A stretch of 64,000 nucleotides of DNA, taken from positions 1,404,950 through 1,468,949 of the forward strand of contig OZ244618.1 in the NCBI GenBank assembly GCA_965218375.1. The letters run 5' to 3'. Source of the stretch: Alphaproteobacteria bacterium (lineage in GTDB: Bacteria; Pseudomonadota; Alphaproteobacteria; G965218375). The position numbers and the translations under genes are program-made. Within the stretch, counting starts at the first letter, position 1. The number at the start of each line of letters is the position of its first letter. Shown in pieces: positions 1-64,000 of this stretch. The notes beneath the pieces were generated by a model, which made no database searches, was not told the origin of the DNA, and saw nothing but the letters and a program-made list of their open reading frames with translations.

Positions 1-801
1 CTGTGCGGTCTCATGTCACCTGGCGTTACGGAGGTGGTAGAGTCGGAGCATACCCGCGATCATACGGAACATATGTTGCGGCACTTTGGGGCTGAGGTTG
101 ATGTTCTCGATAATCAAGGCAAGCGCACGGTGCGGGTAAAGGGTAAGCCGCAGCTGAGAGGTCAGAAAGTGGTGGTGCCAGGAGATCCAAGCAGTGCGGC
201 TTTTATTATGGCCTTGAGTGCTGCAATTCCTGGAAGTTGTGTGACCATCAGAACCGTCCTGCTCAATAATACGCGCAATGGCTTTATGGAGACCCTCCAA
301 GAGATGGGTGCCCGCATAGAGGTGGGTAATTATCAAAAGTTGCAAGGGGAAGATGTCGCCGATATTACCGTCCATGGTGCCGAGCGGTTGCAGGGGTGTG
401 ATGTGCCTGTTGATCGGGCCGCGAGGATGATTGATGAGTATCCAATTTTAAGCGTTCTTGCAGCGGTTGCAGAGGGGACAACTTCTTTGAATGGAGTTGC
501 CGAGCTGCGTCACAAAGAGAGTGATCGCGTCGCGATTATGGCGGAAGGGTTGCGTGCTTGCGGCGTCGAGCTTGAAGAACACGCTGATCGTATGGTCATT
601 CAAGGAACTGGTGGCCCTATACCTGGTGCAGGCACAGTGAAAACTGCTATGGACCATCGGATCGCCATGTCATTTATGGTGGCGGGGGCGCTTGCGAAGG
701 CGCCTATTACCATTGACGATAGTTCTTTTATTGGAAGTAGTTTTCCAAATTTTGTTACATTAATGAATTCTTTGGGGTGTCGTATTGTCGGTTTAAATTA
801 A
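1..801 (+). CDS. aroA: 3-phosphoshikimate 1-carboxyvinyltransferase (EPSP synthase), C-terminal part; 5' end lies outside the window
   Basis: Reading frame is open from base 1. C-terminal EPSP synthase motifs are present (LRHKESDRV, DHRIAMSF). The conserved aroA-cmk-rpsA neighbourhood follows. Confidence 0.88.
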   Translation: MCGLMSPGVTEVVESEHTRDHTEHMLRHFGAEVDVLDNQGKRTVRVKGKPQLRGQKVVVPGDPSSAAFIMALSAAIPGSCVTIRTVLLNNTRNGFMETLQEMGARIEVGNYQKLQGEDVADITVHGAERLQGCDVPVDRAARMIDEYPILSVLAAVAEGTTSLNGVAELRHKESDRVAIMAEGLRACGVELEEHADRMVIQGTGGPIPGAGTVKTAMDHRIAMSFMVAGALAKAPITIDDSSFIGSSFPNFVTLMNSLGCRIVGLN

Positions 802-812
802 AGAGATGTAAT

Positions 813-1451
813 ATGGGAAAAGTGATTGCAATTGATGGACCTTCTGCAAGTGGCAAGGGGACAGTCTCTAAATTGGTTGCTCAGCATTTAGACTATGCGT
901 ATCTTGATACGGGTATTCTTTATCGGGCGGTTGCTTTAAGAGTCGTTGGTCAAGATATTGACTATGAGAATGAGGCTCTTGTGGTGGGGGTGGCGAAGGA
1001 TTTGCACTATAAAAACTTAGAGCACCCTGATTTACGCCAAGAGCGCATCGGCAATATTGCCTCAATTATTTCTACCTATTCAAGCGTACGGGCAGAGCTT
1101 ATGCGGTACCAGCGCCATTTTGCGGTAAACCCTCCCCACGGACAAGGGGGGGCGGTTCTTGATGGGCGGGATATTGGGACTATCATTTGTCCTGATGCGG
1201 ATATTAAGTTTTTTATAACGGCAACGCCCCAAGTGCGGGCACAGCGCCGCTTTGATGAATTAGTTACGCGCAATCCCACCATAAAGTATGAGGATGTTTT
1301 AGCTGATATTATCAAGAGAGACGAACGAGATATGTCAAGAAACTCAGCGCCATTAAAAAAAGCTGACGATACGATCTTGCTTGATACGACAAAATTAAGT
1401 ATAACAGAAGTGTCGAAACAAATTCTAGATGCCGTATCTTCTATTACCTAG
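813..1451 (+). CDS. cmk: cytidylate kinase
   Basis: P-loop AIDGPSASGKGT at the N-terminus and about 212 aa length. The ATG at 813 was chosen over the track's upstream extension at 777, which overlaps the aroA stop. Confidence 0.9.
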   Translation: MGKVIAIDGPSASGKGTVSKLVAQHLDYAYLDTGILYRAVALRVVGQDIDYENEALVVGVAKDLHYKNLEHPDLRQERIGNIASIISTYSSVRAELMRYQRHFAVNPPHGQGGAVLDGRDIGTIICPDADIKFFITATPQVRAQRRFDELVTRNPTIKYEDVLADIIKRDERDMSRNSAPLKKADDTILLDTTKLSITEVSKQILDAVSSIT

Positions 1452-1653
1452 GGTTTTCTCTTATTTTTTGATGTCCTCTAGATTTTATGGCGCAAACTTA
1501 AGAGCGGAACCAATTATTTAATAGCAAACGGTTTTTTAGTTTGAGACGACCAAGGTATGTCGAAAGTGCGGTGTCCACCATATGTGTGGAGCTGGATAAC
1601 TTTTTAAGTCCTAACGGCATATCTTATATCCTCCTTAAGGAGTTATTTAAATT

Positions 1654-3360
1654 ATGATGAATGAAGTATTAAAATCCGAAGAGGCCCTAGGTCTTGAAGA
1701 AGACTTTTCAGCTCTTCTTGATGAAGTTTATGGCAAGGAAAAGTCCCTTGTTGGAACAGTCATCAGTGGTGTTGTAATTGACGTTGTAAATGATGATGTG
1801 TTGGTTGATGTTGGCCTTAAGTCTGAGGGGCGCATTCCGCTTAAAGAGTTTTCCTCTGCGAGTGGGGAATCTGAACCTCTTAAAGGGGACACCATCGAAG
1901 TCTTTTTTGAGCGCTACGAAAATGCTCAAGGTGAGGTTGTCCTCTCACGGGAAAAAGCGCGTCGCGAAGACTCTTGGAATGTGCTTGAAGTAGCCTTTAG
2001 CAAAGATGAGCGGGTGAATGGTGTTATCATCAGCCGCGTTAAAGGTGGATTTACTGTCGACCTATCAGGCGCTATTGCATTCTTACCAGGTTCACAAGTT
2101 GACTTGCGTCCCGTCCGTGATGTGATGCCTCTTATGGGCAAGAGCCAACCATTCCGAATCCTAAAAATGGATCGTAAGCGTGGAAATATTGTTGTTTCCC
2201 GTCGGGCTGTCCTTGAAGAGAGTCGTGCAGAATCACGTAACGAGATTCTTAAGAACCTTAAGGAAAACCAAGTCTATGAAGGTATAGTCAAGAATATTAC
2301 CGACTATGGGGCGTTTATTGACTTGGGCGGTCTGGATGGGCTTTTACATGTCACTGATATTGCATGGAAAAGAATTAATCACCCATCAGAAGCTCTCACC
2401 ATTGGGGAGACAGTGCGCGTATGTGTGATTCGCTATAATGCAGAAACACGACGGGTTTCAGTTGGTATGAAGCAATTGGAAGTTGACCCTTGGGAAAATG
2501 TGGAAGCGAAGTATCCAATTAATTCTCGCATTATTGGAAATGTAACTAGTATTACTGACTACGGTGCTTTTGTTGAACTTGAGCCTGGTGTTGAAGGTTT
2601 AGTGCACGTTTCTGAAATGTCATGGACCAAGAAAAACATTCACCCAGGAAAAATTGTTTCAACGTCTCAGCAGGTTGAAGTGATTATTCTTGAAAAAGAC
2701 AAGCGTCGTATTAGTTTAAGCTTGAAGCGCGCCCAAGATAATCCGTGGAGCTCTTTTGCTGAAAAGTATACCATCGGTACAGAAATTGAAGGTCAAATCA
2801 AAAATATTACTGAATTTGGCTTGTTTGTTGGGCTAGATGGCGAAATCGATGGAATGGTGCACTTGTCGGATCTTGACTGGTCACGCCCCGGTGATGTCGT
2901 GATTAAAGAGTACAAGAAACGGGATGTCATTAAAGCTAAGGTTCTGGAAGTTGATGTTAATAAAGAGCGTGTTGCACTTGGTATTAAGCAATTGCAAGAA
3001 GACCCGTTCAAGAATATGTCCACCAACGTCAAGAAAGGCGATACTGTAACGTGTATTGTTTCAGAAATACGGGATAATGGTATTAATGTGACGTTCTCTG
3101 ATGACTGTGAAGGTTATATCCGTCGGGGTGATCTTTCACGGGATAGGGACGCGCAGAAGAGCGAGTTGTTCAACGTAGGTGATAAGCTAGATGCTCTTGT
3201 GACCCAAGTTGATGTCAAAAACCGTAAAGTAAACTTGTCAATTAAACAGTTAGAATTGCAAGATGAAAAAGAAGTTATGGCCAATTACGGCTCTGCAGAT
3301 TCTGGAGCTCTCCTTGGAAGTATTCTTGGCGCTGCCTTGCAAAAGAAAAATAACAATTAA
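1654..3360 (+). CDS. rpsA: 30S ribosomal protein S1
   Basis: 568 aa with six tandem S1 RNA-binding repeats (GxV...G.FV.L..G..GL.H.S). An AAGGAG Shine-Dalgarno lies about 10 nt upstream. Confidence 0.95.
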   Translation: MMNEVLKSEEALGLEEDFSALLDEVYGKEKSLVGTVISGVVIDVVNDDVLVDVGLKSEGRIPLKEFSSASGESEPLKGDTIEVFFERYENAQGEVVLSREKARREDSWNVLEVAFSKDERVNGVIISRVKGGFTVDLSGAIAFLPGSQVDLRPVRDVMPLMGKSQPFRILKMDRKRGNIVVSRRAVLEESRAESRNEILKNLKENQVYEGIVKNITDYGAFIDLGGLDGLLHVTDIAWKRINHPSEALTIGETVRVCVIRYNAETRRVSVGMKQLEVDPWENVEAKYPINSRIIGNVTSITDYGAFVELEPGVEGLVHVSEMSWTKKNIHPGKIVSTSQQVEVIILEKDKRRISLSLKRAQDNPWSSFAEKYTIGTEIEGQIKNITEFGLFVGLDGEIDGMVHLSDLDWSRPGDVVIKEYKKRDVIKAKVLEVDVNKERVALGIKQLQEDPFKNMSTNVKKGDTVTCIVSEIRDNGINVTFSDDCEGYIRRGDLSRDRDAQKSELFNVGDKLDALVTQVDVKNRKVNLSIKQLELQDEKEVMANYGSADSGALLGSILGAALQKKNNN

Positions 3361-3385
3361 GAGACGTTTTCTTTCATGAATGAAA

Positions 3386-3415
3386 AAAAGCTGGTGTTAT
3401 GCCAGCTTTTTTTAT
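3386..3415. terminator. bidirectional Rho-independent terminator between convergent rpsA and ahcY
   Basis: Hairpin AGCTGG-tgttatg-CCAGCT flanked by an A-tract on the 5' side and TTTTTTT on the 3' side. Confidence 0.75.
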
Positions 3416-3434
3416 GGAAAATATGTCGCTCTCC

Positions 3435-4730
3435 TTAATAACGATAAAGCTCGGGCTTAAATGGTCCAGAGGGGTCGACGTTAATATATTGCGACTGTTC
3501 TTGTGTTAATGTCGTCAGTTTTGCCCCTATTTTATCTAGGTGAAGAAATGCAACTTTTTCATCTAACTGTTTAGGTAAGAGGTAAACTTGATTCTCATAG
3601 GAATGACAGTTTTGCCATAATTCAATTTGGGCAAGAACTTGATTCGTAAAGCTGGCAGACATTACAAAGCTTGGGTGTCCAGTTGCGCATCCCAAGTTAA
3701 CTAAGCGTCCCTTGGCTAAGACCAGCAGGCGCTTATTGTCTGGGAAAACCACTTCATCAACTTCGGGCTTAACTTCATCCCATTGATAGTTTTGTAAGGC
3801 ATCTATTTGAATTTCACTATCAAAGTGACCAATATTACACACAATGGCGCGGTCTTTCATAAGGCGCATGTGGTCAAGGGTGATGATATCAATATTACCC
3901 GTAGCCGTGACAAAAATATTTCCTTGGGGTGCTGCATCCTCCATGGTGACAACTTCAAAGCCTTCCATACAGGCTTGCAGGGCGCAAATGGGATCAACTT
4001 CAGTAACTAACACGCGGCATCCTGCAGAGCGGAGGGATTCTGCGGATCCTTTACCGACATCACCATAGCCCGCAACAACGGCAACCTTGCCCGCCAACAT
4101 GACATCTGTTGCCCGTCGGATACCATCTACCAGAGATTCGCGACACCCATACTTGTTGTCAAATTTTGACTTGGTGACAGAGTCATTAACATTAATTGCG
4201 GGGACTTTAAGGGTGGCATCTCGCACCATGGCATTTAAACGCAAGATTCCACTTGTGGTCTCTTCCGAGAGGCCTCTAACCTCTTTTAAGTGCTCAGGGT
4301 ACTTCTTATGCATGAGATCGGTTAAATCGCCCCCATCATCTAGGATCAAGTTTGGACGCCATCCATTTGGTCCGTCAATTGTTTGCTCTATACACCACCA
4401 GAAGTCTTCTTCACTCAAGCCTTTCCAAGCAAAGACAGGAATGTTTTGGGTTGCCATGGCTGCAGCTGCATGGTCTTGGGTTGAGTAAATATTACAGCTA
4501 GACCATCGCACTTCAGCACCTAATGCAATGAGAGTGTCAATCAGGACAGCAGTTTGAATTGTCATATGAAGACAGCCTGCAATACGCGCCCCCTTTAAAG
4601 GTTGTGAGGAGCCAAATTCTTCACGAAGCGCTATGAGCCCAGGCATTTCAGTTTCCGCAATTTTGATTTCTTTATGTCCCCAGTCTGCCAGGGAGATGTC
4701 ATGTACTTTAAAATCAGTAAATTCAACCAT
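3435..4730 (-). CDS. ahcY: adenosylhomocysteinase (S-adenosyl-L-homocysteine hydrolase)
   Basis: 431 aa with strong global SAHH similarity and an NAD-binding GYGDVGKG motif. Confidence 0.95.
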
Positions 4731-4830
4731 TCTTGTCTCCAGATGTTAAGCTATAAATGTATATTGATGACGTTCGTCCACGCCTATTTTATAGAGATAT
4801 CATTTAATTAATAAAAGCAAATAATCAAGA

Positions 4831-5130
4831 TTATTCACTCTCGCCAAAACGACTATCAATAAGTTCACCGATCTCATCAAGGACTTCTGTGGCGTCTTCC
4901 CCTTCTGCTTCCACAAGAATACGGGTATTTTGAGATGCAACGAGCATGAGTAGACTCATTATATTGCGTCCATCAGCATGGTTTCCATTGTGAATAATTT
5001 CCACTTTGGATGACTTAGTTTTTACTAAACGAACCAAGTGGGCAGCAGGACGCGCGTGCAGCCCTTTCTTGTTCGTGATCATAAAGTATCGACTCTCTTT
5101 TTTATAATTTGAATTAGAGTTTAGGGTCAT
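4831..5130 (-). CDS. ptsH: phosphocarrier protein HPr/NPr of the PTS
   Basis: NKKGLHARPAA active-site His motif. The track ORF is 145 aa; the start was trimmed to the ATG at 5130. An ATG at 5082 is an alternative (HPr proteins are about 85-100 aa). Confidence 0.7.
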   Translation of the reverse strand: MTLNSNSNYKKESRYFMITNKKGLHARPAAHLVRLVKTKSSKVEIIHNGNHADGRNIMSLLMLVASQNTRILVEAEGEDATEVLDEIGELIDSRFGESE

Positions 5131-5188
5131 AGGGCTCTTGGTGAAGGGGTAAAGCAGAAGCGTGGTGTTATCCATACAAAGGAATGGG

Positions 5189-5593
5189 TCATTTTTTTTG
5201 TTTAAGAAGGCTAGAGGCCACGGCAATATAGCGCCGACCAGAGTCTTGGGCTGCAATAACAGCATCATTCAATGTTAAATTTTCACGTTCCGTGGCGAGT
5301 TTTATCAGCATGGGAAGGTTCATGCCCGCAATGACTTCTATGTGAACATCTTCCATGATTGAAATTGCTAAATTGCTTGGAGTCCCGCCAAACATATCCG
5401 TGAGGATAATAACGCCACTTCCTACATTTACAGTTTCAACCGCGCTTTTTATTTCATTGCGACACTGCGCTATATTGTCATCAGGGCCGATGCATATAGT
5501 AGCAATGTTTTTTTGGGAACCGACAACATGCTCCATAGCGGCTAGAAATTCATTCGCCAAACGGCCATGAGTAACCAGAACAAGACCTATCAT
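5189..5593 (-). CDS. manX: PTS EIIA component, mannose/fructose family (ManX-like)
   Basis: 134 aa. N-terminal IGLVLVTHG with a phosphorylatable His, typical of the EIIA(Man) fold. The manX-ptsH-ahcY arrangement is conserved in Alphaproteobacteria. Confidence 0.75.
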   Translation of the reverse strand: MIGLVLVTHGRLANEFLAAMEHVVGSQKNIATICIGPDDNIAQCRNEIKSAVETVNVGSGVIILTDMFGGTPSNLAISIMEDVHIEVIAGMNLPMLIKLATERENLTLNDAVIAAQDSGRRYIAVASSLLKQKK

Positions 5594-5741
5594 CTACTTA
5601 TTCCTTAAAGAATGACTAATAAAATATTTTATAATTTTTTTTTAAAATTCTCAAGGCTTAGTTCCTAAGATTACATCATTTATCAAGGGGATAAGGTGGC
5701 AGAGCTGATCACAAAAATGAGCTGCGGGGGTCACCCCAAAA

Positions 5742-7013
5742 TTAAGAGAGGTTTTCAAGAATCTTGACCATCTTTTTTTCTGAGAAGGGAAATGTAGTGC
5801 CATTGTGGGCACTTATGACTAAATCTCTAGAAAGGTTAGCAATGCGAACTTGGATTCTAATGGCGGTTTTCATGCTAATATTAGCCTTCCAGCAGAGGGA
5901 TATAATCGTATCGGGTCTGCGTGAGCGAATAGCATCTTGTATTTTGTTAATATCAATATTAGTACGGTTGGCGAGAATTTTTGTCACCGTTGCGCGATCT
6001 TCATTATCGATCGCAAGACTGAGGTGAGCATCGTCTGAAGATAACTGGACACCGCTTAGGGGTTGAAAGGGGACAGTGTCGTCAGTTGTTTTGTGGGTCT
6101 CTTCACTTAATCTTTTTTCCATAAGTATCGAGAGATCTTTGATGGTTTCGGCATCAAGGTCTTCGCGCTCTAATAAAATATTAAACAGGGCGCTGGTAAT
6201 AAATTGTGAAATTCGGTGCACCAGGTAAACAGGAATCTCTTTACGCATGACCAGAGGTTTGTGCCACGCCTCAATATGCTCAGCCATATCAACAATACAG
6301 TTGAGGGTCTCCTCACGAATTTGCGCCCCTGAATTTTCCAGCAATGCCGTGATACCATTAACATTTTTTGTCATTACGATTGCATCTGCAACAGAAGGCT
6401 GGACAGAGCTTCTTTCCGCAATAAACTTAAACATCTCATTATCTGTGGGCACATTGGATATGATGGAGATCAAGTCTTCTTGGGTTAAGAGAGGGGAGTG
6501 CTGTAATATGGGGCCTGAAACCAAGATTTCAGGATCATTAGATAAAATATCAACAATTTCTTTGGGGACGTAAGATAAAGAGCTCAATTCTTCAGAGAGT
6601 ATGGCGCGCACTCGGGGGAGGTGGTCGTCTACCAGCACCTTTAAAATTTGCAGGAAAAGTTTCCCGAATTGTTCTTGGTCACGTTCTTTGAGGGTCGGGA
6701 TTATGGATGATATTTTCTTTATAATACAAATGCGTGTTTCTTCATCAACATCACAGGCCAATAGCATATCCGCTTGCAGGGGCGTCGATTGGTTTTGGGC
6801 GACAGCTTGACGGACTTCTTGGTTTCTATCTTCAGTGAGGAAATAGAGAATCTCAGGCTTTGTATCCAAATTCTCTGCCAGCTTTAGTTTTTTAACAGTG
6901 TCATCACTTTGGATAATTTGCTTGCTTTTCTCATAAGAATAAGAGGTCTTCCAAAAGTATGAAGATAAATTATTAACGCCCTCTTTCACATAATCAAGTA
7001 CACTATTTAACAT
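5742..7013 (-). CDS. hypothetical protein, predicted alpha-helical repeat architecture; possibly the alphaproteobacterial DUF2336-type family (uncertain)
   Basis: 423 aa with no catalytic motif or P-loop (so not HprK). The ATG directly abuts the TAA of the upstream GGDEF gene (TAAATG), indicating translational coupling. Confidence 0.5.
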   Translation of the reverse strand: MLNSVLDYVKEGVNNLSSYFWKTSYSYEKSKQIIQSDDTVKKLKLAENLDTKPEILYFLTEDRNQEVRQAVAQNQSTPLQADMLLACDVDEETRICIIKKISSIIPTLKERDQEQFGKLFLQILKVLVDDHLPRVRAILSEELSSLSYVPKEIVDILSNDPEILVSGPILQHSPLLTQEDLISIISNVPTDNEMFKFIAERSSVQPSVADAIVMTKNVNGITALLENSGAQIREETLNCIVDMAEHIEAWHKPLVMRKEIPVYLVHRISQFITSALFNILLEREDLDAETIKDLSILMEKRLSEETHKTTDDTVPFQPLSGVQLSSDDAHLSLAIDNEDRATVTKILANRTNIDINKIQDAIRSRRPDTIISLCWKANISMKTAIRIQVRIANLSRDLVISAHNGTTFPFSEKKMVKILENLS

Positions 7014-8750
7014 TTATTTCTCTTCCGTTGTATTGGAATCAATGTTGCTTAAATAACGAATTTTATATTGAGATTTACCAGAATTCTTTGCAATATACAT
7101 AATCCGATCTGCTTTGGCGAGAAGTTCCTCAACATCGTCAATCTGATCGTCTGGCGTACAAATGATCATGCCGACTGAAGGGGTGACCGGTTGCGTATAA
7201 TCCTTTGTCGTTTCTTTTAGTTTCTCAAAGTCTTTAAATAACCTGTCAGCCCAATGAGACGCACCTGCTTCGTCAACCTCTTCCAACCAAATAGCAAATT
7301 CATCACCACCAATACGGGCTGTTGTATCACCGGCTCTACGGTTATCTTCGAGGATGTTTGCAACGTCCCGTAAAATCTGATCCCCAACATTGTGACCAAG
7401 AATATCATTAATGGGTTTAAAATTATCTAAATCTAAGAATACCAGCACACCAGTACGCTTAAATCGTTTCAGGTGGGCAATGCGTGAGTTAAGGACTTCC
7501 ATAAAAGCGCGACGATTCTTGAGATCGGTAATAACATCCCTGCGTGAGAGTATTTCCAGTTCTTCCCGCTCTTTGATTTGGTGGAAAGCAATGCCCAGGT
7601 GGGCAGAAATACTTGTGAGTAAGTCACGGTCATAGGTTGACCAGTCTGGTTGGCAAGCGGTGCGCGCCATAATAATAACACCGTTGATCACCTTATGAAA
7701 GTTGGTTGAATGTGCAATAAATTGGTAGTCGTCCTTTTGGGTTGTGTAGGGTACACCGTCTTCTGGAAGGGTTTCAATTATATTTAAAATATCGAAGATA
7801 TGAGGATTCAGGTTCGTTTTCGTGATCGGGTACTGCATGGAGAGTTCCAGCTTATTTTTTGTGAGACTGCGCGTAAAGACCCAACATATGTGCGCGCTTA
7901 AGGCCTTTGTTGGTAAGGTCGTAGCAATCTGGAGCAGTTTGTTTGAATCAAGTTCTTTATGGAGGGCATCGACAATGCGTTGTAATAATTTCTCACGTTC
8001 TTGCTGGCGTTCAAGTTCGAGTTTTTGTTCATGTTCTTCTGTAAGGTCACGGCACACGCCTCGAATGGCGATCACCTGGTTACCATTTATGATCGGTTTA
8101 GAGGAAATACGACAGAAAAACCGCTTATTGTTACTGACGCGGAGCCACATTTCATGATCTTCTATGGGATAATGGGAGTCAAATGGAAAAACTTCTGAAT
8201 TTTTCTGGTCCTCAAGAATGCGCGAACACTGACCCGTAAGCGTTGATGAAAAAACACCTAACGCGCCATTATTACTGACATAGGTGAAAACACCATTTTC
8301 ATCTGTTTCCCAAGCAAAATCAGAGCTACACAGCACAAGATCCCTAAAGAGTTTCCGTGAAGAAATCAGGGCATTAACAATATTTCGGTCAGCGGTGATA
8401 TCGTCAGCGAGGATTAGAGCAACGCGCTCTTTAGAGTTTAAGGTAAGGGGAGAAACAATGACTTGATACATAAATGTGTCATCAGAAGATTGAACCATCA
8501 CCCGCTTGTTATCAGAAATAGAGTCCTCAATAGTATCGATAATCATTTCGATGATGGTCTCGTTTTTCTGCACATTTAAGATGTTAAGTAATTTTTTTGC
8601 TTCATTATTATGGTAGAGAATCACGCCTTGGCCAGAGACAATGAACACACACCCAGGGTAGGAACTTATCAAGCTTTCACTATCAATATAAAACTCAGAT
8701 GTTTGTTTAGCTTTGTCATTTGTTTTTTGGGAGGTGCGTAAACTAAACAT
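7014..8750 (-). CDS. diguanylate cyclase with N-terminal PAS/GAF-like sensor domains
   Basis: The C-terminal GGDEF domain has an intact GGDEF motif and an RxxD I-site (RAGD-ttari-GGDEF) and the DLDNFKPINDILGH motif. The N-terminal 400 aa contain PAS-like segments. Confidence 0.85.
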   Translation of the reverse strand: MFSLRTSQKTNDKAKQTSEFYIDSESLISSYPGCVFIVSGQGVILYHNNEAKKLLNILNVQKNETIIEMIIDTIEDSISDNKRVMVQSSDDTFMYQVIVSPLTLNSKERVALILADDITADRNIVNALISSRKLFRDLVLCSSDFAWETDENGVFTYVSNNGALGVFSSTLTGQCSRILEDQKNSEVFPFDSHYPIEDHEMWLRVSNNKRFFCRISSKPIINGNQVIAIRGVCRDLTEEHEQKLELERQQEREKLLQRIVDALHKELDSNKLLQIATTLPTKALSAHICWVFTRSLTKNKLELSMQYPITKTNLNPHIFDILNIIETLPEDGVPYTTQKDDYQFIAHSTNFHKVINGVIIMARTACQPDWSTYDRDLLTSISAHLGIAFHQIKEREELEILSRRDVITDLKNRRAFMEVLNSRIAHLKRFKRTGVLVFLDLDNFKPINDILGHNVGDQILRDVANILEDNRRAGDTTARIGGDEFAIWLEEVDEAGASHWADRLFKDFEKLKETTKDYTQPVTPSVGMIICTPDDQIDDVEELLAKADRIMYIAKNSGKSQYKIRYLSNIDSNTTEEK

Positions 8751-9214
8751 AAATTAATCCAAATTATAATTAAAAAAATAAATATATTAACAACACTTAA
8801 TTAATGTAGAAGAAATAGACACTTTTCATGCCCAAAATGGTAATATAGAATTAATTTCTTTGTCGTGATAACAGGCAGGGCACAAGTCATAATCTCTAGA
8901 TTAAAAAAAACTATTAAGTAACGGTTTAATGTACTTTGAGTAGTGTTTTTGGATACTGCAATCTTGATGCTACCTTTACGATTAAAGAAAATTTGTCATA
9001 TATGAATGGCCAGTTATATTGTATATAGCCATTGCATGCTTGATTTTCACTACTTATAAAAGGTTATAAAAATAAACTTAGTATATAATTTCTTTTTATA
9101 TTTTAATCGTTATCGTGATGAATGAAAAGTTTTTTTGTTAACGTGGACGACTAAAGGTTGATAATATACTCGTCATAGATAATAAATCTAAAGTAGATTT
9201 TTGGAGTATTTTGG

Positions 9215-9263
9215 ATTAACCGAGGGTTGAATTTATAATTAAATTTACTCAACCTTAAGGTTA
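9215..9263 (+). promoter_or_regulatory. structured leader element (nested inverted repeats) immediately upstream of dapD
   Basis: TTAACC-gag-GGTTGA...TCAACC-ttaa-GGTTAA forms two stacked 6-bp stems around an 18-nt AT loop and ends about 35 nt before the dapD ATG. Confidence 0.3.
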
Positions 9264-9297
9264 AAAGAACATAACTTCTTATAGAAAGTGGGAAAAA

Positions 9298-10197
9298 ATG
9301 AACAGTCATAATTCATTAAGTGGTGGGTCTTCAAATTCTAAAGCGTTTGATTCTCATCTGGTGGATAACATTGAAGAGGCTTGGAATGTGCGTGAGACAA
9401 TCTCACCTTCTACTCAGGGTGCATACCGAGAGGCTGTCTTAACCGCCCTTGATGATCTTGATCAAGGAAAAATTAGGGTTGCCGAGCAAACTCCCGATGG
9501 GTGGCACATAAACCAATGGGTGAAAAAAGCGATTCTTTTATCTTTTAGATTGAATGATATGGTCCCTATCTCTGGAGGGCCAAGTGGGCCAGAAGGCATG
9601 GCCCAATGGTGGGACAAGGTGCCGAGTAAGTTTGCGAGTTGGGACAGTGCCCGTTTTAGAGAGGCGGGGTTTCGTGCAGTTCCAGGAGCGATTGTAAGGA
9701 GATCTGCGTTTATTGCCCCCGGGGTGGTCTTGATGCCATCTTTTGTCAACCTTGGGGCCTATGTGGGTAAAGGCACGATGATAGATACTTGGGCAACTGT
9801 GGGCTCGTGTGCTCAGATTGGTAACAATGTTCATATCTCAGGGGGCGTCGGTATCGGAGGCGTTCTTGAACCTCTCCAAGCAGACCCAGTTATCATTGAA
9901 GATGATTGTTTTATTGGTGCTCGTTCTGAGGTTGCAGAGGGCGTTATTGTTGAAAAAGGTTCCGTCTTGTCCATGGGGGTATATATTGGAGCCTCAACAA
10001 AAATTATTGATCGCGCCACGGGTGCTGTTCATATTGGACGTGTGCCTGCCTATTCAGTTGTGGTTCCAGGGACCCTTCCAGGAAAGCCTTTGCCAGATGG
10101 TTCCCCAGGACCTGGTTTGTACTGTGGGGTCATTGTGAAGCAAGTTGATGCTCAAACGCTGTCGAAGACATCGGTTAATGACTTGCTCCGTGATTAG
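9298..10197 (+). CDS. dapD: 2,3,4,5-tetrahydropyridine-2,6-dicarboxylate N-succinyltransferase
   Basis: 299 aa with hexapeptide-repeat left-handed beta-helix segments (IGxxVxIxGGVGIGG). The alphaproteobacterial DapD N-terminal domain is present and dapE follows. Confidence 0.9.
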
Positions 10198-10238
10198 GTA
10201 ATGTGTTTCTATATTTTTATTTTTCAACAGGATGATTT

Positions 10239-11390
10239 TTGAAAATGTCAAAGGATTCTATTGTACTAGCGCAAGAGTTAATTAAGTGTCCTAGCGTGAC
10301 GCCTGAGGACAATGGTGCTCTTGTTTACCTTCAGAAGGTCTTGTCCTCTTTAGGTTTTGAGTGCCATTCCTTGAGATTCTCTGAAGAGGGAACTGCAAGC
10401 GTTGATAATTTGTATGCGCGTTATGGGCGCAAAGGGCGTGTCTTTGGCTATGCGGGGCATACGGATGTGGTGCCAACAGGTGTCAATTGGCGCTATCCTC
10501 CTTTTAGTGCAACCATTGCGGATGGTAAGCTGTGGGGACGAGGTTCTGTTGACATGAAGGGGTCAATTGCGGCATTTGTTGCCGCGATCCAGCGTTTCCT
10601 AGATACTTACGGTTCCATATTTGATGAGTCCATTGCTCTGGTGATTACTGGAGATGAAGAAGGTGTGGCGGTGAATGGTACCGTCAAGATTCTTGACTGG
10701 ATGACACAAAATAATGAGAAATTAGATGTATGTATTGTCGGAGAGCCCACTAATTCCGAGTTTTTAGGGGACACCATCAAAGCTGGACGTCGGGGAAGTA
10801 TGGATTGCGTGTTGAGAGTTAAAGGGATTCAGGGGCATGCGGCATATCCAGAATTAGCAGATAATCCCATTTCACGACTTATTGGTCTGCTAAATAAGTT
10901 GGTCTCGTTAAAATTAGATGAAGGAACAGATTTATTTCAGCCAAGTACGTTGACAGTTACGAATATCCATGTGGGAAATACGGCAACCAACGTGATTCCA
11001 GAATGGGCAAATGCGTCATTTAATATTCGTTTCAATGACCTCCATAATTTTGACAGTTTAAAAGCACTTCTCCATAAAACCCTAGATGATACGCAGCTGG
11101 GGAACTATGATCTGACCCTGAGGAGTAATAGTGAAGCGTTTGTCACCACGGCTCCCGCGTTTCTGAAGGTGGTCTCGTCAGCAGTGCAGGAGGTGACAAA
11201 TTATGTGCCGAATTTAACTACAGGCGGCGGAACAAGTGATGCGCGGTTTATTAAGAACATGTGTCCGGTGGTCGAGTTTGGGCTCGTAAATAAAAGCATG
11301 CACAAGGTGGATGAATTTTCACCCCTAGAGGATATTCGTCAACTTACGGATGTATATTTTGTGATGCTAAAAAAATATTTCGACTCATAA
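10239..11390 (+). CDS. dapE: succinyl-diaminopimelate desuccinylase
   Basis: 383 aa M20 peptidase with AGHTDVVP, GSVDMKG and ITGDEEG metal-binding motifs. Confidence 0.9.
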   Translation: MKMSKDSIVLAQELIKCPSVTPEDNGALVYLQKVLSSLGFECHSLRFSEEGTASVDNLYARYGRKGRVFGYAGHTDVVPTGVNWRYPPFSATIADGKLWGRGSVDMKGSIAAFVAAIQRFLDTYGSIFDESIALVITGDEEGVAVNGTVKILDWMTQNNEKLDVCIVGEPTNSEFLGDTIKAGRRGSMDCVLRVKGIQGHAAYPELADNPISRLIGLLNKLVSLKLDEGTDLFQPSTLTVTNIHVGNTATNVIPEWANASFNIRFNDLHNFDSLKALLHKTLDDTQLGNYDLTLRSNSEAFVTTAPAFLKVVSSAVQEVTNYVPNLTTGGGTSDARFIKNMCPVVEFGLVNKSMHKVDEFSPLEDIRQLTDVYFVMLKKYFDS

Positions 11391-11393
11391 AGC

Positions 11394-12149
11394 TCATTCT
11401 TCAGTCTCGTCATAACAGACTTTGGTAAGGTAGAGGCCGTAAGGTGGTGCTGTGACCGGACCCTTAGTGCGGTCGCAGGCTTCTAGGGCGTTGAAGAGTC
11501 GGTTCTGTGTCCACTTGCCGCGCCCAACCGCGACAAGGCCGCCGACAATAATCCGTACTTGATTATACAGAAAACTGCGCGCTTGTATGCGGATTTCAAT
11601 ATGAGGCGGTGCACTCTGGTGGACATCGATGGCATTGATGGTTTTGACGGGGCTTGCGGCTTGGCAGTGGACACTTCTGAAACTGGTGAAGTCATGGCGG
11701 CCTACAAATATCTGCGATGCTTCTCTCATGGCGTGAATGTTAAGGTCCTGGGGGACGTGCCACGCACGATGTTTTTCAAACGTTGGGCGGGCATTTCGAT
11801 TAAAAATCAGATAGCAATAGTGCCGTTCAATAGCGCTAAAGCGCGCATGAAATTGCTGGTCTACTTCGGTGACCTTGACAATGCTAATGGGCTGGGTGTG
11901 AAGGTGGGCATTCAAGGCCTTTAAGATAATACGAGGCTCAGTGGGTTTCTGAATATCCGCATGGGCCACCATGCCCGTGGCGTGAACGCCCGCATCAGTC
12001 CTACCAGCACCTTCAATGGTGCACTCCTCCCCACAAAATTTTTTAAGTGCAATTTTAATAGCTTCTTGGACACTGGCATTATTTTTTTGTTGTTGCCATC
12101 CATTAAAGGCGTAGCCATTATATTCTATAAGAAGGCGATATCTCGTCAT
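11394..12149 (-). CDS. truA: tRNA pseudouridine(38-40) synthase
   Basis: 251 aa. N-terminal RYRLLIEYNGYAFNGWQ and the catalytic-Asp region GRTDAGVHA. Confidence 0.9.
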   Translation of the reverse strand: MTRYRLLIEYNGYAFNGWQQQKNNASVQEAIKIALKKFCGEECTIEGAGRTDAGVHATGMVAHADIQKPTEPRIILKALNAHLHTQPISIVKVTEVDQQFHARFSAIERHYCYLIFNRNARPTFEKHRAWHVPQDLNIHAMREASQIFVGRHDFTSFRSVHCQAASPVKTINAIDVHQSAPPHIEIRIQARSFLYNQVRIIVGGLVAVGRGKWTQNRLFNALEACDRTKGPVTAPPYGLYLTKVCYDETEE

Positions 12150-12374
12150 GTGTTTACCTTAGGCATGAATAGGAGGGTGAAGTGGCATGAGTTTATGTTC
12201 TTTATTTCTGCGAGGTGATTGAATATGTTGTATGCTATTTTGCGTGTGTTTTTTAATACTGATGTATATGAATTTTAGCTTTTAAATCCAAGTATTTTAT
12301 TGACTCATAGGTAATTCAAATGGAGTTTATTCTATTTGATATATATAATATTTTCATTATTAATAAGTTAAATC

Positions 12375-12944
12375 ATGACAATATTTTTTAAGACTCTATA
12401 TATATTTAAAACTCTGTCTTTATCCTTTTGTTTATATTACTCTTATTATGCTTTAGGTTATGCTTTAGGGGTCGATACGTTTAAGGCTATGGCGGCGTCT
12501 CAAGTGGTAATAGGTTCGGAGACGGGGCTGTCTCTTCCGCGCTTTGTTTCGCTCAACCAACGGCGTGCCAATCACGTAAACGTCCGCGCAGGGCCCAGTT
12601 TTCAATATCCAATAAAGTGGATTTTTCAACGAAATAGATTGCCAGTAAAAGTTGTGGCCGAATATGGGGACTGGCGCCGGATTATAGATATGGATAATGA
12701 GCAAGGGTGGATCCATAAAAGTTTGTTGTCTTTGAAACGTACTGCTATGATACAAGGGGATTTGCGCGTCCTTTACGGAGAGGCTGATAAGGCGTCAATC
12801 CCAAAGTTTATGGCAGAGCCTGGAGTTGTCGGGTGGATTATTAAGTGTGATCAGAAATGGTGTTTTTTGGACGTGAATCGCCAAAAAGGCTGGGTACAAC
12901 AAGAGTTTATTTGGGGCACTTTTTCTCAGGAAATTATCGAGTAG
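12375..12944 (+). CDS. bacterial SH3-domain protein (probably exported); true start may be downstream
   Basis: SH3b-like core (VNVRAGPS...YPIKWIFQ...PVKVVAEYGDWRRI...GWIHKSLL). The hydrophobic N-terminus is consistent with a signal peptide. Confidence 0.55.
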   Translation: MTIFFKTLYIFKTLSLSFCLYYSYYALGYALGVDTFKAMAASQVVIGSETGLSLPRFVSLNQRRANHVNVRAGPSFQYPIKWIFQRNRLPVKVVAEYGDWRRIIDMDNEQGWIHKSLLSLKRTAMIQGDLRVLYGEADKASIPKFMAEPGVVGWIIKCDQKWCFLDVNRQKGWVQQEFIWGTFSQEIIE

Positions 12945-13147
12945 GTTGGGGGCAAATCACAAGCTGCAAGAGAAAAAATTAGCAAAAGAAGCACTGTGTA
13001 TAGATTGTCAATATAGACATTAAATCAATTTATTGTTACCATAAACAGGGAGAATGTTATACGAGAGTATGCTATAGTAGTCATATATGTAGTTGGTGTG
13101 CTCAAACAACATTATATTATTCTAATAATAACTAAATTAAGGCAGTC

Positions 13148-14383
13148 ATGAAACCATCGCTAACGGAAAAAAACGATATCGGTTTGTGTGGATCAGAGGA
13201 GAGAAGATTTCTAGACTGGATCAGTAGCGTAAATCGAAGTGTAGTGGATACAGTCATTATATTAGTTCGCATTTCTCAACTCCATAATATTAACCAACAA
13301 CCCTATCACCTTAAAATCATAACGTATATTTTTCAGCTAATTATAGGTAAAAACTCGGTCCTTTTTTATCGTTTTTACAACGACGATATTATCGTTATTG
13401 GTCAAAAAGAACAAATACCAGCCTTAAGGGATGCGTGTAAAAATATTGTTAATTTATTTACTCATGACCCCTTGTTTGTCAAAGAAGACGGGAAAGCGAA
13501 AAAAGACTTTATTTCATGGTACGAGAGTCATGATTACGTTGAGTTAAAGAAAACAGCTGAACAACGTATTAATCAGGCCTATGCCCACCGTGATGCGACT
13601 TTGAAAAAAATGTCGAAAACCTTTGAAGGATTGCCGAGCGGCTTGACGAAAAAGGATTTAACCCCCTCATGCTTGGTTGATTTGATTCAAAGTATCCGTA
13701 ATATGGATCTGTCTCGGTTTTTACAGAAACAAGTAACCTATAGTGTCATTGGTGATGGTCTGCCTATTAGTCTGTCCAGTGAATATTTTATTTCTATTTA
13801 TGATTTAGGCAATACCCTGTTTCCAGATGTAAATCTGACTTCAGATAAATGGCTCTTTCAGCACCTGACGGAGTATTTAGATAAGTATATTCTGACCATG
13901 GTGCCAAACTTGAAGGAAACAGAAAAAAAGCCTATTTCAATTAATATCAACGTTGAGACGTTATTGTCCGATGAGTTTTTAGAGTTTAATCGCAGGCTTA
14001 GTCCCGAACGTAAAAAGAGAATTATTTTAGAATTACAGCCCCATGATGTTTTAGGCAATACAGATACATTCATGTTTGCGCGCAATTTTTGTCATCATGC
14101 AGGGTTTAAGGTGTGTCTTGATGGCTTAAATCATATGACGTTTCCTTTGTTAGATCGACTCTTTTTGCGGACGGATATGGTCAAGGTGGTGTGGTCTGCG
14201 TACCATTGGTCAATGATGGACGAGCAACAGCGGGAGGGGCTGGAAGCAGCTGTGAAGCGGACGGGGGCATCACGGATTATCCTGTGCCGTTGCGACTCAG
14301 AGGAGGCGGTGTCTTTTGGCCAAAAATTGGGGATTCAGTTTTTCCAAGGACATTTTTTCAAACATATGACATTAGAGGTTTAG
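13148..14383 (+). CDS. hypothetical protein with a catalytically degenerate EAL-like C-terminal domain
   Basis: The C-terminal 150 aa align to EAL landmarks (LELQP for ExxE; CRCDSEEAVSFGQKLGIQFFQGHFF for the EGVE...QGY tail). DDFGTG is replaced by LDGLNHM and the K-x-D motif is lost. Confidence 0.5.
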   Translation: MKPSLTEKNDIGLCGSEERRFLDWISSVNRSVVDTVIILVRISQLHNINQQPYHLKIITYIFQLIIGKNSVLFYRFYNDDIIVIGQKEQIPALRDACKNIVNLFTHDPLFVKEDGKAKKDFISWYESHDYVELKKTAEQRINQAYAHRDATLKKMSKTFEGLPSGLTKKDLTPSCLVDLIQSIRNMDLSRFLQKQVTYSVIGDGLPISLSSEYFISIYDLGNTLFPDVNLTSDKWLFQHLTEYLDKYILTMVPNLKETEKKPISININVETLLSDEFLEFNRRLSPERKKRIILELQPHDVLGNTDTFMFARNFCHHAGFKVCLDGLNHMTFPLLDRLFLRTDMVKVVWSAYHWSMMDEQQREGLEAAVKRTGASRIILCRCDSEEAVSFGQKLGIQFFQGHFFKHMTLEV

Positions 14384-14618
14384 CCATCCCCGTTGAGTGT
14401 CTCTTCATTTGATACCCAGGCCGTTAGGTTTAATGTGCTTTTATTCCATCAGGATGGTATCTTGCAAAAAAGGGGGCCATGCGCGCGCCCTCAAGGCGGA
14501 CATTCGACTTTTTACATGAACGGGGCGTTGGTTTCTTGTAGGGTTTGTGTGTTGTGTTAAGAAGGGATTTAGGTGTGGATTTAAAGAAGATGGTGTTGTG
14601 AGGTCTGCTTTGGTGAGG

Positions 14619-15665
14619 ATGGCGCACCTATTGCCTCCAGAGATGGCCCATGGGTTGGCGATCCATACCCTTAAGCGTACGCCTTTGGGGGTATTGGGCA
14701 ATAACAATCAGGCAGATCCCCGATTGAATGTGACTCTTTTTGGACAAAAGTTTCCAACGCCTTTTGGTGTTGCTGCGGGTTTTGATAAAAATGCTGAAGT
14801 ATGGCGACAGGGGTTAGCCTTAGGGTTTGGCCATGTTGAGATTGGGACGGTGACGCCAAAGCCGCAAGTCGGTAACCCCCAACCAAGGGTCTTTCGGTTG
14901 CCGGAAGACAAAGCGGTAATTAATCGTATGGGATTCCCTGGGGCGGGACAGCAGGTTGTTCAGGGGCGGCTTACAGACGAACGGCCACGTATGGGGGTCT
15001 TGGGGGTCAATATTGGGCGTAACAAGGATCAGGCAGATCCCGTCATTGATTATGTAGAGGGCGTGCGGGCGTTTGCATCGAAGGCTGATTATTTAACGGT
15101 TAATATTAGCTCACCTAATACTCCAGGACTACGTCAGTTGCAGGACAAAGCTTATTTAAGTGATCTGTTAGCTGCAGTTTTACAAGAGCGGGCGTCGCAC
15201 AGCACCTATGTCCCGATTATGCTTAAGGTGGCGCCTGACCTTGATCATGGACAAATTACTGACATTATTGAAGCCGTCTTAAATACGCGCGTCCAGTCTA
15301 AAAGCATTGACGGGATTATTGTGAGCAATACCACGGTGGCGCGTTTTGATACCCTTAATGGCACTCATAAAGGGCAGAGTGGGGGCTTGTCTGGCGCACC
15401 ATTATTTGCCATGAGCACGGCGATTTTAAAACGTTTTCGTCAAGAAATTGGCAGCAAGATTCCTTTAATTGGTGTTGGCGGTATTCAAACGGCCGATGAT
15501 GCATGGCAGAAAATGCGTGCAGGAGCCAGTCTGGTGCAAGTGTATACTGGACTGATCTATCAGGGTTTGGGACTTGTGAAAACCCTGGATCAGGACTTAA
15601 TCAAGATAATGGACAACGAAGGGGTAGAGCGCCTTACTGAGATCATTGGATGTGATGTTGATTAG
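14619..15665 (+). CDS. pyrD: dihydroorotate dehydrogenase (quinone), class 2
   Basis: PyrD N-terminus MAHLLPPEMAHGLAI plus FMN-binding and catalytic-Ser motifs. Start set at the internal ATG; the track's GTG extension at 14547 was not used. Confidence 0.9.
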   Translation: MAHLLPPEMAHGLAIHTLKRTPLGVLGNNNQADPRLNVTLFGQKFPTPFGVAAGFDKNAEVWRQGLALGFGHVEIGTVTPKPQVGNPQPRVFRLPEDKAVINRMGFPGAGQQVVQGRLTDERPRMGVLGVNIGRNKDQADPVIDYVEGVRAFASKADYLTVNISSPNTPGLRQLQDKAYLSDLLAAVLQERASHSTYVPIMLKVAPDLDHGQITDIIEAVLNTRVQSKSIDGIIVSNTTVARFDTLNGTHKGQSGGLSGAPLFAMSTAILKRFRQEIGSKIPLIGVGGIQTADDAWQKMRAGASLVQVYTGLIYQGLGLVKTLDQDLIKIMDNEGVERLTEIIGCDVD

Positions 15666-15692
15666 GTGAGGGGCTACGGCCTAGTGAAGGCC

Positions 15693-16691
15693 TCAGGACG
15701 GGGCGCTTGGGGTCACTTCCCCCGCTATGGACTGTCCAATCATATGATGCAGGGTATTAAAATCTATTTTTCTTGCTAAGAGGACTTGGAGCTTAGTGAG
15801 CGCACATTCGCGGGTCATATCATAGCCAGATATAACCCCTAAGTCGTGTAGCTCTTTCCCTGTGGCGTAGGCACTTTGTTTGATACCTCCTGCAAGGCAT
15901 TGGGTGATATTAACAATAATCTTGTTGGTGGTGGCGGTGCGGAGCCCTTCTTTAAGGGTGGCGTCTAGGGTTGGAATGTTCCCCTGTCCATAGCTTTCCA
16001 AGACGACTGCTTTAACATGGGGGCGCGTTAATTCTGCCACAAGGTGGTGGGGGTCGTATCCTGGATATAAACAGGTGAGGATGACCTCCCCTGGGGGGAA
16101 ATCTGGAGTGCAAAAGTCTTTTGGTTGCGGGGGGATGATGTGGCTTGGGTCAGTAATGGGTGGCAAGTTGGGGGATGCAAAGGCATCCATTTCTGTGCTG
16201 TTAACTTTTCGGCTACGGTTCCCGCGGAGGGTTTTGCCATTAAAGTAAATGAGCACTTCTTGATTGTGGCTAAGACTTGCCGCGCCTATGGCACCAACGA
16301 AATTATCTACGCTATCTGATCCATGGACCAAAAGGGGGATTTGCGCGCCGGTTATGATAACTGGTTTGGTAAGTCCAAGCATCATAAACGACAAGGCGGA
16401 GGCGGTGAAAGCCATTGTATCAGTGCCGTGCAAGATCACAAAGCCATCAGTATGGGGCATTTTGTGGTCGATGGCCTGTACCATACGGCACCAATCGAAG
16501 GGTTGAATATTGGCACTATCAATGGGGGGAGTGAGCTCGATGAAAGAAAAATCGGGGAGGTTGGTGCGTGCTTCCTGGTCAAGTGCCGCGCGAATACGTC
16601 CTTCAAATCCCCCTTGTGGTTGATATCCAGAAGGCGTCTGTTGCATACCAATGGTGCCGCCAGTATAGATAATTGTAATGTGTTTTGGCAT
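15693..16691 (-). CDS. ansA: L-asparaginase
   Basis: N-terminal catalytic motif IIYTGGTIGM and the GTDTM motif. Start at the internal ATG (MPKHITIIY). Confidence 0.85.
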   Translation of the reverse strand: MPKHITIIYTGGTIGMQQTPSGYQPQGGFEGRIRAALDQEARTNLPDFSFIELTPPIDSANIQPFDWCRMVQAIDHKMPHTDGFVILHGTDTMAFTASALSFMMLGLTKPVIITGAQIPLLVHGSDSVDNFVGAIGAASLSHNQEVLIYFNGKTLRGNRSRKVNSTEMDAFASPNLPPITDPSHIIPPQPKDFCTPDFPPGEVILTCLYPGYDPHHLVAELTRPHVKAVVLESYGQGNIPTLDATLKEGLRTATTNKIIVNITQCLAGGIKQSAYATGKELHDLGVISGYDMTRECALTKLQVLLARKIDFNTLHHMIGQSIAGEVTPSAPS

Positions 16692-16949
16692 CCTTAATAT
16701 CCTTATCGATGCGTGATAAAAAAATACCTTCACAGGTAACTGCTATGACCTTTTAATCAAAAACCTCATATCTCGTGCCACTATTGATTGTAATGGTGCA
16801 AAATTTATGTAAATAATTCAATATTGAGAATTGATAAAGATGAAATTATATTTATTATGACTAAGATTTTAATGAATTGTTCCTTATAATCTTTGAGCAA
16901 TGGTAAGGGTCTGGTTTGAAATATCCTCTTGTGCGAAAGGACGGTGCTT

Positions 16950-18542
16950 ATGACGAATAAAACAGCGCTGATTTCTGTTTCTGATAAAACAGGATTAATA
17001 GAGTTTGTCACTTTCCTTCACCATGAGGGGATAAAGATTTTCTCTACGGGCGGTACGGCGAAGGCTATACGGGATGGAGGAATTCCCGTTCAAGATGTGG
17101 CTGATATGACCCACTTTCCCGAAATGATGGATGGGCGCGTCAAAACTTTACACCCAAAGGTCCATGGAGGGATTCTCGCTTTGCGGGATCAAGCCTCCCA
17201 TCAGCAGGCCATGGCAGAGAACGGGATTAACCCCATAGATATGGTGGTCGTCAACTTATACCCCTTTCAACACACAGTTGATCAAGGCGCAGATGCTGCC
17301 ACATGTATCGAGAATATTGATATTGGTGGGCCTGCAATGATTAGGTCTGCGGCGAAAAATCATCGTTACGTCACCGTTGTTGTTGATCCCAGTCAATATC
17401 AGGTGCTGATGGATGAAATGCAAGAGAATGATGGAGATGTCCCTTTAAATTTACGCCAGAAGCTGGCGCAAGCTGCCTTTAATCATGTGGCGATTTACGA
17501 TCGGTCTATTGCGGATTGGTTTTCGCGGGAGAATGCTTACGAGGTCCATGGCAATCATTCCCCCCCCCCAGAACAGCTCAACCTTACTCTTACTCGTCAG
17601 GCAAGTTTGCCCTATGGTGAAAACCCCCATCAGCGCGCTGCAGTCTATTATGAAAACCATGCCCGTGGCGTGCTTGAGGCAGAGAAGGTACAAGGCAAGG
17701 CTATGAGTTATAATAACTTTCTTGATAGTGCTGCTGCCTTTGACTTGATACAGGAATATAAAGACCATCCAACGTGCGCGATAATTAAGCATGGTAACCC
17801 ATGCGGTGTGGCGTTTAGTGCCCATGTTTTACAGGCCTATCAAAAAGCATTGTCATGTGATCGGACGAGTGCTTTTGGAGGCATTATTGCTTTTAATCGC
17901 CAGATTGATGGGGATACCGCCCGCGCCGTTACAGATTTATTTACCGAAGTTGTGATTGCCCCAAGTCTTACGGAAGAAGCCCGCGAGATATTTCACCACA
18001 AGAAGAATTTGCGTGTTTTATTGACTGAAAATATTTCCGATGCCTATCAGCAAGGCTTTGAAGTGCGTTCCATTGCGGGCGGTTTCCTGCTTCAGTCTCG
18101 TGATACTGCCCAAGAGCACCAAGAGCAAAGTTACCGCGTGGTGACTAAGCGGGCGCCGACCTCCCAAGAGATGCAGGATTTATTATTTGCGTTTACCGTA
18201 TGTAAGTATGTTAAGTCTAATGCAATCGTGTATGCTAAGAATCAGCAAACCGTTGGAATTGGTGCCGGACAGACAAGCCGCGTGAACTCTTGTTATGTAG
18301 CTGTGCAGAAAGCTCAAGAGGCTGTTGCTCAAGAAGGGGATCATCATCTTGGGTGTGAGGGGTCCGTCGTGGCATCAGATGCTTTTTTCCCATTCGCAGA
18401 TGGTTTGCGCGTGGCAATTGATGCAGGGGCGACGGCTGTGATTCAACCCGGTGGTTCCCTGCGTGATCAAGAAGTTATCGACGCTGCGGATTCAGCAGGT
18501 GTTGCAATGGTCTTTACAGGAGACCGCCATTTCCGTCATTAG
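16950..18542 (+). CDS. purH: bifunctional AICAR transformylase / IMP cyclohydrolase
   Basis: Strong PurH similarity: MGS-like N-domain (ALISVSDKTGL) and AICARFT C-domain. ATG at 16950; the track's TTG extension was not used. Confidence 0.95.
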   Translation: MTNKTALISVSDKTGLIEFVTFLHHEGIKIFSTGGTAKAIRDGGIPVQDVADMTHFPEMMDGRVKTLHPKVHGGILALRDQASHQQAMAENGINPIDMVVVNLYPFQHTVDQGADAATCIENIDIGGPAMIRSAAKNHRYVTVVVDPSQYQVLMDEMQENDGDVPLNLRQKLAQAAFNHVAIYDRSIADWFSRENAYEVHGNHSPPPEQLNLTLTRQASLPYGENPHQRAAVYYENHARGVLEAEKVQGKAMSYNNFLDSAAAFDLIQEYKDHPTCAIIKHGNPCGVAFSAHVLQAYQKALSCDRTSAFGGIIAFNRQIDGDTARAVTDLFTEVVIAPSLTEEAREIFHHKKNLRVLLTENISDAYQQGFEVRSIAGGFLLQSRDTAQEHQEQSYRVVTKRAPTSQEMQDLLFAFTVCKYVKSNAIVYAKNQQTVGIGAGQTSRVNSCYVAVQKAQEAVAQEGDHHLGCEGSVVASDAFFPFADGLRVAIDAGATAVIQPGGSLRDQEVIDAADSAGVAMVFTGDRHFRH

Positions 18543-18566
18543 GCGCATGTACGATAGGAACTATAG

Positions 18567-19223
18567 ATGATAATTTTTGACTGTGATGGTGTATTAGTTG
18601 ATACGGAGAATTTTTTTAAAATTCTAAATATGGAATTTCTCCAGAGTAAAGGCATAGATGTGACCTTAGATTTTTTTACCGATCGTTATTCTGGTGTCTC
18701 ATATGAAAATACCATCATTAAACTAGAGCAGGACCTTGACATAAAGATTGATGATGCCTTCTCTCAAGAAATGTACCAATACTCCAAGAATCAGTTACGC
18801 AAGCGAGGGGCCACCCTTGTTGAGGGTATGGATCATGTGGTCGCCAGTATCAAGGGCCCCAAGTGTGTTGCTTCTAACAGTGATCATGATCATATTTCTT
18901 TTGTGCTTAAAAGTGTAAATTTATATGAACATTTTGCACCTTACCTTTTCAGCGCCACTGATGTCAGTGCCCCCAAGCCTTCTCCTGATGTGTACAAGTT
19001 TGCGGCAGAGCAAATGAATAAAAACCCTGCCAGTTGTCTCGTGATTGAAGATAGTCAGACAGGCATTTACGCTGCAAAAGCCGCGGGTATGCGTGTGGTG
19101 GGGGTAACTGTTACGGCAGGTAACCCTCCTGAAGTGGCAAAAAAACTCTATGATGCAGGGGCTGAAAATGTGTTTGACTCCGCGGGTGCCCTCCAAAACT
19201 TTATTGGAGAATTTTCATGTTGA
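18567..19223 (+). CDS. HAD-superfamily hydrolase (beta-phosphoglucomutase/phosphatase-like)
   Basis: HAD motif I FDCDGVLVDTE, motif II S/T, and motif IV EDSxxG (IEDSQTGIYAAKAAG). Confidence 0.8.
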   Translation: MIIFDCDGVLVDTENFFKILNMEFLQSKGIDVTLDFFTDRYSGVSYENTIIKLEQDLDIKIDDAFSQEMYQYSKNQLRKRGATLVEGMDHVVASIKGPKCVASNSDHDHISFVLKSVNLYEHFAPYLFSATDVSAPKPSPDVYKFAAEQMNKNPASCLVIEDSQTGIYAAKAAGMRVVGVTVTAGNPPEVAKKLYDAGAENVFDSAGALQNFIGEFSC

Positions 19224-19510
19224 CCATACAGGGACACGTGGGGCTAATTCGAAAAGAGGGCGGCCGTTATTTCGTTAAGGTCTTATTTAGAAAATATAAA
19301 GATTTTTTATCTATATCTTTTTAAAATTCATTATGAATAGTTTAGTTTTTCTAGGGATTTGTTGTTTTGTGTTAATCTTTTACTAATGTCCGTTGTGAGG
19401 TGTTAATTCTTTAATATAAATGTGATACAATAGGATACAATATTAAGTTTTATAACAAGTAGATAAGCTGTATTTTAAACAATTTTTAACATTAAATTAG
19501 TGTGGTCGAG

Positions 19511-21208
19511 ATGATAAATAACAAAAAACCATGGGCAAAACATTATAGTGAAGAAGCGCTCTCTTATAATCCTGATAAAATGCGTTATCAATCTCTAAGT
19601 GATTTGTTTTTTGACGTAGGGGAACGATTTGCAAAGAGTACAGCTTTCACCGCTGTTCTACCCAACGGGGTAAGTGTAAGTATCACTTATGAAGAATATA
19701 ATACCTATTCAAATTATTTTGCAGCGTATTTACGAGAAGTTATTGGCTTAAAAAAAGGCGATGTTATCGCGTTACAAACGCCTAACTGTCTTGGCTATCC
19801 AGTCGCCGCTACAGGCATTATTAAAGCTGGATGTGTGTTGACGTCTCTCAATCCGCTGTACACGCCTTCAGAGATGAAATATCAATTGAATGATTGTAAT
19901 GTGAAGACTTTAGTGATTATTGATCTTTTTGGCTACAAGGTTGATGAAATCATAGATGATACTAAAGTAGAGAACGTGATTCTTCTGAGCCTGTTTGATT
20001 TCATGCCTACATTAAAACGGATATTTTTTAGTACTGTCTTTAAGTACATTAAAAAGGGAATCCCTAAGGTTAACACACCAACAGTAAACTTTCTTGAGAC
20101 ATTAAAAATTGGTGAACAAAAAATACAAAGTAAGGGAATTAACGCGACATTCTATTCAAGTAAAATCAAGGCTGACGATCACGCCGTGTATCAGTATACT
20201 GGGGGTACGACTGGGAGGAGTAAGGGAGCAATTCTTACACACAAGAATCTACTTAGTAATATTGAGCAGATACGTATTATGCTTGGTTCCAGTATTAACG
20301 AAGACGAGAAGGGGAACATGCTGAGCATCTTGCCTCTCTATCATATTTTTGCGTTTACATTAAATATGCTGGTTAATATAACCTATGGTTGGGGAAATAT
20401 TTTGGTCCCAAACCCTCGCCCCTTAGAGAATTTGAAACCTGTTTTTAAAAATCATAAAATAACGTGGATGACGGGGGTAAATACGCTCTTTGTTGCGTTG
20501 TTAAATGCTGACTGGTTTAAATATAAAATTGGTCTTGCTGCTGCTGGCGGTGCCGCGCTTCAGGTGAGCGTTGCTACAGAGTGGGCAGAAAAACATGGGG
20601 TGATTGTAGAAGGGTACGGTTTAAGTGAAACCTCCCCTGCTCTTTCTTTTAATCCTCCCGCTGGACCGATTCGGGTGGGTACGGTTGGAATACCAATGCC
20701 TGGGGTTGATTTGAAATTTGTGGATGATAATGATAACGAGGTTCCTTATGGTGAGGTGGCGGAGTTATGTGCGCGTGGTCCTAATGTGACAAAAGGGTAC
20801 TTAAAGGAGTCCGAAGAAATTGGCATCGCCATTAAAGATGGATGGTTTCATACGGGTGATATCGCAGTATTGGATGACGAAGGGTTTGTCAAAATTATTG
20901 ACCGTAAAAAAGACCTTATTTTGGTCTCAGGTTTTTCCGTATACCCTAATGAACTCGAAAGCGTTATCTCAGGTTTTGATGGTATCCTCGATGTCGCTGT
21001 TGCTGGCGTGAAAGACCGTAAGTCTGGAGAAGTGCCAAAGGCTTATATTGTGCTTTCTGATAAGGGCCTCACAGAAGAGAAAATTATCAAAATGTGTCAA
21101 AAAGAAATGATATCTTACAAGGTGCCAAAGTATATAAAATTTGTTGATGATCTTCCTAAGACACCTGTCGGTAAGGTTCTTCGGAGACATTTAAATCAAT
21201 TGGATTAA
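19511..21208 (+). CDS. fadD: long-chain-fatty-acid--CoA ligase
   Basis: AMP-binding motif YTGGTTGRSKGA. Near-colinear similarity to FadD throughout (YQSL.D.F, GYGLSE, TGDIAV.DEEGF..I.DRKKD.I, PVGKVLRR). Confidence 0.85.
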   Translation: MINNKKPWAKHYSEEALSYNPDKMRYQSLSDLFFDVGERFAKSTAFTAVLPNGVSVSITYEEYNTYSNYFAAYLREVIGLKKGDVIALQTPNCLGYPVAATGIIKAGCVLTSLNPLYTPSEMKYQLNDCNVKTLVIIDLFGYKVDEIIDDTKVENVILLSLFDFMPTLKRIFFSTVFKYIKKGIPKVNTPTVNFLETLKIGEQKIQSKGINATFYSSKIKADDHAVYQYTGGTTGRSKGAILTHKNLLSNIEQIRIMLGSSINEDEKGNMLSILPLYHIFAFTLNMLVNITYGWGNILVPNPRPLENLKPVFKNHKITWMTGVNTLFVALLNADWFKYKIGLAAAGGAALQVSVATEWAEKHGVIVEGYGLSETSPALSFNPPAGPIRVGTVGIPMPGVDLKFVDDNDNEVPYGEVAELCARGPNVTKGYLKESEEIGIAIKDGWFHTGDIAVLDDEGFVKIIDRKKDLILVSGFSVYPNELESVISGFDGILDVAVAGVKDRKSGEVPKAYIVLSDKGLTEEKIIKMCQKEMISYKVPKYIKFVDDLPKTPVGKVLRRHLNQLD

Positions 21209-21403
21209 TTATAGGTTTTTGGAGTTTTTAAAGCATTCGGTATACTGTTAGTGTCCCTAAAAGTGAGAACGAAAGTTAGCCATGAGCAGGTCTTTAGCTT
21301 TTACTGTAGGGATAAAACATATACCTTCTTAACCAAGTTGTGCTGGAGAAAATATATATTATGTTTTTTTTCAATTGGATGAACCCAAGTTGAAGTTAAA
21401 GTA

Positions 21404-22882
21404 ATGCTATTTTTGTATATAGAGTTTTTAATATATGAATATTTTTATATTCTGTTGTTCACTTTACTCTCCTTTGTATCCATAATCGCATATATAATAA
21501 GTCTTAAGGTTCTTTCAATTAAGAAAAAGAATAAAAACATTTTTCGTGGTTTAAAGATCAAACGACCTTTTAGTCCAACAGAGTTGTTTTTTGAATTGAA
21601 TAAAGAGCAGATTATCCGTTTAGCGCCAACGATGGATGAACGCAATCAGCTTAATGGTGAGCTTAAAGGAAGTCTTACCTCGATCTCGATTTTTTATGAT
21701 ATAGACTCTGAACTCCTCACAGTACCCATCAAAGATATCATGGAAGATTTGTCGAAAGGGCGCTCAGAGTATGCGGAAAACGTGTATCGCAACTTTATGG
21801 AGGCTGGTTTAAACGCGAAATTATCTGAGGATGCAGATTATAATGAACGCATGGAACATGAACAAACTCTTGAGTATGGAGGTAGTGCCGCACGGAACTT
21901 GGCTGCCTTTAGCCTTTTAAAAGATGATATTGACAAGGCCATGGACTTGTATGATAAGTCGGTCCGCCTCAGAAGTAAGGACTCTTCTTACTGGCGCCGT
22001 AATGGCGATGCTAAAATGTTATATGGGTCAATGGGTGATGCTCAACATGCCTATAGCAAGGCGTTAGAATTATCAGATGCTCGTAACGAAATTCACCAAA
22101 AAGCTGGAGCGCTTCTTGGGCTTGGGATTATTCTAATGCGCAAAGGACAATACGATGATGCAATTGAGTACCTCCAAAGTGCTGCGGAAATTTCAATTAA
22201 TATAAAGCGTAACGACTTAAGGGGGAAATGTAAGTACTATCTTGGGGAGATCAGTTTCCAACTCAATCAAAATACTGAGGCACAATCGTTTTATGAGGAG
22301 GCTCTTATCCTTGCAAGAGTTAATGGGAATATTGATTCAGTAGCCCAAGCCTATGAAGGGTTATCGCGTATTGCTATTAAAAAGAAAAGTTATCGTACGG
22401 CTGAGGGATATTTATTAAGTGGATATGATTCGTTACAAAAAGCATTAGCTCCGCCCCTGCCCATGGTTGATACTCTCACCGCTTTAAGTATGTTGTATTT
22501 ACGGCAAAATGATTTAGAACTTGCCCGTGATTTCCTCTTAGAAGCTAAGGTACATGCAAAAAAGATTGTGAAGAGAAAGTACTTAATGAAATTTTATTTA
22601 ACGTCTGGAATTATTTCCGTAAAGTGTAAAGATTTTAGAGAGGCAGAATACTCCTTCAACCTTGGATTGTATTATAGTCATAATTTAGATCGGGATCCAG
22701 AGAAATACCGCTTTATTTGGGAGCTCGCCATGTTTTATAGTGATCAAAAAAGGTATCTTGACGCGATAAATTATGCGAAGAAATGCTTGAAATTCTATTT
22801 GGACATACAAGAGAAAAAGCAGGTCAGAAAAATACGTACTTGGATTGCAAATGTGTATTATCTTTCAAAATTGCAAAGTTAA
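21404..22882 (+). CDS. TPR-repeat protein with an N-terminal transmembrane anchor; function unknown
   Basis: One hydrophobic helix within the first 40 aa, followed by about 10 degenerate TPR units (A..Y..AL.L...). Confidence 0.55.
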   Translation: MLFLYIEFLIYEYFYILLFTLLSFVSIIAYIISLKVLSIKKKNKNIFRGLKIKRPFSPTELFFELNKEQIIRLAPTMDERNQLNGELKGSLTSISIFYDIDSELLTVPIKDIMEDLSKGRSEYAENVYRNFMEAGLNAKLSEDADYNERMEHEQTLEYGGSAARNLAAFSLLKDDIDKAMDLYDKSVRLRSKDSSYWRRNGDAKMLYGSMGDAQHAYSKALELSDARNEIHQKAGALLGLGIILMRKGQYDDAIEYLQSAAEISINIKRNDLRGKCKYYLGEISFQLNQNTEAQSFYEEALILARVNGNIDSVAQAYEGLSRIAIKKKSYRTAEGYLLSGYDSLQKALAPPLPMVDTLTALSMLYLRQNDLELARDFLLEAKVHAKKIVKRKYLMKFYLTSGIISVKCKDFREAEYSFNLGLYYSHNLDRDPEKYRFIWELAMFYSDQKRYLDAINYAKKCLKFYLDIQEKKQVRKIRTWIANVYYLSKLQS

Positions 22883-23100
22883 CTGCACGGGTATAATAAA
22901 TTATTTCCATGAAATACTTTATATATATGTTTCCAATTCTTAGGATAGCGATTTTTGGAACATTTGTTTATTTTAGTGGTAAAGCACGCAGCTTATGTAG
23001 TGTATCTTTTCATGGGGGTGTGCGAATTGCAAAATAAGTTTGTGAAGGTTATGAGCAAGAGAAATCTCTTGAAGAAAGCAGGTAAAAGAGTGTTGAGTCT

Positions 23101-25494
23101 ATGACATCATCGAAGTCACGCAAAAATGTCCGTGGAAGTGTGATGCGGTTACAGCGCCCTTCACATGTTCAGGAGGAATCTATCCAAATCCTCCCTGCCG
23201 TTGTATCAATTTTTCTCAAGCGACGATTAATTGAGCTTCTGGGTGTGGTTCCCTTAGTTTTAAGTGGAATAGGGTTTTTGGCGCTATTATCTTATCATTC
23301 TGATGATCCGAGCTGGAATGTTATCACGGAAGCAGCACCCTCAAATTTAATGGGTGTCGTGGGAAGTCACGGAGCTGATTTCTTGTTTCAACTTTTGGGA
23401 CAGGCCACTTATATTCCGTTTTGGTTTTTGTTGTTCTTAGGTATCAGGATTATTCGGCATAAGGGAATGCAACGATTTTTCCTTCACCTTATTATGATGC
23501 TCTTGGCGACTCTTTGTACTTGTATTGCGTTATCGTTATCTGTGACCCCTGAACAAGGTGGCGCGATTGGGGTGTTGGCCTTGCACCACGCGATTAGTGG
23601 ATTGAAATTAATGGGTCTAACCCCACAAATTATGGTGTTCTCAAGCATCATGTGGGTTTTTGGGACGGTGTTCCTCATCCTGTCTATGGCCCTTACCTTA
23701 TATGATTGGCAGTTACTTTTTGTGAAGGTGATACGTTTTGTCTCTTTTACGTTTCAGACACTTTGGCGGGCAGTGGTGTTCATGGCCCGTGTGCGGTTTT
23801 TATTTGCCCCTAGCAGCGATCAGGCGGACGACCCTCGCGCCTTTGATCACGACTTAGAGAAGAAATCCCCGAAGAGTCCAGAGGTTAAGCAAGAAAATGA
23901 GCCACAAAAGAAGAGGGTTAAACCAGCTTCTAAGGGCGTTAAAGATAAGTGGGATAATAAAAAACTCAAGGTGGAACCAAAACCTACCCTATTAGGACAA
24001 AAGGTTCCTGCGCTCTCTCTGCTCAAAGCCGCACCTGAGACGTTTACCAAACGGGATCCCATAGATCTGGAACATAGGGCGCGAATGCTAGAGGGCGTAT
24101 TAAAAGATTTCGGCGTTTATGGAGAAATTTCTGAGATTCGTCCAGGTCCTGTGGTAACTGTTTATGAACTACTCCCAGCAAAAGGGACCAAAACCAGTCG
24201 TATTATCGGATTAAGTGATGATATCGCCCGAACTATGTCGGCGATCAGCGTTAGGTGTGCCGTCATTCCTGGTCGTGCAGTGGTGGGTATTGAAATGCCC
24301 AACGACATTAGGGAGGATGTCTATTTGCGGGATATTCTTGAAAGTTCTGAGTTTCAAGAGGCAACTGGTGACCTTAATATTGTCCTGGGTAAAGATATTG
24401 AGGGCAAACCAGTTATTGCAGATTTAACCCGCATGCCCCATATGTTGGTTGCAGGAACTACAGGATCAGGAAAGTCCGTAGGGGTCAACGCGATTATATT
24501 AAGTCTTTTATTCAGGTATACTCCTGATGAATTACGCATGATTATGATTGATCCCAAGGTGCTTGAGTTGTCTGTTTATGAGAATATTCCGCACTTGTTA
24601 ACCCCAGTGGTGACCGACCCCCACAAATCCGTAGCGGCTTTAAAGTGGGCGGTGCGCGAAATGGATCAACGTTACCGCCAGATGGCGCAATTAGGCGTTC
24701 GCAATGTTGCCAATTATAATGAAAAGTTACGTCACGCCATCGAGAGTGGTGAAACGCTTAAGCGTGAAGTTCAAACTGGATTTAACAGCGACACGGGTGA
24801 ACCTATCGTTGAAATACAAGAATTAGACCTTGAGCCATTCCCATATATTGTCATTATCGTTGATGAGTTTTCAGATTTAATGATGGTTGCGGGGAAAGAT
24901 GTTGAGTTGTGCGTGCTGAGGATTGCCCAAAAGGCCCGTGCGGCGGGTATTCACCTTATTATGGCAACTCAAAGGCCTTCTGTTGACGTGGTCACAGGAA
25001 CCATTAAAGCTAACTTCCCCAGTCGAATTAGTTATAAAGTCACCAGTAAAATTGACTCTCGTACCATTCTAGGTCAGCAAGGGGCGGATCAATTATTAGG
25101 TATGGGGGATATGCTCTATATGTCCATGAGCGGCAACCTGATGCGGGCTCATGGCCCTTTTGTCAGTGATGATGATGTAGAGAAGGTTGTGAAATATATC
25201 CGCTCTACGGGACGGCCTGCCTATATGAATGATATTTTCTCAGAAATTGAAGAGGGGGAGAACGACTCGCGTGATCCCTTATTTAATTCAGATTCTGGCG
25301 AGGATAACGATCTGTATGAACAAGCCCTCGGCATTATCCGAAAACATAAAAAGGTGAGCACAAGCTTTATTCAACGCTACTTAAAGATTGGCTATAATCG
25401 CGCTGCGCGCCTTGTTGAGAGGATGGAAGAAGAAGGGGTGATCTCTGAAGCTAACCATGCAGGAAAACGCACCATTCTGATAGATTTAGATTAA
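23101..25494 (+). CDS. ftsK: DNA translocase FtsK
   Basis: N-terminal 4 TM helices, a Pro/Lys-rich linker, the RecA-like motor (Walker A GTTGSGKSV), and a C-terminal gamma domain (winged helix). Confidence 0.95.
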   Translation: MTSSKSRKNVRGSVMRLQRPSHVQEESIQILPAVVSIFLKRRLIELLGVVPLVLSGIGFLALLSYHSDDPSWNVITEAAPSNLMGVVGSHGADFLFQLLGQATYIPFWFLLFLGIRIIRHKGMQRFFLHLIMMLLATLCTCIALSLSVTPEQGGAIGVLALHHAISGLKLMGLTPQIMVFSSIMWVFGTVFLILSMALTLYDWQLLFVKVIRFVSFTFQTLWRAVVFMARVRFLFAPSSDQADDPRAFDHDLEKKSPKSPEVKQENEPQKKRVKPASKGVKDKWDNKKLKVEPKPTLLGQKVPALSLLKAAPETFTKRDPIDLEHRARMLEGVLKDFGVYGEISEIRPGPVVTVYELLPAKGTKTSRIIGLSDDIARTMSAISVRCAVIPGRAVVGIEMPNDIREDVYLRDILESSEFQEATGDLNIVLGKDIEGKPVIADLTRMPHMLVAGTTGSGKSVGVNAIILSLLFRYTPDELRMIMIDPKVLELSVYENIPHLLTPVVTDPHKSVAALKWAVREMDQRYRQMAQLGVRNVANYNEKLRHAIESGETLKREVQTGFNSDTGEPIVEIQELDLEPFPYIVIIVDEFSDLMMVAGKDVELCVLRIAQKARAAGIHLIMATQRPSVDVVTGTIKANFPSRISYKVTSKIDSRTILGQQGADQLLGMGDMLYMSMSGNLMRAHGPFVSDDDVEKVVKYIRSTGRPAYMNDIFSEIEEGENDSRDPLFNSDSGEDNDLYEQALGIIRKHKKVSTSFIQRYLKIGYNRAARLVERMEEEGVISEANHAGKRTILIDLD

Positions 25495-25500
25495 AAAAAT

Positions 25501-25526
25501 AGAGCCCCTCCATGGGAGGTGACTCT
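25501..25526. terminator. bidirectional terminator hairpin between convergent ftsK and dnaJ
   Basis: AGAG-cc-CCTCC-atg-GGAGG-tga-CTCT imperfect hairpin in the 45-bp gap. Confidence 0.5.
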
Positions 25527-25539
25527 ATATGAACTTAAT

Positions 25540-26664
25540 TTAGGGGCCGAGGTTATCAAAAAAATCTTTTACCTTTGAAAAGAACCCTTCACTATGGGGG
25601 TTATGGTAGCTTGGGTCTTCATTAAATTCATTCAAAAGCTCTTTTTGTCTCTTTGATAAACTAACGGGTATTTCAACAATTGCCTCCACATACATATCTC
25701 CACGGGCGGAGCTGCGCATCTGGTTCATCCCCTTGCCACGAATACGGAATTTCTTTCCAGATGGCGTCCCATCAGGGATTTCAAGGCTAATGAGTTGACC
25801 ATCAATGGTTGGCACTTCCACGTTACCTCCAAGAGCCAGAACGGTCATCGGTATCGGGACTTGACAGAAAATATGAATCCCGTCACGGTGGAAAATATGA
25901 TGGGGTTTAACATTGATAAAGACATAAAGATCACCATTACCGGCGCCATGGTGTCCCGCATCTCCGTCACCGTTTTTGCGAATTCTGGTATCGTCATCAA
26001 TTCCAGCAGGCACGTTGATAGAGATATTTTTTTTGAAGGGGCTTTTACCTAAACCATTACAGGTTTTACAGTGTTTAGAGATAAACATCCCCTGTCCCTG
26101 ACATTTGGAACAGGTCTGCTCAATGGTAAAGAATCCTTGGGATGTGCGCGTTTTTCCATGACCATTACAGGCAGTACATTTTTTTAAGTCCTTATCAGAA
26201 AACGCTCCAGAACCATTACAGCTTGAACACTTCTCACTCTTGTTAATGGTAAATTCTTTGACTACCCCCCTAAAGGCTTCCTCAAGGGTGATTTCCATAT
26301 TGTAACGTAAGTCTGATCCGCGATTATTTTGTTGTTGACGACCGCCGCCGCCCATGAATCCATTGAAAATATCATCAAATATATCGGAAAACCCGCCACC
26401 ATTGGGATTATTTCCGCCGCCGCCCATGCCACCTTCAAACGCTGCATGACCATAGCGGTCGTAAGCGGCGCGTTTTTCTGGGTCCTTCAGAATGGAATAA
26501 GCTTCATTACATTCTTTAAAAAGTTTTTCTGCTTTGGCATCATTAGGATTACGGTCTGGATGATACTTCATTGCCAATTTTCGATACGCAGATTTTAACT
26601 GCTTTTCATCTGCATCTTTCGAAACACTTAGGATTTCATAAAAGTCTCGGTTTGTGTTTGACAT
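25540..26664 (-). CDS. dnaJ: chaperone DnaJ
   Basis: J-domain with HPD (KYHPDRNP), a G/F-rich linker, and four CxxCxGxG zinc-finger repeats. Confidence 0.95.
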   Translation of the reverse strand: MSNTNRDFYEILSVSKDADEKQLKSAYRKLAMKYHPDRNPNDAKAEKLFKECNEAYSILKDPEKRAAYDRYGHAAFEGGMGGGGNNPNGGGFSDIFDDIFNGFMGGGGRQQQNNRGSDLRYNMEITLEEAFRGVVKEFTINKSEKCSSCNGSGAFSDKDLKKCTACNGHGKTRTSQGFFTIEQTCSKCQGQGMFISKHCKTCNGLGKSPFKKNISINVPAGIDDDTRIRKNGDGDAGHHGAGNGDLYVFINVKPHHIFHRDGIHIFCQVPIPMTVLALGGNVEVPTIDGQLISLEIPDGTPSGKKFRIRGKGMNQMRSSARGDMYVEAIVEIPVSLSKRQKELLNEFNEDPSYHNPHSEGFFSKVKDFFDNLGP

Positions 26665-26761
26665 AGTTCACTGATCTTTCTGAAATTTATAGACCTGATC
26701 TTTATCAGTAAAGAGATGGTCCTTGGACCATCTCTAATATAGGTAATTTCTTCAGATCAGT

Positions 26762-28669
26762 TTATTTATTATCTTTTGGGGTATCATCATTAACTTCTTC
26801 AAAGTCAGCATCAATGACATTATCATCTTCTGAAGAATTTGGAGAAGATGCATCACCGGTTTGTGGGCCTGCTTGACTCATGACTTCAGTAAGCTTCATG
26901 GCAACTTGAGAGAGTTCTTGGATTTTTTGCTCAATGTCTGCCTTGTCACTTCCTTTGGCAGCAGCATCAACCTCAGCGAGTTTTTCATCAATTGCTGACT
27001 TATCTTCAGGATTGAGGCCACTTCCATGTTCATCCAACATTTGTTGTGTAGAGCTTACAAGGGCATCCGCTTGATTTTTGGTTTCAATAAGTTCGCGCTG
27101 GACTTTGTCTTTTTCAACATTATCCTCCGCATCCTTAACCATTTTCTCAATTTCTGCATCAGAAAGACCACCAGAAGATTGAATTCGGATTTTTTGCTCT
27201 TTGCCTGTCTCTTTATCTTTTGCACTGACGTTAACAATACCATTGGCATCAATATCAAAAGTCACTTCAATTTGGGGAACACCACGTTTGGCTGACGCAA
27301 TACCCACAAGGTCAAACTGTCCAAGCATTTTATTGTCAGAGGCTATTTCCCGTTCCCCTTGGGCAACACGGATAGTAACAGCTGATTGGTTGTCTTCTGC
27401 AGTAGAGAAGACTTGGGATTTCTTGGCTGGAATGGTGGTATTACGGTCAAGAAGCCGCGTGAAAATGCCGCCCAGAGTTTCGATTCCTAAAGATAATGGT
27501 GTGACATCTAAAAGGAGGACGTCTTTAATATCCCCTTGAAGAACCCCTCCTTGGATGGCAGCACCTGCGGCAACAACTTCATCAGGGTTCACGCCTTTGT
27601 GGGGCTCTTTACCAAAGAAGTCTTTCACCACTTCTATAATTTTGGGCATTCTGGTCATACCACCGACCAAAATCACTTCATCAATATCTTCAGCCTTCAT
27701 GTTGGCATCTTTGAGAGCTGCTTTACATGGTTCAATCGAACGCTTCACCAAGGCCTCTACCAAGGATTCATATTTGGTACGACTGATTTTGATGGTTAGG
27801 TGTTTTGGTCCTGTTTGATCCGCAGTGATGAACGGCAAGTTAACTTCGGTCATCGTTGAGCTTGACAGTTCAATTTTAGCTTTCTCAGAAGCTTCTTTTA
27901 ACCTTTGTAAGGCGAGGGGATCTTTGCTGAGGTCAATGCCGTTTTCTTTTTTAAACTCACTGGTTAAGAAGTTGACAATGCTGATATCAAAGTCTTCACC
28001 ACCAAGGAAGGTGTCACCATTAGTGGACTTGACTTCAAAAACACCATCACCAATTTCCAGAATTGAGACGTCAAAGGTTCCACCACCTAAGTCGTAAACT
28101 GCGATTGTTTTTCCATCTTTCTTGTCAAGACCATAGGCAAGTGCAGCGGCAGTTGGTTCGTTTATGATACGTTTTACTTCAAGACCGGCAATTTTACCCG
28201 CATCTTTGGTTGCTTGGCGCTGGCTATCATTGAAGTAAGCGGGAACAGTAATAACAGCTTCGGTTACAGTTTCACCAAGGAAACTCTCAGCTGTTTCTTT
28301 CATTTTTTGGAGTATCATAGCGCTTACTTGGGAAGGGGATAATTTTTCATTATCAACTTGTAACCATGCACCATCGTTACTTCCTTTAATAATCGAATAA
28401 GGACTGTTTTTTATGCACTTTTCAACTTCAGGGTCGCTAATCTTACGTCCAATAAGACGTTTTGCAGCGAATAAGGTCCCTTTAGGATTCGTGACTGATT
28501 GACGTTTGGCTGGAAGACCAATAAGTCTTTCCCCGTCTTTAGTAAAACCAACAACTGAAGGTGTTGTCCGACCGCCTTCAGAGTTTTCAATAATTTTTGG
28601 ACTTGCTCCGTCCATAACCGAAACACATGAATTAGTTGTGCCAAGGTCAATACCAATAATTTTAGACAT
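26762..28669 (-). CDS. dnaK: chaperone DnaK (Hsp70)
   Basis: 635 aa Hsp70 with [18 protein letters not shown] and [11 protein letters not shown] motifs. AAGGAG RBS present. dnaK-dnaJ operon. Confidence 0.97.
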
Positions 28670-28891
28670 TTTATGCTCCTTAAGTGGCGGAACTCGGTAG
28701 CCTCAAATCTGAGCGCACACGCGTTCCCCTGCAAACAATAAATAAAAGGATATATGTAAAGTATCCTTAAAAATATGATAATCTACCGAAAATGATTAAT
28801 CAATAGTCTCATTTAAGTTCAATATAATTGAATAATTGAGAATTATCAATAACCCGAAAAAAATTTTTATTAAGCTATAATATTAACGCCT

Positions 28892-29785
28892 TTATCCGCG
28901 CCCTTGATTTTTAAGGAAGGCCTCGACCTCTGCGCGGGAGGGGGAGGAGGCAGCGCCATGTTTAGTCACATGTAGGGCAGCAGCAGCGCTCGCCATTCGC
29001 AGAGCGTCCTTGAAGGGCTTTTTTTGAGAGACCTCCGCCATAAAAAACCCACAAAAGCAATCCCCAGCTCCCGTGGTATCTTTCACCTCTACGGGGAATG
29101 CAGGTTGATGGAGTGTGCCTTCTTCCCCTTGATAGGTAACGCCATTGGCGCCATCTGTGATGATCAAGTGCCGAATATTGAGGAGTTTTGCACTCAGTCT
29201 TTCGCGGTCAACTTGGAGCTCTTTTGCGATTTCTGTCGCTTCATGGTGATTGACAATCAGGATGTCGCAATAGGGAATAAGAGCCACCGTGACTTTAGGC
29301 AGAAAGGGCGCGGCATTGTAGGCAAGAGGAATGAAGAGTGCGCGCGCTGCTTTGGCAAACTCTAAGGCACCAGTGGTTTCATTTTGCAATAGTGCCCAGT
29401 CAGATGGTTCCTTGTCCATTAAAGTTTCTTGTGCATCATTTATATCAATGCTGTGATTGGCGCCAGGGTGCAGAATAATTTGATTTTCCCCATGTGAGTT
29501 GACATAGATGATGGCATGACCCGTAGGGGCGCTCACGTGTTGAACATGGTCGGTGCGTAGATTATTTTCCGACATCTCCTTAAGGATCCATGTATCTTGA
29601 GGGTTAACGGCGCCAATATGGGTTACATCTGCGCCCGCTTTAATAAGTGAGAGTGATTGATTGAGACCCTTACCGCCTATGGCGTATGAAAAATGCGTGC
29701 TCGTTAAGGTCTCTCCCGCCCGTGGAAGGTGGGGGATTTGGTACGTGTAGTCAATATTGATTGAGCCGAGATTAAATATTGTCAT
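28892..29785 (-). CDS. PfkB-family carbohydrate kinase (ribokinase-like)
   Basis: N-terminal GSINIDY and the C-terminal GAGD.F anion-hole motif (DTTGAGDCFCGFF). Start at the internal ATG (MTIFNLGS). Confidence 0.8.
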   Translation of the reverse strand: MTIFNLGSINIDYTYQIPHLPRAGETLTSTHFSYAIGGKGLNQSLSLIKAGADVTHIGAVNPQDTWILKEMSENNLRTDHVQHVSAPTGHAIIYVNSHGENQIILHPGANHSIDINDAQETLMDKEPSDWALLQNETTGALEFAKAARALFIPLAYNAAPFLPKVTVALIPYCDILIVNHHEATEIAKELQVDRERLSAKLLNIRHLIITDGANGVTYQGEEGTLHQPAFPVEVKDTTGAGDCFCGFFMAEVSQKKPFKDALRMASAAAALHVTKHGAASSPSRAEVEAFLKNQGRG

Positions 29786-29864
29786 AAGGGATGTTATCTG
29801 TTGAGTCTGGTATGAAAAAAAGGATACGGGATGAAAAAGATTTATATAAAACTTATAAGGGAGT

Positions 29865-31898
<2,034 letters not shown>

Positions 31899-31996
31899 CT
31901 AACTAATTTCTATCCATAAAGGATTAAATTTTATAAAAGGAATAACCCGCCTAGGGATTAAAATAAACTTTATGATTTATAAGGGGATCTTGATAA

Positions 31997-32281
31997 TTAA
32001 CGCGGTTGCTTACGCGCACCCATTATTTTAATACATAAGCCTTTAGGGACAAGTATCCACTCTTCTTTAATTGGTAAGCCTGACGCCGTCTCACCACAGG
32101 TGTTTTCTTTTAAGCTACAGTCCGCTTTTCCCTTTTTGACTATACCATAACACTTTTCATAGACTATACCCGTGGCATCTTGATTCTTAATGGGCTGAGC
32201 ATAAGAGTGAGTATCAATAAAAATTAACACACCAGCTAATAGCGTATAAGTAAAATATCGTAAGGTGAGCCTATGTATCAT
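31997..32281 (-). CDS. DUF2282-family secreted Cys-rich peptide (bufferin BufA2-like precursor)
   Basis: Signal peptide, then EKCYGIVKKGKADCS...C.G......EW.LVPKG.C, the DUF2282 signature with four conserved Cys. Confidence 0.7.
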   Translation of the reverse strand: MIHRLTLRYFTYTLLAGVLIFIDTHSYAQPIKNQDATGIVYEKCYGIVKKGKADCSLKENTCGETASGLPIKEEWILVPKGLCIKIMGARKQPR

Positions 32282-32329
32282 CAATTTACCCCTAACTATT
32301 TATTATAATTACTCATTCATTATACGATA

Positions 32330-33274
32330 TTATTCAAAATTAGAAATAGCCTTATTTATGGAATCTAGGGAGTTATTTACAATATTTCTGCCAATATCGA
32401 TTAATTCTTCTGCTTTATCAAATTCTAGGAAGTTGATATGGGAGACATCTGGACATAAAAGCACATCAGGGGGGGTGTTTGTAAGGATTGTCTGGGTAAT
32501 GTTTTTTTGCATGATATTACTCGACATAATCAGCGTATCTATGATGCTGGGGGCACCCTCCTGGTTTCTTAAAAAAGAGGTAATATTTAGCTTATAAGGC
32601 GGTTTATTTTTAGGGGTATTTGAGTAACTAACCTGATTATATACAGGGGCCTCTGGTGGTGGATCTGATTTAATTTGTGGGCTTATAATCGGTTCTTTAC
32701 CTTGTTTAACAGATAGACTGACGGCAATAACAATATCAGCTCCAAAGCTTTGTGCCATAGTAATCGGGATTGGGTTGATTAATCCGCCATCAATGAGAAT
32801 ATGATCACCTAAGGTTACTGGACTAAAAATACCAGGAATAGCATAGGAGGCGCGCAGCGCATGGGCCAGCATGCCGCTTTGCATCCAATACTCACTGCCC
32901 GTCGCAAGTTCAGCGGCCACGCAGCCGAAACGAATGGGCAAGTCTTCTATATTGATCTTACCAATATGTTTTTCGAACTCGTCCATTAGTTTTTCACCCT
33001 GTAACACCCCGCCCCCAGTGACATGGATATCGAGAAAACGAAGAAGACGGAATGTCGTTAAACGACGGGTCCACTCTTCCAGGGCCTCAAGCCGTCCAGC
33101 AGCGTAACAGCCGCCAACAACCGCCCCGATAGATGTACCTGTAACAACATATGGTTTAATATTGTTTTCAAGCAGATGTTGAATAATACCAATATGAACC
33201 CACCCGCGACCGCCGCCACTTCCTAAGGCCAGCCCGATAACAGGTGCTTTACGTTTGGCCTTGGAGTGTCGCAT
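32330..33274 (-). CDS. patatin-like phospholipase (RssA family)
   Basis: Oxyanion motif GLALGSGGGRG, nucleophile elbow GTSIGA, and a DGG catalytic Asp. Confidence 0.85.
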   Translation of the reverse strand: MRHSKAKRKAPVIGLALGSGGGRGWVHIGIIQHLLENNIKPYVVTGTSIGAVVGGCYAAGRLEALEEWTRRLTTFRLLRFLDIHVTGGGVLQGEKLMDEFEKHIGKINIEDLPIRFGCVAAELATGSEYWMQSGMLAHALRASYAIPGIFSPVTLGDHILIDGGLINPIPITMAQSFGADIVIAVSLSVKQGKEPIISPQIKSDPPPEAPVYNQVSYSNTPKNKPPYKLNITSFLRNQEGAPSIIDTLIMSSNIMQKNITQTILTNTPPDVLLCPDVSHINFLEFDKAEELIDIGRNIVNNSLDSINKAISNFE

Positions 33275-33523
33275 TTTTCGGAAGAAATTTTGCAAAATTT
33301 ATGCTCCTCATAATTTGCTTCATATCACTCTAATTATATAATAATTTTAATATATTAGGGGAACAAAAACCATTATAGTTTTCAGAGAGGCATAAAAGAA
33401 CTTCTGACCATGCCCCCGCGAGAGGGCATTGTGGAGAAGGTGACAGGGGGGGATATGCCATTTTGAAGGGGCGACTACTTTGGGCCCTCAATCATGATAA
33501 TTTCTGTGCGTAGGGGGAGGGGA

Positions 33524-34129
33524 TTATGACGCTTTGATGGCGGCCATTATCTTGTTAAAGCGCGCAAGATATTCAGTCTTTTGGGTGTTGGGAGGACTGG
33601 GGATAATGGGTATATCTTGAATTTTTTTCAGTGGGACACAAAATAACTTTTTTGCCTCATCTTCTGTAAATCCCCCCAATTTTATCGCTTCAAAATATGC
33701 AGAGAGTTTATCGGCACGTTTGATCAGCTTGCGTATGTCTTCGGGGATCTCACCTTGCAGACCAAATCGTATATGAATAGCCGTTTGTAATCGACTTTCG
33801 ATGACCTTGTAGTCATTTCCAATAATGGCTTTGAAGGGAGAGATTAAGTCACCAATAACGTATTCTGAGGCGTCATGAAGAAGGGCAGCTAATTGCCATA
33901 TTGGTGCAATATCTCTCTTTAGCCGTGTGAGAATATCAACCACAAGCACGGAGTGCTGCGCCACGGAGTAAGCCCACTCCCCCCGCGTTTGGCCATTCCA
34001 TCGTGCTGTGCGTGACAATCCATGGGCAATATCTTCAATTTCTATATCCATGGGAGATGGATCCAGAAGGTTAAGCCGACGGTCACTTAACATACGTTGC
34101 CAAGCGCGAGGTTCTGAAGAGCGAGCCAT
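33524..34129 (-). CDS. HD-domain phosphohydrolase (YfbR/5'-nucleotidase-like)
   Basis: HD motif LLHDASEYVIGD with an upstream H...H pair. Confidence 0.7.
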   Translation of the reverse strand: MARSSEPRAWQRMLSDRRLNLLDPSPMDIEIEDIAHGLSRTARWNGQTRGEWAYSVAQHSVLVVDILTRLKRDIAPIWQLAALLHDASEYVIGDLISPFKAIIGNDYKVIESRLQTAIHIRFGLQGEIPEDIRKLIKRADKLSAYFEAIKLGGFTEDEAKKLFCVPLKKIQDIPIIPSPPNTQKTEYLARFNKIMAAIKAS

Positions 34130-34186
34130 AATCAACAGGTGTTTACAGAATAATAAGCGAGCAACATCTTCTTAAAGTCTAAAATA

Positions 34187-35350
34187 CTAATGCCAATTAT
34201 ATAATCTGTCTTTATAGGGAAAGTTAGGTAATATTTTCTGCATTATAAACTTGCGAATATTATGCCAGTACGTTCCGAATAGGATAAAGGAGAAGCTTAT
34301 AACCAAAATCATGTTGATGGTACCAAAACCAGAATCCGTTTTAAAAGGCGTAAGGTCAGAATATATGAAAGAGTACAGCAGAGCTGTGACAAGAAATGAC
34401 TTTCTATCCACTACAATGGCGAGCGTTAAAGCGAATACAAGAATTAGACAGAGAATAATAAGGTTTAAAGTCGTGGATGCTGGAAGATTCATTGTGATGA
34501 ATCTCATGAATAATGGACCGAAAATGGCAAAGTTCCAGAACGCAATTCTTGATTCTTTATTTTCTCTTTTTGGGTCTTTGACCTCAAAGTAAAGGGCAAC
34601 ACTTAAAACCGTGATAGATAATATCCCAAAGGGGAGAGAGAGAATAAAAGTGGTATTCCATTGAAGGAGAGCTGGTAGTGTGCCTGTTAAATCTGCTATG
34701 TAAAATGCCCATGCGTATATAGTCATAAGTATTGATATGTATATGGGAATTAAACTAAAGTAGATTTTTGTGAAAAAATAGTAGGCAACACTTAAGGTTA
34801 AAGTAATGAATAAAGTATATTTAAGTACATTCACAGTTCTACTTATATCAATATTAGTAGGTTCGAAAGATGACGTTACTGACTTTGTCGTCTCTGACGT
34901 TTCACCAGATTTGTCATTAGATGTCATTTTATAATTATAATTATAAGTATATGAAAATGATGAGAATGAAGACTTTATATTACCTATCATCTCGCCTTCA
35001 GGTGCTCCTGTACTGCAGATTAAAAATGTCAAACTAACGGTAAGTTTGATAAGTAAGAAAAAAGCAAGAGCGGTTGTTAGGATACCTGGAAAAGACATTC
35101 CTCGAGAATGGTAGTAGTATTTAGCCGTAAAAGCAGAGAGTACCCACAGTGCAGCCATAGAAAAGAAATACCCATAATTATTAAAATTTGTTGACTTGAA
35201 CATCATAATAGCAATGAATACAATGATCGAAATAGAAATTAGAATTTCGGTTGTACCTTTAAAGGCTACGAACTTTTCTGATTCGTTTGTTGAAGTCGCC
35301 TTTGGTGTTTCGTCATTGTCTATAAATTCAGGAGCTGAGTCTTTTTTCAT
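34187..35350 (-). CDS. polytopic integral membrane protein, about 10 TM helices, function unknown
   Basis: 387 aa with a hydrophilic N-terminus, multiple hydrophobic 20-aa segments, and a Ser/Thr/Tyr/Asn-rich loop. No recognisable family. Confidence 0.45.
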   Translation of the reverse strand: MKKDSAPEFIDNDETPKATSTNESEKFVAFKGTTEILISISIIVFIAIMMFKSTNFNNYGYFFSMAALWVLSAFTAKYYYHSRGMSFPGILTTALAFFLLIKLTVSLTFLICSTGAPEGEMIGNIKSSFSSFSYTYNYNYKMTSNDKSGETSETTKSVTSSFEPTNIDISRTVNVLKYTLFITLTLSVAYYFFTKIYFSLIPIYISILMTIYAWAFYIADLTGTLPALLQWNTTFILSLPFGILSITVLSVALYFEVKDPKRENKESRIAFWNFAIFGPLFMRFITMNLPASTTLNLIILCLILVFALTLAIVVDRKSFLVTALLYSFIYSDLTPFKTDSGFGTINMILVISFSFILFGTYWHNIRKFIMQKILPNFPYKDRLYNWH

Positions 35351-35412
35351 ACTGAAACTTTCACGTCTTGTAGATTAAGGTTAAATAAATATGCTAATTA
35401 AATTTTTACTTT

Positions 35413-35424
35413 CTCTCACGTGAG
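35413..35424. promoter_or_regulatory. perfect 12-bp palindrome TCTCACGTGAGA about 65 bp upstream of the membrane-protein gene
   Basis: Seen directly in the sequence. Operator-like. Confidence 0.25.
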
Positions 35425-35543
35425 ATAATAACCTTCGATGATCGTTTGTCAATAAGGTGCTGTACCCCTCTAGGGTCAGAGGTGTTGGTATTGAGGAAAT
35501 AAAATGAGAGAAAAAGGGGGAACTCTTTATTGATAAGCTCTGC

Positions 35544-36209
35544 TTAAAAATCAAGATTACTGTAGGTACTTGGAGGAGAAATGTGCGGAATTCTATCTTT
35601 AAGAATCTCTTTCATGCTTAGACGGGATTTAAACTTTTGGTACCAGTCCATGAGGATGGGCGCCTTGAGCCAGTCAATTTCATTCAGATAGTCAAGACAG
35701 CTTAAATGTCCTGCCAAGGTAATATCCGCCAAAGTCATGGTATCTCCAGAAATCCAGTTACGTTTTTCGAGCAAAAACTCAAAGTATTTAAGGTGAGGTT
35801 TGAGATTTGCGCGTCCGGCACGAATGACTTCACTTTTCGGTTGGGTTTTGTCTTTAAACGGTTTCGTGACGCGTTCATTGACCAGATACCTTGTGACCTC
35901 ATCATAAAATTTATGGTTTATCCAAGAGATGAGACGACGGGTTTCAAGGCGAGATGGGGGGTCGTGGGGTAATAAAACATTTTCTGTGTAGGTGTCTTCA
36001 AGGTATTCGGGAATGAGGTGACCGTCAGGTACAATGGTACCGTTATCCTCAAGTATTGGAACCTCACCAGTAGGGCTGAGTCGGTACAAGTCGGACCCAT
36101 TAGGGCCCATACTTTCAGGGTTAAGGGTGAAATCTAACATCTTTTCCGCAAGGTGGATTCTTGCTATTCGTGATAGGGGATCAAGATATGTGCAGTGTAG
36201 GATGCGCAT
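35544..36209 (-). CDS. glutathione S-transferase family protein
   Basis: 221 aa with a thioredoxin-like N-domain and a helical C-domain typical of GSTs. Confidence 0.7.
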   Translation of the reverse strand: MRILHCTYLDPLSRIARIHLAEKMLDFTLNPESMGPNGSDLYRLSPTGEVPILEDNGTIVPDGHLIPEYLEDTYTENVLLPHDPPSRLETRRLISWINHKFYDEVTRYLVNERVTKPFKDKTQPKSEVIRAGRANLKPHLKYFEFLLEKRNWISGDTMTLADITLAGHLSCLDYLNEIDWLKAPILMDWYQKFKSRLSMKEILKDRIPHISPPSTYSNLDF

Positions 36210-36253
36210 ATAATAAATTAATACTCCTTAAGAAAATAAAGTTGAGGAAAAAA

Positions 36254-37045
36254 CTATTTTGTAAGATGAAGAGTTTTCAATACTTCATCATGTAAACGAG
36301 GGTCTCCAGTAGCAACAATGGTGCTGTCAAAGTTTTTTAAAGTAATTCGGTCGCCTGAGAAGGTTGTTACCCGCCCTCCAGCTTGTTCTATGAGAGGAAT
36401 TAGCGCCATAATATCATAGGTGTTGATGCCAGCTTCGACAACAATATCAGCGAATCCGTGGGCAAGTTGGAGAAAACCAAAGGCGTCCGCACCCATGCGC
36501 GTAAAATAGGTGCGTGCCATCAAGGCATCAAGCCTGGGACGGTTTTCCGTGTCCCAGTACTCAAGACCACTGGTAAAGACGATGGCCTGATTGAGGTGCG
36601 GGCAGGGGCGCGTGGCAACACTTGTGCCATTGATCATGGTTGGTAAACCCTCACCTCCATGCCATGCTTCCCGCAAGATCGCTTGTTCTGCTGCGCCGAA
36701 AACTGGCTGTCCATTTCTTGTGAGTCCGATGAGGGTGGTAAATAGAGGAATTCCAGTAATAAAACTCTTGGTCCCATCAATGGGGTCGAGGCACCAAATA
36801 TATTCTGCATTTGTTTGGACAGAGTCAAACTCTTCGCCAATGATGCCATGGTCGGGAAACTCGGCTTGAATAATTTTGCGCATGGCTTGTTCTGCGTTTT
36901 TATCTGCAAGAGTAACGGGGCTTTGATCCCCTTTACTCTCGACATGAATCGGCCGTCGGTAGAAGGGCAGAATCTCATCGCGCACTGCAGAAAATATCCT
37001 CTGGGTGATATTAATAAAAATGTCGGCGTTCAATGCAATAGACAT
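36254..37045 (-). CDS. inositol monophosphatase family protein (SuhB/HisN-like)
   Basis: IMPase motifs EE...DPIDGT (WCLDPIDGTKSF) and WD..AG. Confidence 0.85.
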   Translation of the reverse strand: MSIALNADIFINITQRIFSAVRDEILPFYRRPIHVESKGDQSPVTLADKNAEQAMRKIIQAEFPDHGIIGEEFDSVQTNAEYIWCLDPIDGTKSFITGIPLFTTLIGLTRNGQPVFGAAEQAILREAWHGGEGLPTMINGTSVATRPCPHLNQAIVFTSGLEYWDTENRPRLDALMARTYFTRMGADAFGFLQLAHGFADIVVEAGINTYDIMALIPLIEQAGGRVTTFSGDRITLKNFDSTIVATGDPRLHDEVLKTLHLTK

Positions 37046-37290
37046 AAGAGGGGCTTTTCCAGATTTTTAGGGGCAAGTTTTAAAGAAGCAGAAAAATCCG
37101 CGCACTCGCTGCTTACGGGATGAATATCCCCTTTTAATATATACCAAAATTTGTTCGAAATAAAACACTATAATTATGATTTATGACCCAGGTAACCTCT
37201 TAAAAATAGGCCATATCTAGGGGTAGGTTCAAGGGAGAGACTCATAAAAGGATAACGCAAAAAAAATCCCTAATACATTTTGTGAGGTAT

Positions 37291-37318
37291 GGCACCTCCC
37301 CCACAAATTGGGGGTGCC
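37291..37318 (-). terminator. stem-loop downstream of the cytochrome c gene
   Basis: GGCACCtCCCCCA-caaat-TGGGGGTGCC, an 11-12 bp GC-rich stem. Confidence 0.4.
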
Positions 37319-37339
37319 AATACAGAAACATTGAGGGGT

Positions 37340-37870
37340 TTATTCAGTGACAAGCTCAACCGGTGATGGGGTCAATGTATTCAAATAACTAATGATATCT
37401 GCCCGCTGCTGATCTTTTTTAAGACCAATATAGCCCATTTTCGTTCCTTTAATATAACTTTTGGGGTTTTGGAGGAAAAGGTTTAATTGTGAAACAGTCC
37501 ACGCACCCTCATGTTCCGTAATGACAGATGAATATGCATAGTCAGAAAGACGCGCAACATCATTCCCAATAACGCCATAAAGATTTGGACCTGTTTTGTG
37601 AGGTTCACCTTCATTAAAGCTGTGACATCCAAGACATTTACTGGCTACTCGTTTGCCACGTTCCGCACTTGCAACAGCAAGAAAAGTGGAAAAGGGAATA
37701 ACTTCCTTTATTTCACCTTCTGGTTTGACTTCTGGAACTTCAATTTGGTATCCACGACTGGTAAGTGTTTCTTTATGGAAAAGAAACCTAGAAATTTCAA
37801 CTAATACAAATAATATGATGCAAGAGGCTAAGACGGCACCTGCCCATTTGTTAAGTGTAAAGTTATCCAT
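37340..37870 (-). CDS. cycM: membrane-anchored class I cytochrome c (CycM-like)
   Basis: N-terminal TM anchor, CLGCH haem-binding motif, and a distal Met ligand region. Confidence 0.8.
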   Translation of the reverse strand: MDNFTLNKWAGAVLASCIILFVLVEISRFLFHKETLTSRGYQIEVPEVKPEGEIKEVIPFSTFLAVASAERGKRVASKCLGCHSFNEGEPHKTGPNLYGVIGNDVARLSDYAYSSVITEHEGAWTVSQLNLFLQNPKSYIKGTKMGYIGLKKDQQRADIISYLNTLTPSPVELVTE

Positions 37871-38313
37871 AATTTATAAATCCTGCTTTAAGACTTCTTC
37901 ATTCATTAAGGAAGCATATGTGTTAAATATTACTGAGTATTTTCGTATTGAATCCATAGATAACTTGATGTGGATCATGACAATCAACACAAAAAAATAA
38001 AAAAAATCTCTTAATAAAAAAAATAATAATTATTATAGTTAATTTTTAACCTAATCTATTTTGTGAGCATGAAGTAACAATGTACATATAATCAATTTTA
38101 TTTTTATATACCAGTGTTTTTATGGGTATTCTTTTTTAATTTAGGTTTATTGGGGGTCAGATTTGTGGTGAGATGACCTAAAAAATACAGAGTATTCAGA
38201 ATTTTTTATTTTGTTGAGAAAAAATATATAAAATAAATTAAGAAATATCAGATTATTTCTAATCTATTTTGTATTGTCTATGTTTATTAATTTTAAATGA
38301 GATTTGAGAGACT

Positions 38314-39165
38314 ATGACCAAAGTTATCGCATTTCAGGGCGCACATGGTGCAAATTCAGAAATAGCATGTTCGTATTTTTGTTCGGAATCTGAGACGGTG
38401 CCCTGTGAAACTTTTGAAGATACCTTTGATACCTTACTTGAAGGACGCGCGAATCTCGCTATGATTCCCATTGAGAATAGTCAAGCTGGTCGTGTTGCAG
38501 ACGTTCATAATTTGTTACCGGAATCCAGACTGAGCATTGTTGCGGAACATTATCAACCAATTTATCATCACCTTCTTGCGTTACCAAATGTACCGTTTTC
38601 CAATATTAAGCAGATTCGTAGTCACACCATGGCGCTGGCCCAATGTCGGGAGAAACTCCGTAAGTGGGGGGTGTCGTGTCATGTGAGTGCTGATACTGCA
38701 GGCGCTGCCCGTGATCTTGTTTTATCTCAAGACCCAACTGTTGCGGTGGTTGCAACACGTCTGGCTGCTGAGATTTATAAGTTAAATATTCTTGAGGAAA
38801 ATATTGAGGATTCTAGCGACAATATGACCCGATTTGTGGTGTTATCAAGGCAAGAAGACTGGCCTTCAATAAATGTAAAGTCTATGACCACGATTATTTT
38901 CTGCCTTAAAAGTTTGCCGTCAGCCCTATATAAATGTTTAGGGGGATTTGCGACGAATAAAATTAATGTTACTAAAATTGAGAGTTACGTATCTTGGGGT
39001 AACTTTAATGCAGCACAGTTTTATATGGACTTTGAGGGGCATCCTCATTCTGAAGATGTTGCCCTTGCCCTTGACGAATTGCGGTATTTTTCTACGGATA
39101 TGCGCATTATTGGCGTGTACCCCCAATCACCATACCGTCAAAGTATGCGCGAAGTTAAAGCGTAG
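38314..39165 (+). CDS. pheA: prephenate dehydratase
   Basis: PDT catalytic domain (TRF motif in SDNMTRFVVL), ESRLSIV, and a C-terminal ACT domain. Confidence 0.9.
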   Translation: MTKVIAFQGAHGANSEIACSYFCSESETVPCETFEDTFDTLLEGRANLAMIPIENSQAGRVADVHNLLPESRLSIVAEHYQPIYHHLLALPNVPFSNIKQIRSHTMALAQCREKLRKWGVSCHVSADTAGAARDLVLSQDPTVAVVATRLAAEIYKLNILEENIEDSSDNMTRFVVLSRQEDWPSINVKSMTTIIFCLKSLPSALYKCLGGFATNKINVTKIESYVSWGNFNAAQFYMDFEGHPHSEDVALALDELRYFSTDMRIIGVYPQSPYRQSMREVKA

Positions 39166-39217
39166 GGGTGAGGGGGGAGTTCACGTGTTGCGAGGGAAGT
39201 TAACGTCCATGGGCGCT

Positions 39218-39646
39218 TTATTTGCGCGCTCCGACAAAAATCCCCGTTAAGACCATACCCACAAGACCAATAACCGTTACTGCAGTACTGCCTACCAGAA
39301 AGTCTAAAACATTATCAGGAAGGAAAAAGTGAGCAAATAGCCATTGTTTGAGGCCATGGGCAACGATAATCAATGTCACAACCGTGCAATAGATGCACAT
39401 GAAGATGTATGCCCTGTTCGCATAGGGTTTAATAAGTTGATTAAGGATTGTCGAGGCTTCATTCAGGTTACGGTTTTCTGTGATTAAGTCCTCATTTTTG
39501 CTGCCGACTGCCGCAAATGTTTTAAGCAAGACTTTTATATCTTTTAAAGAGTCGCTGGCGTCAGAGTCGCTCGTAAAGGTATCGGGTGAGGCGGTCTCAA
39601 TGTCTTTTATATCAACTTTTATGTTCTTTTGTTTCTCGTCCTGCAA
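39218..39646 (-). CDS. small protein with an acidic/Ser-rich N-terminal half and two C-terminal TM helices; candidate toxin partner of the DUF4065 gene
   Basis: 142 aa. TTG start overlaps the last 35 nt of the upstream DUF4065 gene, with AAGG 8 nt upstream. No family recognised. Confidence 0.45.
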   Translation of the reverse strand: MQDEKQKNIKVDIKDIETASPDTFTSDSDASDSLKDIKVLLKTFAAVGSKNEDLITENRNLNEASTILNQLIKPYANRAYIFMCIYCTVVTLIIVAHGLKQWLFAHFFLPDNVLDFLVGSTAVTVIGLVGMVLTGIFVGARK

Positions 39647-40100
39647 GTGCCAACCTTGTAAAATAATCTGAAATTACTGTGTTTTTTATAATTGTATTTC
39701 TGCCACTTTTAATATAGGCCACGTACCATGGCGACCCGAGCTGGTGTGTCATTTCTGAGAGGTCTTTTCCCGTAAAGGAGCCATATTTTTCCCATACCTT
39801 TTCAATTATGTCTTTTTCTGGTCTGTTCATCTCTGTAGTATATGGCTTGTTTGTGCCTGGACGCACAAGTCTACCTGTTTTCTTGTCGCACTTATAGTCA
39901 CGTAAATGATTCCAGAGTGCGCGAATTACAGGTCCCCCATCCCACGCTTCAAATTCATCGTTGATCAGTGACGTCTTATGAATTGCTAGGTGCCACCCAC
40001 ATGTGAAAAAAATGAGTTTTTGGAGTTTCATTTGAGAAATTTCTTCGCCATTGATCTCAATGAAAGAGTTGGCAACGGCTCGAGAATCATAATTAGCCAT
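39612..40100 (-). CDS. DUF4065 / Panacea-domain protein (PanA/SocA-like antitoxin)
   Basis: 162 aa. AVANSFIE...MKLQKLIFFTCGWHLA...EFEAWDGGPVIRALW matches the DUF4065 core (A..vAnyfl...i..lkLqKLlYy.qgwhLa...plf.e.feAW..GPV...y). Confidence 0.75.
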   Translation of the reverse strand: MANYDSRAVANSFIEINGEEISQMKLQKLIFFTCGWHLAIHKTSLINDEFEAWDGGPVIRALWNHLRDYKCDKKTGRLVRPGTNKPYTTEMNRPEKDIIEKVWEKYGSFTGKDLSEMTHQLGSPWYVAYIKSGRNTIIKNTVISDYFTRLALAGRETKEHKS

Positions 40101-40428
40101 TTTTGTTAATACCTTAGTTTCTGTTCAACAAGCAAATTATATAACAAACGCCCAATAAATTCTACACTATAAATGAATGGGGGGATTATTTTAACAAAAA
40201 TAGGGATTATTTACTGCGGTGTCCTTTATTTTAGGGATACCCATGCATATATAAGCCTTATAGGTATCTTACCGATTAATTTGAGATGAAGATATATAAC
40301 CTAAAATTTTTAGGGCGAATTATTCTATGTAGTGTGTGGGCTTATTTTCCACATATAAAAAAGATATTATTTGAGCTTTCTAAAGAAGCTATGGTTGGTG
40401 AGGCGTTTACACGTGAAGAATTTATAGT

Positions 40429-41265
40429 TTATGTGTCATCGTCTTGAGAGTATTTGGGTATTTTTAAGGAGATAGCTATGTCGTTTGTTTCTGAATTTAC
40501 AGTGGTTGCTTCGTTACTGTTTTGCCACTTTTTCATGTTGACCATGGCAAGCCCAGCAGCTTTAAAGGTGCTGAGAGTCGTGCCAATCTCAATATCTCCA
40601 GCAAAAACACGGGAATGATGGGGAAGGGGCGTCTCGTCAAGGGATGTGACCAAAACCAGACGTTTCTTAATGGCGTTGCGGTAGTGGGTGCGCGCCGTAA
40701 CTTCCTGACCAACGTAGCACCCTTTTTTAAAGTCAACACCGTTGGTTTTGTCTGCCCAGATTTCTAAGGGTAAGGTTTTATTAAAAACCCAGTCTCTAAT
40801 TCCATCCGTTAATCCTAGCGCGTGGCGGTGACGGTCAAATTCTCCGAGGGTTGTGGTCAGGTTATCGGGCGCAGCGTCTTCTGGAAGGATCACCCACCAC
40901 CCTGAATCTTCTAAGCGCGGATCGGGGAAAATAATCCAATCATTTTGCCCCCCCTGTACTGGAGCGGTGGCATGGGCAATACGGGCGTCACGATGAACAA
41001 TATCAACCCGTGAGCGCAGCTTGTACATGTTCAGCCGCGTCGTAAGTTCCTGGGCGTTGTCTTTATCGATAAGTATCTTCAAAGGGTCTTGACCAATAAT
41101 AAAAAAGTCAGCGATCATTTTTCCTTGAGGGGATAGCAGCGCACTATATACAGCGTTTTTATCATCTACACGCTCAACGTCTTGTGTGATCAAACTTTGT
41201 AAGAAGGGCCGTGTATCTGCGCCTGATACTTCGATGACGGTTTTATGGGAAAGGGCGGCGAGCAT
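40429..41265 (-). CDS. ygfZ: folate-binding Fe-S cluster repair / tRNA-modification protein YgfZ (GcvT-like)
   Basis: K-G-C-Y-x-G-Q-E signature (KKGCYVGQEVTARTHYRN) in a GcvT-like fold. Confidence 0.8.
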   Translation of the reverse strand: MLAALSHKTVIEVSGADTRPFLQSLITQDVERVDDKNAVYSALLSPQGKMIADFFIIGQDPLKILIDKDNAQELTTRLNMYKLRSRVDIVHRDARIAHATAPVQGGQNDWIIFPDPRLEDSGWWVILPEDAAPDNLTTTLGEFDRHRHALGLTDGIRDWVFNKTLPLEIWADKTNGVDFKKGCYVGQEVTARTHYRNAIKKRLVLVTSLDETPLPHHSRVFAGDIEIGTTLSTFKAAGLAMVNMKKWQNSNEATTVNSETNDIAISLKIPKYSQDDDT

Positions 41266-41384
41266 ATAAAAGAACCTTGTAACATGAAAGCGTGGGCTTT
41301 ATAGTTTGCGATGAGTGAATTTTTGTTCATATATAAAATCACCGTTCACCATATCTGATAACCTGATTCTTGTATATTAAAATT

Positions 41385-42950
41385 ATGAGTTGTGTTGATT
41401 TGCAACGGACACAGAGGTTCGACCCTTTACAAGTTGTGAAAACTTATTTTGGTTTTGCATCCTTTCGTGGACAGCAGGGGCATATTATCCGTAACATTTT
41501 ATCGGGTCATGATGTCTTGGCCATACTCCCAACAGGTGCGGGTAAGTCTTTATGCTATCAGGTTCCGGCCTTATGTTTAGAGGGTACCGCTCTTGTGATA
41601 AGTCCTTTGGTCGTGCTGATGGAGCAGCAGGCGCAACTTTTGCGGGATAAAGGTATTGCCGCAGCCGCGTTTCATTGTGGCCGTGCGCCGAAAGACCTCT
41701 CAACAGATATGAAGTTATTTGCTAAAGGGTCTTTAAAAGTGGCCTTTATTTCACCTGAACGGGTTATCGACCAATACTTTCAAGGCTTACTTGATCACGT
41801 TAAGTTAAGTTTAATCGCCATTGATGAGGCCCATTGTATATCAGAATGGGGGTACGATTTTCGACCAGAGTATGGACAATTATCACAAATTTTGAAGCGT
41901 TATCCCCGTATACCTAAGCTAGCTTTAACCGCAACGGCCTCCCCTCGGGTGCGCGGCGATATTTTAAATAGTCTTGGCCTCACAAGTGTCTTGGTCTTTA
42001 GCGAGAGTGTAGATCGTTTAAACTTATCTTTAAATGTTTATCCGAAACAGCAATTTCGCGCGCAGCTTGTGCGCTTTCTTAACCAGCACGCACACCTTGG
42101 GACGGGGTTAATTTATTGTCAGACGCGCAAGCAGGTTAACTCATTACACCTGTATTTGAATGGGTGCGGTTTTGAAACAGAGCCCTATCATGCGGGCTTA
42201 CCTCAGGATGAACGCCAGCGGGTTGCAGATATTTTTATCCAAGGCAAGGCGCCTCTGGTTATTGCAACGGTTGCGTTTGGTATGGGGGTCAATCGTTCTG
42301 ATGTCCGTTATGTTCTTCACGCGGATCCGCCTCGGAGTTTAAGCGCGTATGTCCAGCAAATTGGCCGTGCTGGTCGAGATGGCGTGCGGTCAATGACGGG
42401 CTTGTTTAGTGGGTTATCTGATATACAGCGTATTTGCCTTTTATTACAACGGGAACCGAAAAAATCCCTCAGGGAACAAAGGGTAGGGGAGTTTTGTGAT
42501 GTGGTGAAGTTTGCTGAGTCTCGGCTCTGTCGTTGGCAGTTCTTGCGGGTATACTTTGGCGAAGAGAAAGGCAAAGAGTGCGGGCAGTGTGATCGGTGCT
42601 GTCAAGATGTTAAGTGGATAGATGGTGCACTGTATGCACAAATGCTTCTAAGTGCCATATATCGGTGCGGAGTCGGCGTTGATACGCGTCATATTATTGA
42701 TGTGGTTATGGGACGCAGAACCCCCTATGTGGAGCGGTTTTCCTTTCAATTCCTAGGGGTTTTTGGCCAAGGCGCTGACCTCTCACGGGCATCATGGAGA
42801 TACCTCCTTAGGTGTTTAATTGGGGATCGTTTAATTGAGGTGGTGGGAGATCAATACCAAGCGTTCTTACGCGTCAATGAGAAAGCGCGTCCCCTCTTAA
42901 AAGGCGAGTGTGCATATGAAATTCCAGATCCCTTTTCCGCGCCCTGTTAA
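41385..42950 (+). CDS. recQ: RecQ-family ATP-dependent DNA helicase (short form: helicase plus zinc/winged-helix region, no HRDC)
   Basis: GFASFRGQQ, PTGAGKSLCYQ, DEAHCISEWGYDFR, and a 4-Cys zinc motif (C...C..C..C). Start at ATG 41385. Confidence 0.8.
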   Translation: MSCVDLQRTQRFDPLQVVKTYFGFASFRGQQGHIIRNILSGHDVLAILPTGAGKSLCYQVPALCLEGTALVISPLVVLMEQQAQLLRDKGIAAAAFHCGRAPKDLSTDMKLFAKGSLKVAFISPERVIDQYFQGLLDHVKLSLIAIDEAHCISEWGYDFRPEYGQLSQILKRYPRIPKLALTATASPRVRGDILNSLGLTSVLVFSESVDRLNLSLNVYPKQQFRAQLVRFLNQHAHLGTGLIYCQTRKQVNSLHLYLNGCGFETEPYHAGLPQDERQRVADIFIQGKAPLVIATVAFGMGVNRSDVRYVLHADPPRSLSAYVQQIGRAGRDGVRSMTGLFSGLSDIQRICLLLQREPKKSLREQRVGEFCDVVKFAESRLCRWQFLRVYFGEEKGKECGQCDRCCQDVKWIDGALYAQMLLSAIYRCGVGVDTRHIIDVVMGRRTPYVERFSFQFLGVFGQGADLSRASWRYLLRCLIGDRLIEVVGDQYQAFLRVNEKARPLLKGECAYEIPDPFSAPC

Positions 42951-42972
42951 CTAAAAACCTATAGGGGGGGGG

Positions 42973-43803
42973 TTAGGAGTAGATATCTGGTTGTTTCTTG
43001 GAAAATAACGGAACTTTGTGGAGGGGTATTCCGCCAACTGCTGAAAAACTTGGATTAAGAAAGTCTGGTTTTCCGTATAGTAAAGGTGTGCCGTCATGTT
43101 GGATGACATGACCGCCAGCGGCACTAAGTAACGCGTGACCAGCCGCAGTATCCCACTCCATAGTCGGGGTGGTGCGAAGGTAAAAATCAGCAACATCTTC
43201 AGCGACCAACCCAAACTTGAGAGAACTTCCGCGGCGGATGAAGCTTTTTACAGGCATTTGATTGAGGTATTCTTGTAAGTTGGCGCTTTGGTGGTTTTGG
43301 CTGCCAACAAAACGCCAAAACTTATGGGCGGGTTTTACTTTCAAGGGCTGGCGCGTAGAGTGTGGCGTGATTTTAAAGGCAGATTTGTTTTCATCTGCCA
43401 CATATGTGGTATTAAAGGCGGGACAGTGGATAATACCAAGTACGGGAACCCCATCAACAATAAGGGCGATATTGACGGTAAAGTCAAAGCTGCCTCTAAT
43501 AAATCCTTTGGTACCGTCAAGGGGGTCAATTAACCAAAAGGGCGCATCGGTGATATCGGGAATATGGCCTTTTGCTGTTGCTTCTTCTCCAATACATTTA
43601 ATATGGGGATTGAGGGCGACTAATGTTTCTGTAATCAAGACTTCTGCTTTTTCATCGGCCTCTGTGACGGGGGAAAGATCAGGCTTGATGTCATAGTTAA
43701 AGTTAGAAGAGTGATAAATGTCTATAATTAACAGCCCTGCTCTTTGACACAAATCAATGAGAATGTTTATGGTATTTGATGGAAGGCCAAGGGTCTTAAG
43801 CAT
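42973..43803 (-). CDS. cysQ: 3'(2'),5'-bisphosphate nucleotidase
   Basis: IMPase-superfamily motifs (WLIDPLDGTKGF, WD.AAG). The size and N-terminus are typical of CysQ rather than SuhB. Confidence 0.75.
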   Translation of the reverse strand: MLKTLGLPSNTINILIDLCQRAGLLIIDIYHSSNFNYDIKPDLSPVTEADEKAEVLITETLVALNPHIKCIGEEATAKGHIPDITDAPFWLIDPLDGTKGFIRGSFDFTVNIALIVDGVPVLGIIHCPAFNTTYVADENKSAFKITPHSTRQPLKVKPAHKFWRFVGSQNHQSANLQEYLNQMPVKSFIRRGSSLKFGLVAEDVADFYLRTTPTMEWDTAAGHALLSAAGGHVIQHDGTPLLYGKPDFLNPSFSAVGGIPLHKVPLFSKKQPDIYS

Positions 43804-43872
43804 TGTAACAAACCATTTATTAAAGTCTTTTAAAATAAAAGTGTGGTGAAGGCGTACCGAGCATATTTTAGG

Positions 43873-46800
43873 TTAAGATGTATCTATGTGAGAGATATTA
43901 TAGCGAATTTTTAACCATTCCTCAGTGTTTTTCATTGCATGGGTGAGGGTTTTTGCTGAATTTGCTGCCGCAAGCAGGTCTTCACGCTCACAGTCTTCTG
44001 CTATTTGGAGGCATATCTTTTTGACATATATTGCAGATATGGTATCAGACGTCCCGATGAGCTGTGAGATTTGTTTGGCAATCTCAATCATATCCCCGCA
44101 TGACAGAGCGGTGTTAATTAAGATAAGGCGCTTGTTGGTATCTTTAAGAAAGTTTATGGCCAGCTCACGAATAAAACTTAACCCCAGTTCTTCTTCAGAT
44201 TTTGTCAGTTCTTCATTATCAATGATGATTTGGTCTTTAAAGGAAGTAATGAAAGACTTAATGGCAAAGGAAATCTTTTTCACACTAATAGGTTTTTGGA
44301 TAATTTGGCTGATACCTGCAATATGGGCATGTTTTGCAAGTTCTGGTGAGATATTATTGATCAAAAGAAAAATAGGGATATTGTTAATGTCAGCCTGCAA
44401 CGTACGAATAGAATGAGTAATATCAATACCATTGATATGCTCAACGTCATGATCAATGATAATAGCATCAACGGTTGAGGAAGTGTTTTTTAATATCTTG
44501 GAGAGTTCATTTTGGTTTTGGGCAAAGCTAATCTTATACCCTAAAGATTGGAGCTGAGAGAAGAGAGAGTCTTCGCTTTCAGGTTTTTTCATTGTCAGCA
44601 CAACATGTATGGAGTCTGCATCTAATCCAATCAGCTCGTCATAATCTTGTTCTTGTACCTGAGGCATCTCACTGAGCCGTTGCGTAAGAGACTTTTGGGA
44701 AGTCTGCTCCTTGTGAGCATCTATAACGTGTTTAATTTCCGCAACTAGCTCCACCGGATAGGTTAATTGTTTTGGCAGAACATAGGTTGGAATATTGCCA
44801 ATCAAAGAGGGAGTCTGTTGATGCAGAATATCAATACTTTTCTGATCAGCGATAATAATCATATTATCTTTATTTGAGATGGCGGATGTCCCATGTAGGG
44901 CATCAATCACATGTCTAATATCGTTATATTTATAAATGGTTGGGTTATAATTTGAGAGAAAGGTTTCTACCTTTTTTTCTCGGATAATGTTGCTCGTAAT
45001 CAGAATGATGCATATGTCTTTTAAGAGGGGGTACAGGGCATTGGTTACCGCATCATAGATTGGCATAATAGGCAGCTGCAAAAGTAAAAACTTTATCTCA
45101 TCATAGTCGGATGCTTGAACAATGGTTCCTTTCAAGGTTTTAAGACTATGGAGGATGTTTGACATGGGTAACCCAATTTCCGTCCACATTTGAGGAATAT
45201 TATTAATACTCATCTTATGGGTGTAATAGTACAAAATGTTGTTATTGAATAGGTGGGGAGATGATGATTCAATTTGAATGTAGATTTGATTTTTTTGCTG
45301 AGGGTTTCTTCTAATCCACAGGCCTACGAATCCTGAGTCGGTAACATCAATCGCATGGTTAAGGAGAGTCGAGAGCAGTCTTTCAAATTGTTTATTATCG
45401 ATAATCGCTAATTGAGGTAAGTTCGGGTCTGTAAAGAACTCATAGTCTAAATTTTTCTGACTAAGAAGGTGGGTGTAATTATTGATCGTGGACTCAATCA
45501 ATTCGGGAATACAACACTCACTTAAGTTTAGTTTATCTTGGCTCTGACCCTCGATGAAAGCGATAAGGTTCTCGATGCGCTGGATGTTGATATTGACGTC
45601 GACCATATCTTGTTGGCTTGCCTTTAGGGACCCTTGCTTAACACTATTCTGGTGATAGGCGTGTACTTTTCCTGTAAGCGAGAGAATCTCTTCATAAAAT
45701 TTATTCAGGTATGAGGTATGAGATTCCGCGTCGTGATCTATTTTTGCCTCAAGAACACGGAGTTTTTCTTTATAGTGGGTGATGGCGGAGATGTCTTTAA
45801 AAACAAGAACAACCATATAAATGGAATTTATACTCTTTTTCAAAGGAGAGAGGATAATTTCAAGTTCAAGAGATTTGTCAAAAATCTTGATGGTTTGCAG
45901 TTTTTTAGTTTTTAACAGGACTTTAAAACTCTCTTGCAATTCTGGAAATAGGGCACTCGACCAAATGTCGGTTAAAAGAGTGCCTTTGTGGTGGGTATTA
46001 GCCAGCCTATTTTCTAGAAAGTTTTTCGCAATATTATTCTGGTTAATTACGACCTGACTGGGAGTTAGAAGAATCAGCCCATCTGAAATAGACTGGAGAA
46101 TCGTGCTGTTGAGTATCTGTTTTTCTTTAGTTTGTTCATTTAGACTGCTCAGAGTATCGCGGTTTTTGAGGAGGCGCCAGATAAAAAGAAGATAGAACAG
46201 GAAGACGAGGGCTGTTGATGAAAATATTAATATGTTGCGATACATATTTTGTAATGGAAAGAGACTATTATCCATAAATGACATGATGCCAATATTGAGC
46301 TGACTATCGTTGGTAAGAGCAACGATAGTATTGTGATCAATAAAGGTTTCATGGGTCAGATTAGACTTAGAATTTAAAATGGTATTATTGTGGTTTATAA
46401 AACGATACAGCTCTTCAAATTCCTCGTAGCTCCATTCAAAATTGCTGACTGTCTCTTGATCGTTTGGAGGCGCTGAATGGTGGTGAGGGTCATACTCAGG
46501 GTGAGAATGATTGGAATGGCTCGGTATGTTATACCCAATTTTTGCTAAAATATTACCAACGCATTGTAAGTTGTGGCTGTCACTAAAGTTAGAACTTTTT
46601 TTGATAATATACCCTTGTGAGTTTATCCATAAGTATTGGTAAAGGTTATTTTTAGATTCATCTAAGATGGTCGCCCATAATTTATCTGCATTGATGCGTG
46701 CGGCAATTACCCCCCGAATAGTGCCGTTATTATTTTCCAAAGGCATTACCATAGTAACAATTTGGCCCTTCTCAAGAAGCTTTTTTTTAAGCAGAAAAAC

Positions 46801-47274
46801 TTTTTTATAGTTTCTAATTCCATTGGAGGAGGAGGGTGACGAGTAAATAATATTGGGCTGATTGCCCCTGGGCGGTGCAGTCATTAAGCTATGAGCGACA
46901 ATAGCACCTGTATCCGTAAGGATCCCGACATCTTCAACAAAAACGTTGTTGTCAACGCTCATCTTCAGGTAAGGCGTCAGGTGATGTAGAGTTCTATCAG
47001 GGTTAAGTTGGGCTGGAAGTAAGAACGAGATTTGATCAAGAGTTTTTTGTATTTTCCGCAAGTGCGTCTGGATTAGGGAGTGTTTTTGGTTAGAGTGTCC
47101 CTGAATGGCGTACTTGGAAACTTCCAGAGATGTTTTCTTATTAAATAAAACTGTTGTATTCACAAATAAAACAAAAATAATTGTACACGCAAATAAGATA
47201 GTCACTAAATACAAGCCTTTTCGTATTTGAGCGTCAGCAAGTTTAAAGTCACGATCAGTATCTTTCAGCAACAT
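43873..47274 (-). CDS. large hybrid sensor protein: periplasmic sensor between two TM segments, PAS, HisKA/HATPase-like region, receiver-like domain(s), and a C-terminal Hpt-like domain
   Basis: 1133 aa. HATPase N-box LSTLLNHAIDVTDSG. Receiver with D (IIIDHD) and K-P (IIQKP). Hpt-like tail IAKQISQLIGTSDTISA in which the expected His is a Gln. Confidence 0.65.
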   Translation of the reverse strand: MLLKDTDRDFKLADAQIRKGLYLVTILFACTIIFVLFVNTTVLFNKKTSLEVSKYAIQGHSNQKHSLIQTHLRKIQKTLDQISFLLPAQLNPDRTLHHLTPYLKMSVDNNVFVEDVGILTDTGAIVAHSLMTAPPRGNQPNIIYSSPSSSNGIRNYKKVFLLKKKLLEKGQIVTMVMPLENNNGTIRGVIAARINADKLWATILDESKNNLYQYLWINSQGYIIKKSSNFSDSHNLQCVGNILAKIGYNIPSHSNHSHPEYDPHHHSAPPNDQETVSNFEWSYEEFEELYRFINHNNTILNSKSNLTHETFIDHNTIVALTNDSQLNIGIMSFMDNSLFPLQNMYRNILIFSSTALVFLFYLLFIWRLLKNRDTLSSLNEQTKEKQILNSTILQSISDGLILLTPSQVVINQNNIAKNFLENRLANTHHKGTLLTDIWSSALFPELQESFKVLLKTKKLQTIKIFDKSLELEIILSPLKKSINSIYMVVLVFKDISAITHYKEKLRVLEAKIDHDAESHTSYLNKFYEEILSLTGKVHAYHQNSVKQGSLKASQQDMVDVNINIQRIENLIAFIEGQSQDKLNLSECCIPELIESTINNYTHLLSQKNLDYEFFTDPNLPQLAIIDNKQFERLLSTLLNHAIDVTDSGFVGLWIRRNPQQKNQIYIQIESSSPHLFNNNILYYYTHKMSINNIPQMWTEIGLPMSNILHSLKTLKGTIVQASDYDEIKFLLLQLPIMPIYDAVTNALYPLLKDICIILITSNIIREKKVETFLSNYNPTIYKYNDIRHVIDALHGTSAISNKDNMIIIADQKSIDILHQQTPSLIGNIPTYVLPKQLTYPVELVAEIKHVIDAHKEQTSQKSLTQRLSEMPQVQEQDYDELIGLDADSIHVVLTMKKPESEDSLFSQLQSLGYKISFAQNQNELSKILKNTSSTVDAIIIDHDVEHINGIDITHSIRTLQADINNIPIFLLINNISPELAKHAHIAGISQIIQKPISVKKISFAIKSFITSFKDQIIIDNEELTKSEEELGLSFIRELAINFLKDTNKRLILINTALSCGDMIEIAKQISQLIGTSDTISAIYVKKICLQIAEDCEREDLLAAANSAKTLTHAMKNTEEWLKIRYNISHIDTS

Positions 47275-47631
47275 TAAATCAAAGCCTTTATTTAGGGTGT
47301 CTTAAATGTCAGGTAGATATTACAACGATCATTTGAGAGCACTTTGGGAGGGGTAATAAAAGTATAATAAAAACAAGTCTGATAAATCTGATATTTTATT
47401 TAGAAAACAAAAAATCTCTTTATTTATAATTTTATCTTCTTCAACTGTGAAATAAAATGCTTATATTTTCAATACTAAAATGAGTGTATTTATTGGGAAT
47501 ACTTTTCTTTTAAAGGAATTTATAACCCTTTAGTCTATACCTTTTTATAATTTTAGGGAAAATTATTTTTTGTTACTATGCTTTTGGATTAGATCTCTTC
47601 CAAGGAGTATGAGTCACGGCCCTGAAAACCT

Positions 47632-47671
47632 AGAGGGTCATGATGAAAGAGGGGCGACATCATGACCCTCT
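47632..47671 (-). terminator. perfect 14-bp inverted repeat hairpin downstream of ridA
   Basis: AGAGGGTCATGATG-12 nt-CATCATGACCCTCT, 40 bp after the ridA stop. Confidence 0.5.
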
Positions 47672-47709
47672 CGTTAGATTTGGCGCGTAAGGCATTGGGG
47701 AAGAGCGTA

Positions 47710-48174
47710 TTATTTTAATTCAACAATGGCCTCAATTTCGACGCTTGCCCCAAATGGTAAGGCACTGACGCCAAGGGCAAATCGAGCGTGTTTACCGTTA
47801 TCGCCAAAAACATTGACGAGTAAGTCGGAAGCAGCATTGATAATTTTTGGATGATTAAAGAAAGTCGAAGAACTGGCAACAAATCCACCTAACTTGATAA
47901 AGCGTTTGATGTTATCAAGATCACCGCCAGCAGCTATTTTAGCTTGGGCGATAATATTAATACCGCATAGCTCTGCGGCTTTACGAGCATCTTCTTCACT
48001 AATATCAACTCCAGCGGTTCCTTTGTATAAAATTTCACCATTTTTTATTGGCAGTTGACCAGATATATATACAAGGTTGCCTGAAACCGTGTAGGGAAGG
48101 TAGTTTGCCGCAGGTGCAGCCGCTGCTGGTAGGTCAATATCAAGTGTCTTTAGTCTTTCAATTATATCTGACAT
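47710..48174 (-). CDS. ridA: RidA/YjgF/TdcF-family reactive-intermediate deaminase
   Basis: 154 aa. YjgF signature region (GGFVASS...ARFALGVSALPFGASVEIEAI). Confidence 0.85.
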   Translation of the reverse strand: MSDIIERLKTLDIDLPAAAAPAANYLPYTVSGNLVYISGQLPIKNGEILYKGTAGVDISEEDARKAAELCGINIIAQAKIAAGGDLDNIKRFIKLGGFVASSSTFFNHPKIINAASDLLVNVFGDNGKHARFALGVSALPFGASVEIEAIVELK

Positions 48175-48454
48175 TTCCTTTATCCTTATGTGATGTAATT
48201 GTATTTAAAACAGGTTTATGTATAATTAAGTTGATAATAGAATGGTTTGATAGGATACTGCAACCAATATAACATATTCATTTATTGATTTTTTTTGAGT
48301 GTGCGTTTTAATAATAATGATGTGTTCAAAATTCCTGATTGTGGTAGGAGCGCCCGTTATTTTGAGCGGGTTTGACTGGGAGGGCGCGTTATGTGGAGAC
48401 GTAGATTTAAGGTGTGATATCGTGGCCTTGAAATAAGTTTGATAGGAAATAATA

Positions 48455-49588
48455 ATGCCTACATTGCAAGACCTTCATTTTTTTACTAACGATCCGAAGG
48501 GGTGGAATAATTGGGTGCAGTCTGGGTCCAATAGGTTCGCGTATTTACCTGGTGGGGAGTTGTCTCAGTACTTTTTTAGTGAGATTAATTTTAAAAATGC
48601 CTACCTGAAGGATACGCAACTGTGTGGTGCTAATCTAAGTCGGGCAGATTTGCGGGGGGCGAACCTTGCAGGTGCGGACTTGAAAGAGGCGAACTTGGTG
48701 GGGGCAAATTTAGATGGCGCATACTTTTGTGGGGCGAATCTTACAGGTGCTGACTTGGCAGAAGCCTCTATGAATGGTACGAATTTTAGCGATGCGCGCA
48801 TGGATCAAGTGCGTTTAACTGGCGTTGCGTGCAGTAATACAGTCTTCTTTAATTCGAGTATGCGGTATATCCAAGGGGAGAACTTGCGCCTCCATCATGG
48901 GAATCTCGATAATACTGACCTTACGGGCAGCGTCCTACACGGGAGTGAATTTTCTTCTGTTAATGCCCGTAATGCCCTTTTCACAGCAACTCAGGCGCAA
49001 AATATTGATGTTAAACTCTCTAATATGTCCTATGCAAACTTTGATAAGGCAGATTGGACAGAGTCTTCCTTGCAGATGAGCACTTTCTTTAATGCCAGTA
49101 TGTGCGGCATCAACTTAAAATCAGCTTCCATCCATAAAGTTGATTTAAGTTATGCGGACCTTCGTAAGGCACAGATAAACAAGTCACATATTGCCAATAG
49201 CCGGTTCAATCGGGCAGCGTTTTGGCAGTCTAACCGTAAGGGGTGGGAAATTGTTGATGTTCATTGTAATGAGGCATACTGGGATAAGGAGTGTACTGAA
49301 GTTATTTACTATTCCCCAGGGGAATTTCAAAAATTCTTGACATCAGTGCCGATTATTAACCTTATGGTCCAGTTATCTATTTCCCAAGTGGGGTATCGTC
49401 TGCAGGTTATTCTTGACCACTTAAAGAGTCATTTTAAAAATGTGGACTTGGAAATTAGAGCTATGTATGAATTAGATGGGTCGTCGTCGTCGATTGCGGT
49501 TGCAATTCTTGATGATGGCGGGTGTCACCCTCTTGACCTTGCGTCCCAGATGCTTGTGGTTGCGAGTGAGTTGACAGATATCCAATAA
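48455..49588 (+). CDS. pentapeptide-repeat protein with a roughly 110-aa non-repeat C-terminal extension
   Basis: More than 40 consecutive A(N/D)LxG-type pentapeptides (ANLSRADLRGANLAGADLKEANLVGANLDGA...). Confidence 0.8.
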   Translation: MPTLQDLHFFTNDPKGWNNWVQSGSNRFAYLPGGELSQYFFSEINFKNAYLKDTQLCGANLSRADLRGANLAGADLKEANLVGANLDGAYFCGANLTGADLAEASMNGTNFSDARMDQVRLTGVACSNTVFFNSSMRYIQGENLRLHHGNLDNTDLTGSVLHGSEFSSVNARNALFTATQAQNIDVKLSNMSYANFDKADWTESSLQMSTFFNASMCGINLKSASIHKVDLSYADLRKAQINKSHIANSRFNRAAFWQSNRKGWEIVDVHCNEAYWDKECTEVIYYSPGEFQKFLTSVPIINLMVQLSISQVGYRLQVILDHLKSHFKNVDLEIRAMYELDGSSSSIAVAILDDGGCHPLDLASQMLVVASELTDIQ

Positions 49589-49678
49589 AAGCTCGGCGAG
49601 GGCCGAGCGTGGTGATCTTAAGTATATGGGTTAATTTTTGTCTTAAGTGTTCTGGAGCAAGAGGAGAGTACGCGTAAA

Positions 49679-51895
49679 ATGGTTATGTCTTATTCTGAGT
49701 CTAATAAGAATGATATGTTTAAAAATAAAGAAAATACCTATTTAGCCCATTTAAATCAAGAACAGGCGGCGGCCGTGAAGGCGACGGAGGGCGCTGTTTT
49801 AGTTTTGGCTGGTGCGGGCACGGGGAAGACAAGGGTGTTGACCACCCGTTTTGCCCATATTATTACTTCGGGTTTGGCTGAGATATATCAAGTCCTTACG
49901 GTGACCTTTACCAACAAAGCAGCTTATGAGATGCGTACGCGGGCGTTGGCCATGCTGGGGCCCTATGAGATGAGAGAGCCCAACGACTTATGGTTAGGGA
50001 CTTTTCATAGTATTTGCGTACGGATTATCCGTCGTCATGCTGAAGTTTTAGGGTTACAGTCTAATTTTACAATCCTGAATATGGATGATGTTCTGCGGAT
50101 TATCAAACAACTCGCCCTTGACCAGAATATTGATAGTAAAAAGTGGTCGCCACGCTATATTATGGGAACAATTGAGCGCTGGAAAGATCGGGCCTTACGG
50201 CCAGACCAGGTGACCCAAACGGAAGGCGCCGGTATTTGTAGCGGTAAGATTCATAAGATATATCAGCGCTATCAAGAACGCTTAAAAACATTAAATGCAT
50301 GTGATTTCAGTGACTTAATTCTGCACTGTATTTATCTATTTCAGAATCACCCTGATATACTTGATCGATATCACCGTCGGTTCCGCTATATTTTAGTTGA
50401 TGAGTATCAAGATACCAATGTTGCCCAATATTTATGGCTGTGTTTTCTTGCTCGTGGTCATGGCAATATCTGTTGTGTTGGAGATGATGATCAATCTATT
50501 TATGGGTGGCGCGGTGCTGAAGTTAATAATATTTTACAATTCAAGCAAAAGTTTCCTGATGCGCAGGTGATTCGTTTACAGCAAAATTATCGGTCAACTG
50601 GGCATATTTTGAAGGCGGCAAGTGGGTTGATAAGTTTTAACCGTCATCGCCTTGGAAAAGAATTGTGGACGGACTCTGGAGAAGGGGATGTCATCACAGT
50701 TTGTCATATGTGGAATGGCGAGGAAGAAGCCATTTGGGTTGGTGAACATGTGGAGGAGCTGCAGCGCCAAGGTGTTGCCTTGAGCAATTTGGCAATTTTA
50801 GTGCGCGCGGGTTTTCAGACACGTATCTTTGAGGAACGTTTTCTACACCTTGGCGTGCCATATATGGTTATTGGGGGGGCACGGTTTTATGAGCGTATGG
50901 AAATACGGGATGCACTCGCTTACTTTCGTGTCTTGCAGCAACCAGATGATGATTTAGCTTTTGAACGAATTATTAATAAACCTAAGCGGAAGATTGGAGA
51001 GAAGACGATTAATCTCCTCCGTAATTTTGGGTATCAGGAGGGGGTAGGTCTGTATAAGGCCGCCGCTCAGTTAATTACAACAGATCGTATTCCTGCTGGA
51101 GCGCGCAAGTCTTTAAAAGAGTTGCTCGAACATTTTGACCGGTGGCGTGCTCATGCGGATGGCAAGAGTCCTGCAGAATGCGCGGAGCAGGTGTTAGAGG
51201 AGTCGGGTTATTTTACTTTTTGGCGCATGGAACGGACACCCGATGCCCAAGGGCGCATTGAGTCGTTAAAAGAATTAATTATTGCCATTAATGAATTTGA
51301 CAGTCTGGCTGTATTTTTAGAGCATGTTGCTCTCGCAATTGATCTTCAACAAGAAGGACAGATTGAGGCGATCTCGGTGATGACACTGCATGCGGCGAAA
51401 GGTTTAGAGTATGATGTGGTTTTTCTTCCTGGCTGGGAAGAGGGGCTGTTTCCCCATCAACGCAGTTTAGATGAAGGGGGGGAGAACTCCCTTGAAGAAG
51501 AACGGCGCCTGGCCTATGTGGGGTTGACCCGCGCGAAACGTAAAGTCTTTATCAGTTGTGCACAAAATCGGCGTGTACATGGGCATTATATCAATTCAGC
51601 GCCGAGTCGTTTTATTAAGGAACTTCCTGAAGATACCCTTGATCTTTCTCCCCTGGACGCATTAAGTGTTTCCCATAACCGCCATAGGTACGACGCCCAT
51701 AGCGCAGCTGCACCTGTAAAGAAAAGGTCGTATCTTAAGAGCGCTTCTTCGCATCATATTTCAATTGCAGATCAGGTGATGCATACAACATTTGGCAATG
51801 GAACCGTATCTAAGGTGGAGGGTGGCCGGTTAGAGGTTGACTTTGAGGGTGTGGGAAGAAAAAAGATTATGGCCAATTTTGTGCAAAAAGCTTAG
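49679..51895 (+). CDS. uvrD: ATP-dependent DNA helicase, UvrD/Rep/PcrA family
   Basis: SF1 motifs: Walker A AGAGTGKT, DEYQDTN, motif IV NYRS, motif VI VGLTRAK. GAGGAG RBS 11 nt upstream. Confidence 0.9.
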   Translation: MVMSYSESNKNDMFKNKENTYLAHLNQEQAAAVKATEGAVLVLAGAGTGKTRVLTTRFAHIITSGLAEIYQVLTVTFTNKAAYEMRTRALAMLGPYEMREPNDLWLGTFHSICVRIIRRHAEVLGLQSNFTILNMDDVLRIIKQLALDQNIDSKKWSPRYIMGTIERWKDRALRPDQVTQTEGAGICSGKIHKIYQRYQERLKTLNACDFSDLILHCIYLFQNHPDILDRYHRRFRYILVDEYQDTNVAQYLWLCFLARGHGNICCVGDDDQSIYGWRGAEVNNILQFKQKFPDAQVIRLQQNYRSTGHILKAASGLISFNRHRLGKELWTDSGEGDVITVCHMWNGEEEAIWVGEHVEELQRQGVALSNLAILVRAGFQTRIFEERFLHLGVPYMVIGGARFYERMEIRDALAYFRVLQQPDDDLAFERIINKPKRKIGEKTINLLRNFGYQEGVGLYKAAAQLITTDRIPAGARKSLKELLEHFDRWRAHADGKSPAECAEQVLEESGYFTFWRMERTPDAQGRIESLKELIIAINEFDSLAVFLEHVALAIDLQQEGQIEAISVMTLHAAKGLEYDVVFLPGWEEGLFPHQRSLDEGGENSLEEERRLAYVGLTRAKRKVFISCAQNRRVHGHYINSAPSRFIKELPEDTLDLSPLDALSVSHNRHRYDAHSAAAPVKKRSYLKSASSHHISIADQVMHTTFGNGTVSKVEGGRLEVDFEGVGRKKIMANFVQKA

Positions 51896-51945
51896 AGCCG
51901 GTAAATGTCCAAGGTGGTTTTATTAATGTGTGAGTACAAGTTTTC

Positions 51946-52854
51946 ATGAGTATCTGGCAAGTAACTGTGACTGTTCCCCAGCGGGCAGTGGGCGTATTTG
52001 AAATTGTTCTGGGGGAAGATGCCGATGCGATCTCTACCATGGATCTGCCCGTCAATAAGGAACAAGTTGAGCAATTATGGATTGTGGAAGTGATCATGAC
52101 CACGGAACCTGATCATCGACGGATTGAGTCCCAGGCGAGGTTGGCATCTAAGATTTCTGGAATTGACATGCCGGAAGTTGATATTGACCTGTTGCAAGAT
52201 CAGGATTGGGTACAGATGGCATTGGGGAAGTTGTCACCGATTTATGCGGATCGTTTTTATGTCCATGGCCCCCATGATCGCGGCACAACACCCTATGGGG
52301 CATATGGCCTTGAGATTGAAGCTGGGCAGGCTTTCGGAACGGGTCATCATGGGACAACCAAAGGGTGTTTGTTGGCCTTAAGCTATGTGTCGCGCCGCTT
52401 ATCAGAGGGGCGGCCAAGGCGGGTTTTGGATATTGGGACAGGGTCGGGGGTTTTAGCTCTGGCTGCAGCAAAGGCATGGCACTGCTTTGTTATGGCCGTG
52501 GATATTGATAAGGTCGCTGTATCCACGACCAAAAGTAATTTTCAAAAAAACAAAACCAAGGGCGTACGGGTACATTTTGGAGCTGGTGCCCGTCAGAGGC
52601 AGGTTATCGCCTGTGGACCCTATAATGTGATTATGGCGAATATCCTTGCGCGCCCCTTGGTTATGATGGCGGCGGATATTAGCGTTGTGGCCGCCAAGGG
52701 GGGGTATCTTATCTTAAGCGGGTTTATTAATACCCAAATTAATCAGGTCACTGCAGCCTATAAAATGCGTGGATTTCGCCTCATACGTTTCTGGGATATG
52801 GGTAAGGGAGAAATGGGGCATAATTGGATGGTCTACCTGATGCAAAAACAATAG
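51946..52854 (+). CDS. prmA: ribosomal protein L11 methyltransferase
   Basis: SAM-binding motif LDIGTGSGVLA, an FGTG.H.TT segment, and about 300 aa length. Confidence 0.9.
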   Translation: MSIWQVTVTVPQRAVGVFEIVLGEDADAISTMDLPVNKEQVEQLWIVEVIMTTEPDHRRIESQARLASKISGIDMPEVDIDLLQDQDWVQMALGKLSPIYADRFYVHGPHDRGTTPYGAYGLEIEAGQAFGTGHHGTTKGCLLALSYVSRRLSEGRPRRVLDIGTGSGVLALAAAKAWHCFVMAVDIDKVAVSTTKSNFQKNKTKGVRVHFGAGARQRQVIACGPYNVIMANILARPLVMMAADISVVAAKGGYLILSGFINTQINQVTAAYKMRGFRLIRFWDMGKGEMGHNWMVYLMQKQ

Positions 52855-52861
52855 GATGTCC

Positions 52862-53308
52862 TTAGAGGTTTTGCGTAATTTCAAGCGCTAATTGTTTAAT
52901 TTCTTCCATATTTGTTGGTGATCTCTCTAAGTCTTTAAGGGGTGTGGGATCGTTTTTAAACCGCGGGATAAGATGCACATGATAGTGGGGAACTTCCTGT
53001 CCTGAAACGGGGTAATTATTTTGAAGAACATTCATGCCATCTGCTGAGACGGTTTTCTGAATGGCTTCGGCAATATGTTTTTGAGCGCGTGCAACCTCAG
53101 AGATACTGCTGAAAGCGGGGGTTTCAGGCATATCAAATAAGGTCTCATAGTGTCCTTTGTAAACCAACAAAACATGTCCCCGCGTGTAGGGGTAAATATC
53201 CATAAATGCAATCAGGTGTTCGTTTTCATAGATCTTAAAACATTGGGCATCACCTTTAATGATTTTACAAAAAATGCAGGTGTCTATGGGGGGGGTGTTT
53301 GTCGTCAT
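52862..53308 (-). CDS. HIT-family (histidine triad) nucleotide hydrolase
   Basis: HxHxHxx motif (HYHVHLIP) and the CIFCKI N-terminal region. Start at the internal ATG. Confidence 0.85.
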   Translation of the reverse strand: MTTNTPPIDTCIFCKIIKGDAQCFKIYENEHLIAFMDIYPYTRGHVLLVYKGHYETLFDMPETPAFSSISEVARAQKHIAEAIQKTVSADGMNVLQNNYPVSGQEVPHYHVHLIPRFKNDPTPLKDLERSPTNMEEIKQLALEITQNL

Positions 53309-53519
53309 GAAGACCTCCAATATGGGACGCAACTCAGAAAATTTCCGTGACCTCTCAGAAAAAGGTACAATAAATTAAATCAATATATTATTTATTTTTT
53401 ATATACGATTTATTTATAATTTAGTACATTTAGTTTATAGTCAAAGGCAACATATTTATAAGCAATTATTTATTTATTGCCATGTAAGTTTTTTTGTAAA
53501 TAATGAGATTGGTCGTCAA

Positions 53520-53819
53520 ATGGATTTAGAAGAGTTAACAGAAAAAGTATCCGATCGGGTCGCCGGTGTCGCAGCTGTGGGCGCGACGTTTAAGTTTAAA
53601 ATTGATGATTTAGGGATTATTTTTGTTGATGCCACCTCAGACAGTGCTGTGGTTTCGAATGAAGATGGGGATTCCGACTGCACCATTATTTTAAGTTTGC
53701 AAAAAATGCTGGATATTATGGATGGGAAAACCAGTTCTATGACAGCCTTCATGACAGGCTCCCTTAAAATTGAGGGCAGCATGGGAGTTGCTATGAAACT
53801 TCAATCTATTTTAGGGTAG
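53520..53819 (+). CDS. SCP-2 sterol-carrier-like domain protein
   Basis: 99 aa with the SCP2 fold signature (...DG...MTG.LKIEG.M..AMKL). Confidence 0.7.
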   Translation: MDLEELTEKVSDRVAGVAAVGATFKFKIDDLGIIFVDATSDSAVVSNEDGDSDCTIILSLQKMLDIMDGKTSSMTAFMTGSLKIEGSMGVAMKLQSILG

Positions 53820-53849
53820 GCCAGCAAACCTCCCGCTCTAGAGAGATTG

Positions 53850-55211
53850 TTATAGTTTAGAGAAGCATTCTTCTTTAAAATACATTTCAATGTTTTGGTT
53901 CCAAGGGCCGTAATACTTTTCAAGAAGTCGCTCCGCTGGCGTTATGCCAGTTTCGGCTGTTTCTTTTATGGTGTTGAGGAAAATTGTCTCATTAGCCCCT
54001 TGGGAATTTGTTTGATTCCTGTTTTTGAGTCCTTGGTGGGCGATGGCCAAAACTTCTTTCGCGAGGTCGTGGACAGTATGGTTGCGAAACTTGGCTTTAA
54101 GGGCAGATTTGGCGACATTTTTTTGGAGGTCGTTAATCTCTTCATATCTCCAGTCTTTGATAATATCCCAAGCTGCTGAGAGGGATGTTGTGTCATATAA
54201 GAGACCAACCCAGAGGGCTGGAGTTGCACAAACATCATCCTTATTGTTCATGTCCGCCCCTCTCATTTCAAGGTAGTTCTTGAGCCGAACTTCGGAAAAG
54301 ACGGTTGTGTTATGGTCATGCCAATCACTTAAAGTTGGGAGTTGTCCAGGAAATCCCGGGAGTTTCCCTGAGAGAAAGTCTTTAAAACTATGGCCAGCAA
54401 CATTAATTAACGTGCTGTTGCGGTAAAAAAAGTACATGGGCACATCCAGCAGATAGTCAACCCACCGTTCAAAACTAAACCCATCCTCGAAAACTATTTG
54501 AGGGATGCCGCACCTATGGGAATCCGTGTGCAACCAAAGGTAACTGCGATAGCTGAGAAATCCCGTCGGTTTATTATCAATAAAAGGACTGTTGGCGGTT
54601 AGAGCGACGATAATAGGCTGTAATGCTAAGGCAGTACGAAACTTTTTCACCATATCTGCTTCAGAGTCAAAGTCTAAACTTACTTGGATAGAGGCACTGC
54701 GTAACATCATATCAAGACCATGTTTGTCTCGCTTCTTCATGTACGCGCGCATAATGTCGTAGCGCCCTTTAGGCATGATTGGCGATTCTGATAAGGCCCA
54801 CTTGGGGCTGCTCCCACTTCCTAAGAAGTCAATATTCATTGAATCAGTGATCCTTTGGAGTTCAGAGAAGTGGGAAGAGGTTTCATCGTATGTTTGGTGC
54901 AGATTTTTTAATGGTGCGCCACTAAGTTCAAGTTGTCCGGCGGGCTCGAGTGTAATATTACTTTTATTCGTTTTATGTTTGAGGCCAATAATATTTTGAT
55001 TTTCAATAATGGGTGTCCATTGGTCTTGCGGGAAGCTGGTCAATATTTTGTGGATACTCCGGTCGCCATCATAGGGGATAGGACTGTTGTCTTCGATTAA
55101 AAACCCAAATTTTTCATGTTCAGTGCCTATGCGCCACTCTGCGCGAGGGGTACAGCCGGTTTCTAGGTCTTCAATAATACGACGCTTTGTTATAAGAGTG
55201 TCACTGTCCAT
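53850..55211 (-). CDS. gshA: glutamate--cysteine ligase, plant/alphaproteobacterial type (GCS2 family)
   Basis: 453 aa with colinear similarity to GCS2-type GshA. The rsmE-gshA adjacency is typical of Alphaproteobacteria. Confidence 0.9.
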   Translation of the reverse strand: MDSDTLITKRRIIEDLETGCTPRAEWRIGTEHEKFGFLIEDNSPIPYDGDRSIHKILTSFPQDQWTPIIENQNIIGLKHKTNKSNITLEPAGQLELSGAPLKNLHQTYDETSSHFSELQRITDSMNIDFLGSGSSPKWALSESPIMPKGRYDIMRAYMKKRDKHGLDMMLRSASIQVSLDFDSEADMVKKFRTALALQPIIVALTANSPFIDNKPTGFLSYRSYLWLHTDSHRCGIPQIVFEDGFSFERWVDYLLDVPMYFFYRNSTLINVAGHSFKDFLSGKLPGFPGQLPTLSDWHDHNTTVFSEVRLKNYLEMRGADMNNKDDVCATPALWVGLLYDTTSLSAAWDIIKDWRYEEINDLQKNVAKSALKAKFRNHTVHDLAKEVLAIAHQGLKNRNQTNSQGANETIFLNTIKETAETGITPAERLLEKYYGPWNQNIEMYFKEECFSKL

Positions 55212-55282
55212 AATCTTAAATACTCAATCTTAAAAAAATAAAAAAATTTTTGATAAAAATATAGTGTTATTAGAATACTTGT

Positions 55283-56014
55283 TTAATTAAGAAATCCTAA
55301 GAGCAGTATTGAAGCGGTTTCCGCTTTTAAGATTCTTGCGCCAAGACTAACGGGGGTTACCGATTCGTGGTGGTGGAGGAGGCGTCTTTCTTCTGGGCTA
55401 AATCCTCCAGCTGGACCGATCAGTGCGGCGCGTGGTGTTTGGGTATAGGGAATCTCCCGAATAGGTGTGCCGCCATTTTCGTCACCCATAATGATTTGAC
55501 GTTCGCTGTTCCAGTGGTGCAAAACTACAGTTAAGTCCGTCAAAGTGTCAATTTCAGGAATATCAAGCCGTTCACTTTGCTCTGCAGATTCTTTTGCAAT
55601 AAGTTCACAGCGCTGTATATTAATGTTTTTCGTTTGTGTGAACTGGGTTTTTACTGGAATAATGTGCTGAACGCCAAGTTCTGTTGCTTTTTGGATGATA
55701 AGTTCCGTATATGTTTTTTTGACTGGGGCAAATAATAACCATAAATCTGGGGACGACTCTTGTGGACGAATTTGATTGTTCAGGTGCAGTTCACACCTTG
55801 CGGTGTCCGTGACGAGAGAGGCAATCCATTCGCCATCATACCCATTAAATACACGGATACTATCTCCACCTGATAAACGCATTACGTTTGTAATATAATG
55901 TTTGTCCTGTTTTGTTAGGGTAATCTGAGCATTGTGCGTAAGCTTGTAATTTAAGAACAGACGAACCTTAGGTATTTTTTGACTATTAATACTATTATGG
56001 CTAGAAGGTATCAT
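55283..56014 (-). CDS. rsmE: 16S rRNA (uracil1498-N3)-methyltransferase
   Basis: PUA-like N-domain (RLFL...) plus a SPOUT C-domain with the G.EGG-like motif (IGPAGGFSPEE). Confidence 0.85.
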   Translation of the reverse strand: MIPSSHNSINSQKIPKVRLFLNYKLTHNAQITLTKQDKHYITNVMRLSGGDSIRVFNGYDGEWIASLVTDTARCELHLNNQIRPQESSPDLWLLFAPVKKTYTELIIQKATELGVQHIIPVKTQFTQTKNINIQRCELIAKESAEQSERLDIPEIDTLTDLTVVLHHWNSERQIIMGDENGGTPIREIPYTQTPRAALIGPAGGFSPEERRLLHHHESVTPVSLGARILKAETASILLLGFLN

Positions 56015-56129
56015 GGACGTGTTATTATTTTCTTGTGATGCTCACAAGGAACCGTTAAAGAAGAATTAAAAATACAAGAAACTATAAAAAAATACTATCT
56101 TTTTTTATACGTAAATACAAGAGTTTATA

Positions 56130-57026
56130 ATGGATACAGACATTAACCATAAACTGGGGATATACTTTCCATATTGGGTGAGGCCTTATATTTTAATGGC
56201 GCGTCTTGATAGGCCTATTGGAATTTTTTTATTACTATGGCCGTGTTTAATAGGATTGTTTCATGTAAGTCGCGAAATTTCATTTAATACCATAAAATTT
56301 TGTTGTTTATTTGCTATTGGCGCTGCTGTGATGCGGGCTGCGGGGTGCGTAATCAATGATATTGTTGACAGAAAGATTGATGCTCAGGTCACGCGCACCA
56401 AGGGCCGGCCTCTGGCGAGTGGAACCTTAGGGCTCTCGCACGCTATGATATTTGCCCTGTTGTTGCACCTAGTAGGCCTCGTAGTTTTGTTACAATTTAA
56501 TACATTGACCATAATTTTAGGTTTTGTCAGTGTTATTCCGGTGATTTTATATCCCTTTATGAAGCGTATAACCAATTGGCCACAAATATTTTTAGGCTTG
56601 TTATTTAATTGGGGTGCTGTGATGGCATGTGCAGCGGTTTATGGAGAAGTAACTTTAACGGCAATTTTATTGTATGTGGGGTGCATTTTTTGGACTTTGG
56701 GGTATGATACAATTTATGCACATCAGGATAAAGAAGATGACCTTATGGTCGGGGTTAAATCAACTGCCCTGCTTTTTGAGGGCAATACGAAAAAATGGGT
56801 TGTAGGATTTTATTGTATAACTATATTTTTGTGGGGTCTGTCGGGGTGGGTCAACACCAGTGGTGCTAGCTTTTATTTTGGTCTCTTGATTACCGCGATG
56901 CATTTTATGTGGCAACTAAAAATTTTGGATATTGATAATCCTGTTGTGTGTTTGTCGGTTTTTCGCTCTAATACATATGCGGGAAGTTTTTTATTTTTTG
57001 GATGTATCCTTGATTCTCTCTTATAA
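56130..57026 (+). CDS. ubiA: 4-hydroxybenzoate polyprenyltransferase
   Basis: UbiA family with two Asp-rich motifs (NDIVDRKID..., YD.IYAHQDKEDD) and about 8 TM helices. Confidence 0.9.
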   Translation: MDTDINHKLGIYFPYWVRPYILMARLDRPIGIFLLLWPCLIGLFHVSREISFNTIKFCCLFAIGAAVMRAAGCVINDIVDRKIDAQVTRTKGRPLASGTLGLSHAMIFALLLHLVGLVVLLQFNTLTIILGFVSVIPVILYPFMKRITNWPQIFLGLLFNWGAVMACAAVYGEVTLTAILLYVGCIFWTLGYDTIYAHQDKEDDLMVGVKSTALLFEGNTKKWVVGFYCITIFLWGLSGWVNTSGASFYFGLLITAMHFMWQLKILDIDNPVVCLSVFRSNTYAGSFLFFGCILDSLL

Positions 57027-57088
57027 TGTTACTGGTGAATTTAATGAGAGGCGTGTGGATAAGGTTCCTGACTGGAGGGTGTCTTTAA

Positions 57089-58426
57089 ATGACTGACGAT
57101 GGGATTTTTAATTATTTGAGTGATGTGGTAGGGATTGCGAAGAAATACGGTGCTGATGCGGCGGATGCCGTTTACTATGAGGCATCTTCAGATGAAATAG
57201 AATGGCGCAATGGTAAGTTTGAGAATGCCGAAAGGTCAGAAGATAAGTCCATTGGTTTGCGGGTTTTCATTGGCAAAAAGCAAGCAACCGTTTCCTCATC
57301 AGTCCTTAGTTACAAAGACTTAGATGCCTTGGCGGCGCGGGTTGTAAGCATGGCGCAGGCGCTCTCTGAAGATGAGTATATTGGTTTGGCCAGTCCAGAG
57401 CAGCTTGCAACCAGTTGGTCAGACTTGGATACGGCTGATGCGGTGGAGGCGGACTCCATGTCCTTAAGAGAAGCGGCCGAAGAAGCTGAGGCTGCAGGTT
57501 TGGGGGTTGAAGGGGTTTCCCAGTCCCAAGGCGCGCATGCGGCCTTTGGAAAAGATAAAGTTGCGTTGTATACCTCTCATGGGTTTATGGGGACACACTC
57601 AAGCACCTGTCACTCTTTAAGTGTCTCTCTTGTCACCGGCGAGGGCGTACATATGGAGAGCGGGGGTGACTATGGCGTGGCAACCTATCGGGAAGATATG
57701 CCGCTGAGTGCTGATATTGGCCGTCGTGCAGCTTTTGATACCTTGCGACGCTTTAATCCGCGCAAGGTGCCCACTCAAGAAGTTCCTGTGATATTTGAAC
57801 CCCGTCAAGCCGCACGTCTTCTTAGTATTTTAGCGGGCGCAATTAACGGTCGTCAAATTGCTCGAGGAACAAGTTTTTTAAAAGATAAACTAGGGAAAAG
57901 GCTGTTTCGTGAAGGTGTGGTTGTGAGCGATGATCCCCACCGCCAACGGGGATTAAGAAGTTGCCCCTTTGATGGGGAAGGGTTGCCGAATCCTGCTGTT
58001 AATTTTATTGAAGACGGCCTCTTGACTCAATGGGTCTTAGATTTACGTTCTGCCGCCCAATTAGGGTTACAGAGTAACGGGCGCGCCTCCCATGGTTTGG
58101 GTGCGTCAATCCCCACCACCACAAACTTGTATCTAAATGCAGGGTCTCAGTCGCCAGAAGACTTACTCTTATCGGTCACCAATGGTTTATTGGTCACCAG
58201 TATGTTTGGTCCTAAGATTAATGAGAATACCGGCGATTATTCTTGCGGGGTCTCAGGGGTTTGGGTTGAAAATGGGGTGGCAACCTATCCCGTATCTGAA
58301 ATTACCATTGCAGGTAATTTGCTCAATATGTTCGCCCAGTTGACCCCTGCTAATGACCTTACGTTTAATGAGTTCGTCAATAGCCCAACGGTTCATATTG
58401 AAAATATGACGGTTGCTGGGTATTAG
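57089..58426 (+). CDS. pmbA: TldD/PmbA-family metalloprotease
   Basis: 445 aa with colinear similarity to PmbA (TldE). Confidence 0.85.
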   Translation: MTDDGIFNYLSDVVGIAKKYGADAADAVYYEASSDEIEWRNGKFENAERSEDKSIGLRVFIGKKQATVSSSVLSYKDLDALAARVVSMAQALSEDEYIGLASPEQLATSWSDLDTADAVEADSMSLREAAEEAEAAGLGVEGVSQSQGAHAAFGKDKVALYTSHGFMGTHSSTCHSLSVSLVTGEGVHMESGGDYGVATYREDMPLSADIGRRAAFDTLRRFNPRKVPTQEVPVIFEPRQAARLLSILAGAINGRQIARGTSFLKDKLGKRLFREGVVVSDDPHRQRGLRSCPFDGEGLPNPAVNFIEDGLLTQWVLDLRSAAQLGLQSNGRASHGLGASIPTTTNLYLNAGSQSPEDLLLSVTNGLLVTSMFGPKINENTGDYSCGVSGVWVENGVATYPVSEITIAGNLLNMFAQLTPANDLTFNEFVNSPTVHIENMTVAGY

Positions 58427-58514
58427 TCTTAAGCTAAATGGTATTAAGGTATTCAGATCAGGGTGCGTTATTAATACAATAAAGTTACAGAAAAACAGAA
58501 AAGGTGAGTGTTTT

Positions 58515-59273
58515 ATGAAAAAAGTCGTATTTATTACAGGTGCTACCGCTGGGTTTGGCTATCAGACGGCACGGGTCTTTGCCCATGCTGGCTGGGATGT
58601 GGTTATTTCTGGGCGGAGAAAGGACCGCTTAGAGACGGTTGCTGAAGAACTTTCCAAGGTGACGAATGTCTTTGCGTTACCATTAGATGTCCGTGATCGC
58701 GACGCGGTTACTCAGTTACCTCAGACTTTACCAAAGGAATTTAATCAGATTCATACCTTGGTAAACAATGCTGGGTTAGCCCTTGGATTAGACCCTGTTC
58801 ATAATGCGAATCTCGACGATTGGGACGTTATGGTGGATACCAATGTTAAGGGTCTCATTTATGTTACCCGCGCTTTCCTCCCATCCCTTATTAAGGTGGG
58901 AGCTGGAACCATTATTAATATAGGATCCATTGCAGGAAAGTATCCATATCCTGGGGGGAATGTTTACGGTGCTACCAAAGCATTTGTTAATCAGTTTTCC
59001 CTTAGCTTACGCAGCGACTTAGAGGGCACAGGTGTCCGCGTAACCAATATTGCTCCAGGTATGGCCAAAACTGATTTTAGTCTTGTACGTTTTAAGGGGG
59101 ATGTGGACCGCGCTGATGGGGTCTATAAAAACGCCGCCCCCCTAACGGCAGACGATATCGCCAAAACGGCTTTTTGGGTTGCAAACGCACCTGCACATGT
59201 GAACTTTAATATTATTGAAATGATGCCAACCAGTCAGTCTTTTGCTGCCTTAAAAGTGCACACTAATGATTAA
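58515..59273 (+). CDS. short-chain dehydrogenase/reductase (YdfG-like NADP-dependent 3-hydroxy acid dehydrogenase)
   Basis: TGATAGFG Rossmann motif, NNAG, and a catalytic YxxxK (YGATKAF). Start at the internal ATG, which has an AAGGTGAG RBS. Confidence 0.85.
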   Translation: MKKVVFITGATAGFGYQTARVFAHAGWDVVISGRRKDRLETVAEELSKVTNVFALPLDVRDRDAVTQLPQTLPKEFNQIHTLVNNAGLALGLDPVHNANLDDWDVMVDTNVKGLIYVTRAFLPSLIKVGAGTIINIGSIAGKYPYPGGNVYGATKAFVNQFSLSLRSDLEGTGVRVTNIAPGMAKTDFSLVRFKGDVDRADGVYKNAAPLTADDIAKTAFWVANAPAHVNFNIIEMMPTSQSFAALKVHTND

Positions 59274-59406
59274 ATGCCCCTAAGGAAAACCCTCGTGGTT
59301 TATGGGCATTGACTCCTTTTCGCGGGGGGTGGGAGTGTGAACTCAGATTGCGGACGTTTGGCTTTTATCTTCTTATAAAGGGGGGCTTTGGTTTGGGGAG
59401 CCTGTC

Positions 59407-60840
59407 TTAAAATAGGCTGCCTTGATCGCTCCCAGTTTTGGGGGAGGAATATTTCTTAGTTTTAGAGGGGGCGTCTCCGTTCGGGGAGGTCGTTACACTT
59501 TTAACCCCATCGTTGAAGGTGATGGTATACCTCTCTTGCTCTTTTATCTGGTGTGCCTGGGTCATCAAGGTACCCGCCTCATCATGGATCACGGTATAGC
59601 CCCGTTTTAGAATATTATGGTAGCCCACGGACTCAAGAATATGGTTTTGGAGGGTGATAGCGTGAGCGGCTCCGGTAAGGGTCTTATTAACCGCATTGTC
59701 AAGTTTATTGGTTGCATACATAACGGCTTTATGGCGGTCGTTGATGTCTTTGTTCAGCAGGGAAGGCCGGAGGTGGGTTGCCACTTGGGCAAGGGCTGCT
59801 TGGGAGGACGTAAGGTGTCTTTCAGGTATCAGCCGTAACCGCTCAGTTATATCATCAAGACGCTGGGTCTTAAGGGCAAGTAGATCAGCTGGATTATGGA
59901 GTCCGCGTTTTAACCCATTTAAATGGAGGCGTTGTTGTTGCAGAAGTTTGGTGGAATTATTTATAATTCGATTATGCAGAATATTGAGGGTTGAGACCAG
60001 GTCTCCCAGAACGGGAACGGCAAATTCTGCTGCGGCCGTTGGGGTTGGCGCCCGTTTGTCACTGGCATAGTCAATAAGGGTTGTGTCGGTTTCATGGCCT
60101 ACAGCGGAAATAAGAGGAATATGACTGTTGGCAGCTGCACGCACCACAATCTCTTCATTAAACGCCCAAAGGTCTTCAAGACTGCCCCCACCACGGGCAA
60201 CAATGAGCAGCTCAGGGCGCGATGGGTGACTCTCAGGCAGTGCATTAAACCCATCTATGGCAGCGGATATTTGTGCTGGCGCTTCCTCCCCTTGAACCAG
60301 AACGCCCCAGACGACTAAGTGGGTGGGGCACCTATCAGATATGCGGTGGAGGATATCTTGGATCACGGCGCCCGTTAGGCTGGTAATAATACCGATCGTC
60401 TTTGGTAAAAATGGGAGCGGCTTCTTGCGCTCTTCAGAAAAAAGCCCCTCTTTTATGAGGTTTTGTTTGCGCTGCTCTAGGACGGCCATAAGCGCGCCTG
60501 CCCCTTGTAGGGATATTGTATCAATAATGATTTGGTACTTAGATCGCCCCGGAAAAGTTGTTATATTGCCTGTGACCACCACTTCCAGCCCATCTTCAGG
60601 GCGAAAACGTAACATTTTTGACTTGCCCCGCCAAATAATGCCATCAATGGCTGCATCCCCATCTTTGAGTACAAGATAAATGTGCCCAGATGCGGCTTTC
60701 TTCAACCCGCTAATCTCCCCACGTATACGGACATTATTAAAAGAGGTCTCAAGGGTGCGTTTCAAAACTGAAGACAATTCCGAAACTGACATCTCAGGCG
60801 TATTGTCATGGCGATTTAAGGGAGGTGATGTGTGGTCCAT
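59407..60840 (-). CDS. xseA: exodeoxyribonuclease VII large subunit
   Basis: OB-fold N-domain (VRIRGEIS..KAASGHIYLVLKD), catalytic core, and a coiled-coil C-terminus. Start ambiguous (ATG at 60840 or 60792; the track gives TTG at 60849). Confidence 0.85.
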   Translation of the reverse strand: MDHTSPPLNRHDNTPEMSVSELSSVLKRTLETSFNNVRIRGEISGLKKAASGHIYLVLKDGDAAIDGIIWRGKSKMLRFRPEDGLEVVVTGNITTFPGRSKYQIIIDTISLQGAGALMAVLEQRKQNLIKEGLFSEERKKPLPFLPKTIGIITSLTGAVIQDILHRISDRCPTHLVVWGVLVQGEEAPAQISAAIDGFNALPESHPSRPELLIVARGGGSLEDLWAFNEEIVVRAAANSHIPLISAVGHETDTTLIDYASDKRAPTPTAAAEFAVPVLGDLVSTLNILHNRIINNSTKLLQQQRLHLNGLKRGLHNPADLLALKTQRLDDITERLRLIPERHLTSSQAALAQVATHLRPSLLNKDINDRHKAVMYATNKLDNAVNKTLTGAAHAITLQNHILESVGYHNILKRGYTVIHDEAGTLMTQAHQIKEQERYTITFNDGVKSVTTSPNGDAPSKTKKYSSPKTGSDQGSLF

Positions 60841-60849
60841 TGGTATCAA

Positions 60850-61828
60850 ATTTTCATGTTAATTTTATTATCTACTAGGTAATTTAATGATATTTAGGGT
60901 AAAGATCAACGGTATATCTAACTTATGTCCTTCTCAAGAATAGGGTGTTTAAGGTTTTTTGTCCTTAGAGTTTTTTTTACAACAATAAATTGAATAAACT
61001 ATGTCTTTTTAGGTTGCAATCTTTGTGCAAAAATTAAACTCTGAGTTGTTTATTTTGTAGAGTGAATGAGGGTGAAAAAACGAAGCATAAATGAGGGGAG
61101 TGTCTGGTTTGTTAATTAAAAATTAATAATAAGGTTAATTTTAAATTAAACTTTAGTTTTAAATTTTTTCTTAATAATAATAAATTTTAAATAAATAAAT
61201 TGTTTGATTACAGTGATTTAATTTCATAAGTTAAAAATTATTCAATAGTAAATTAGGTATTGTTAAATTAAAAAAAATTTATTTAACAATTTTAAGTATA
61301 TATACAGTAGACAGTTAAACACATGGGTTGTATAGTCGCATTTGGAACGGTGAATAAAGAGATTTAATAACAAAATAATAAATGAAATTTTAATACAAAT
61401 TAGTGAAAAAATAATTACTGTCTTTGTAAAAAAAAGATGAGAGTTAAAGTTAAAAAATTGTCACAAGAAACTTATATTAATAAAACTGTATTTGTCTTTA
61501 TTATTCTGATTTTTTAATAATAAAAATTGCATAAAACATCAAATATTAAAAACCACTTATTAAAAAAATTAAGGTATTAAAATTCTTTTTGTAAAATTCT
61601 CGTTAAGGTTGGTATAACTGTTTGTTTACAATTAAATGATACTAATTAAATTATGTTCTTATTTTTTAGTAATTGTATATTAGTAAACAAATGTTCAGCT
61701 TTTAAAGGGAGCAAAGTCTGCGGATCTATAAATTTTTGTATTAAAAAATATAAAATTATATTGTTATCAACGCGATTATGTTGTCTATTTAAAGTTGATT
61801 TTTACATTTAGTGTTTGGGAATAGTTTT
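60850..61828. other. roughly 980-bp ORF-free, extremely AT-rich intergenic region containing a 9-bp perfect inverted repeat (TTGTTAAAT-12 nt-ATTTAACAA)
   Basis: No ORF of 60 aa or more on either strand. Composition is far more AT-rich than the flanking genes. Confidence 0.6.
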
Positions 61829-62500
61829 ATGAAGGTCTTTTTGGCCGATGATCATGATTTAGTTCGAAATAGTCTGGCGAACCATTTAAGAATTGAGTGG
61901 CCACATGCAGAAATATATGATGCAAAAAATGGTGATGAATTGATTTCGCTCATAAATAAAGAAGAAAATCCATCTTTGGTTATTTGCGATTATGTCATGC
62001 CAAATATGAATGGTGTGAGTGGTGTCAAGTCAGTTCTTGAGCGTTTGAACGGAGTGCCTTTAGTGATGATTTCCGGTCTCGCTGGTGCCGTGGATATTGT
62101 TGAGTTGATGCAGCTTGGTGTTTCGGGCTTTCTGATGAAGACAATGACGCCCAAATCACTCTTGAATGCTTTGAATTTAATCCTCTCTGGTGATGTATAT
62201 GTGCCAAGTATCGTATTGGATGTCATTGATATTCACGAGCTGCGATCACTCCATGGTTTTGGTCGTGAACAGGATCAGAAAGGGTCTGGTCGACGATTCT
62301 TTGAATCCCTCACCGAAAGGGAGCGTCAGATTCTTACATTTCTGACGGATGGTCTAACCAATCGGGATATTGCCAAAAAATTGAACTTGCAAGAAATTAC
62401 GGTCAAAGTGCATTTAAAGCACGTCTTTCGAAAACTGGGCGTAACCAATAGAACCCAGGCTTCAAGCATGGCATTTCGAATGGGCTTTATCAAAACCTAG
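61829..62500 (+). CDS. two-component response regulator, NarL/FixJ (LuxR-HTH) family
   Basis: Receiver domain (LADDHDL...ICDYVMP...) plus a C-terminal LuxR-type HTH (LTERERQILTFLTDGLTNRDIAKKLNLQEITVKVHLKHVFRKLGV). Confidence 0.85.
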   Translation: MKVFLADDHDLVRNSLANHLRIEWPHAEIYDAKNGDELISLINKEENPSLVICDYVMPNMNGVSGVKSVLERLNGVPLVMISGLAGAVDIVELMQLGVSGFLMKTMTPKSLLNALNLILSGDVYVPSIVLDVIDIHELRSLHGFGREQDQKGSGRRFFESLTERERQILTFLTDGLTNRDIAKKLNLQEITVKVHLKHVFRKLGVTNRTQASSMAFRMGFIKT

Positions 62501-62699
62501 AGCAAGATTTTTTTCGTGTAATCTCCTTTTCTGTGCGGAGCATTTTACATTTGTTAACCGGTGTATTATAATTATAATTTATTTACTGGGGTCGTTTTTA
62601 GTGATAAGACTTGGGTTCCAGTGATATTTTTACTTTTACCTTATATCCAGGTAGGTAGATCTAAAATTTAAATTATATGTTAAGCAATCAGGGTGGAAG

Positions 62700-64000
62700 A
62701 TGTTTTTTAGGAAATTGTCATTTTTTGTTTTCCTTTTTGTGATAGCCTTTTCAGAGTATTCTCACGCGAGTGAGCGGGGAACGCGGGTGGTGCCCAAGTT
62801 AAGTTCTGATGTCAGGATGAGCTATGCGCCCTTGGTCAATCAGGTTGCGCCTGCTGTGGTAAGTATTTATGCGCGCCGCATCGTGGATATGGGCCAGAAT
62901 CCCCTATACGCAGATCCGTTTTGGGCGGATATATTTGGGTACTTTAATTTTGGGATGCCGCGCCAACGGATTCAGAATAGTCTTGGCTCTGGTGTGATTG
63001 TCTCAGAGGATGGCTTGATAATTACAAATTACCATGTCATTGACGGCGCTGATGAGATTACCCTAATTTTAAAAGATTATCGGGAGTTTGATGCGGAAGT
63101 TGTGCTCAGTGATGAGCGGAGCGATTTGGCCGTTCTGCGTATGCATGAGGAGGCGACAGACTTCCATTATTTAGAGGTTGCCAACAGTGATGAAGTGATG
63201 GTTGGCGATACGGTTATGGCCATAGGAAACCCTTTTGGTGTAGGACAGTCCGTATCAGTTGGGATTATTTCTGCGTTGGCCAGAACCCAAACGGTCAATC
63301 AGGGGACGAGTTACTTTTTGCAAACAGATGCTGCGATTAATCCAGGAAACTCAGGCGGGGCTTTGGTTGATATTACCGGCTCTCTTGTTGGGATTAATAC
63401 GGCGATTTTCTCAAGATCAGGCGGGTCTAATGGCATTGGATTTGCAATTCCTTCAAACCTAGTAACGAAAGTTCTGCAGGCGGTTGCGTATGGGCAGAAT
63501 GAACTTAGACGTCCGTGGCGCGGCTTTGATGGTCAGATGGTGACATCGGATATTGCCGCAAGTATTGGATTAAAGATTCCTATTGGTATCATCCTACGAT
63601 CTGTCACCCCCGAAAGTCCCGCAGAGGCTGCAGGTTTACGGGTTGGTGATGTGATTATGTCGGTTGCTAGCTATGATGTTAATGACGTGCCAAGCCTTGA
63701 CTATTATCTCTTGACCCACTCAGTCAAAGATGAAGTTGTATTTATGGTGCAAAGGGGGGGGCGTCAGATAAAGGTCAAAATGGATATCGTCTTTGCGGAA
63801 GAGACCTTGCCACGTAATATTACAGTCCTGCGAGAAAATTCGCCGCTTGTTGGGGTGGTGATTGCTAACTTATCTCCAGCATTCAGTGAAGAAATTGATT
63901 TTTATGCAAGTACATCTGGGGTAATTATTTTTAAAGTTCCTGAAAGAAGTTATGCGCGCAGCGCTGGGATCAGAGCTGGTGAAATCATTATAAGTATTAA
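62700..64000 (+). CDS. htrA: periplasmic serine endoprotease DegP/HtrA, N-terminal about 430 aa; 3' end lies outside the window
   Basis: Signal peptide, trypsin-like domain with catalytic H (TNYHVI), D and GNSGGAL, followed by a PDZ domain. The frame stays open to the window edge, which is why this gene is absent from the ORF track. Confidence 0.9.
   Translation, partial: MFFRKLSFFVFLFVIAFSEYSHASERGTRVVPKLSSDVRMSYAPLVNQVAPAVVSIYARRIVDMGQNPLYADPFWADIFGYFNFGMPRQRIQNSLGSGVIVSEDGLIITNYHVIDGADEITLILKDYREFDAEVVLSDERSDLAVLRMHEEATDFHYLEVANSDEVMVGDTVMAIGNPFGVGQSVSVGIISALARTQTVNQGTSYFLQTDAAINPGNSGGALVDITGSLVGINTAIFSRSGGSNGIGFAIPSNLVTKVLQAVAYGQNELRRPWRGFDGQMVTSDIAASIGLKIPIGIILRSVTPESPAEAAGLRVGDVIMSVASYDVNDVPSLDYYLLTHSVKDEVVFMVQRGGRQIKVKMDIVFAEETLPRNITVLRENSPLVGVVIANLSPAFSEEIDFYASTSGVIIFKVPERSYARSAGIRAGEIIISI

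Follow-up and report, generated by a model that had tools for sequence, protein, structure and literature searches.

SpbR (CC2323) of Caulobacter crescentus is the only studied member of the DUF2336 family that we found in the literature. It occurs in Alphaproteobacteria only (PMC1182365), forms a 1:1 monomer complex with RcdA and is degraded as a substrate of ClpXP (bioRxiv 10.1101/2020.06.12.148478), and has a reported PopZ dependence in Caulobacter. Non-dimorphic Caulobacterales have lost it along with regulators of c-di-GMP (PMC12700997). The DUF2336 profile matches ~18,000 clusters at 50% identity; a full-text literature search on "DUF2336" returned unrelated papers only. GGDEF enzymes encoded beside a non-enzymatic protein with an expected role in their control are known from YfiN/DgcN with YfiR-YfiB, SiaD with SiaC, and DgcY with HhmR, the last described in PMC12421958. 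The PTS-Ntr genes have the canonical order chvI-chvG-hprK-(rapZ)-manX-ptsH-(ptsI)-ahcY, which we found in the loci L089, L091, and L175 and in 52 metagenomic loci.

The window, i.e., the whole 64-kb stretch of DNA that was analysed, derives from a genome consisting of one contig of ~2.0 Mb (a 1,999,363-bp chromosome) with a G+C content of 42%. It encodes manX, ptsH, and ahcY in the canonical order and orientation, preceded by the genes of a diguanylate cyclase and a DUF2336 protein (Table 1). All five genes are co-oriented on the minus strand, as the initial annotation had described. Our preferred reading, to which we assign a probability of about 0.55, is that the cyclase and a dedicated solenoid partner form one conserved operon that was rearranged to lie beside a PTS remnant lacking HprK.

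Table 1. Positions of the genes and intergenic regions of the locus within the window
Feature	Position	Strand	Remarks
PAS-PAS-GAF-GGDEF cyclase gene	7014..8750	-	578 aa; Pfam GGDEF, PAS_9, PAS
DUF2336 protein gene	5742..7013	-	423 aa; Pfam DUF2336
Intergenic gap, 148 nt	5594..5741	-	Synteny breakpoint: cyclase-DUF2336 block / PTS remnant
manX, EIIA-Man type PTS protein	5189..5593	-	134 aa; Pfam EIIA-man E = 1e-30
ptsH, HPr/NPr	4831..5082	-	83 aa; Pfam PTS-HPr
ahcY, S-adenosylhomocysteine hydrolase	3435..4730	-	TIGR00936 623 bits
AT-rich divergent promoter region, cyclase/dapD	8751..9297	.	547 nt; ~32% GC (composition profile)
dapD and dapE, divergent from cyclase	9298..11390	+	tblastn, Pfam-annotated contexts

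Profile searches agreed with the domains first assigned to the cyclase and with its intact motifs. The GGDEF domain scored 134.4 bits against Pfam PF00990 (cut-off 23.8, E = 4e-39) and 134.7 bits against TIGR00254 (cut-off 37.4), and the motif string RAGD-TTARI-GGDEF, with the RxxD I-site 5 residues upstream of GGDEF, indicates an intact active site and an intact I-site. The product is best explained as a predicted sensor-regulated enzyme that synthesizes c-di-GMP and is product-inhibited through its RxxD I-site. No transmembrane-like segment was detected in the cyclase (maximum KD19 of 1.53), and the protein is predicted to be soluble. NCBIfam gave domain-level matches to DgcN and SiaD, with the scores for all named cyclase equivalogs far below their cut-offs (DgcN 127 versus 325, SiaD 124 versus 290). 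Among 41 members of the cyclase family, GGDEF was present in all, PAS in 40, and GAF in 7–18 depending on the model. The PAS core motifs of the family showed almost no variation. Of 75 orthologues, 70 retain GGDEF, and RxxD is present in 65 of 70.

The 423-aa protein, which had tentatively been called DUF2336-type, indeed matches Pfam PF10098 (DUF2336) with 124 bits (cut-off 34.6) over residues 165–393. It shares this domain with SpbR, with homology in the central region between residues 86–296 and model positions 10–215 (E = 4.5e-32). Identity as an SpbR equivalog is ruled out by a score of 111.6 bits against NCBIfam NF052659 (cut-off 400), compared with 504.6 bits for the true equivalog P0394 of Azospirillum; we therefore regard it, on profile scores, as an SpbR paralogue, and SpbR biology may not transfer to it. 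Other members of the cyclase-coupled DUF2336 subfamily score 146–166 bits against the SpbR model. These proteins have 410–430 aa, including additional N-terminal HEAT-like repeats, whereas true SpbR equivalogs have ~370 aa and their genes follow mla genes, without a cyclase gene in the vicinity. No conserved degron-like ending was found at the C-termini of the cyclase-coupled subfamily. An AlphaFold2 model of the 423-aa protein is all-helical with 25 helices (mean pLDDT of 87.5), and its fold is predicted to be a HEAT/ARM-like alpha-solenoid. The family profile matched the HEAT repeats of the PP2A A subunit (PR65) in the PDB with E = 6e-7 and LRV with 2e-3, and the top Foldseek matches of the model were PP2A-A, importin-alpha, and designed ARM proteins, with weak E-values of ~1e-3. 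The similarity to PP2A-A covers the N-terminal half (Foldseek TM 0.3–0.4) and is at the level of repeats only, with ~14% identity; for the C-terminal half, comprising the DUF2336 core and a helical bundle, no related structure has been solved.

A genome scan with the DUF2336 alignment yielded 79 loci from named genomes and MAGs (Azospirillum, Nitrospirillum, Ferrovibrio, Dongia, Kordiimonas, Thalassospiraceae, Kiloniellaceae, and Stellaceae), 78 of which were determinable for the upstream gene. In 75 of these 78 species-level loci, tblastn placed a cyclase homologue directly upstream of the DUF2336 gene on the same strand, aligning over most of the window cyclase; this type of DUF2336 gene occurred without the cyclase in the other three. 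The pair was seen again in Pfam-annotated contexts of independent homologues. In the window, the cyclase TAA abuts the DUF2336 ATG with a spacing of 0 (GAG AAA TAA ATG TTA), exactly as first annotated; elsewhere the commonest stop-to-start distance is -4 nt and most of the others fall in the range -8 to +15 nt, a spacing compatible with translational coupling. dapD lies upstream of and divergent from the pair in most of the 79 loci (tblastn, 65–75% identity), in agreement with the Pfam-annotated contexts. As judged from gene order, these loci show the pair to be ancient, kept together across Rhodospirillales-like Alphaproteobacteria, and anchored beside dapD-dapE. One cyclase-DUF2336 fusion ORF was found (L056, protein P0270) on a MAG contig that carries another frameshift, so the fusion may be an error.

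Such adjacency could also be inherited gene order with no functional link, because dapD-dapE-truA is conserved nearby too, which makes the whole region syntenic. We consider this explanation highly improbable: the pair stays intact where the flank downstream of it changes (argB cluster, transposases, an SDR gene, ahcY, or PTS genes), the 4-nt stop/start overlaps are kept across families, and duplicated DUF2336 copies remain beside the cyclase. Distances of cyclase and DUF2336 correlated with r = 0.76; with DapD and DapE distances controlled, a partial correlation of 0.53 remained (permutation p = 0.001), compared with 0.01 for cyclase versus DapD given DapE. Mirror-tree correlations are confounded where neighbouring genes are linked and transferred jointly. 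The proposal of the initial annotation that the 423-aa protein works with the cyclase is hence strongly backed by comparative genomics, through adjacency, overlapping codons, and co-variation beyond the species signal.

The near-constant encoding of this large DUF2336 subfamily with a specific PAS-GAF-GGDEF cyclase, apparently under translational coupling, suggests that the cyclase acts as a two-protein complex. Under the preferred reading of a conserved operon with a dedicated partner, the two proteins would be produced at about the same level and assemble into a complex. In it, the solenoid may act as a regulatory subunit or as a scaffold for protein contacts, positioning the cyclase or controlling its activity by gating dimerisation. 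The PP2A-A-like repeats support such an enzyme-holding scaffold role, and the characterised paralogue SpbR likewise acts via contacts with other proteins. A HEAT/ARM solenoid differs from the partners in the described cyclase systems and is, to our knowledge, unrelated to YfiR, SiaC, or HhmR. The pair represents a conserved, uncharacterised module. Azospirillum is genetically tractable, and the idea of a two-protein cyclase could be tested there.

Gene pairs of a cyclase and a c-di-GMP effector are a known theme, and the DUF2336 protein could alternatively be a c-di-GMP receptor that relays the signal of the neighbouring cyclase to a downstream target. The strong conservation of the gene pair would fit this role, and the invariant polar residues of the DUF2336 family (N227, Q231, R233, E234, E235, W250, H251, R257, and R201) could line a ligand site. 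We nevertheless consider a receptor unlikely, since a Pfam scan of the 423-aa protein at E <= 10 found no PilZ, MshEN, or other c-di-GMP-binding domain, with just DUF2336, HEAT, LRV, and chance matches returned, and since the fold resembles a generic protein-binding solenoid. Moreover, a few orthologous cyclases with a degenerate GGDEF motif (VGDEF, HDALF, GPDAF) still keep the DUF2336 partner. The evidence from Caulobacterales points both ways: the loss of SpbR along with c-di-GMP genes would agree with a receptor and may be explained by a cyclase-DUF2336 partnership, yet the same study lists SpbR as not c-di-GMP-associated (PMC12700997).

On the PTS side, EIIA-Man has the phosphorylatable His9 in VTHG and is 77% identical to the protein of the metagenomic relative L090, 75% to that of L088, and 67–77% to those of members with the canonical cluster. 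The listed HPr ORF spans 5268..4831; translation probably begins with the ATG at 5082, which gives 83 aa and agrees with the gene call in the ENA version of the locus. HPr retains the catalytic His15 (GLHARPA), and the regulatory Ser46, located by alignment to PDB 3le1 (AKSIMG in the chain opposite GRNIMS in the query), is replaced by Asn. The regulatory position is Ser in 73 of 75 homologues, including all 52 with hprK upstream, and Ala in L088 and L090, two close relatives without hprK. ahcY comes after manX-ptsH on the same strand; most related loci whose downstream flank is long enough likewise have it behind ptsH or ptsI. Its product shares 79% identity with the L088 protein.

Searches of the 64-kb window with tblastn, using proteins from related loci as queries, gave no match to ChvI, ChvG, RapZ, HprK, PtsN, EI, or RpoN (all E > 0.1), and the HprK Walker motif G.SG.GKS occurred in the window only in an FtsK-like ORF. 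Within this window, the reported lack of HprK, ChvG, and ChvI upstream of the PTS genes was thus borne out; the DUF2336 gene occupies the place immediately before manX that in the canonical order is filled by hprK, alone or together with rapZ, with chvI-chvG farther upstream. An HPr/EIIA-Man pair without HprK is, as had been remarked, unusual: all 52 related manX loci whose upstream flank is long enough for an hprK match contain the gene. With Asn at the Ser46 position of HPr, the loss of HprK in this lineage looks real, and manX-ptsH-ahcY would be a remnant, the downstream half of the conserved cluster. We propose that the lineage lost HprK along with its target serine on HPr, which would make it a natural experiment in PTS-Ntr regulation minus the HprK branch.

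The cyclase-DUF2336 pair had been thought to replace ChvG/HprK upstream of manX. In a functional sense this did not hold up, as the pair has its own conserved site beside dapD-dapE; with the PTS genes normally part of their own cluster, two conserved blocks meet at 5594..5741, a synteny breakpoint. The alternative that cyclase, DUF2336 protein, EIIA-Man, and HPr form one unit, in which c-di-GMP took over the ChvG/HprK input to PTS-Ntr, draws on the co-orientation of the genes, on the lack of a terminator-like hairpin in 5594..5741, and on the loss of HprK and its Ser target in exactly these genomes. It would also fit L090, where cyclase-DUF2336-rapZ-manX-ptsH looks like a single operon (gaps of 37, 24, and 10 nt). 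We regard it as decidedly unlikely, because not one of the 79 genome loci carries manX/ptsH downstream of the pair, the usual genes there being the convergent argB-engB-yidC-yidD-rnpA, and no DUF2336 gene precedes manX in the 80 metagenomic manX loci. The 148-nt gap also contains a promoter-like site (TTGAGA-17-TAAAAT at 5654..5626, 10 of 12 positions matching). Furthermore, L088 lacks hprK and Ser46 yet keeps chvI-chvG-rapZ upstream of manX, which implies that HprK loss happened without any cyclase adjoining manX. A broader view appears quite unlikely: that the DUF2336 partner is an obligatory subunit of an unrecognised, widespread class of alphaproteobacterial c-di-GMP module, as a new receptor or as a spatial or activity gate, which would link the SpbR family to c-di-GMP, and that in the lineage of the window and L090 the module is co-transcribed with and wired to HPr/EIIA-Man.

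According to our preferred reading of two joined blocks, a rearrangement, probably aided by genome reduction, brought the PTS remnant next to the cyclase operon, and rapZ would have been lost from the junction after joining. In L090, rapZ fills the place matching the window gap; no RapZ remnant was found in this gap by tblastn. Genome scans should accordingly be read with the caution that an apparent replacement of one gene set by another can be two conserved blocks joined by rearrangement. At the other end of the pair, dapD (9298..10197) is followed by dapE, and the AT-rich region between dapD and the cyclase gene, which had no Rfam matches, contains several promoter-like sites on both strands.

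Five genes lie in the same orientation on the minus strand at 8750..3435 and encode a diguanylate cyclase, a 423-aa DUF2336 protein, EIIA-Man, HPr and AhcY. The initial annotation described them correctly in every detail, including its guess that the 423-aa protein is of the DUF2336 type, which Pfam confirmed. The cyclase carries the motif RAGD-TTARI-GGDEF, with the active site and the RxxD I-site both intact, shows a faint GAF signal at residues 354-388 in a permissive Pfam scan and lacks a TM-like segment. Its stop codon is followed at zero spacing by the start codon of the DUF2336 gene (GAG AAA TAA ATG), and upstream of it a 547-nt AT-rich spacer precedes the divergent dapD-dapE genes. The 148-nt gap between the DUF2336 gene and manX contains a promoter-like sequence (TTGAGA-17-TAAAAT, 10/12 matches) and no terminator-like hairpin. 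The longest HPr ORF shares 80 nt with the 3' end of manX, and its first 62 residues gave no match; translation most likely begins at the ATG at 5082, which yields a normal 83-aa protein and agrees with how the gene was called in the ENA copy of this locus. In that copy (L001:12284-13583, ERZ25073827 contig_33) ahcY is distributed over four short ORFs, probably through indel errors in the ENA assembly; in the window the gene is uninterrupted. An Rfam scan of the entire 64 kb detected no family at gathering score and no tRNA, rRNA or riboswitch, and the intergenic regions were without any match.

Features of the cyclase-DUF2336-PTS region and a nearby EAL-like gene (positions in the window)
Feature	Position	Strand	Characteristics
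Cyclase	8750..7014	-	578 aa; Pfam GGDEF E=4e-39, PAS_9 at residues 148-238, weaker N-terminal PAS
DUF2336 protein	7013..5742	-	423 aa; Pfam DUF2336 124 bits (cut-off 34.6)
Gap between DUF2336 gene and manX	5594..5741		148 nt
EIIA-Man (manX)	5593..5189	-	phosphorylatable His present
HPr (ptsH), as listed ORF	5268..4831	-	longest ORF 145 aa
AhcY	4730..3435	-	
EAL-like protein	13148-14383	+	411 aa; borderline partial EAL domain, 31.8 bits (cut-off 31.3)

Taken singly, the genes are ordinary, and we regard the module as a variation on a familiar theme, the diguanylate cyclase that has its own accessory protein; new is that one particular cyclase is almost always accompanied by a member of a large DUF2336 subfamily. 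Relatives of the 423-aa protein are distant, with 38% identity for the best match of a first homology search. An alignment of 31 DUF2336 homologues, run against a genome set with a single representative per species, recovered 79 loci (best match among GTDB representatives 40% identity) from Azospirillum, Nitrospirillum, Ferrovibrio, Dongia, Kordiimonas, Thalassospiraceae, Kiloniellaceae, Stellaceae and numerous MAGs. By tblastn, the DUF2336 gene is immediately preceded, on the same strand, by a gene homologous to that of the window cyclase in 75 of the 78 determinable loci, with 25-37% identity and alignment over most of the protein. The three exceptions (L024, L058 and L069) have unrelated neighbours and no cyclase, and one further locus is cut by a contig end. 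The commonest spacing between the stop of the cyclase and the start of the DUF2336 gene is -4 (ATGA overlap) and most others range from -8 to +15 nt; the pair forms a conserved operon with spacing compatible with translational coupling. GGDEF is retained in 70/75 and RxxD in 65/70 of the cyclase orthologues. Among 41 members of the cyclase family all have a GGDEF domain, 40 have PAS and, depending on the model, 7-18 have GAF; large parts of the PAS-core motif (consensus CSSDFAWETD...GARGVCRDVTE) are conserved, and several of its positions hardly vary. Pfam-annotated contexts of further homologues independently showed the same pair.

Pairwise distances of the cyclases and the DUF2336 proteins are correlated (r=0.76), and with DapD and DapE distances as a proxy for species signal a partial r of 0.53 remained (permutation p=0.001), compared to 0.01 for cyclase and DapD given DapE. 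This signal is supportive only, because linked genes have a common history. Mere inherited gene order as the whole explanation of the adjacency deserves almost no credence. In about a dozen loci a conserved gene for an EAL phosphodiesterase of ~560 aa directly precedes the cyclase gene at its 5' side and forms an EAL-GGDEF-DUF2336 unit (L002:4841-6526, with equivalents in L014, L020, L037, L075, L077, L070, L030, L026, L006 and L046), and some of these loci (L002, L020, L037) encode a short-form cyclase of 412-449 aa. A second DUF2336 paralogue is located beside the cyclase in ~10 loci, in the order DUF2336-cyclase-DUF2336 (L010, L012, L013, L018, L066) or cyclase-DUF2336-DUF2336 (L015, L022, L039, L070), and the duplicated partner remains next to the cyclase. 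The sole cyclase-DUF2336 fusion, a single ORF of 616-664 aa with GGDEF and a full DUF2336 (L056:863-2857, protein P0270, MAG contig VGEJ01000267.1), was set aside as Rosetta-stone evidence, as the N-terminal part of the cyclase is frameshifted on that contig; it may be a natural fusion, and an indel error is equally likely.

Compared by profile, the DUF2336 family matches PP2A A-subunit HEAT repeats (E=6e-7) as well as LRV repeats. AlphaFold2 predicts a solenoid of 25 helices for the 423-aa protein (pLDDT 87.5, pTM 0.62), with a disordered N-terminus and one disordered loop (309-325), and Foldseek matched this model to PP2A-A, importin-alpha and designed armadillo proteins with the weak scores typical of solenoids. 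A Pfam scan at E <= 10 detected neither an enzymatic domain nor a known c-di-GMP-binding domain in the protein, and a function of the DUF2336 partner as c-di-GMP receptor appears doubtful. We favour, with a probability of roughly 0.55, the reading that it is a scaffold or regulatory partner of the cyclase. The two proteins would assemble, and the solenoid, as scaffold or regulatory subunit, could bring the cyclase to a given location or binding partner or govern its dimerisation, such that the output of the module would be set by both the PAS/GAF input and the DUF2336 protein.

SpbR of Caulobacter (CC2323, NCBIfam NF052659), which shares the DUF2336 domain, is an inhibitor of centromere translocation. 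It was the sole NCBIfam match of the 423-aa protein, which scored 111.6 bits where the cut-off is 400; further proteins of the cyclase-coupled subfamily reached 146-166 bits. The Azospirillum plasmid protein P0394 (~370 aa) scored 504.6 bits, above the cut-off, and is therefore a true SpbR equivalog; its gene is located after mla genes with no cyclase nearby. Since Azospirillum has both the equivalog and the cyclase-coupled type, the window protein falls into a cyclase-coupled subfamily that is paralogous to SpbR. A homology search from the Azospirillum equivalog gave matches only in Azospirillaceae, and the DUF2336 profile matched 17,965 clusters at 50% identity, 1,790 of them at E <= 1e-30. 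SpbR forms a 1:1 complex with the adaptor RcdA and undergoes degradation by ClpXP (bioRxiv 10.1101/2020.06.12.148478), is specific to Alphaproteobacteria (PMC1182365) and was lost along with 24 c-di-GMP-linked regulators in non-dimorphic Caulobacterales, itself having no known link to c-di-GMP (PMC12700997). A full-text literature search for "DUF2336" returned unrelated papers only. On Azospirillum lipoferum 4B plasmid AZO_p5 (L084:5857-8315) and in L085 the equivalog follows a row of mlaE-mlaF-mlaD-lipoprotein-hypothetical genes. In A. lipoferum there is a 4-nt overlap between its gene and one for a PAS sensor histidine kinase; the kinase is absent in A. thermophilum, and this single overlap does not establish DUF2336 as a general partner of PAS sensor proteins.

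The pair and the PTS genes each have a conserved home of their own. In the majority of the 79 loci, as in the window, divergent dapD-dapE genes lie upstream of the cyclase, frequently accompanied by truA and a HAD hydrolase gene; downstream of the pair, where annotated contexts were read, we found convergent argB-engB-yidC-yidD(-rnpA), and EIIA-Man and HPr follow it in none of the 79 loci. The window EIIA-Man is far better conserved than the 423-aa protein (up to 77% identity among relatives). Its relatives are encoded in the orders chvI-chvG-hprK-rapZ-manX-ptsH-ahcY (L091), chvI-chvG-hprK-manX-ptsH-ahcY (L175) or, in a single row, rpoN-hpf-ptsN-hprK-rapZ-manX-ptsH-ptsI-ahcY (L089:3232-10922), and a metagenome scan added 80 manX loci with the canonical order wherever the flank was long enough. 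These loci confirm the order that the initial annotation gave as canonical, to which rapZ and ptsI are frequently added; about half of the alphaproteobacterial loci, including many of L092-L171, have rapZ between hprK and manX. The replacement of ChvG/HprK by the cyclase that it proposed did not hold as a functional substitution. Judged from gene order, the 148-nt gap is a synteny breakpoint at which two conserved blocks abut, truA/dapE-dapD/cyclase-DUF2336 and manX-ptsH-ahcY, of which the latter corresponds to the downstream half of the PTS cluster. What did stand of that interpretation is the partnership of the two proteins, backed by the 75/78 adjacency, mostly overlapping stop and start codons and co-evolution, and the uncommon absence of HprK.

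The EIIA-Man most similar to that of the window (77% identity) is encoded on L090, a 6.9-kb contig of Logan run SRR26493827 with 51% GC, where a cyclase C-terminus, a DUF2336 gene (407 aa), rapZ, manX and ptsH follow each other; the spacers from the DUF2336 gene onwards measure 37, 24 and 10 nt. By this order, the join of pair and PTS genes is present in at least one other organism; unlike L090, the window lacks rapZ and has ahcY. The L090 DUF2336 protein is the best homologue of the window protein (42% identity) and is slightly closer to other Rhodospirillales (46%), the window protein being on a long branch. The co-orientation of the genes and the tight spacing in L090 would suit a functional wiring of the pair to HPr/EIIA-Man, as initially suggested, but the remaining comparative data speak against it and we consider it improbable. 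A lake MAG locus with 68% GC (L032:8235-12709) has ahcY directly after cyclase-DUF2336, without manX, ptsH and upstream dapD; it was judged an independent juxtaposition, its ahcY, which gave a longer alignment at 63% identity, being of another type.

Probes for ChvI, ChvG, RapZ, HprK, PtsN, EI and RpoN from related loci had no match in the 64-kb window. Aligned to solved HPr structures, the window HPr keeps His15 and has Asn (GRNIMS) at the HprK target Ser46 (AKSIMG). Serine occupies this position in 52/52 homologues with hprK upstream and in 21/21 without an upstream hprK match, mostly with short flanks; Ala is found in L090, which has no hprK, and in L088 (L088:3456-9814; chvI-chvG-rapZ-manX-ptsH, no hprK), and these two loci encode the closest relatives of the window EIIA-Man. 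The loss of HprK looks real by these comparisons, and we infer that the window lineage lost HprK-dependent control of HPr. The order in L088, with chvI-chvG-rapZ upstream of manX and no adjoining cyclase, indicates that HprK and Ser46 can be lost without a cyclase next door. The source genome is a single contig of 1,999,363 bp with 42% GC (relatives 51-68%), which fits genome reduction; such reduction would account for the loss of rapZ as well. New in this respect is that the PTS remnant of an HprK-less, Ser46-less lineage is joined to a cyclase-DUF2336 module. In L113 chvG is directly followed by rapZ, apparently without hprK, yet the HPr serine is kept. The EAL-like protein encoded 4.4 kb from the cyclase had no homologue in the related loci; it has ELQ in place of the expected EAL and, by its sequence, may be a degenerate c-di-GMP-related protein.

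Follow-up and report, generated by a model that had tools for sequence, protein, structure and literature searches.

A divergent bufferin 1 (DUF2282) precursor gene without adjacent maturation genes in a small alphaproteobacterial genome

Introduction

Bufferins are among the largest families of RiPPs, and what their many stand-alone precursor genes do is an open question in the field. The window analysed here, by which we mean the whole stretch of 64,000 nucleotides of DNA, raises this question for a small Cys-rich exported peptide of the DUF2282 family: what becomes of such a precursor when the genes for an MNIO (DUF692) enzyme and its DUF2063 partner do not stand beside it? The initial annotation of the locus proposed three alternatives, namely that the modification enzymes are encoded elsewhere, that the peptide works unmodified, or that the gene is a decaying remnant. 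This proves to be the right set of possibilities, and is largely the one stated in a 2025 survey, but the last of the three is weakened by the intact reading frame and by the gradient of conservation described below. For stand-alone precursors the published discussion offers modification in trans or no modification, and it doubts that every such cluster is functional (PMC12452194). The copy in the window makes a clean test case, being a single gene in a small genome that encodes a conserved scaffold with unique changes at the three most conserved non-Cys positions of the loop.

The gene and its expression signals

The peptide gene and the signals around its start are as follows.

31997..32281, minus strand: coding sequence of the DUF2282/BufA1-family precursor, from the ORF list, the sequence and the PF10048 match
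32281-32279, minus strand: ATG start codon
31999-31997, minus strand: TAA stop codon
32289..32293, minus strand: Shine-Dalgarno-like AGGGG, 7 nt 5′ of the ATG, a putative function assigned from the sequence
32282..32329, minus strand: AT-rich spacer of 48 nt between the stop codon of the patatin gene (32332-32330) and the ATG

The 285 nucleotides of the coding sequence specify 94 amino acids and a stop codon, and the peptide reads EKCYGIVKKGKADCSLKENTCGETASGLPIKEEWILVPKGLC; both the location of the reading frame and the portion of sequence quoted in the initial annotation are as stated there. An alternative TTG at 32284, one codon 5′ of the ATG, accounts for the 95-residue version in the mechanical ORF list. 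The identical 94-residue protein is annotated as a gene in two public assemblies. We regard it as confirmed that the gene is real and intact and that its product is a small, exported protein with four Cys residues, belonging to the copper-binding bufferin 1 family.

The 48-nt spacer contains two TATAAT hexamers on the minus strand, at 32324-32319 and 32307-32302, and no −35 element. A promoter scan found no site in the spacer, and the region shows no excess over shuffled controls; a terminator scan of the minus strand found none between the patatin gene, the peptide gene and fadH. Co-transcription of the peptide gene with its neighbours is possible. The GC3 of the gene, 0.35 compared with 0.33 for dnaK, is host-like, and recent horizontal transfer was rejected on this composition.

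Family assignment

The initial annotation had suggested an HMM search for DUF2282 under the accession PF09911. That accession is wrong, the correct one being PF10048, and against this profile the peptide scores 52.3 bits (E = 5.7e-14), compared with a gathering cutoff of 22.4. The match spans profile positions 2-50 of 53, covering 49 of the 53, and by its score is far beyond chance. The current Pfam name for DUF2282 is BufA1, and the precomputed label of the protein is PF10048:BufA1. That the product belongs to DUF2282, begins with a signal peptide and has the Cys pattern of the family, as the initial annotation described it, is upheld by this match, by the sequence pattern and by the alignments.

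Its designation as BufA2-type does not hold, since DUF2282 defines the Buf1/BufA1 family and not BufA2 (PMC11626156; PMC12452194). Buf2/BufA2 (BUF_6/12Cys; NF050166) does resemble the window peptide in being a Sec-exported, Cys-rich periplasmic RiPP precursor, and the predicted folds of the two families are similar (PMC11626156). A weak match of the peptide to the NCBIfam equivalog model NF050166 Cu_RiPP_BufA2 (E = 0.018) could likewise be taken to favour a Buf2 identity. At 15.3 bits, however, the match falls far short of the 60 that the model requires, and BufA1 proteins encoded in canonical operons also cross-match it weakly, at 25-29 bits, so that the match of the peptide is best explained as generic cross-family similarity. 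Buf2 precursors, moreover, have six or twelve Cys residues and belong to another HMM family, whereas the window peptide has four and passes the Pfam BufA1 model. Membership of BufA2 is refuted by the PF10048 match, the sub-cutoff NF050166 score and the same cross-matches from BufA1 proteins, and we allow it next to no probability. NCBIfam itself appears to have no Buf1-specific model, since the canonical BufA1 proteins that we scanned matched none.

Signal peptide, mature domain and predicted fold

The precursor divides into two parts.

32198..32281, minus strand: predicted Sec (SPase I) signal peptide, residues 1-28, from hydropathy and sequence pattern
32000..32197, minus strand: mature domain of 66 residues, from alignments and models

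The signal peptide has an n-region with R4 and R8, an h-region FTYTLLAGVLIFI and a c-region THSYA, in which Ser occupies position −3 and Ala position −1; cleavage is predicted between A28 and Q29. The hydropathy window reaches its maximum of 2.44 at residues 12-22, the hydrophobic core comprises 13 residues, and inspection of the sequence reveals no lipobox Cys in the signal peptide. With its 94 residues and this putative cleavage site, the peptide conforms to the combination of a Sec signal peptide and a length of 80-120 residues that characterises BufA1.

The mature part aligns without gaps with canonical Buf1 sequences. Its four Cys residues, C44 (CysI), C55 (CysII), C62 (CysIII) and C83 (CysIV), fall in columns that are Cys in 154/154 related domains, and these four are the sole invariant columns of the 118-sequence alignment. 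The scaffold motifs EKCYG, W75, P79, G81 and G88 are also retained. AlphaFold2 was run twice, with alignments of 22 and 118 sequences, and returned the same topology both times, with strands at residues 41-45 (which include C44) and 75-79 and a short helix at 82-84 (which includes C83). The scaffold is modelled with pLDDT values of 84-93 and the loop between CysII and CysIII with values of 61-64; residues 1-30 have low pLDDT in both models. This predicted topology matches the published description of BufA1 as a two-stranded sheet, with a disulfide joining strand 1 to a short helix and with the modified Cys residues in a loop (PMC11626156). Foldseek and sequence searches of the PDB gave no meaningful match to the peptide.

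Among the closest known relatives is the bufferin 1 precursor BufA1 of Caulobacter vibrioides (CCNA_03363; PMC11626156). The two share the PF10048 family, the length range of 80-120 residues, the Sec signal peptide, four Cys residues at the same alignment positions and the EKCYG, W and VP.G.C motifs; both are predicted to form a two-stranded sheet and a short helix, strand 1 carrying CysI and the helix CysIV. They differ in genomic context, in that the window gene is not part of a bufABCD operon and has no sigF/nrsF nearby, and in sequence, in that the window peptide replaces the Asn of NDC by Ala, the Gly two positions past CysIII by Glu, and the conserved Asp of the loop by Leu.

Absence of partner genes from the neighbourhood

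The genes on either side lie on the same strand and are the fadH and patatin genes that the initial annotation had named.

32330..33295, minus strand: patatin-like phospholipase (PF01734), 48 nt upstream of the peptide gene
29865..31895, minus strand: FadH-like Oxidored_FMN and Pyr_redox_2 flavoprotein, 101 nt downstream of the peptide gene

The locus can be followed beyond the window on a 79.5-kb ENA twin contig (ERZ25073827 contig_33), which is 99.94-99.98% identical to the window and covers about −3,480 to +72,500 in window coordinates, thus reaching ∼3.5 kb further to the left and ∼8.5 kb further to the right. The two sequences differ by 0-2 mismatches and 2-10 gap openings per 11-21-kb segment, mostly single-base gaps, and this near-identity, broken almost by gaps alone, indicates that the same organism has been assembled twice.

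The statement that no DUF692 or DUF2063 gene lies in the 64 kb is borne out in two ways. The precomputed Pfam annotation of the twin contig (∼76 kb) contains no PF05114 (MNIO/DUF692), PF09836 (DUF2063), PF07681 (DoxX) or NrsF match. We also took related loci as the source of our own HMMs for MNIO, DUF2063 and DoxX, whose seeds Pfam confirmed at 339, 68 and 56 bits respectively, and used these models with --max (filters off) to scan all six-frame stop-to-stop segments of at least 30 residues in the window. The MNIO and DUF2063 models scored at most 4.2 bits, which is noise, and the single DoxX match, of 11.9 bits, falls opposite the GCS2 gene, on the other strand, and reflects chance. A bufB/bufC pair placed just outside the window, another arrangement that the initial annotation had considered, was looked for in the 3.5 kb and 8.5 kb that the twin contig adds, and none was found. 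Neither an intact nor a degraded buf partner is present in the window or the ∼12 kb of extra flank, which confirms the gene as an orphan at the level of its locus. A search with an MNIO profile gave no match on the 1,999,363-bp contig of the host among the best 120 of 8,000 candidates listed.

These surroundings bear on the possibility of a decaying remnant, a gene that recently lost the rest of its operon in the course of genome reduction and has no function left. Its orphan position between unrelated housekeeping-type genes would fit such a history, as would the small host genome, which suggests reductive evolution. Nevertheless, no fragment of bufB, bufC or bufD is present nearby in any frame; since no such fragments remain, any loss of the operon must be old and not recent, and an old loss conflicts with the preserved scaffold. 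Also at odds with decay are the intact reading frame with its start codon, RBS-like element and complete signal peptide, and the host-like composition.

Stand-alone DUF2282 genes in other genomes

The rarity of the arrangement that was implied by the initial annotation is not borne out. A sizeable share of Buf1 precursors are stand-alone in published surveys (PMC12452194). Of 80 related loci, ∼66 place an MNIO gene immediately downstream of the precursor, with DUF2063 and in most cases DoxX after it, and ∼10 have no MNIO gene within 10 kb. The arrangement in the window is only mildly unusual at the locus level. Complete genomes that have DUF2282 and lack any MNIO gene, by comparison, number 21 of 4,072 (∼0.5%; PMC12452194 Table 3). 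Set against ∼10% of stand-alone genes, this suggests, as a rough estimate, that most stand-alone copies share their genome with an MNIO gene.

Among the Legionellaceae, the stand-alone DUF2282 genes of Fluoribacter gormanii, Legionella bozemanae and L. wadsworthii (L009, L013 and L016; ∼9900-12000) have a common context. In each, DUF2282 is followed by YceI, cytochrome b561 and YceI genes, the group lies downstream of biotin-synthesis-like genes, and MNIO is absent for 10 kb around; one subgroup of Buf1 thus seems to have a recurring neighbourhood that is independent of MNIO. The window has neither a YceI nor a cytochrome b561 gene and so lacks this context, and these three Legionellaceae copies, unlike the window peptide, keep both the NDC motif and D69. 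The extra Buf1 copies of Legionella pneumophila subsp. fraseri (PMC12452194) resemble the window gene in having no adjacent MNIO or DUF2063 gene, but in Legionella several MNIO loci are found in the same genome.

Two further loci come from Reyranella (L067 and L068) and one from a Rhodospirillaceae MAG (L057). These are alphaproteobacterial DUF2282 genes that, like the window gene, have no adjacent MNIO/DUF2063 pair, and neither partner is found in the locus. In each case a DoxX gene directly follows DUF2282, which looks like a bufA-bufD pair without maturase genes, whereas the window has no DoxX gene.

Divergence from the family and signs of selection

A word-index homology search of 5.8 billion clustered proteins returned only the peptide itself and no close homologue. 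An exhaustive HMMER search of 1.84 billion representatives gave 275 relatives, the best of which, a two-domain protein, is 39% identical overall. The three best non-self matches (P0002, P0003 and P0004) are tandem two-domain DUF2282 proteins of 174-198 residues, that is, Buf1/Buf1 fusions. When scored with a family HMM built without it, the peptide reaches 71.4 bits compared with a median of 94.3, and lower scores are found in just 11 of 154 domains.

Three substitutions account for its most distinctive features. Residue 53, the Asn of the NDC motif in 152/154 family domains, is Ala in the peptide (N53A), which is the sole domain of 155 with Ala at this position. Residue 64, two past CysIII, is Gly in 125/154 and Glu in 0/154, and is Glu in the peptide (G64E); residue 69, in the loop, is Asp in 120/154 and Leu in 0/154, and is Leu in the peptide (D69L). 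The combination of all three occurs in no other of the 154 related domains. The peptide therefore departs from the family at each of the near-invariant loop residues (the Asn of NDC, the Gly and D69) around the modified Cys residues. As placed by the alignment, the three changes cluster beside the two modifiable Cys residues, in what corresponds to the modified, copper-binding loop, and they could mean that the peptide is no longer a canonical MNIO substrate. A literature search found no role assigned to any of the three residues N53, G64 and D69, and the sequence next to the Cys residues is described in one study as poorly conserved among DUF2282 substrates (PMC13097082). For these reasons we treat the substitutions as a lead and not as proof of lost modifiability.

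Elsewhere the peptide follows the family in proportion to the constraint on each position. It matches the consensus at 12 of the 13 positions conserved at 85% or above, at 6 of the 12 conserved at 60-85%, and at 7 of the 24 variable ones, a pattern of substitution that indicates that the peptide has been under selection. Two observations of this section could be claimed for a remnant, namely that the peptide is the most divergent among its relatives at otherwise near-invariant positions and that no close homologue exists among the 5.8 billion clustered proteins. Long neutral drift, on the other hand, would not give such a gradient of conservation, which together with the intact reading frame and signal peptide and the host-like codon composition argues against a long-decayed remnant and also against recent transfer. 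We consider it quite improbable that the gene has no function left. The peptide adds a divergent member to a family already known, and its genomic arrangement has been described before.

Proposed function

The reading that we prefer, and to which we give about an even chance, is that the gene encodes a stand-alone Buf1 precursor that the Sec pathway exports, that a disulfide between C44 and C83 stabilises, and whose maturation in trans yields a thiooxazole-bearing copper chelator of the periplasm, as in Caulobacter. The disulfide, the modification in trans and the copper binding are what we infer for the window peptide. On this proposal C55 and C62 would most likely be converted to 5-thiooxazoles in the cytoplasm, prior to export, by an MNIO enzyme of the BufB type and its DUF2063 partner, the genes for which would lie elsewhere in the ∼2.0-Mb chromosome, more than ∼35 kb away. 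Sec export to the periplasm and removal of the signal peptide would leave a 66-residue domain that would fold as a two-stranded β-sheet and a short helix, held together by the CysI-CysIV (C44-C83) disulfide, with CysII (C55) and CysIII (C62) carried on a flexible loop. The mature peptide would then chelate periplasmic copper by analogy with Caulobacter Buf1, for which such chelation has been shown (PMC11626156).

The chemistry known so far needs no adjacent genes, since the signal peptide is dispensable for modification and BufB and BufC suffice (PMC11626156). Modification in trans is favoured because just 21 of 4,072 DUF2282 genomes are MNIO-less even though stand-alone precursors are common (PMC12452194). 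Against it stand the lack of a partner in ∼76 kb and the three unique changes that the alignment places in the loop. Redundant buf loci are also less to be expected in a genome of only ∼2.0 Mb than they are in Legionella. The small genome and the unusual loop led us to set our confidence in maturation in trans below the estimate that genome statistics would give.

The main rival reading has the peptide as a functional periplasmic protein of the BufA1 fold that is unmodified by MNIO, the bufBC genes having been lost from the lineage or never present, and with its Cys residues as ordinary thiols or thiolates. In such a protein the C55-x6-C62 pair could be a site for Cu(I) or some other thiophilic metal, or the protein could be a small redox or disulfide protein. 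Consistent with this are the lack of partner genes in ∼76 kb, the small genome and the low score of the peptide on the family HMM. N53A, G64E and D69L flank the modifiable Cys residues while the scaffold and all four Cys residues are kept, as would be expected if the constraints of enzyme recognition had been relaxed and the fold and thiols still mattered. Published discussion also allows that stand-alone precursors 'are not modified', and 21 genomes with DUF2282 and no MNIO gene are listed there (PMC12452194). Those genomes are rare, however, at 0.5% of DUF2282-bearing complete genomes, and copper binding in Caulobacter uses thiooxazoles, with 2N/2S coordination (PMC11626156). The substitutions may, in addition, be tolerated by MNIO enzymes, given the low conservation noted around the target Cys residues (PMC13097082) and that no experimental role is known for N53, G64 and D69. 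We judge a functional but unmodified peptide to be somewhat unlikely. A stronger form of the idea, in which the ∼2.0-Mb genome has no MNIO or DUF2063 gene at all and the peptide represents a DUF2282 lineage independent of RiPP maturation, acting as an unmodified periplasmic protein that binds metal or does redox chemistry through its thiols, we think unlikely.

What the peptide can tell us depends on which of these holds. Were the genome to have no MNIO gene, it would follow that selection can preserve the BufA1 fold even where no thiooxazoles are formed; with an MNIO gene in the genome, as our preferred maturation in trans supposes, the peptide would show how much change around the target Cys residues a maturase accepts. 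Either outcome would be an incremental contribution and not a new kind of system, and the case would gain moderate interest only should the genome turn out to have no MNIO genes.

The host and other features of the window

The host genome is ∼2.0 Mb in size, with a GC content of 42%. The peptide, FadH and DnaK each form a singleton cluster at 90% identity and occur only on the 1,999,363-bp NCBI contig and the ENA contig. The named neighbours of DnaK are all Alphaproteobacteria, mostly Hyphomicrobiales, at 73-76% identity, and the ahcY-HPr-EIIA(Man)-DUF2336 arrangement and the ATP12 gene are features that, from known gene distributions, we take to fit the Alphaproteobacteria. Together these mark the host as a deep-branching, poorly sampled alphaproteobacterium.

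Several genes that are intact in the window are split in the ENA twin: the AdoHcyase gene (3435..4730) is in 4 pieces, the FtsK gene (23101..25494) in 2, and an open reading frame of 1,133 residues (43873..47274) in 4. Since the assemblies differ almost only by gaps, we attribute these splits to indel errors in the ENA assembly and not to real pseudogenes. The 1,133-residue protein, encoded on the minus strand, has a C-terminal response-regulator receiver (residues 904-1004) as its sole above-threshold Pfam match; there is a sub-threshold dCache match, and the ∼900 N-terminal residues have no recognised family.

Two further loci may be mentioned. A SocA/Panacea-domain antitoxin-like gene at 39612..40100 on the minus strand (PF13274, 76.6 bits) is overlapped by a 142-residue reading frame at 39218..39646, also on the minus strand, that has no Pfam match, and the two may form a toxin-antitoxin pair of the PanA type whose toxin is unclassified. 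The gene at 34187..35350 on the minus strand, two upstream of the patatin gene, encodes a predicted multi-pass membrane protein of 387 residues, with no Pfam match and with an unusually low GC content of 0.34 compared with 0.42 for the window. In an Rfam scan of the window (1..64000) no family reaches its gathering score, and hence no tRNA is found. GC skew is positive in every 4-kb bin of the window (1..64000), from which it follows that the whole window lies on one replichore.

Follow-up and report, generated by a model that had tools for sequence, protein, structure and literature searches.

A chromosomal PanA-PanT gene pair with a probable T3-type membrane toxin in an uncultured alphaproteobacterium

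Between pheA and ygfZ, the window (the whole 64,000-nucleotide stretch of DNA that was analysed) carries two overlapping minus-strand genes, panA and panT, that encode a stand-alone Panacea protein and a small protein with two transmembrane (TM) helices. The features of the locus, in order of coordinates, are:

38314..39165, plus strand: prephenate dehydratase gene (pheA; PF00800, E 2e-54)
39218..39646, minus strand: panT, TTG start, 142 aa; T3-type membrane toxin by homology
39612..39657, minus strand: coupling region, read from the sequence, made up of the 35-nt panA/panT overlap (39612-39646) and an AAGG
39657-39654, minus strand: the AAGG, 7 nt before the TTG start (39646-39644)
39612..40100, minus strand: panA, ATG start, 162 aa; stand-alone Panacea (DUF4065) domain at residues 26-126
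40101..40428, minus strand: upstream spacer of panA, 328 nt, 30.8% GC
40429..41265, minus strand: YgfZ/CAF17-type folate-binding protein gene (ygfZ; PF01571 and PF25455)

The pheA gene is convergent with the panA-panT pair and separated from it by a 52-nt spacer, while ygfZ lies upstream of panA beyond the 328-nt spacer. An earlier note on this DNA had placed both open reading frames at these coordinates on one strand, with an overlap of 35 nt, spacers of ~330 and ~50 bp and pheA and ygfZ on either side, all in agreement with what we measured and with the Pfam matches of the flanking genes; the AAGG that it had seen ahead of the TTG is also present, at a distance of 7 nt and not 8 nt. On the minus strand the letters preceding the panT start read ACAAGGTTGGCAC-TTG. 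The use of this TTG is supported by the N-termini of homologous proteins, which line up with it, and by a conserved DIDxAP-like motif a few residues further on. The 35-nt overlap together with the AAGG suggests that translation of panA and panT may be coupled, in which case PanA would be made whenever PanT is made.

The promoter of the pair presumably lies in the 328-nt spacer, a function that we infer for this region. The spacer contains a weak sigma-70-like match at 40194..40166, within a promoter scan that did not rise above chance (2 sites vs 4.1 expected in shuffles), and a 10-nt direct repeat, GGGATTATTT, at 40182-40191 and 40203-40212. The terminator scan found no terminator. No Rfam family reached threshold anywhere in the window, and an RNA antitoxin or RNA regulator is therefore not supported.

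PanA matches the Pfam model PF13274 (SocA_Panacea) over residues 26-126, a region that covers the whole model (1-113 of 113), with an E-value of 3.7e-21 and 76.6 bits against a gathering cut-off of 25.7. The Panacea/DUF4065 core that had been read in the upstream protein from its sequence, and for which PF13274 was the predicted match, is thereby confirmed. No second Pfam domain was found in PanA, its hydropathy profile has no segment above the transmembrane threshold, and a sequence search of the PDB returned nothing, so that a solved structure is not detectable for it by sequence. PanA also matches phrog_1281 (E 1e-35) and the NCBIfam model NF047745 (SocA_antitoxin; E 9.5e-24), the latter with 84 bits where the curated cut-off is 190. 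Because the PF13274 match is complete, other domains are lacking and NF047745 stays below its cut-off, PanA is best described as a stand-alone Panacea protein and not as SocA itself.

The shared domain raises the question of a type VI module similar to Caulobacter SocA-SocB, in which PanA would act as an adaptor for proteolysis and deliver the toxin to ClpXP. PF13274 takes its name from SocA, the SocA antitoxin has the same Panacea/SocA domain as PanA, and the NF047745 E-value in itself speaks for such kinship. SocB, a soluble toxin, has the DNA polymerase clamp as its binding target. The partner of PanA, by contrast, is a two-helix membrane protein unrelated to SocB, PanA is no SocA equivalog by the NF047745 score, and SocAB works by ClpXP-mediated degradation and not by sequestration, whereas Kurata et al. 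2022 (PMC8832971) assign PanA-PanT pairs to type II, with toxin and antitoxin in a direct complex. A SocAB-like mode of action is thus very improbable for this pair. SocAB identity as such was rejected on two grounds, the NF047745 score below cut-off and a two-TM partner that matches neither NCBIfam nor Pfam.

In PanT, Kyte-Doolittle hydropathy (19-residue window) exceeds 1.6 at centres 85-91 and 121-132. The AlphaFold2 model (mean pLDDT 79, built on 25 homologues) predicts an N-terminus that is disordered apart from a short helix (residues 14-18), then a long helix at residues 30-99, the last part of which is TM1, and a second helix at 111-139, which is TM2, the two being joined by a loop of ~11 residues. 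TM1 thus spans approximately residues 76-99 and TM2 approximately 111-139, and TM2 carries the near-invariant motif FLVGSTAVTVIGLVGMVLTGIFVGARK. The first 75 residues contain 14 D/E, 10 K/R and 13 S/T and have a net charge of -4, consistent with the acidic, Ser-rich N-terminal half that had been described, in the form of a mildly acidic and Ser/Thr-rich one. The description of the protein as tail-anchored with two TM helices stands as far as the helices are concerned; they form a C-terminal helical hairpin and not a single tail anchor. Basic residues flank the TM segments, with K73 and R78 before TM1 and R141 and K142 after TM2, an arrangement that, under the positive-inside rule, would place both termini in the cytoplasm. 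A Foldseek search of the PDB with the PanT model gave nothing with E <6, and a PDB search with the PanT profile gave insignificant coiled-coil matches only.

PanT belongs to a sizeable family. A search of a 5.8-billion-protein database yielded 405 homologues at E <= 1e-3; among the matches listed, most are ~135-160 aa long, and most of those with a named source come from Alphaproteobacteria. When 50%-identity cluster representatives were searched exhaustively with a profile, 812 matched at E <= 1e-3 and 270 at E <= 1e-10, and among the matches listed from this search all are small proteins. The family alignment has 24 invariant columns, mostly in TM2, as well as a conserved N-terminal ITVxDIDxAP-like motif. 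A tblastn search with the window PanT gave no match in phage and plasmid collections, for plasmids even at E <= 1, although the low-complexity filter may mask the TM region; in Rhodobacter phage RC1, the PanA gene is followed by a different 240-aa open reading frame, and tblastn with the window PanT gave no match in that locus.

The genes encoding these homologues are consistently paired with panA. In a scan of one genome per species that found 54 PanT loci, a PanA homologue 35-52% identical to the window PanA lies directly upstream on the same strand in every one (54/54), and in 47 of the 54 an in-frame start would let panT share 1-47 nt with panA. The surroundings differ from genome to genome: in a Roseobacter the pair is flanked by uvrB and an EamA gene, in Pseudovibrio by a Bax1-I gene and one whose RND-type match is faint, and on a Novosphingobium-like contig by an Arc-like gene on one side and type I restriction-modification genes on the other. 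Such variation is typical of a self-contained mobile module, and the data support a two-gene module that is conserved across unrelated genomic contexts. The PF13274 match, the two TM helices, the gene overlap and the conserved pairing together uphold the earlier reading of the locus, in which a PanA antitoxin accompanies a small membrane toxin.

PanA/PanT systems were defined by Kurata et al. 2022 (PMC8832971), who validated nine pairs, three of them with membrane toxins. The supplementary table of that study places in cluster T3, each with the antitoxin first, the pairs of Rhodobacter maris JA276 (spacing -26), Aquimixticola soesokkakensis CECT 8620 (spacing -8) and Sphingomonas faeni MA-olki (spacing +2). 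Our own loci in these genomes (L020, L044 and L050, respectively) offer exactly the antitoxin-toxin spacings -26, -8 and +2, and this match in three T3-listed genomes identifies the family of the window toxin as T3. The cluster includes the validated PanT of E. coli STEC O31 (spacing +22), the expression of which shut down transcription, translation and replication and which caused strong depolarisation and SYTOX Green permeability, effects neutralised by its PanA (PMC8832971).

The link to the E. coli toxin is supported by a phage-borne pair. A tblastn search with the window PanA against phage records led to Escherichia phage PhiR47_1 (PV340566), in which the depositors annotated PanA at 308-781 and PanT at 804-1352 (182 aa), 22 nt apart, the same spacing as in the STEC O31 pair. 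The window PanA is 33% identical (E 6e-26) to the annotated PanA of this phage. Alignment of the window family profile with the PhiR47_1 PanT by hhalign gave a probability of 96.8% and an E-value of 2.2e-10 over the end of the long helix and both TM helices, with ~22% identity and confined to the C-terminal 90 residues. The score of 65.7 lies ~10 sd above that of 100 segment-shuffled controls in which the soluble, TM and loop segments were preserved (19.3 +/- 4.6, maximum 37.0), and the reversed sequence scored 15.3. Since both kinds of control score far lower, the match is not explained by hydrophobic composition. The PhiR47_1 PanT further matches phrog_13343 (1.8e-113) and phrog_26171 (1.6e-22), both of which the window PanT shares, with modest E-values (1e-7 and 2.3e-9, respectively). 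The 90%-identity cluster of the PhiR47_1 PanT is a widespread enterobacterial 182-aa "hypothetical protein"; WP_000019185.1, the STEC O31 toxin, is not among the matches listed for this cluster, and the phage pair only stands in for that of STEC O31.

The earlier note had gone on to suggest that the partner of PanA has no recognisable family and might be an undescribed toxin class. This does not hold: PanT has no match in Pfam, NCBIfam or PADLOC, yet the spacings tabulated by Kurata et al., the hhalign comparison and the PHROG matches make it a member of T3. Judged by its sequence, then, the pair is not a new toxin class, T3 having already been published.

Compared by way of PhiR47_1, the STEC O31 PanA-PanT system (WP_000287252.1 / WP_000019185.1; PMC8832971) and the window pair have the antitoxin-first order in common. 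The phage and window antitoxins are both stand-alone Panacea proteins of ~160 aa, and both toxins have a charged N-terminal part followed by a coiled-coil-like helix and, at the C-terminus, two TM helices, with G-S/T-T/S-x-x-x-V/I-G-L-V-G-x-V-x-x-G-x-F shared in TM2. The window PanT is shorter, at 142 aa against 182 aa, and has an N-terminal DIDxAP-like motif that is not seen in the E. coli phage protein. The window genes overlap by 35 nt, whereas the E. coli genes are 22 nt apart. The compared E. coli pair lies in a prophage, whereas that of the window is chromosomal, has housekeeping neighbours and belongs to an uncultured alphaproteobacterium.

A second point of comparison is the PanA-PanT pair of Bartonella apis/choladocola (T12, NetFlax node D11; PMC8832971, PMC10440598), which like the window pair has an alphaproteobacterial host. 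There, a stand-alone Panacea protein directly neutralises a small depolarising toxin with a charged N-terminus and a C-terminal TM region. In the published clustering the Bartonella toxin falls into a different FlaGs cluster (T12 vs T3); according to Kurata et al., T3 and T12 may be homologous yet do not cluster together (PMC8832971). In the type I membrane toxins, such as Hok and TisB, the end effect is the same: a small hydrophobic protein depolarises the inner membrane. Toxins of the Hok/TisB type are shorter than 60 aa, have one TM helix and are controlled by antisense RNA, unlike the window toxin with its 142 aa, two TM helices and protein antitoxin. HokB served as a comparison in the work of Kurata et al. 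(PMC8832971).

The origin of the pair was considered from its base composition and from the order of the surrounding genes. At 41.3% GC the panA-panT pair is close to the window value of 42.3%, and the third-position GC of panA (37%) and panT (47%) falls within the range of the neighbouring genes. The pair had been said to sit in AT-rich DNA, but of the pair and its spacers only the 328-nt spacer is AT-rich, the 52-nt spacer having 61.5% GC; other AT-rich intergenic regions also occur in the window, for example with 20-22% GC in the intervals covering 37850-38299. Repeat searches around the pair for att-like sequences or target-site duplications gave short, chance-level matches only, no tRNA genes flank the pair, and no mobility gene is found among the identified neighbours.

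The best homologues of ygfZ are 48-52% identical and those of pheA 47-53%. In these relatives a suhB-cytochrome c-pheA block is conserved, with a NUDIX-like gene following pheA, and so is a recQ..ygfZ block, with an adenine glycosylase gene following ygfZ; the pair is absent in both cases. The relatives compared lack the pheA-ygfZ junction and are 48-53% identical in the query protein of the block (ygfZ for L056, pheA for L064), too distant for this to be a true empty-site comparison. The pair sits exactly where the two conserved gene blocks meet, neither of which carries it elsewhere. This position fits acquisition at a point of rearrangement, without amounting to proof of it. The case for the pair as a small acquired module is weak: the break in gene order is compatible with it, while the native-like GC content and the lack of flanking repeats, tRNA genes or mobility genes give it no help.

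The same observations bear on whether the 142-aa protein is a toxin at all. It could instead be a benign membrane anchor or regulator with PanA as its partner, or the module could be an inactive remnant; the pair matches the base composition of its host and sits among housekeeping genes, and ten systems tested in E. coli in the NetFlax study proved non-toxic (PMC10440598). However, both open reading frames are intact and PanT retains all 24 invariant residues of its family, the patchy and non-syntenic contexts of that family are ill-suited to a housekeeping gene, in the nearest relatives of the host neither conserved gene block carries the pair, and the homologous E. coli protein is toxic (PMC8832971). 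We consider a harmless or decayed PanT to be quite unlikely.

With domain identity, gene architecture, the conservation of the pairing and the homology of PanT to its E. coli counterpart established in this analysis, the pair is very probably a chromosomal type II PanA-PanT module with a T3 toxin, in which PanA would bind the N-terminal part of PanT and so stop membrane damage. The toxicity, its neutralisation by PanA, and the depolarisation and permeability that we would expect are those known from relatives in the literature. In the mechanism that we propose, panA and panT would be co-transcribed from the AT-rich spacer upstream of panA and translationally coupled through the 35-nt overlap. 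The C-terminal two-helix hairpin of PanT would insert into the inner membrane with both termini in the cytoplasm, and the toxin probably oligomerises through its long helix. By homology with the E. coli T3 pair, free PanT would depolarise and permeabilise the membrane, and all macromolecular synthesis would stop as a consequence. PanA may keep PanT inactive by binding its disordered region, its short DIDxAP helix or the helical stretch that precedes TM1, and the toxin would be set free if PanA were lost or inactivated.

Binding of PanA to the cytoplasmic N-terminal part of PanT is suggested by analogy with the Bartonella choladocola pair, where contact of the stand-alone Panacea protein with the unstructured N-terminal region and a short pre-TM helix of the toxin was predicted and confirmed by mutagenesis (PMC10440598). 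In the window PanT, the DIDxAP-like helix would be the candidate contact for PanA. Pull-downs of PanA-PanT complexes by Kurata et al. 2022 (PMC8832971) covered five pairs, none of them with a membrane toxin. The presumed PanA-binding N-terminal region is not conserved between the window PanT and the E. coli PanT.

A separate question, compatible with this toxin-antitoxin mechanism, concerns the biological role of the pair. It might serve chiefly in phage defence by abortive infection, the Panacea protein sensing a phage cue and freeing the toxin so that the infected cell is killed. Such a role is possible in view of the work of Ernits et al. 2023 (PMC10440598), who favour a sensory role for Panacea and report anti-phage activity of RosmerTA, a toxin-antitoxin system with a membrane-depolarising toxin. 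Homologous pairs also occur at prophage ends (308-1352 in PhiR47_1, and a pair in IMG/VR, L130, at the end of a predicted viral contig and ~1 kb past an integrase), one homologous pair, as described above, adjoins type I restriction-modification genes, and PanA has a weak match to the PADLOC candidate PDC-M19A (E 0.0036). That match is marginal, however, and PADLOC has none for PanT, so that the two proteins do not both match the models of one system. The neighbours in the window are housekeeping genes and not defence genes, the PanT subfamily is found on only 1 of 2.9 million IMG/VR viral contigs, and we found no published phage-defence test for a T3 PanA-PanT pair. On balance we regard phage defence as the chief role of the pair as conceivable but somewhat unlikely. 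The more specific notion that the alphaproteobacterial T3 subfamily is a chromosomally fixed abortive-infection module, in which the Panacea protein would use the DIDxAP region to sense a cue from phage or stress and would then release a pore-forming hairpin, appears doubtful; if true, it would supply the missing trigger and the biological role of the Panacea domain.

Taken as a type II PanA-PanT module, the pair extends a published and validated T3 class to an uncultured alphaproteobacterium with a genome of ~2 Mb and adds little that is new. Its practical use, modest in value, lies in annotation: as Pfam, NCBIfam and PADLOC all lack a model for the family, these toxins are called "hypothetical" by annotation pipelines, and the family alignment with its TM2 signature could seed an annotation model. 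The constant pairing with PanA, together with the conserved N-terminal motif, points to a testable candidate for the PanA-binding element of PanT, likewise of modest value.

The organism has been assembled twice in the public record, and the sequences of PanA and PanT show no difference between the window assembly and the other one, from which the contig L001 (ENA ERZ25073827 contig_33) is drawn. Across 12.4 kb (window 33220-45641) the two assemblies are 99.9% identical, with 0 mismatches and 11 gap openings, and these indels look like homopolymer-type error in one of the two. They also account for a change in the neighbouring gene call: pheA is called as 311 aa in L001, where it runs over the 3′ end of panT, and as 283 aa in the window, with the conserved C-terminus present.

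The window seems to come from an alphaproteobacterial lineage that has been poorly sampled. The nearest database homologues of its YgfZ and PheA are only ∼50% identical (L056 and L064, the ygfZ/pheA blocks of relatives), its own genome was absent from the reference genomes scanned (one for each species), and its proteins are on record on a 1,999,363-bp contig. Two genes of the inositol-monophosphatase family (PF00459) are present, one on each side of two conserved gene blocks around the region:

Window 36254-37045, and a second beyond recQ: PF00459 genes
L001 1844-2674 and 8600-9391: the PF00459 genes in the second assembly

An extremely AT-rich stretch separates the divergently transcribed cytochrome c and pheA genes, where 300-nt windows spanning 37850-38299 contain 20–22% GC:

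Window 37871-38313: cytochrome c–pheA intergenic region

AT-rich spacers are therefore ordinary in this genome and are no sign of foreign DNA. The AT-rich spacer between ygfZ and the start of panA (328 nt, 40101-40428) contains an exact direct repeat of 10 nt:

Window 40182-40191: first copy of GGGATTATTT
Window 40203-40212: second copy of GGGATTATTT

The copies are 21 nt apart, corresponding to two helical turns, lie ∼85–110 nt 5′ of the panA start and overlap with a weak -35-like hexamer. The repeat could serve as an operator; it could equally be due to chance, since the same 1.4 kb holds another exact 10-nt repeat.

One homologous pair is found on a Logan contig (SRR29904086):

L061 1799-6018: homologous PanAT pair

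NCBI and UniRef name Novosphingobium sp. FSW06-99 as the source of its toxin, P0015. The pair is flanked on one side by an Arc-like gene and on the other by the specificity and methylase genes of a type I restriction-modification system, surroundings that look like a defence-island context. For Novosphingobium rosa, a PanA pair spaced by 61 is assigned to toxin cluster T1 (Kurata et al. 2022, supplementary table, PMC8832971). The toxin encoded at the locus from strain NBRC 15208 (L021) is T3-like, and its spacing could be 49 or 76; either the genome carries two PanA loci or clusters T1 and T3 overlap. The PanT-family protein P0092 of Qipengyuania marisflavi is named 'DUF2207 domain-containing protein' in both NCBI and UniRef and has no Pfam domain on record; the name probably derives from a weak match to a transmembrane region.

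A PanA homologue is also encoded by Rhodobacter phage RC1 (JF974308):

L063 2498-3718: PanA homologue followed by an ORF of 240 aa (2996-3718)

A tblastn search with the window's PanT gave no match at this phage locus, and the CDS annotation of the 240-aa ORF covers its last 109 codons only. The ORF could encode a distinct PanT partner that has gone unannotated.
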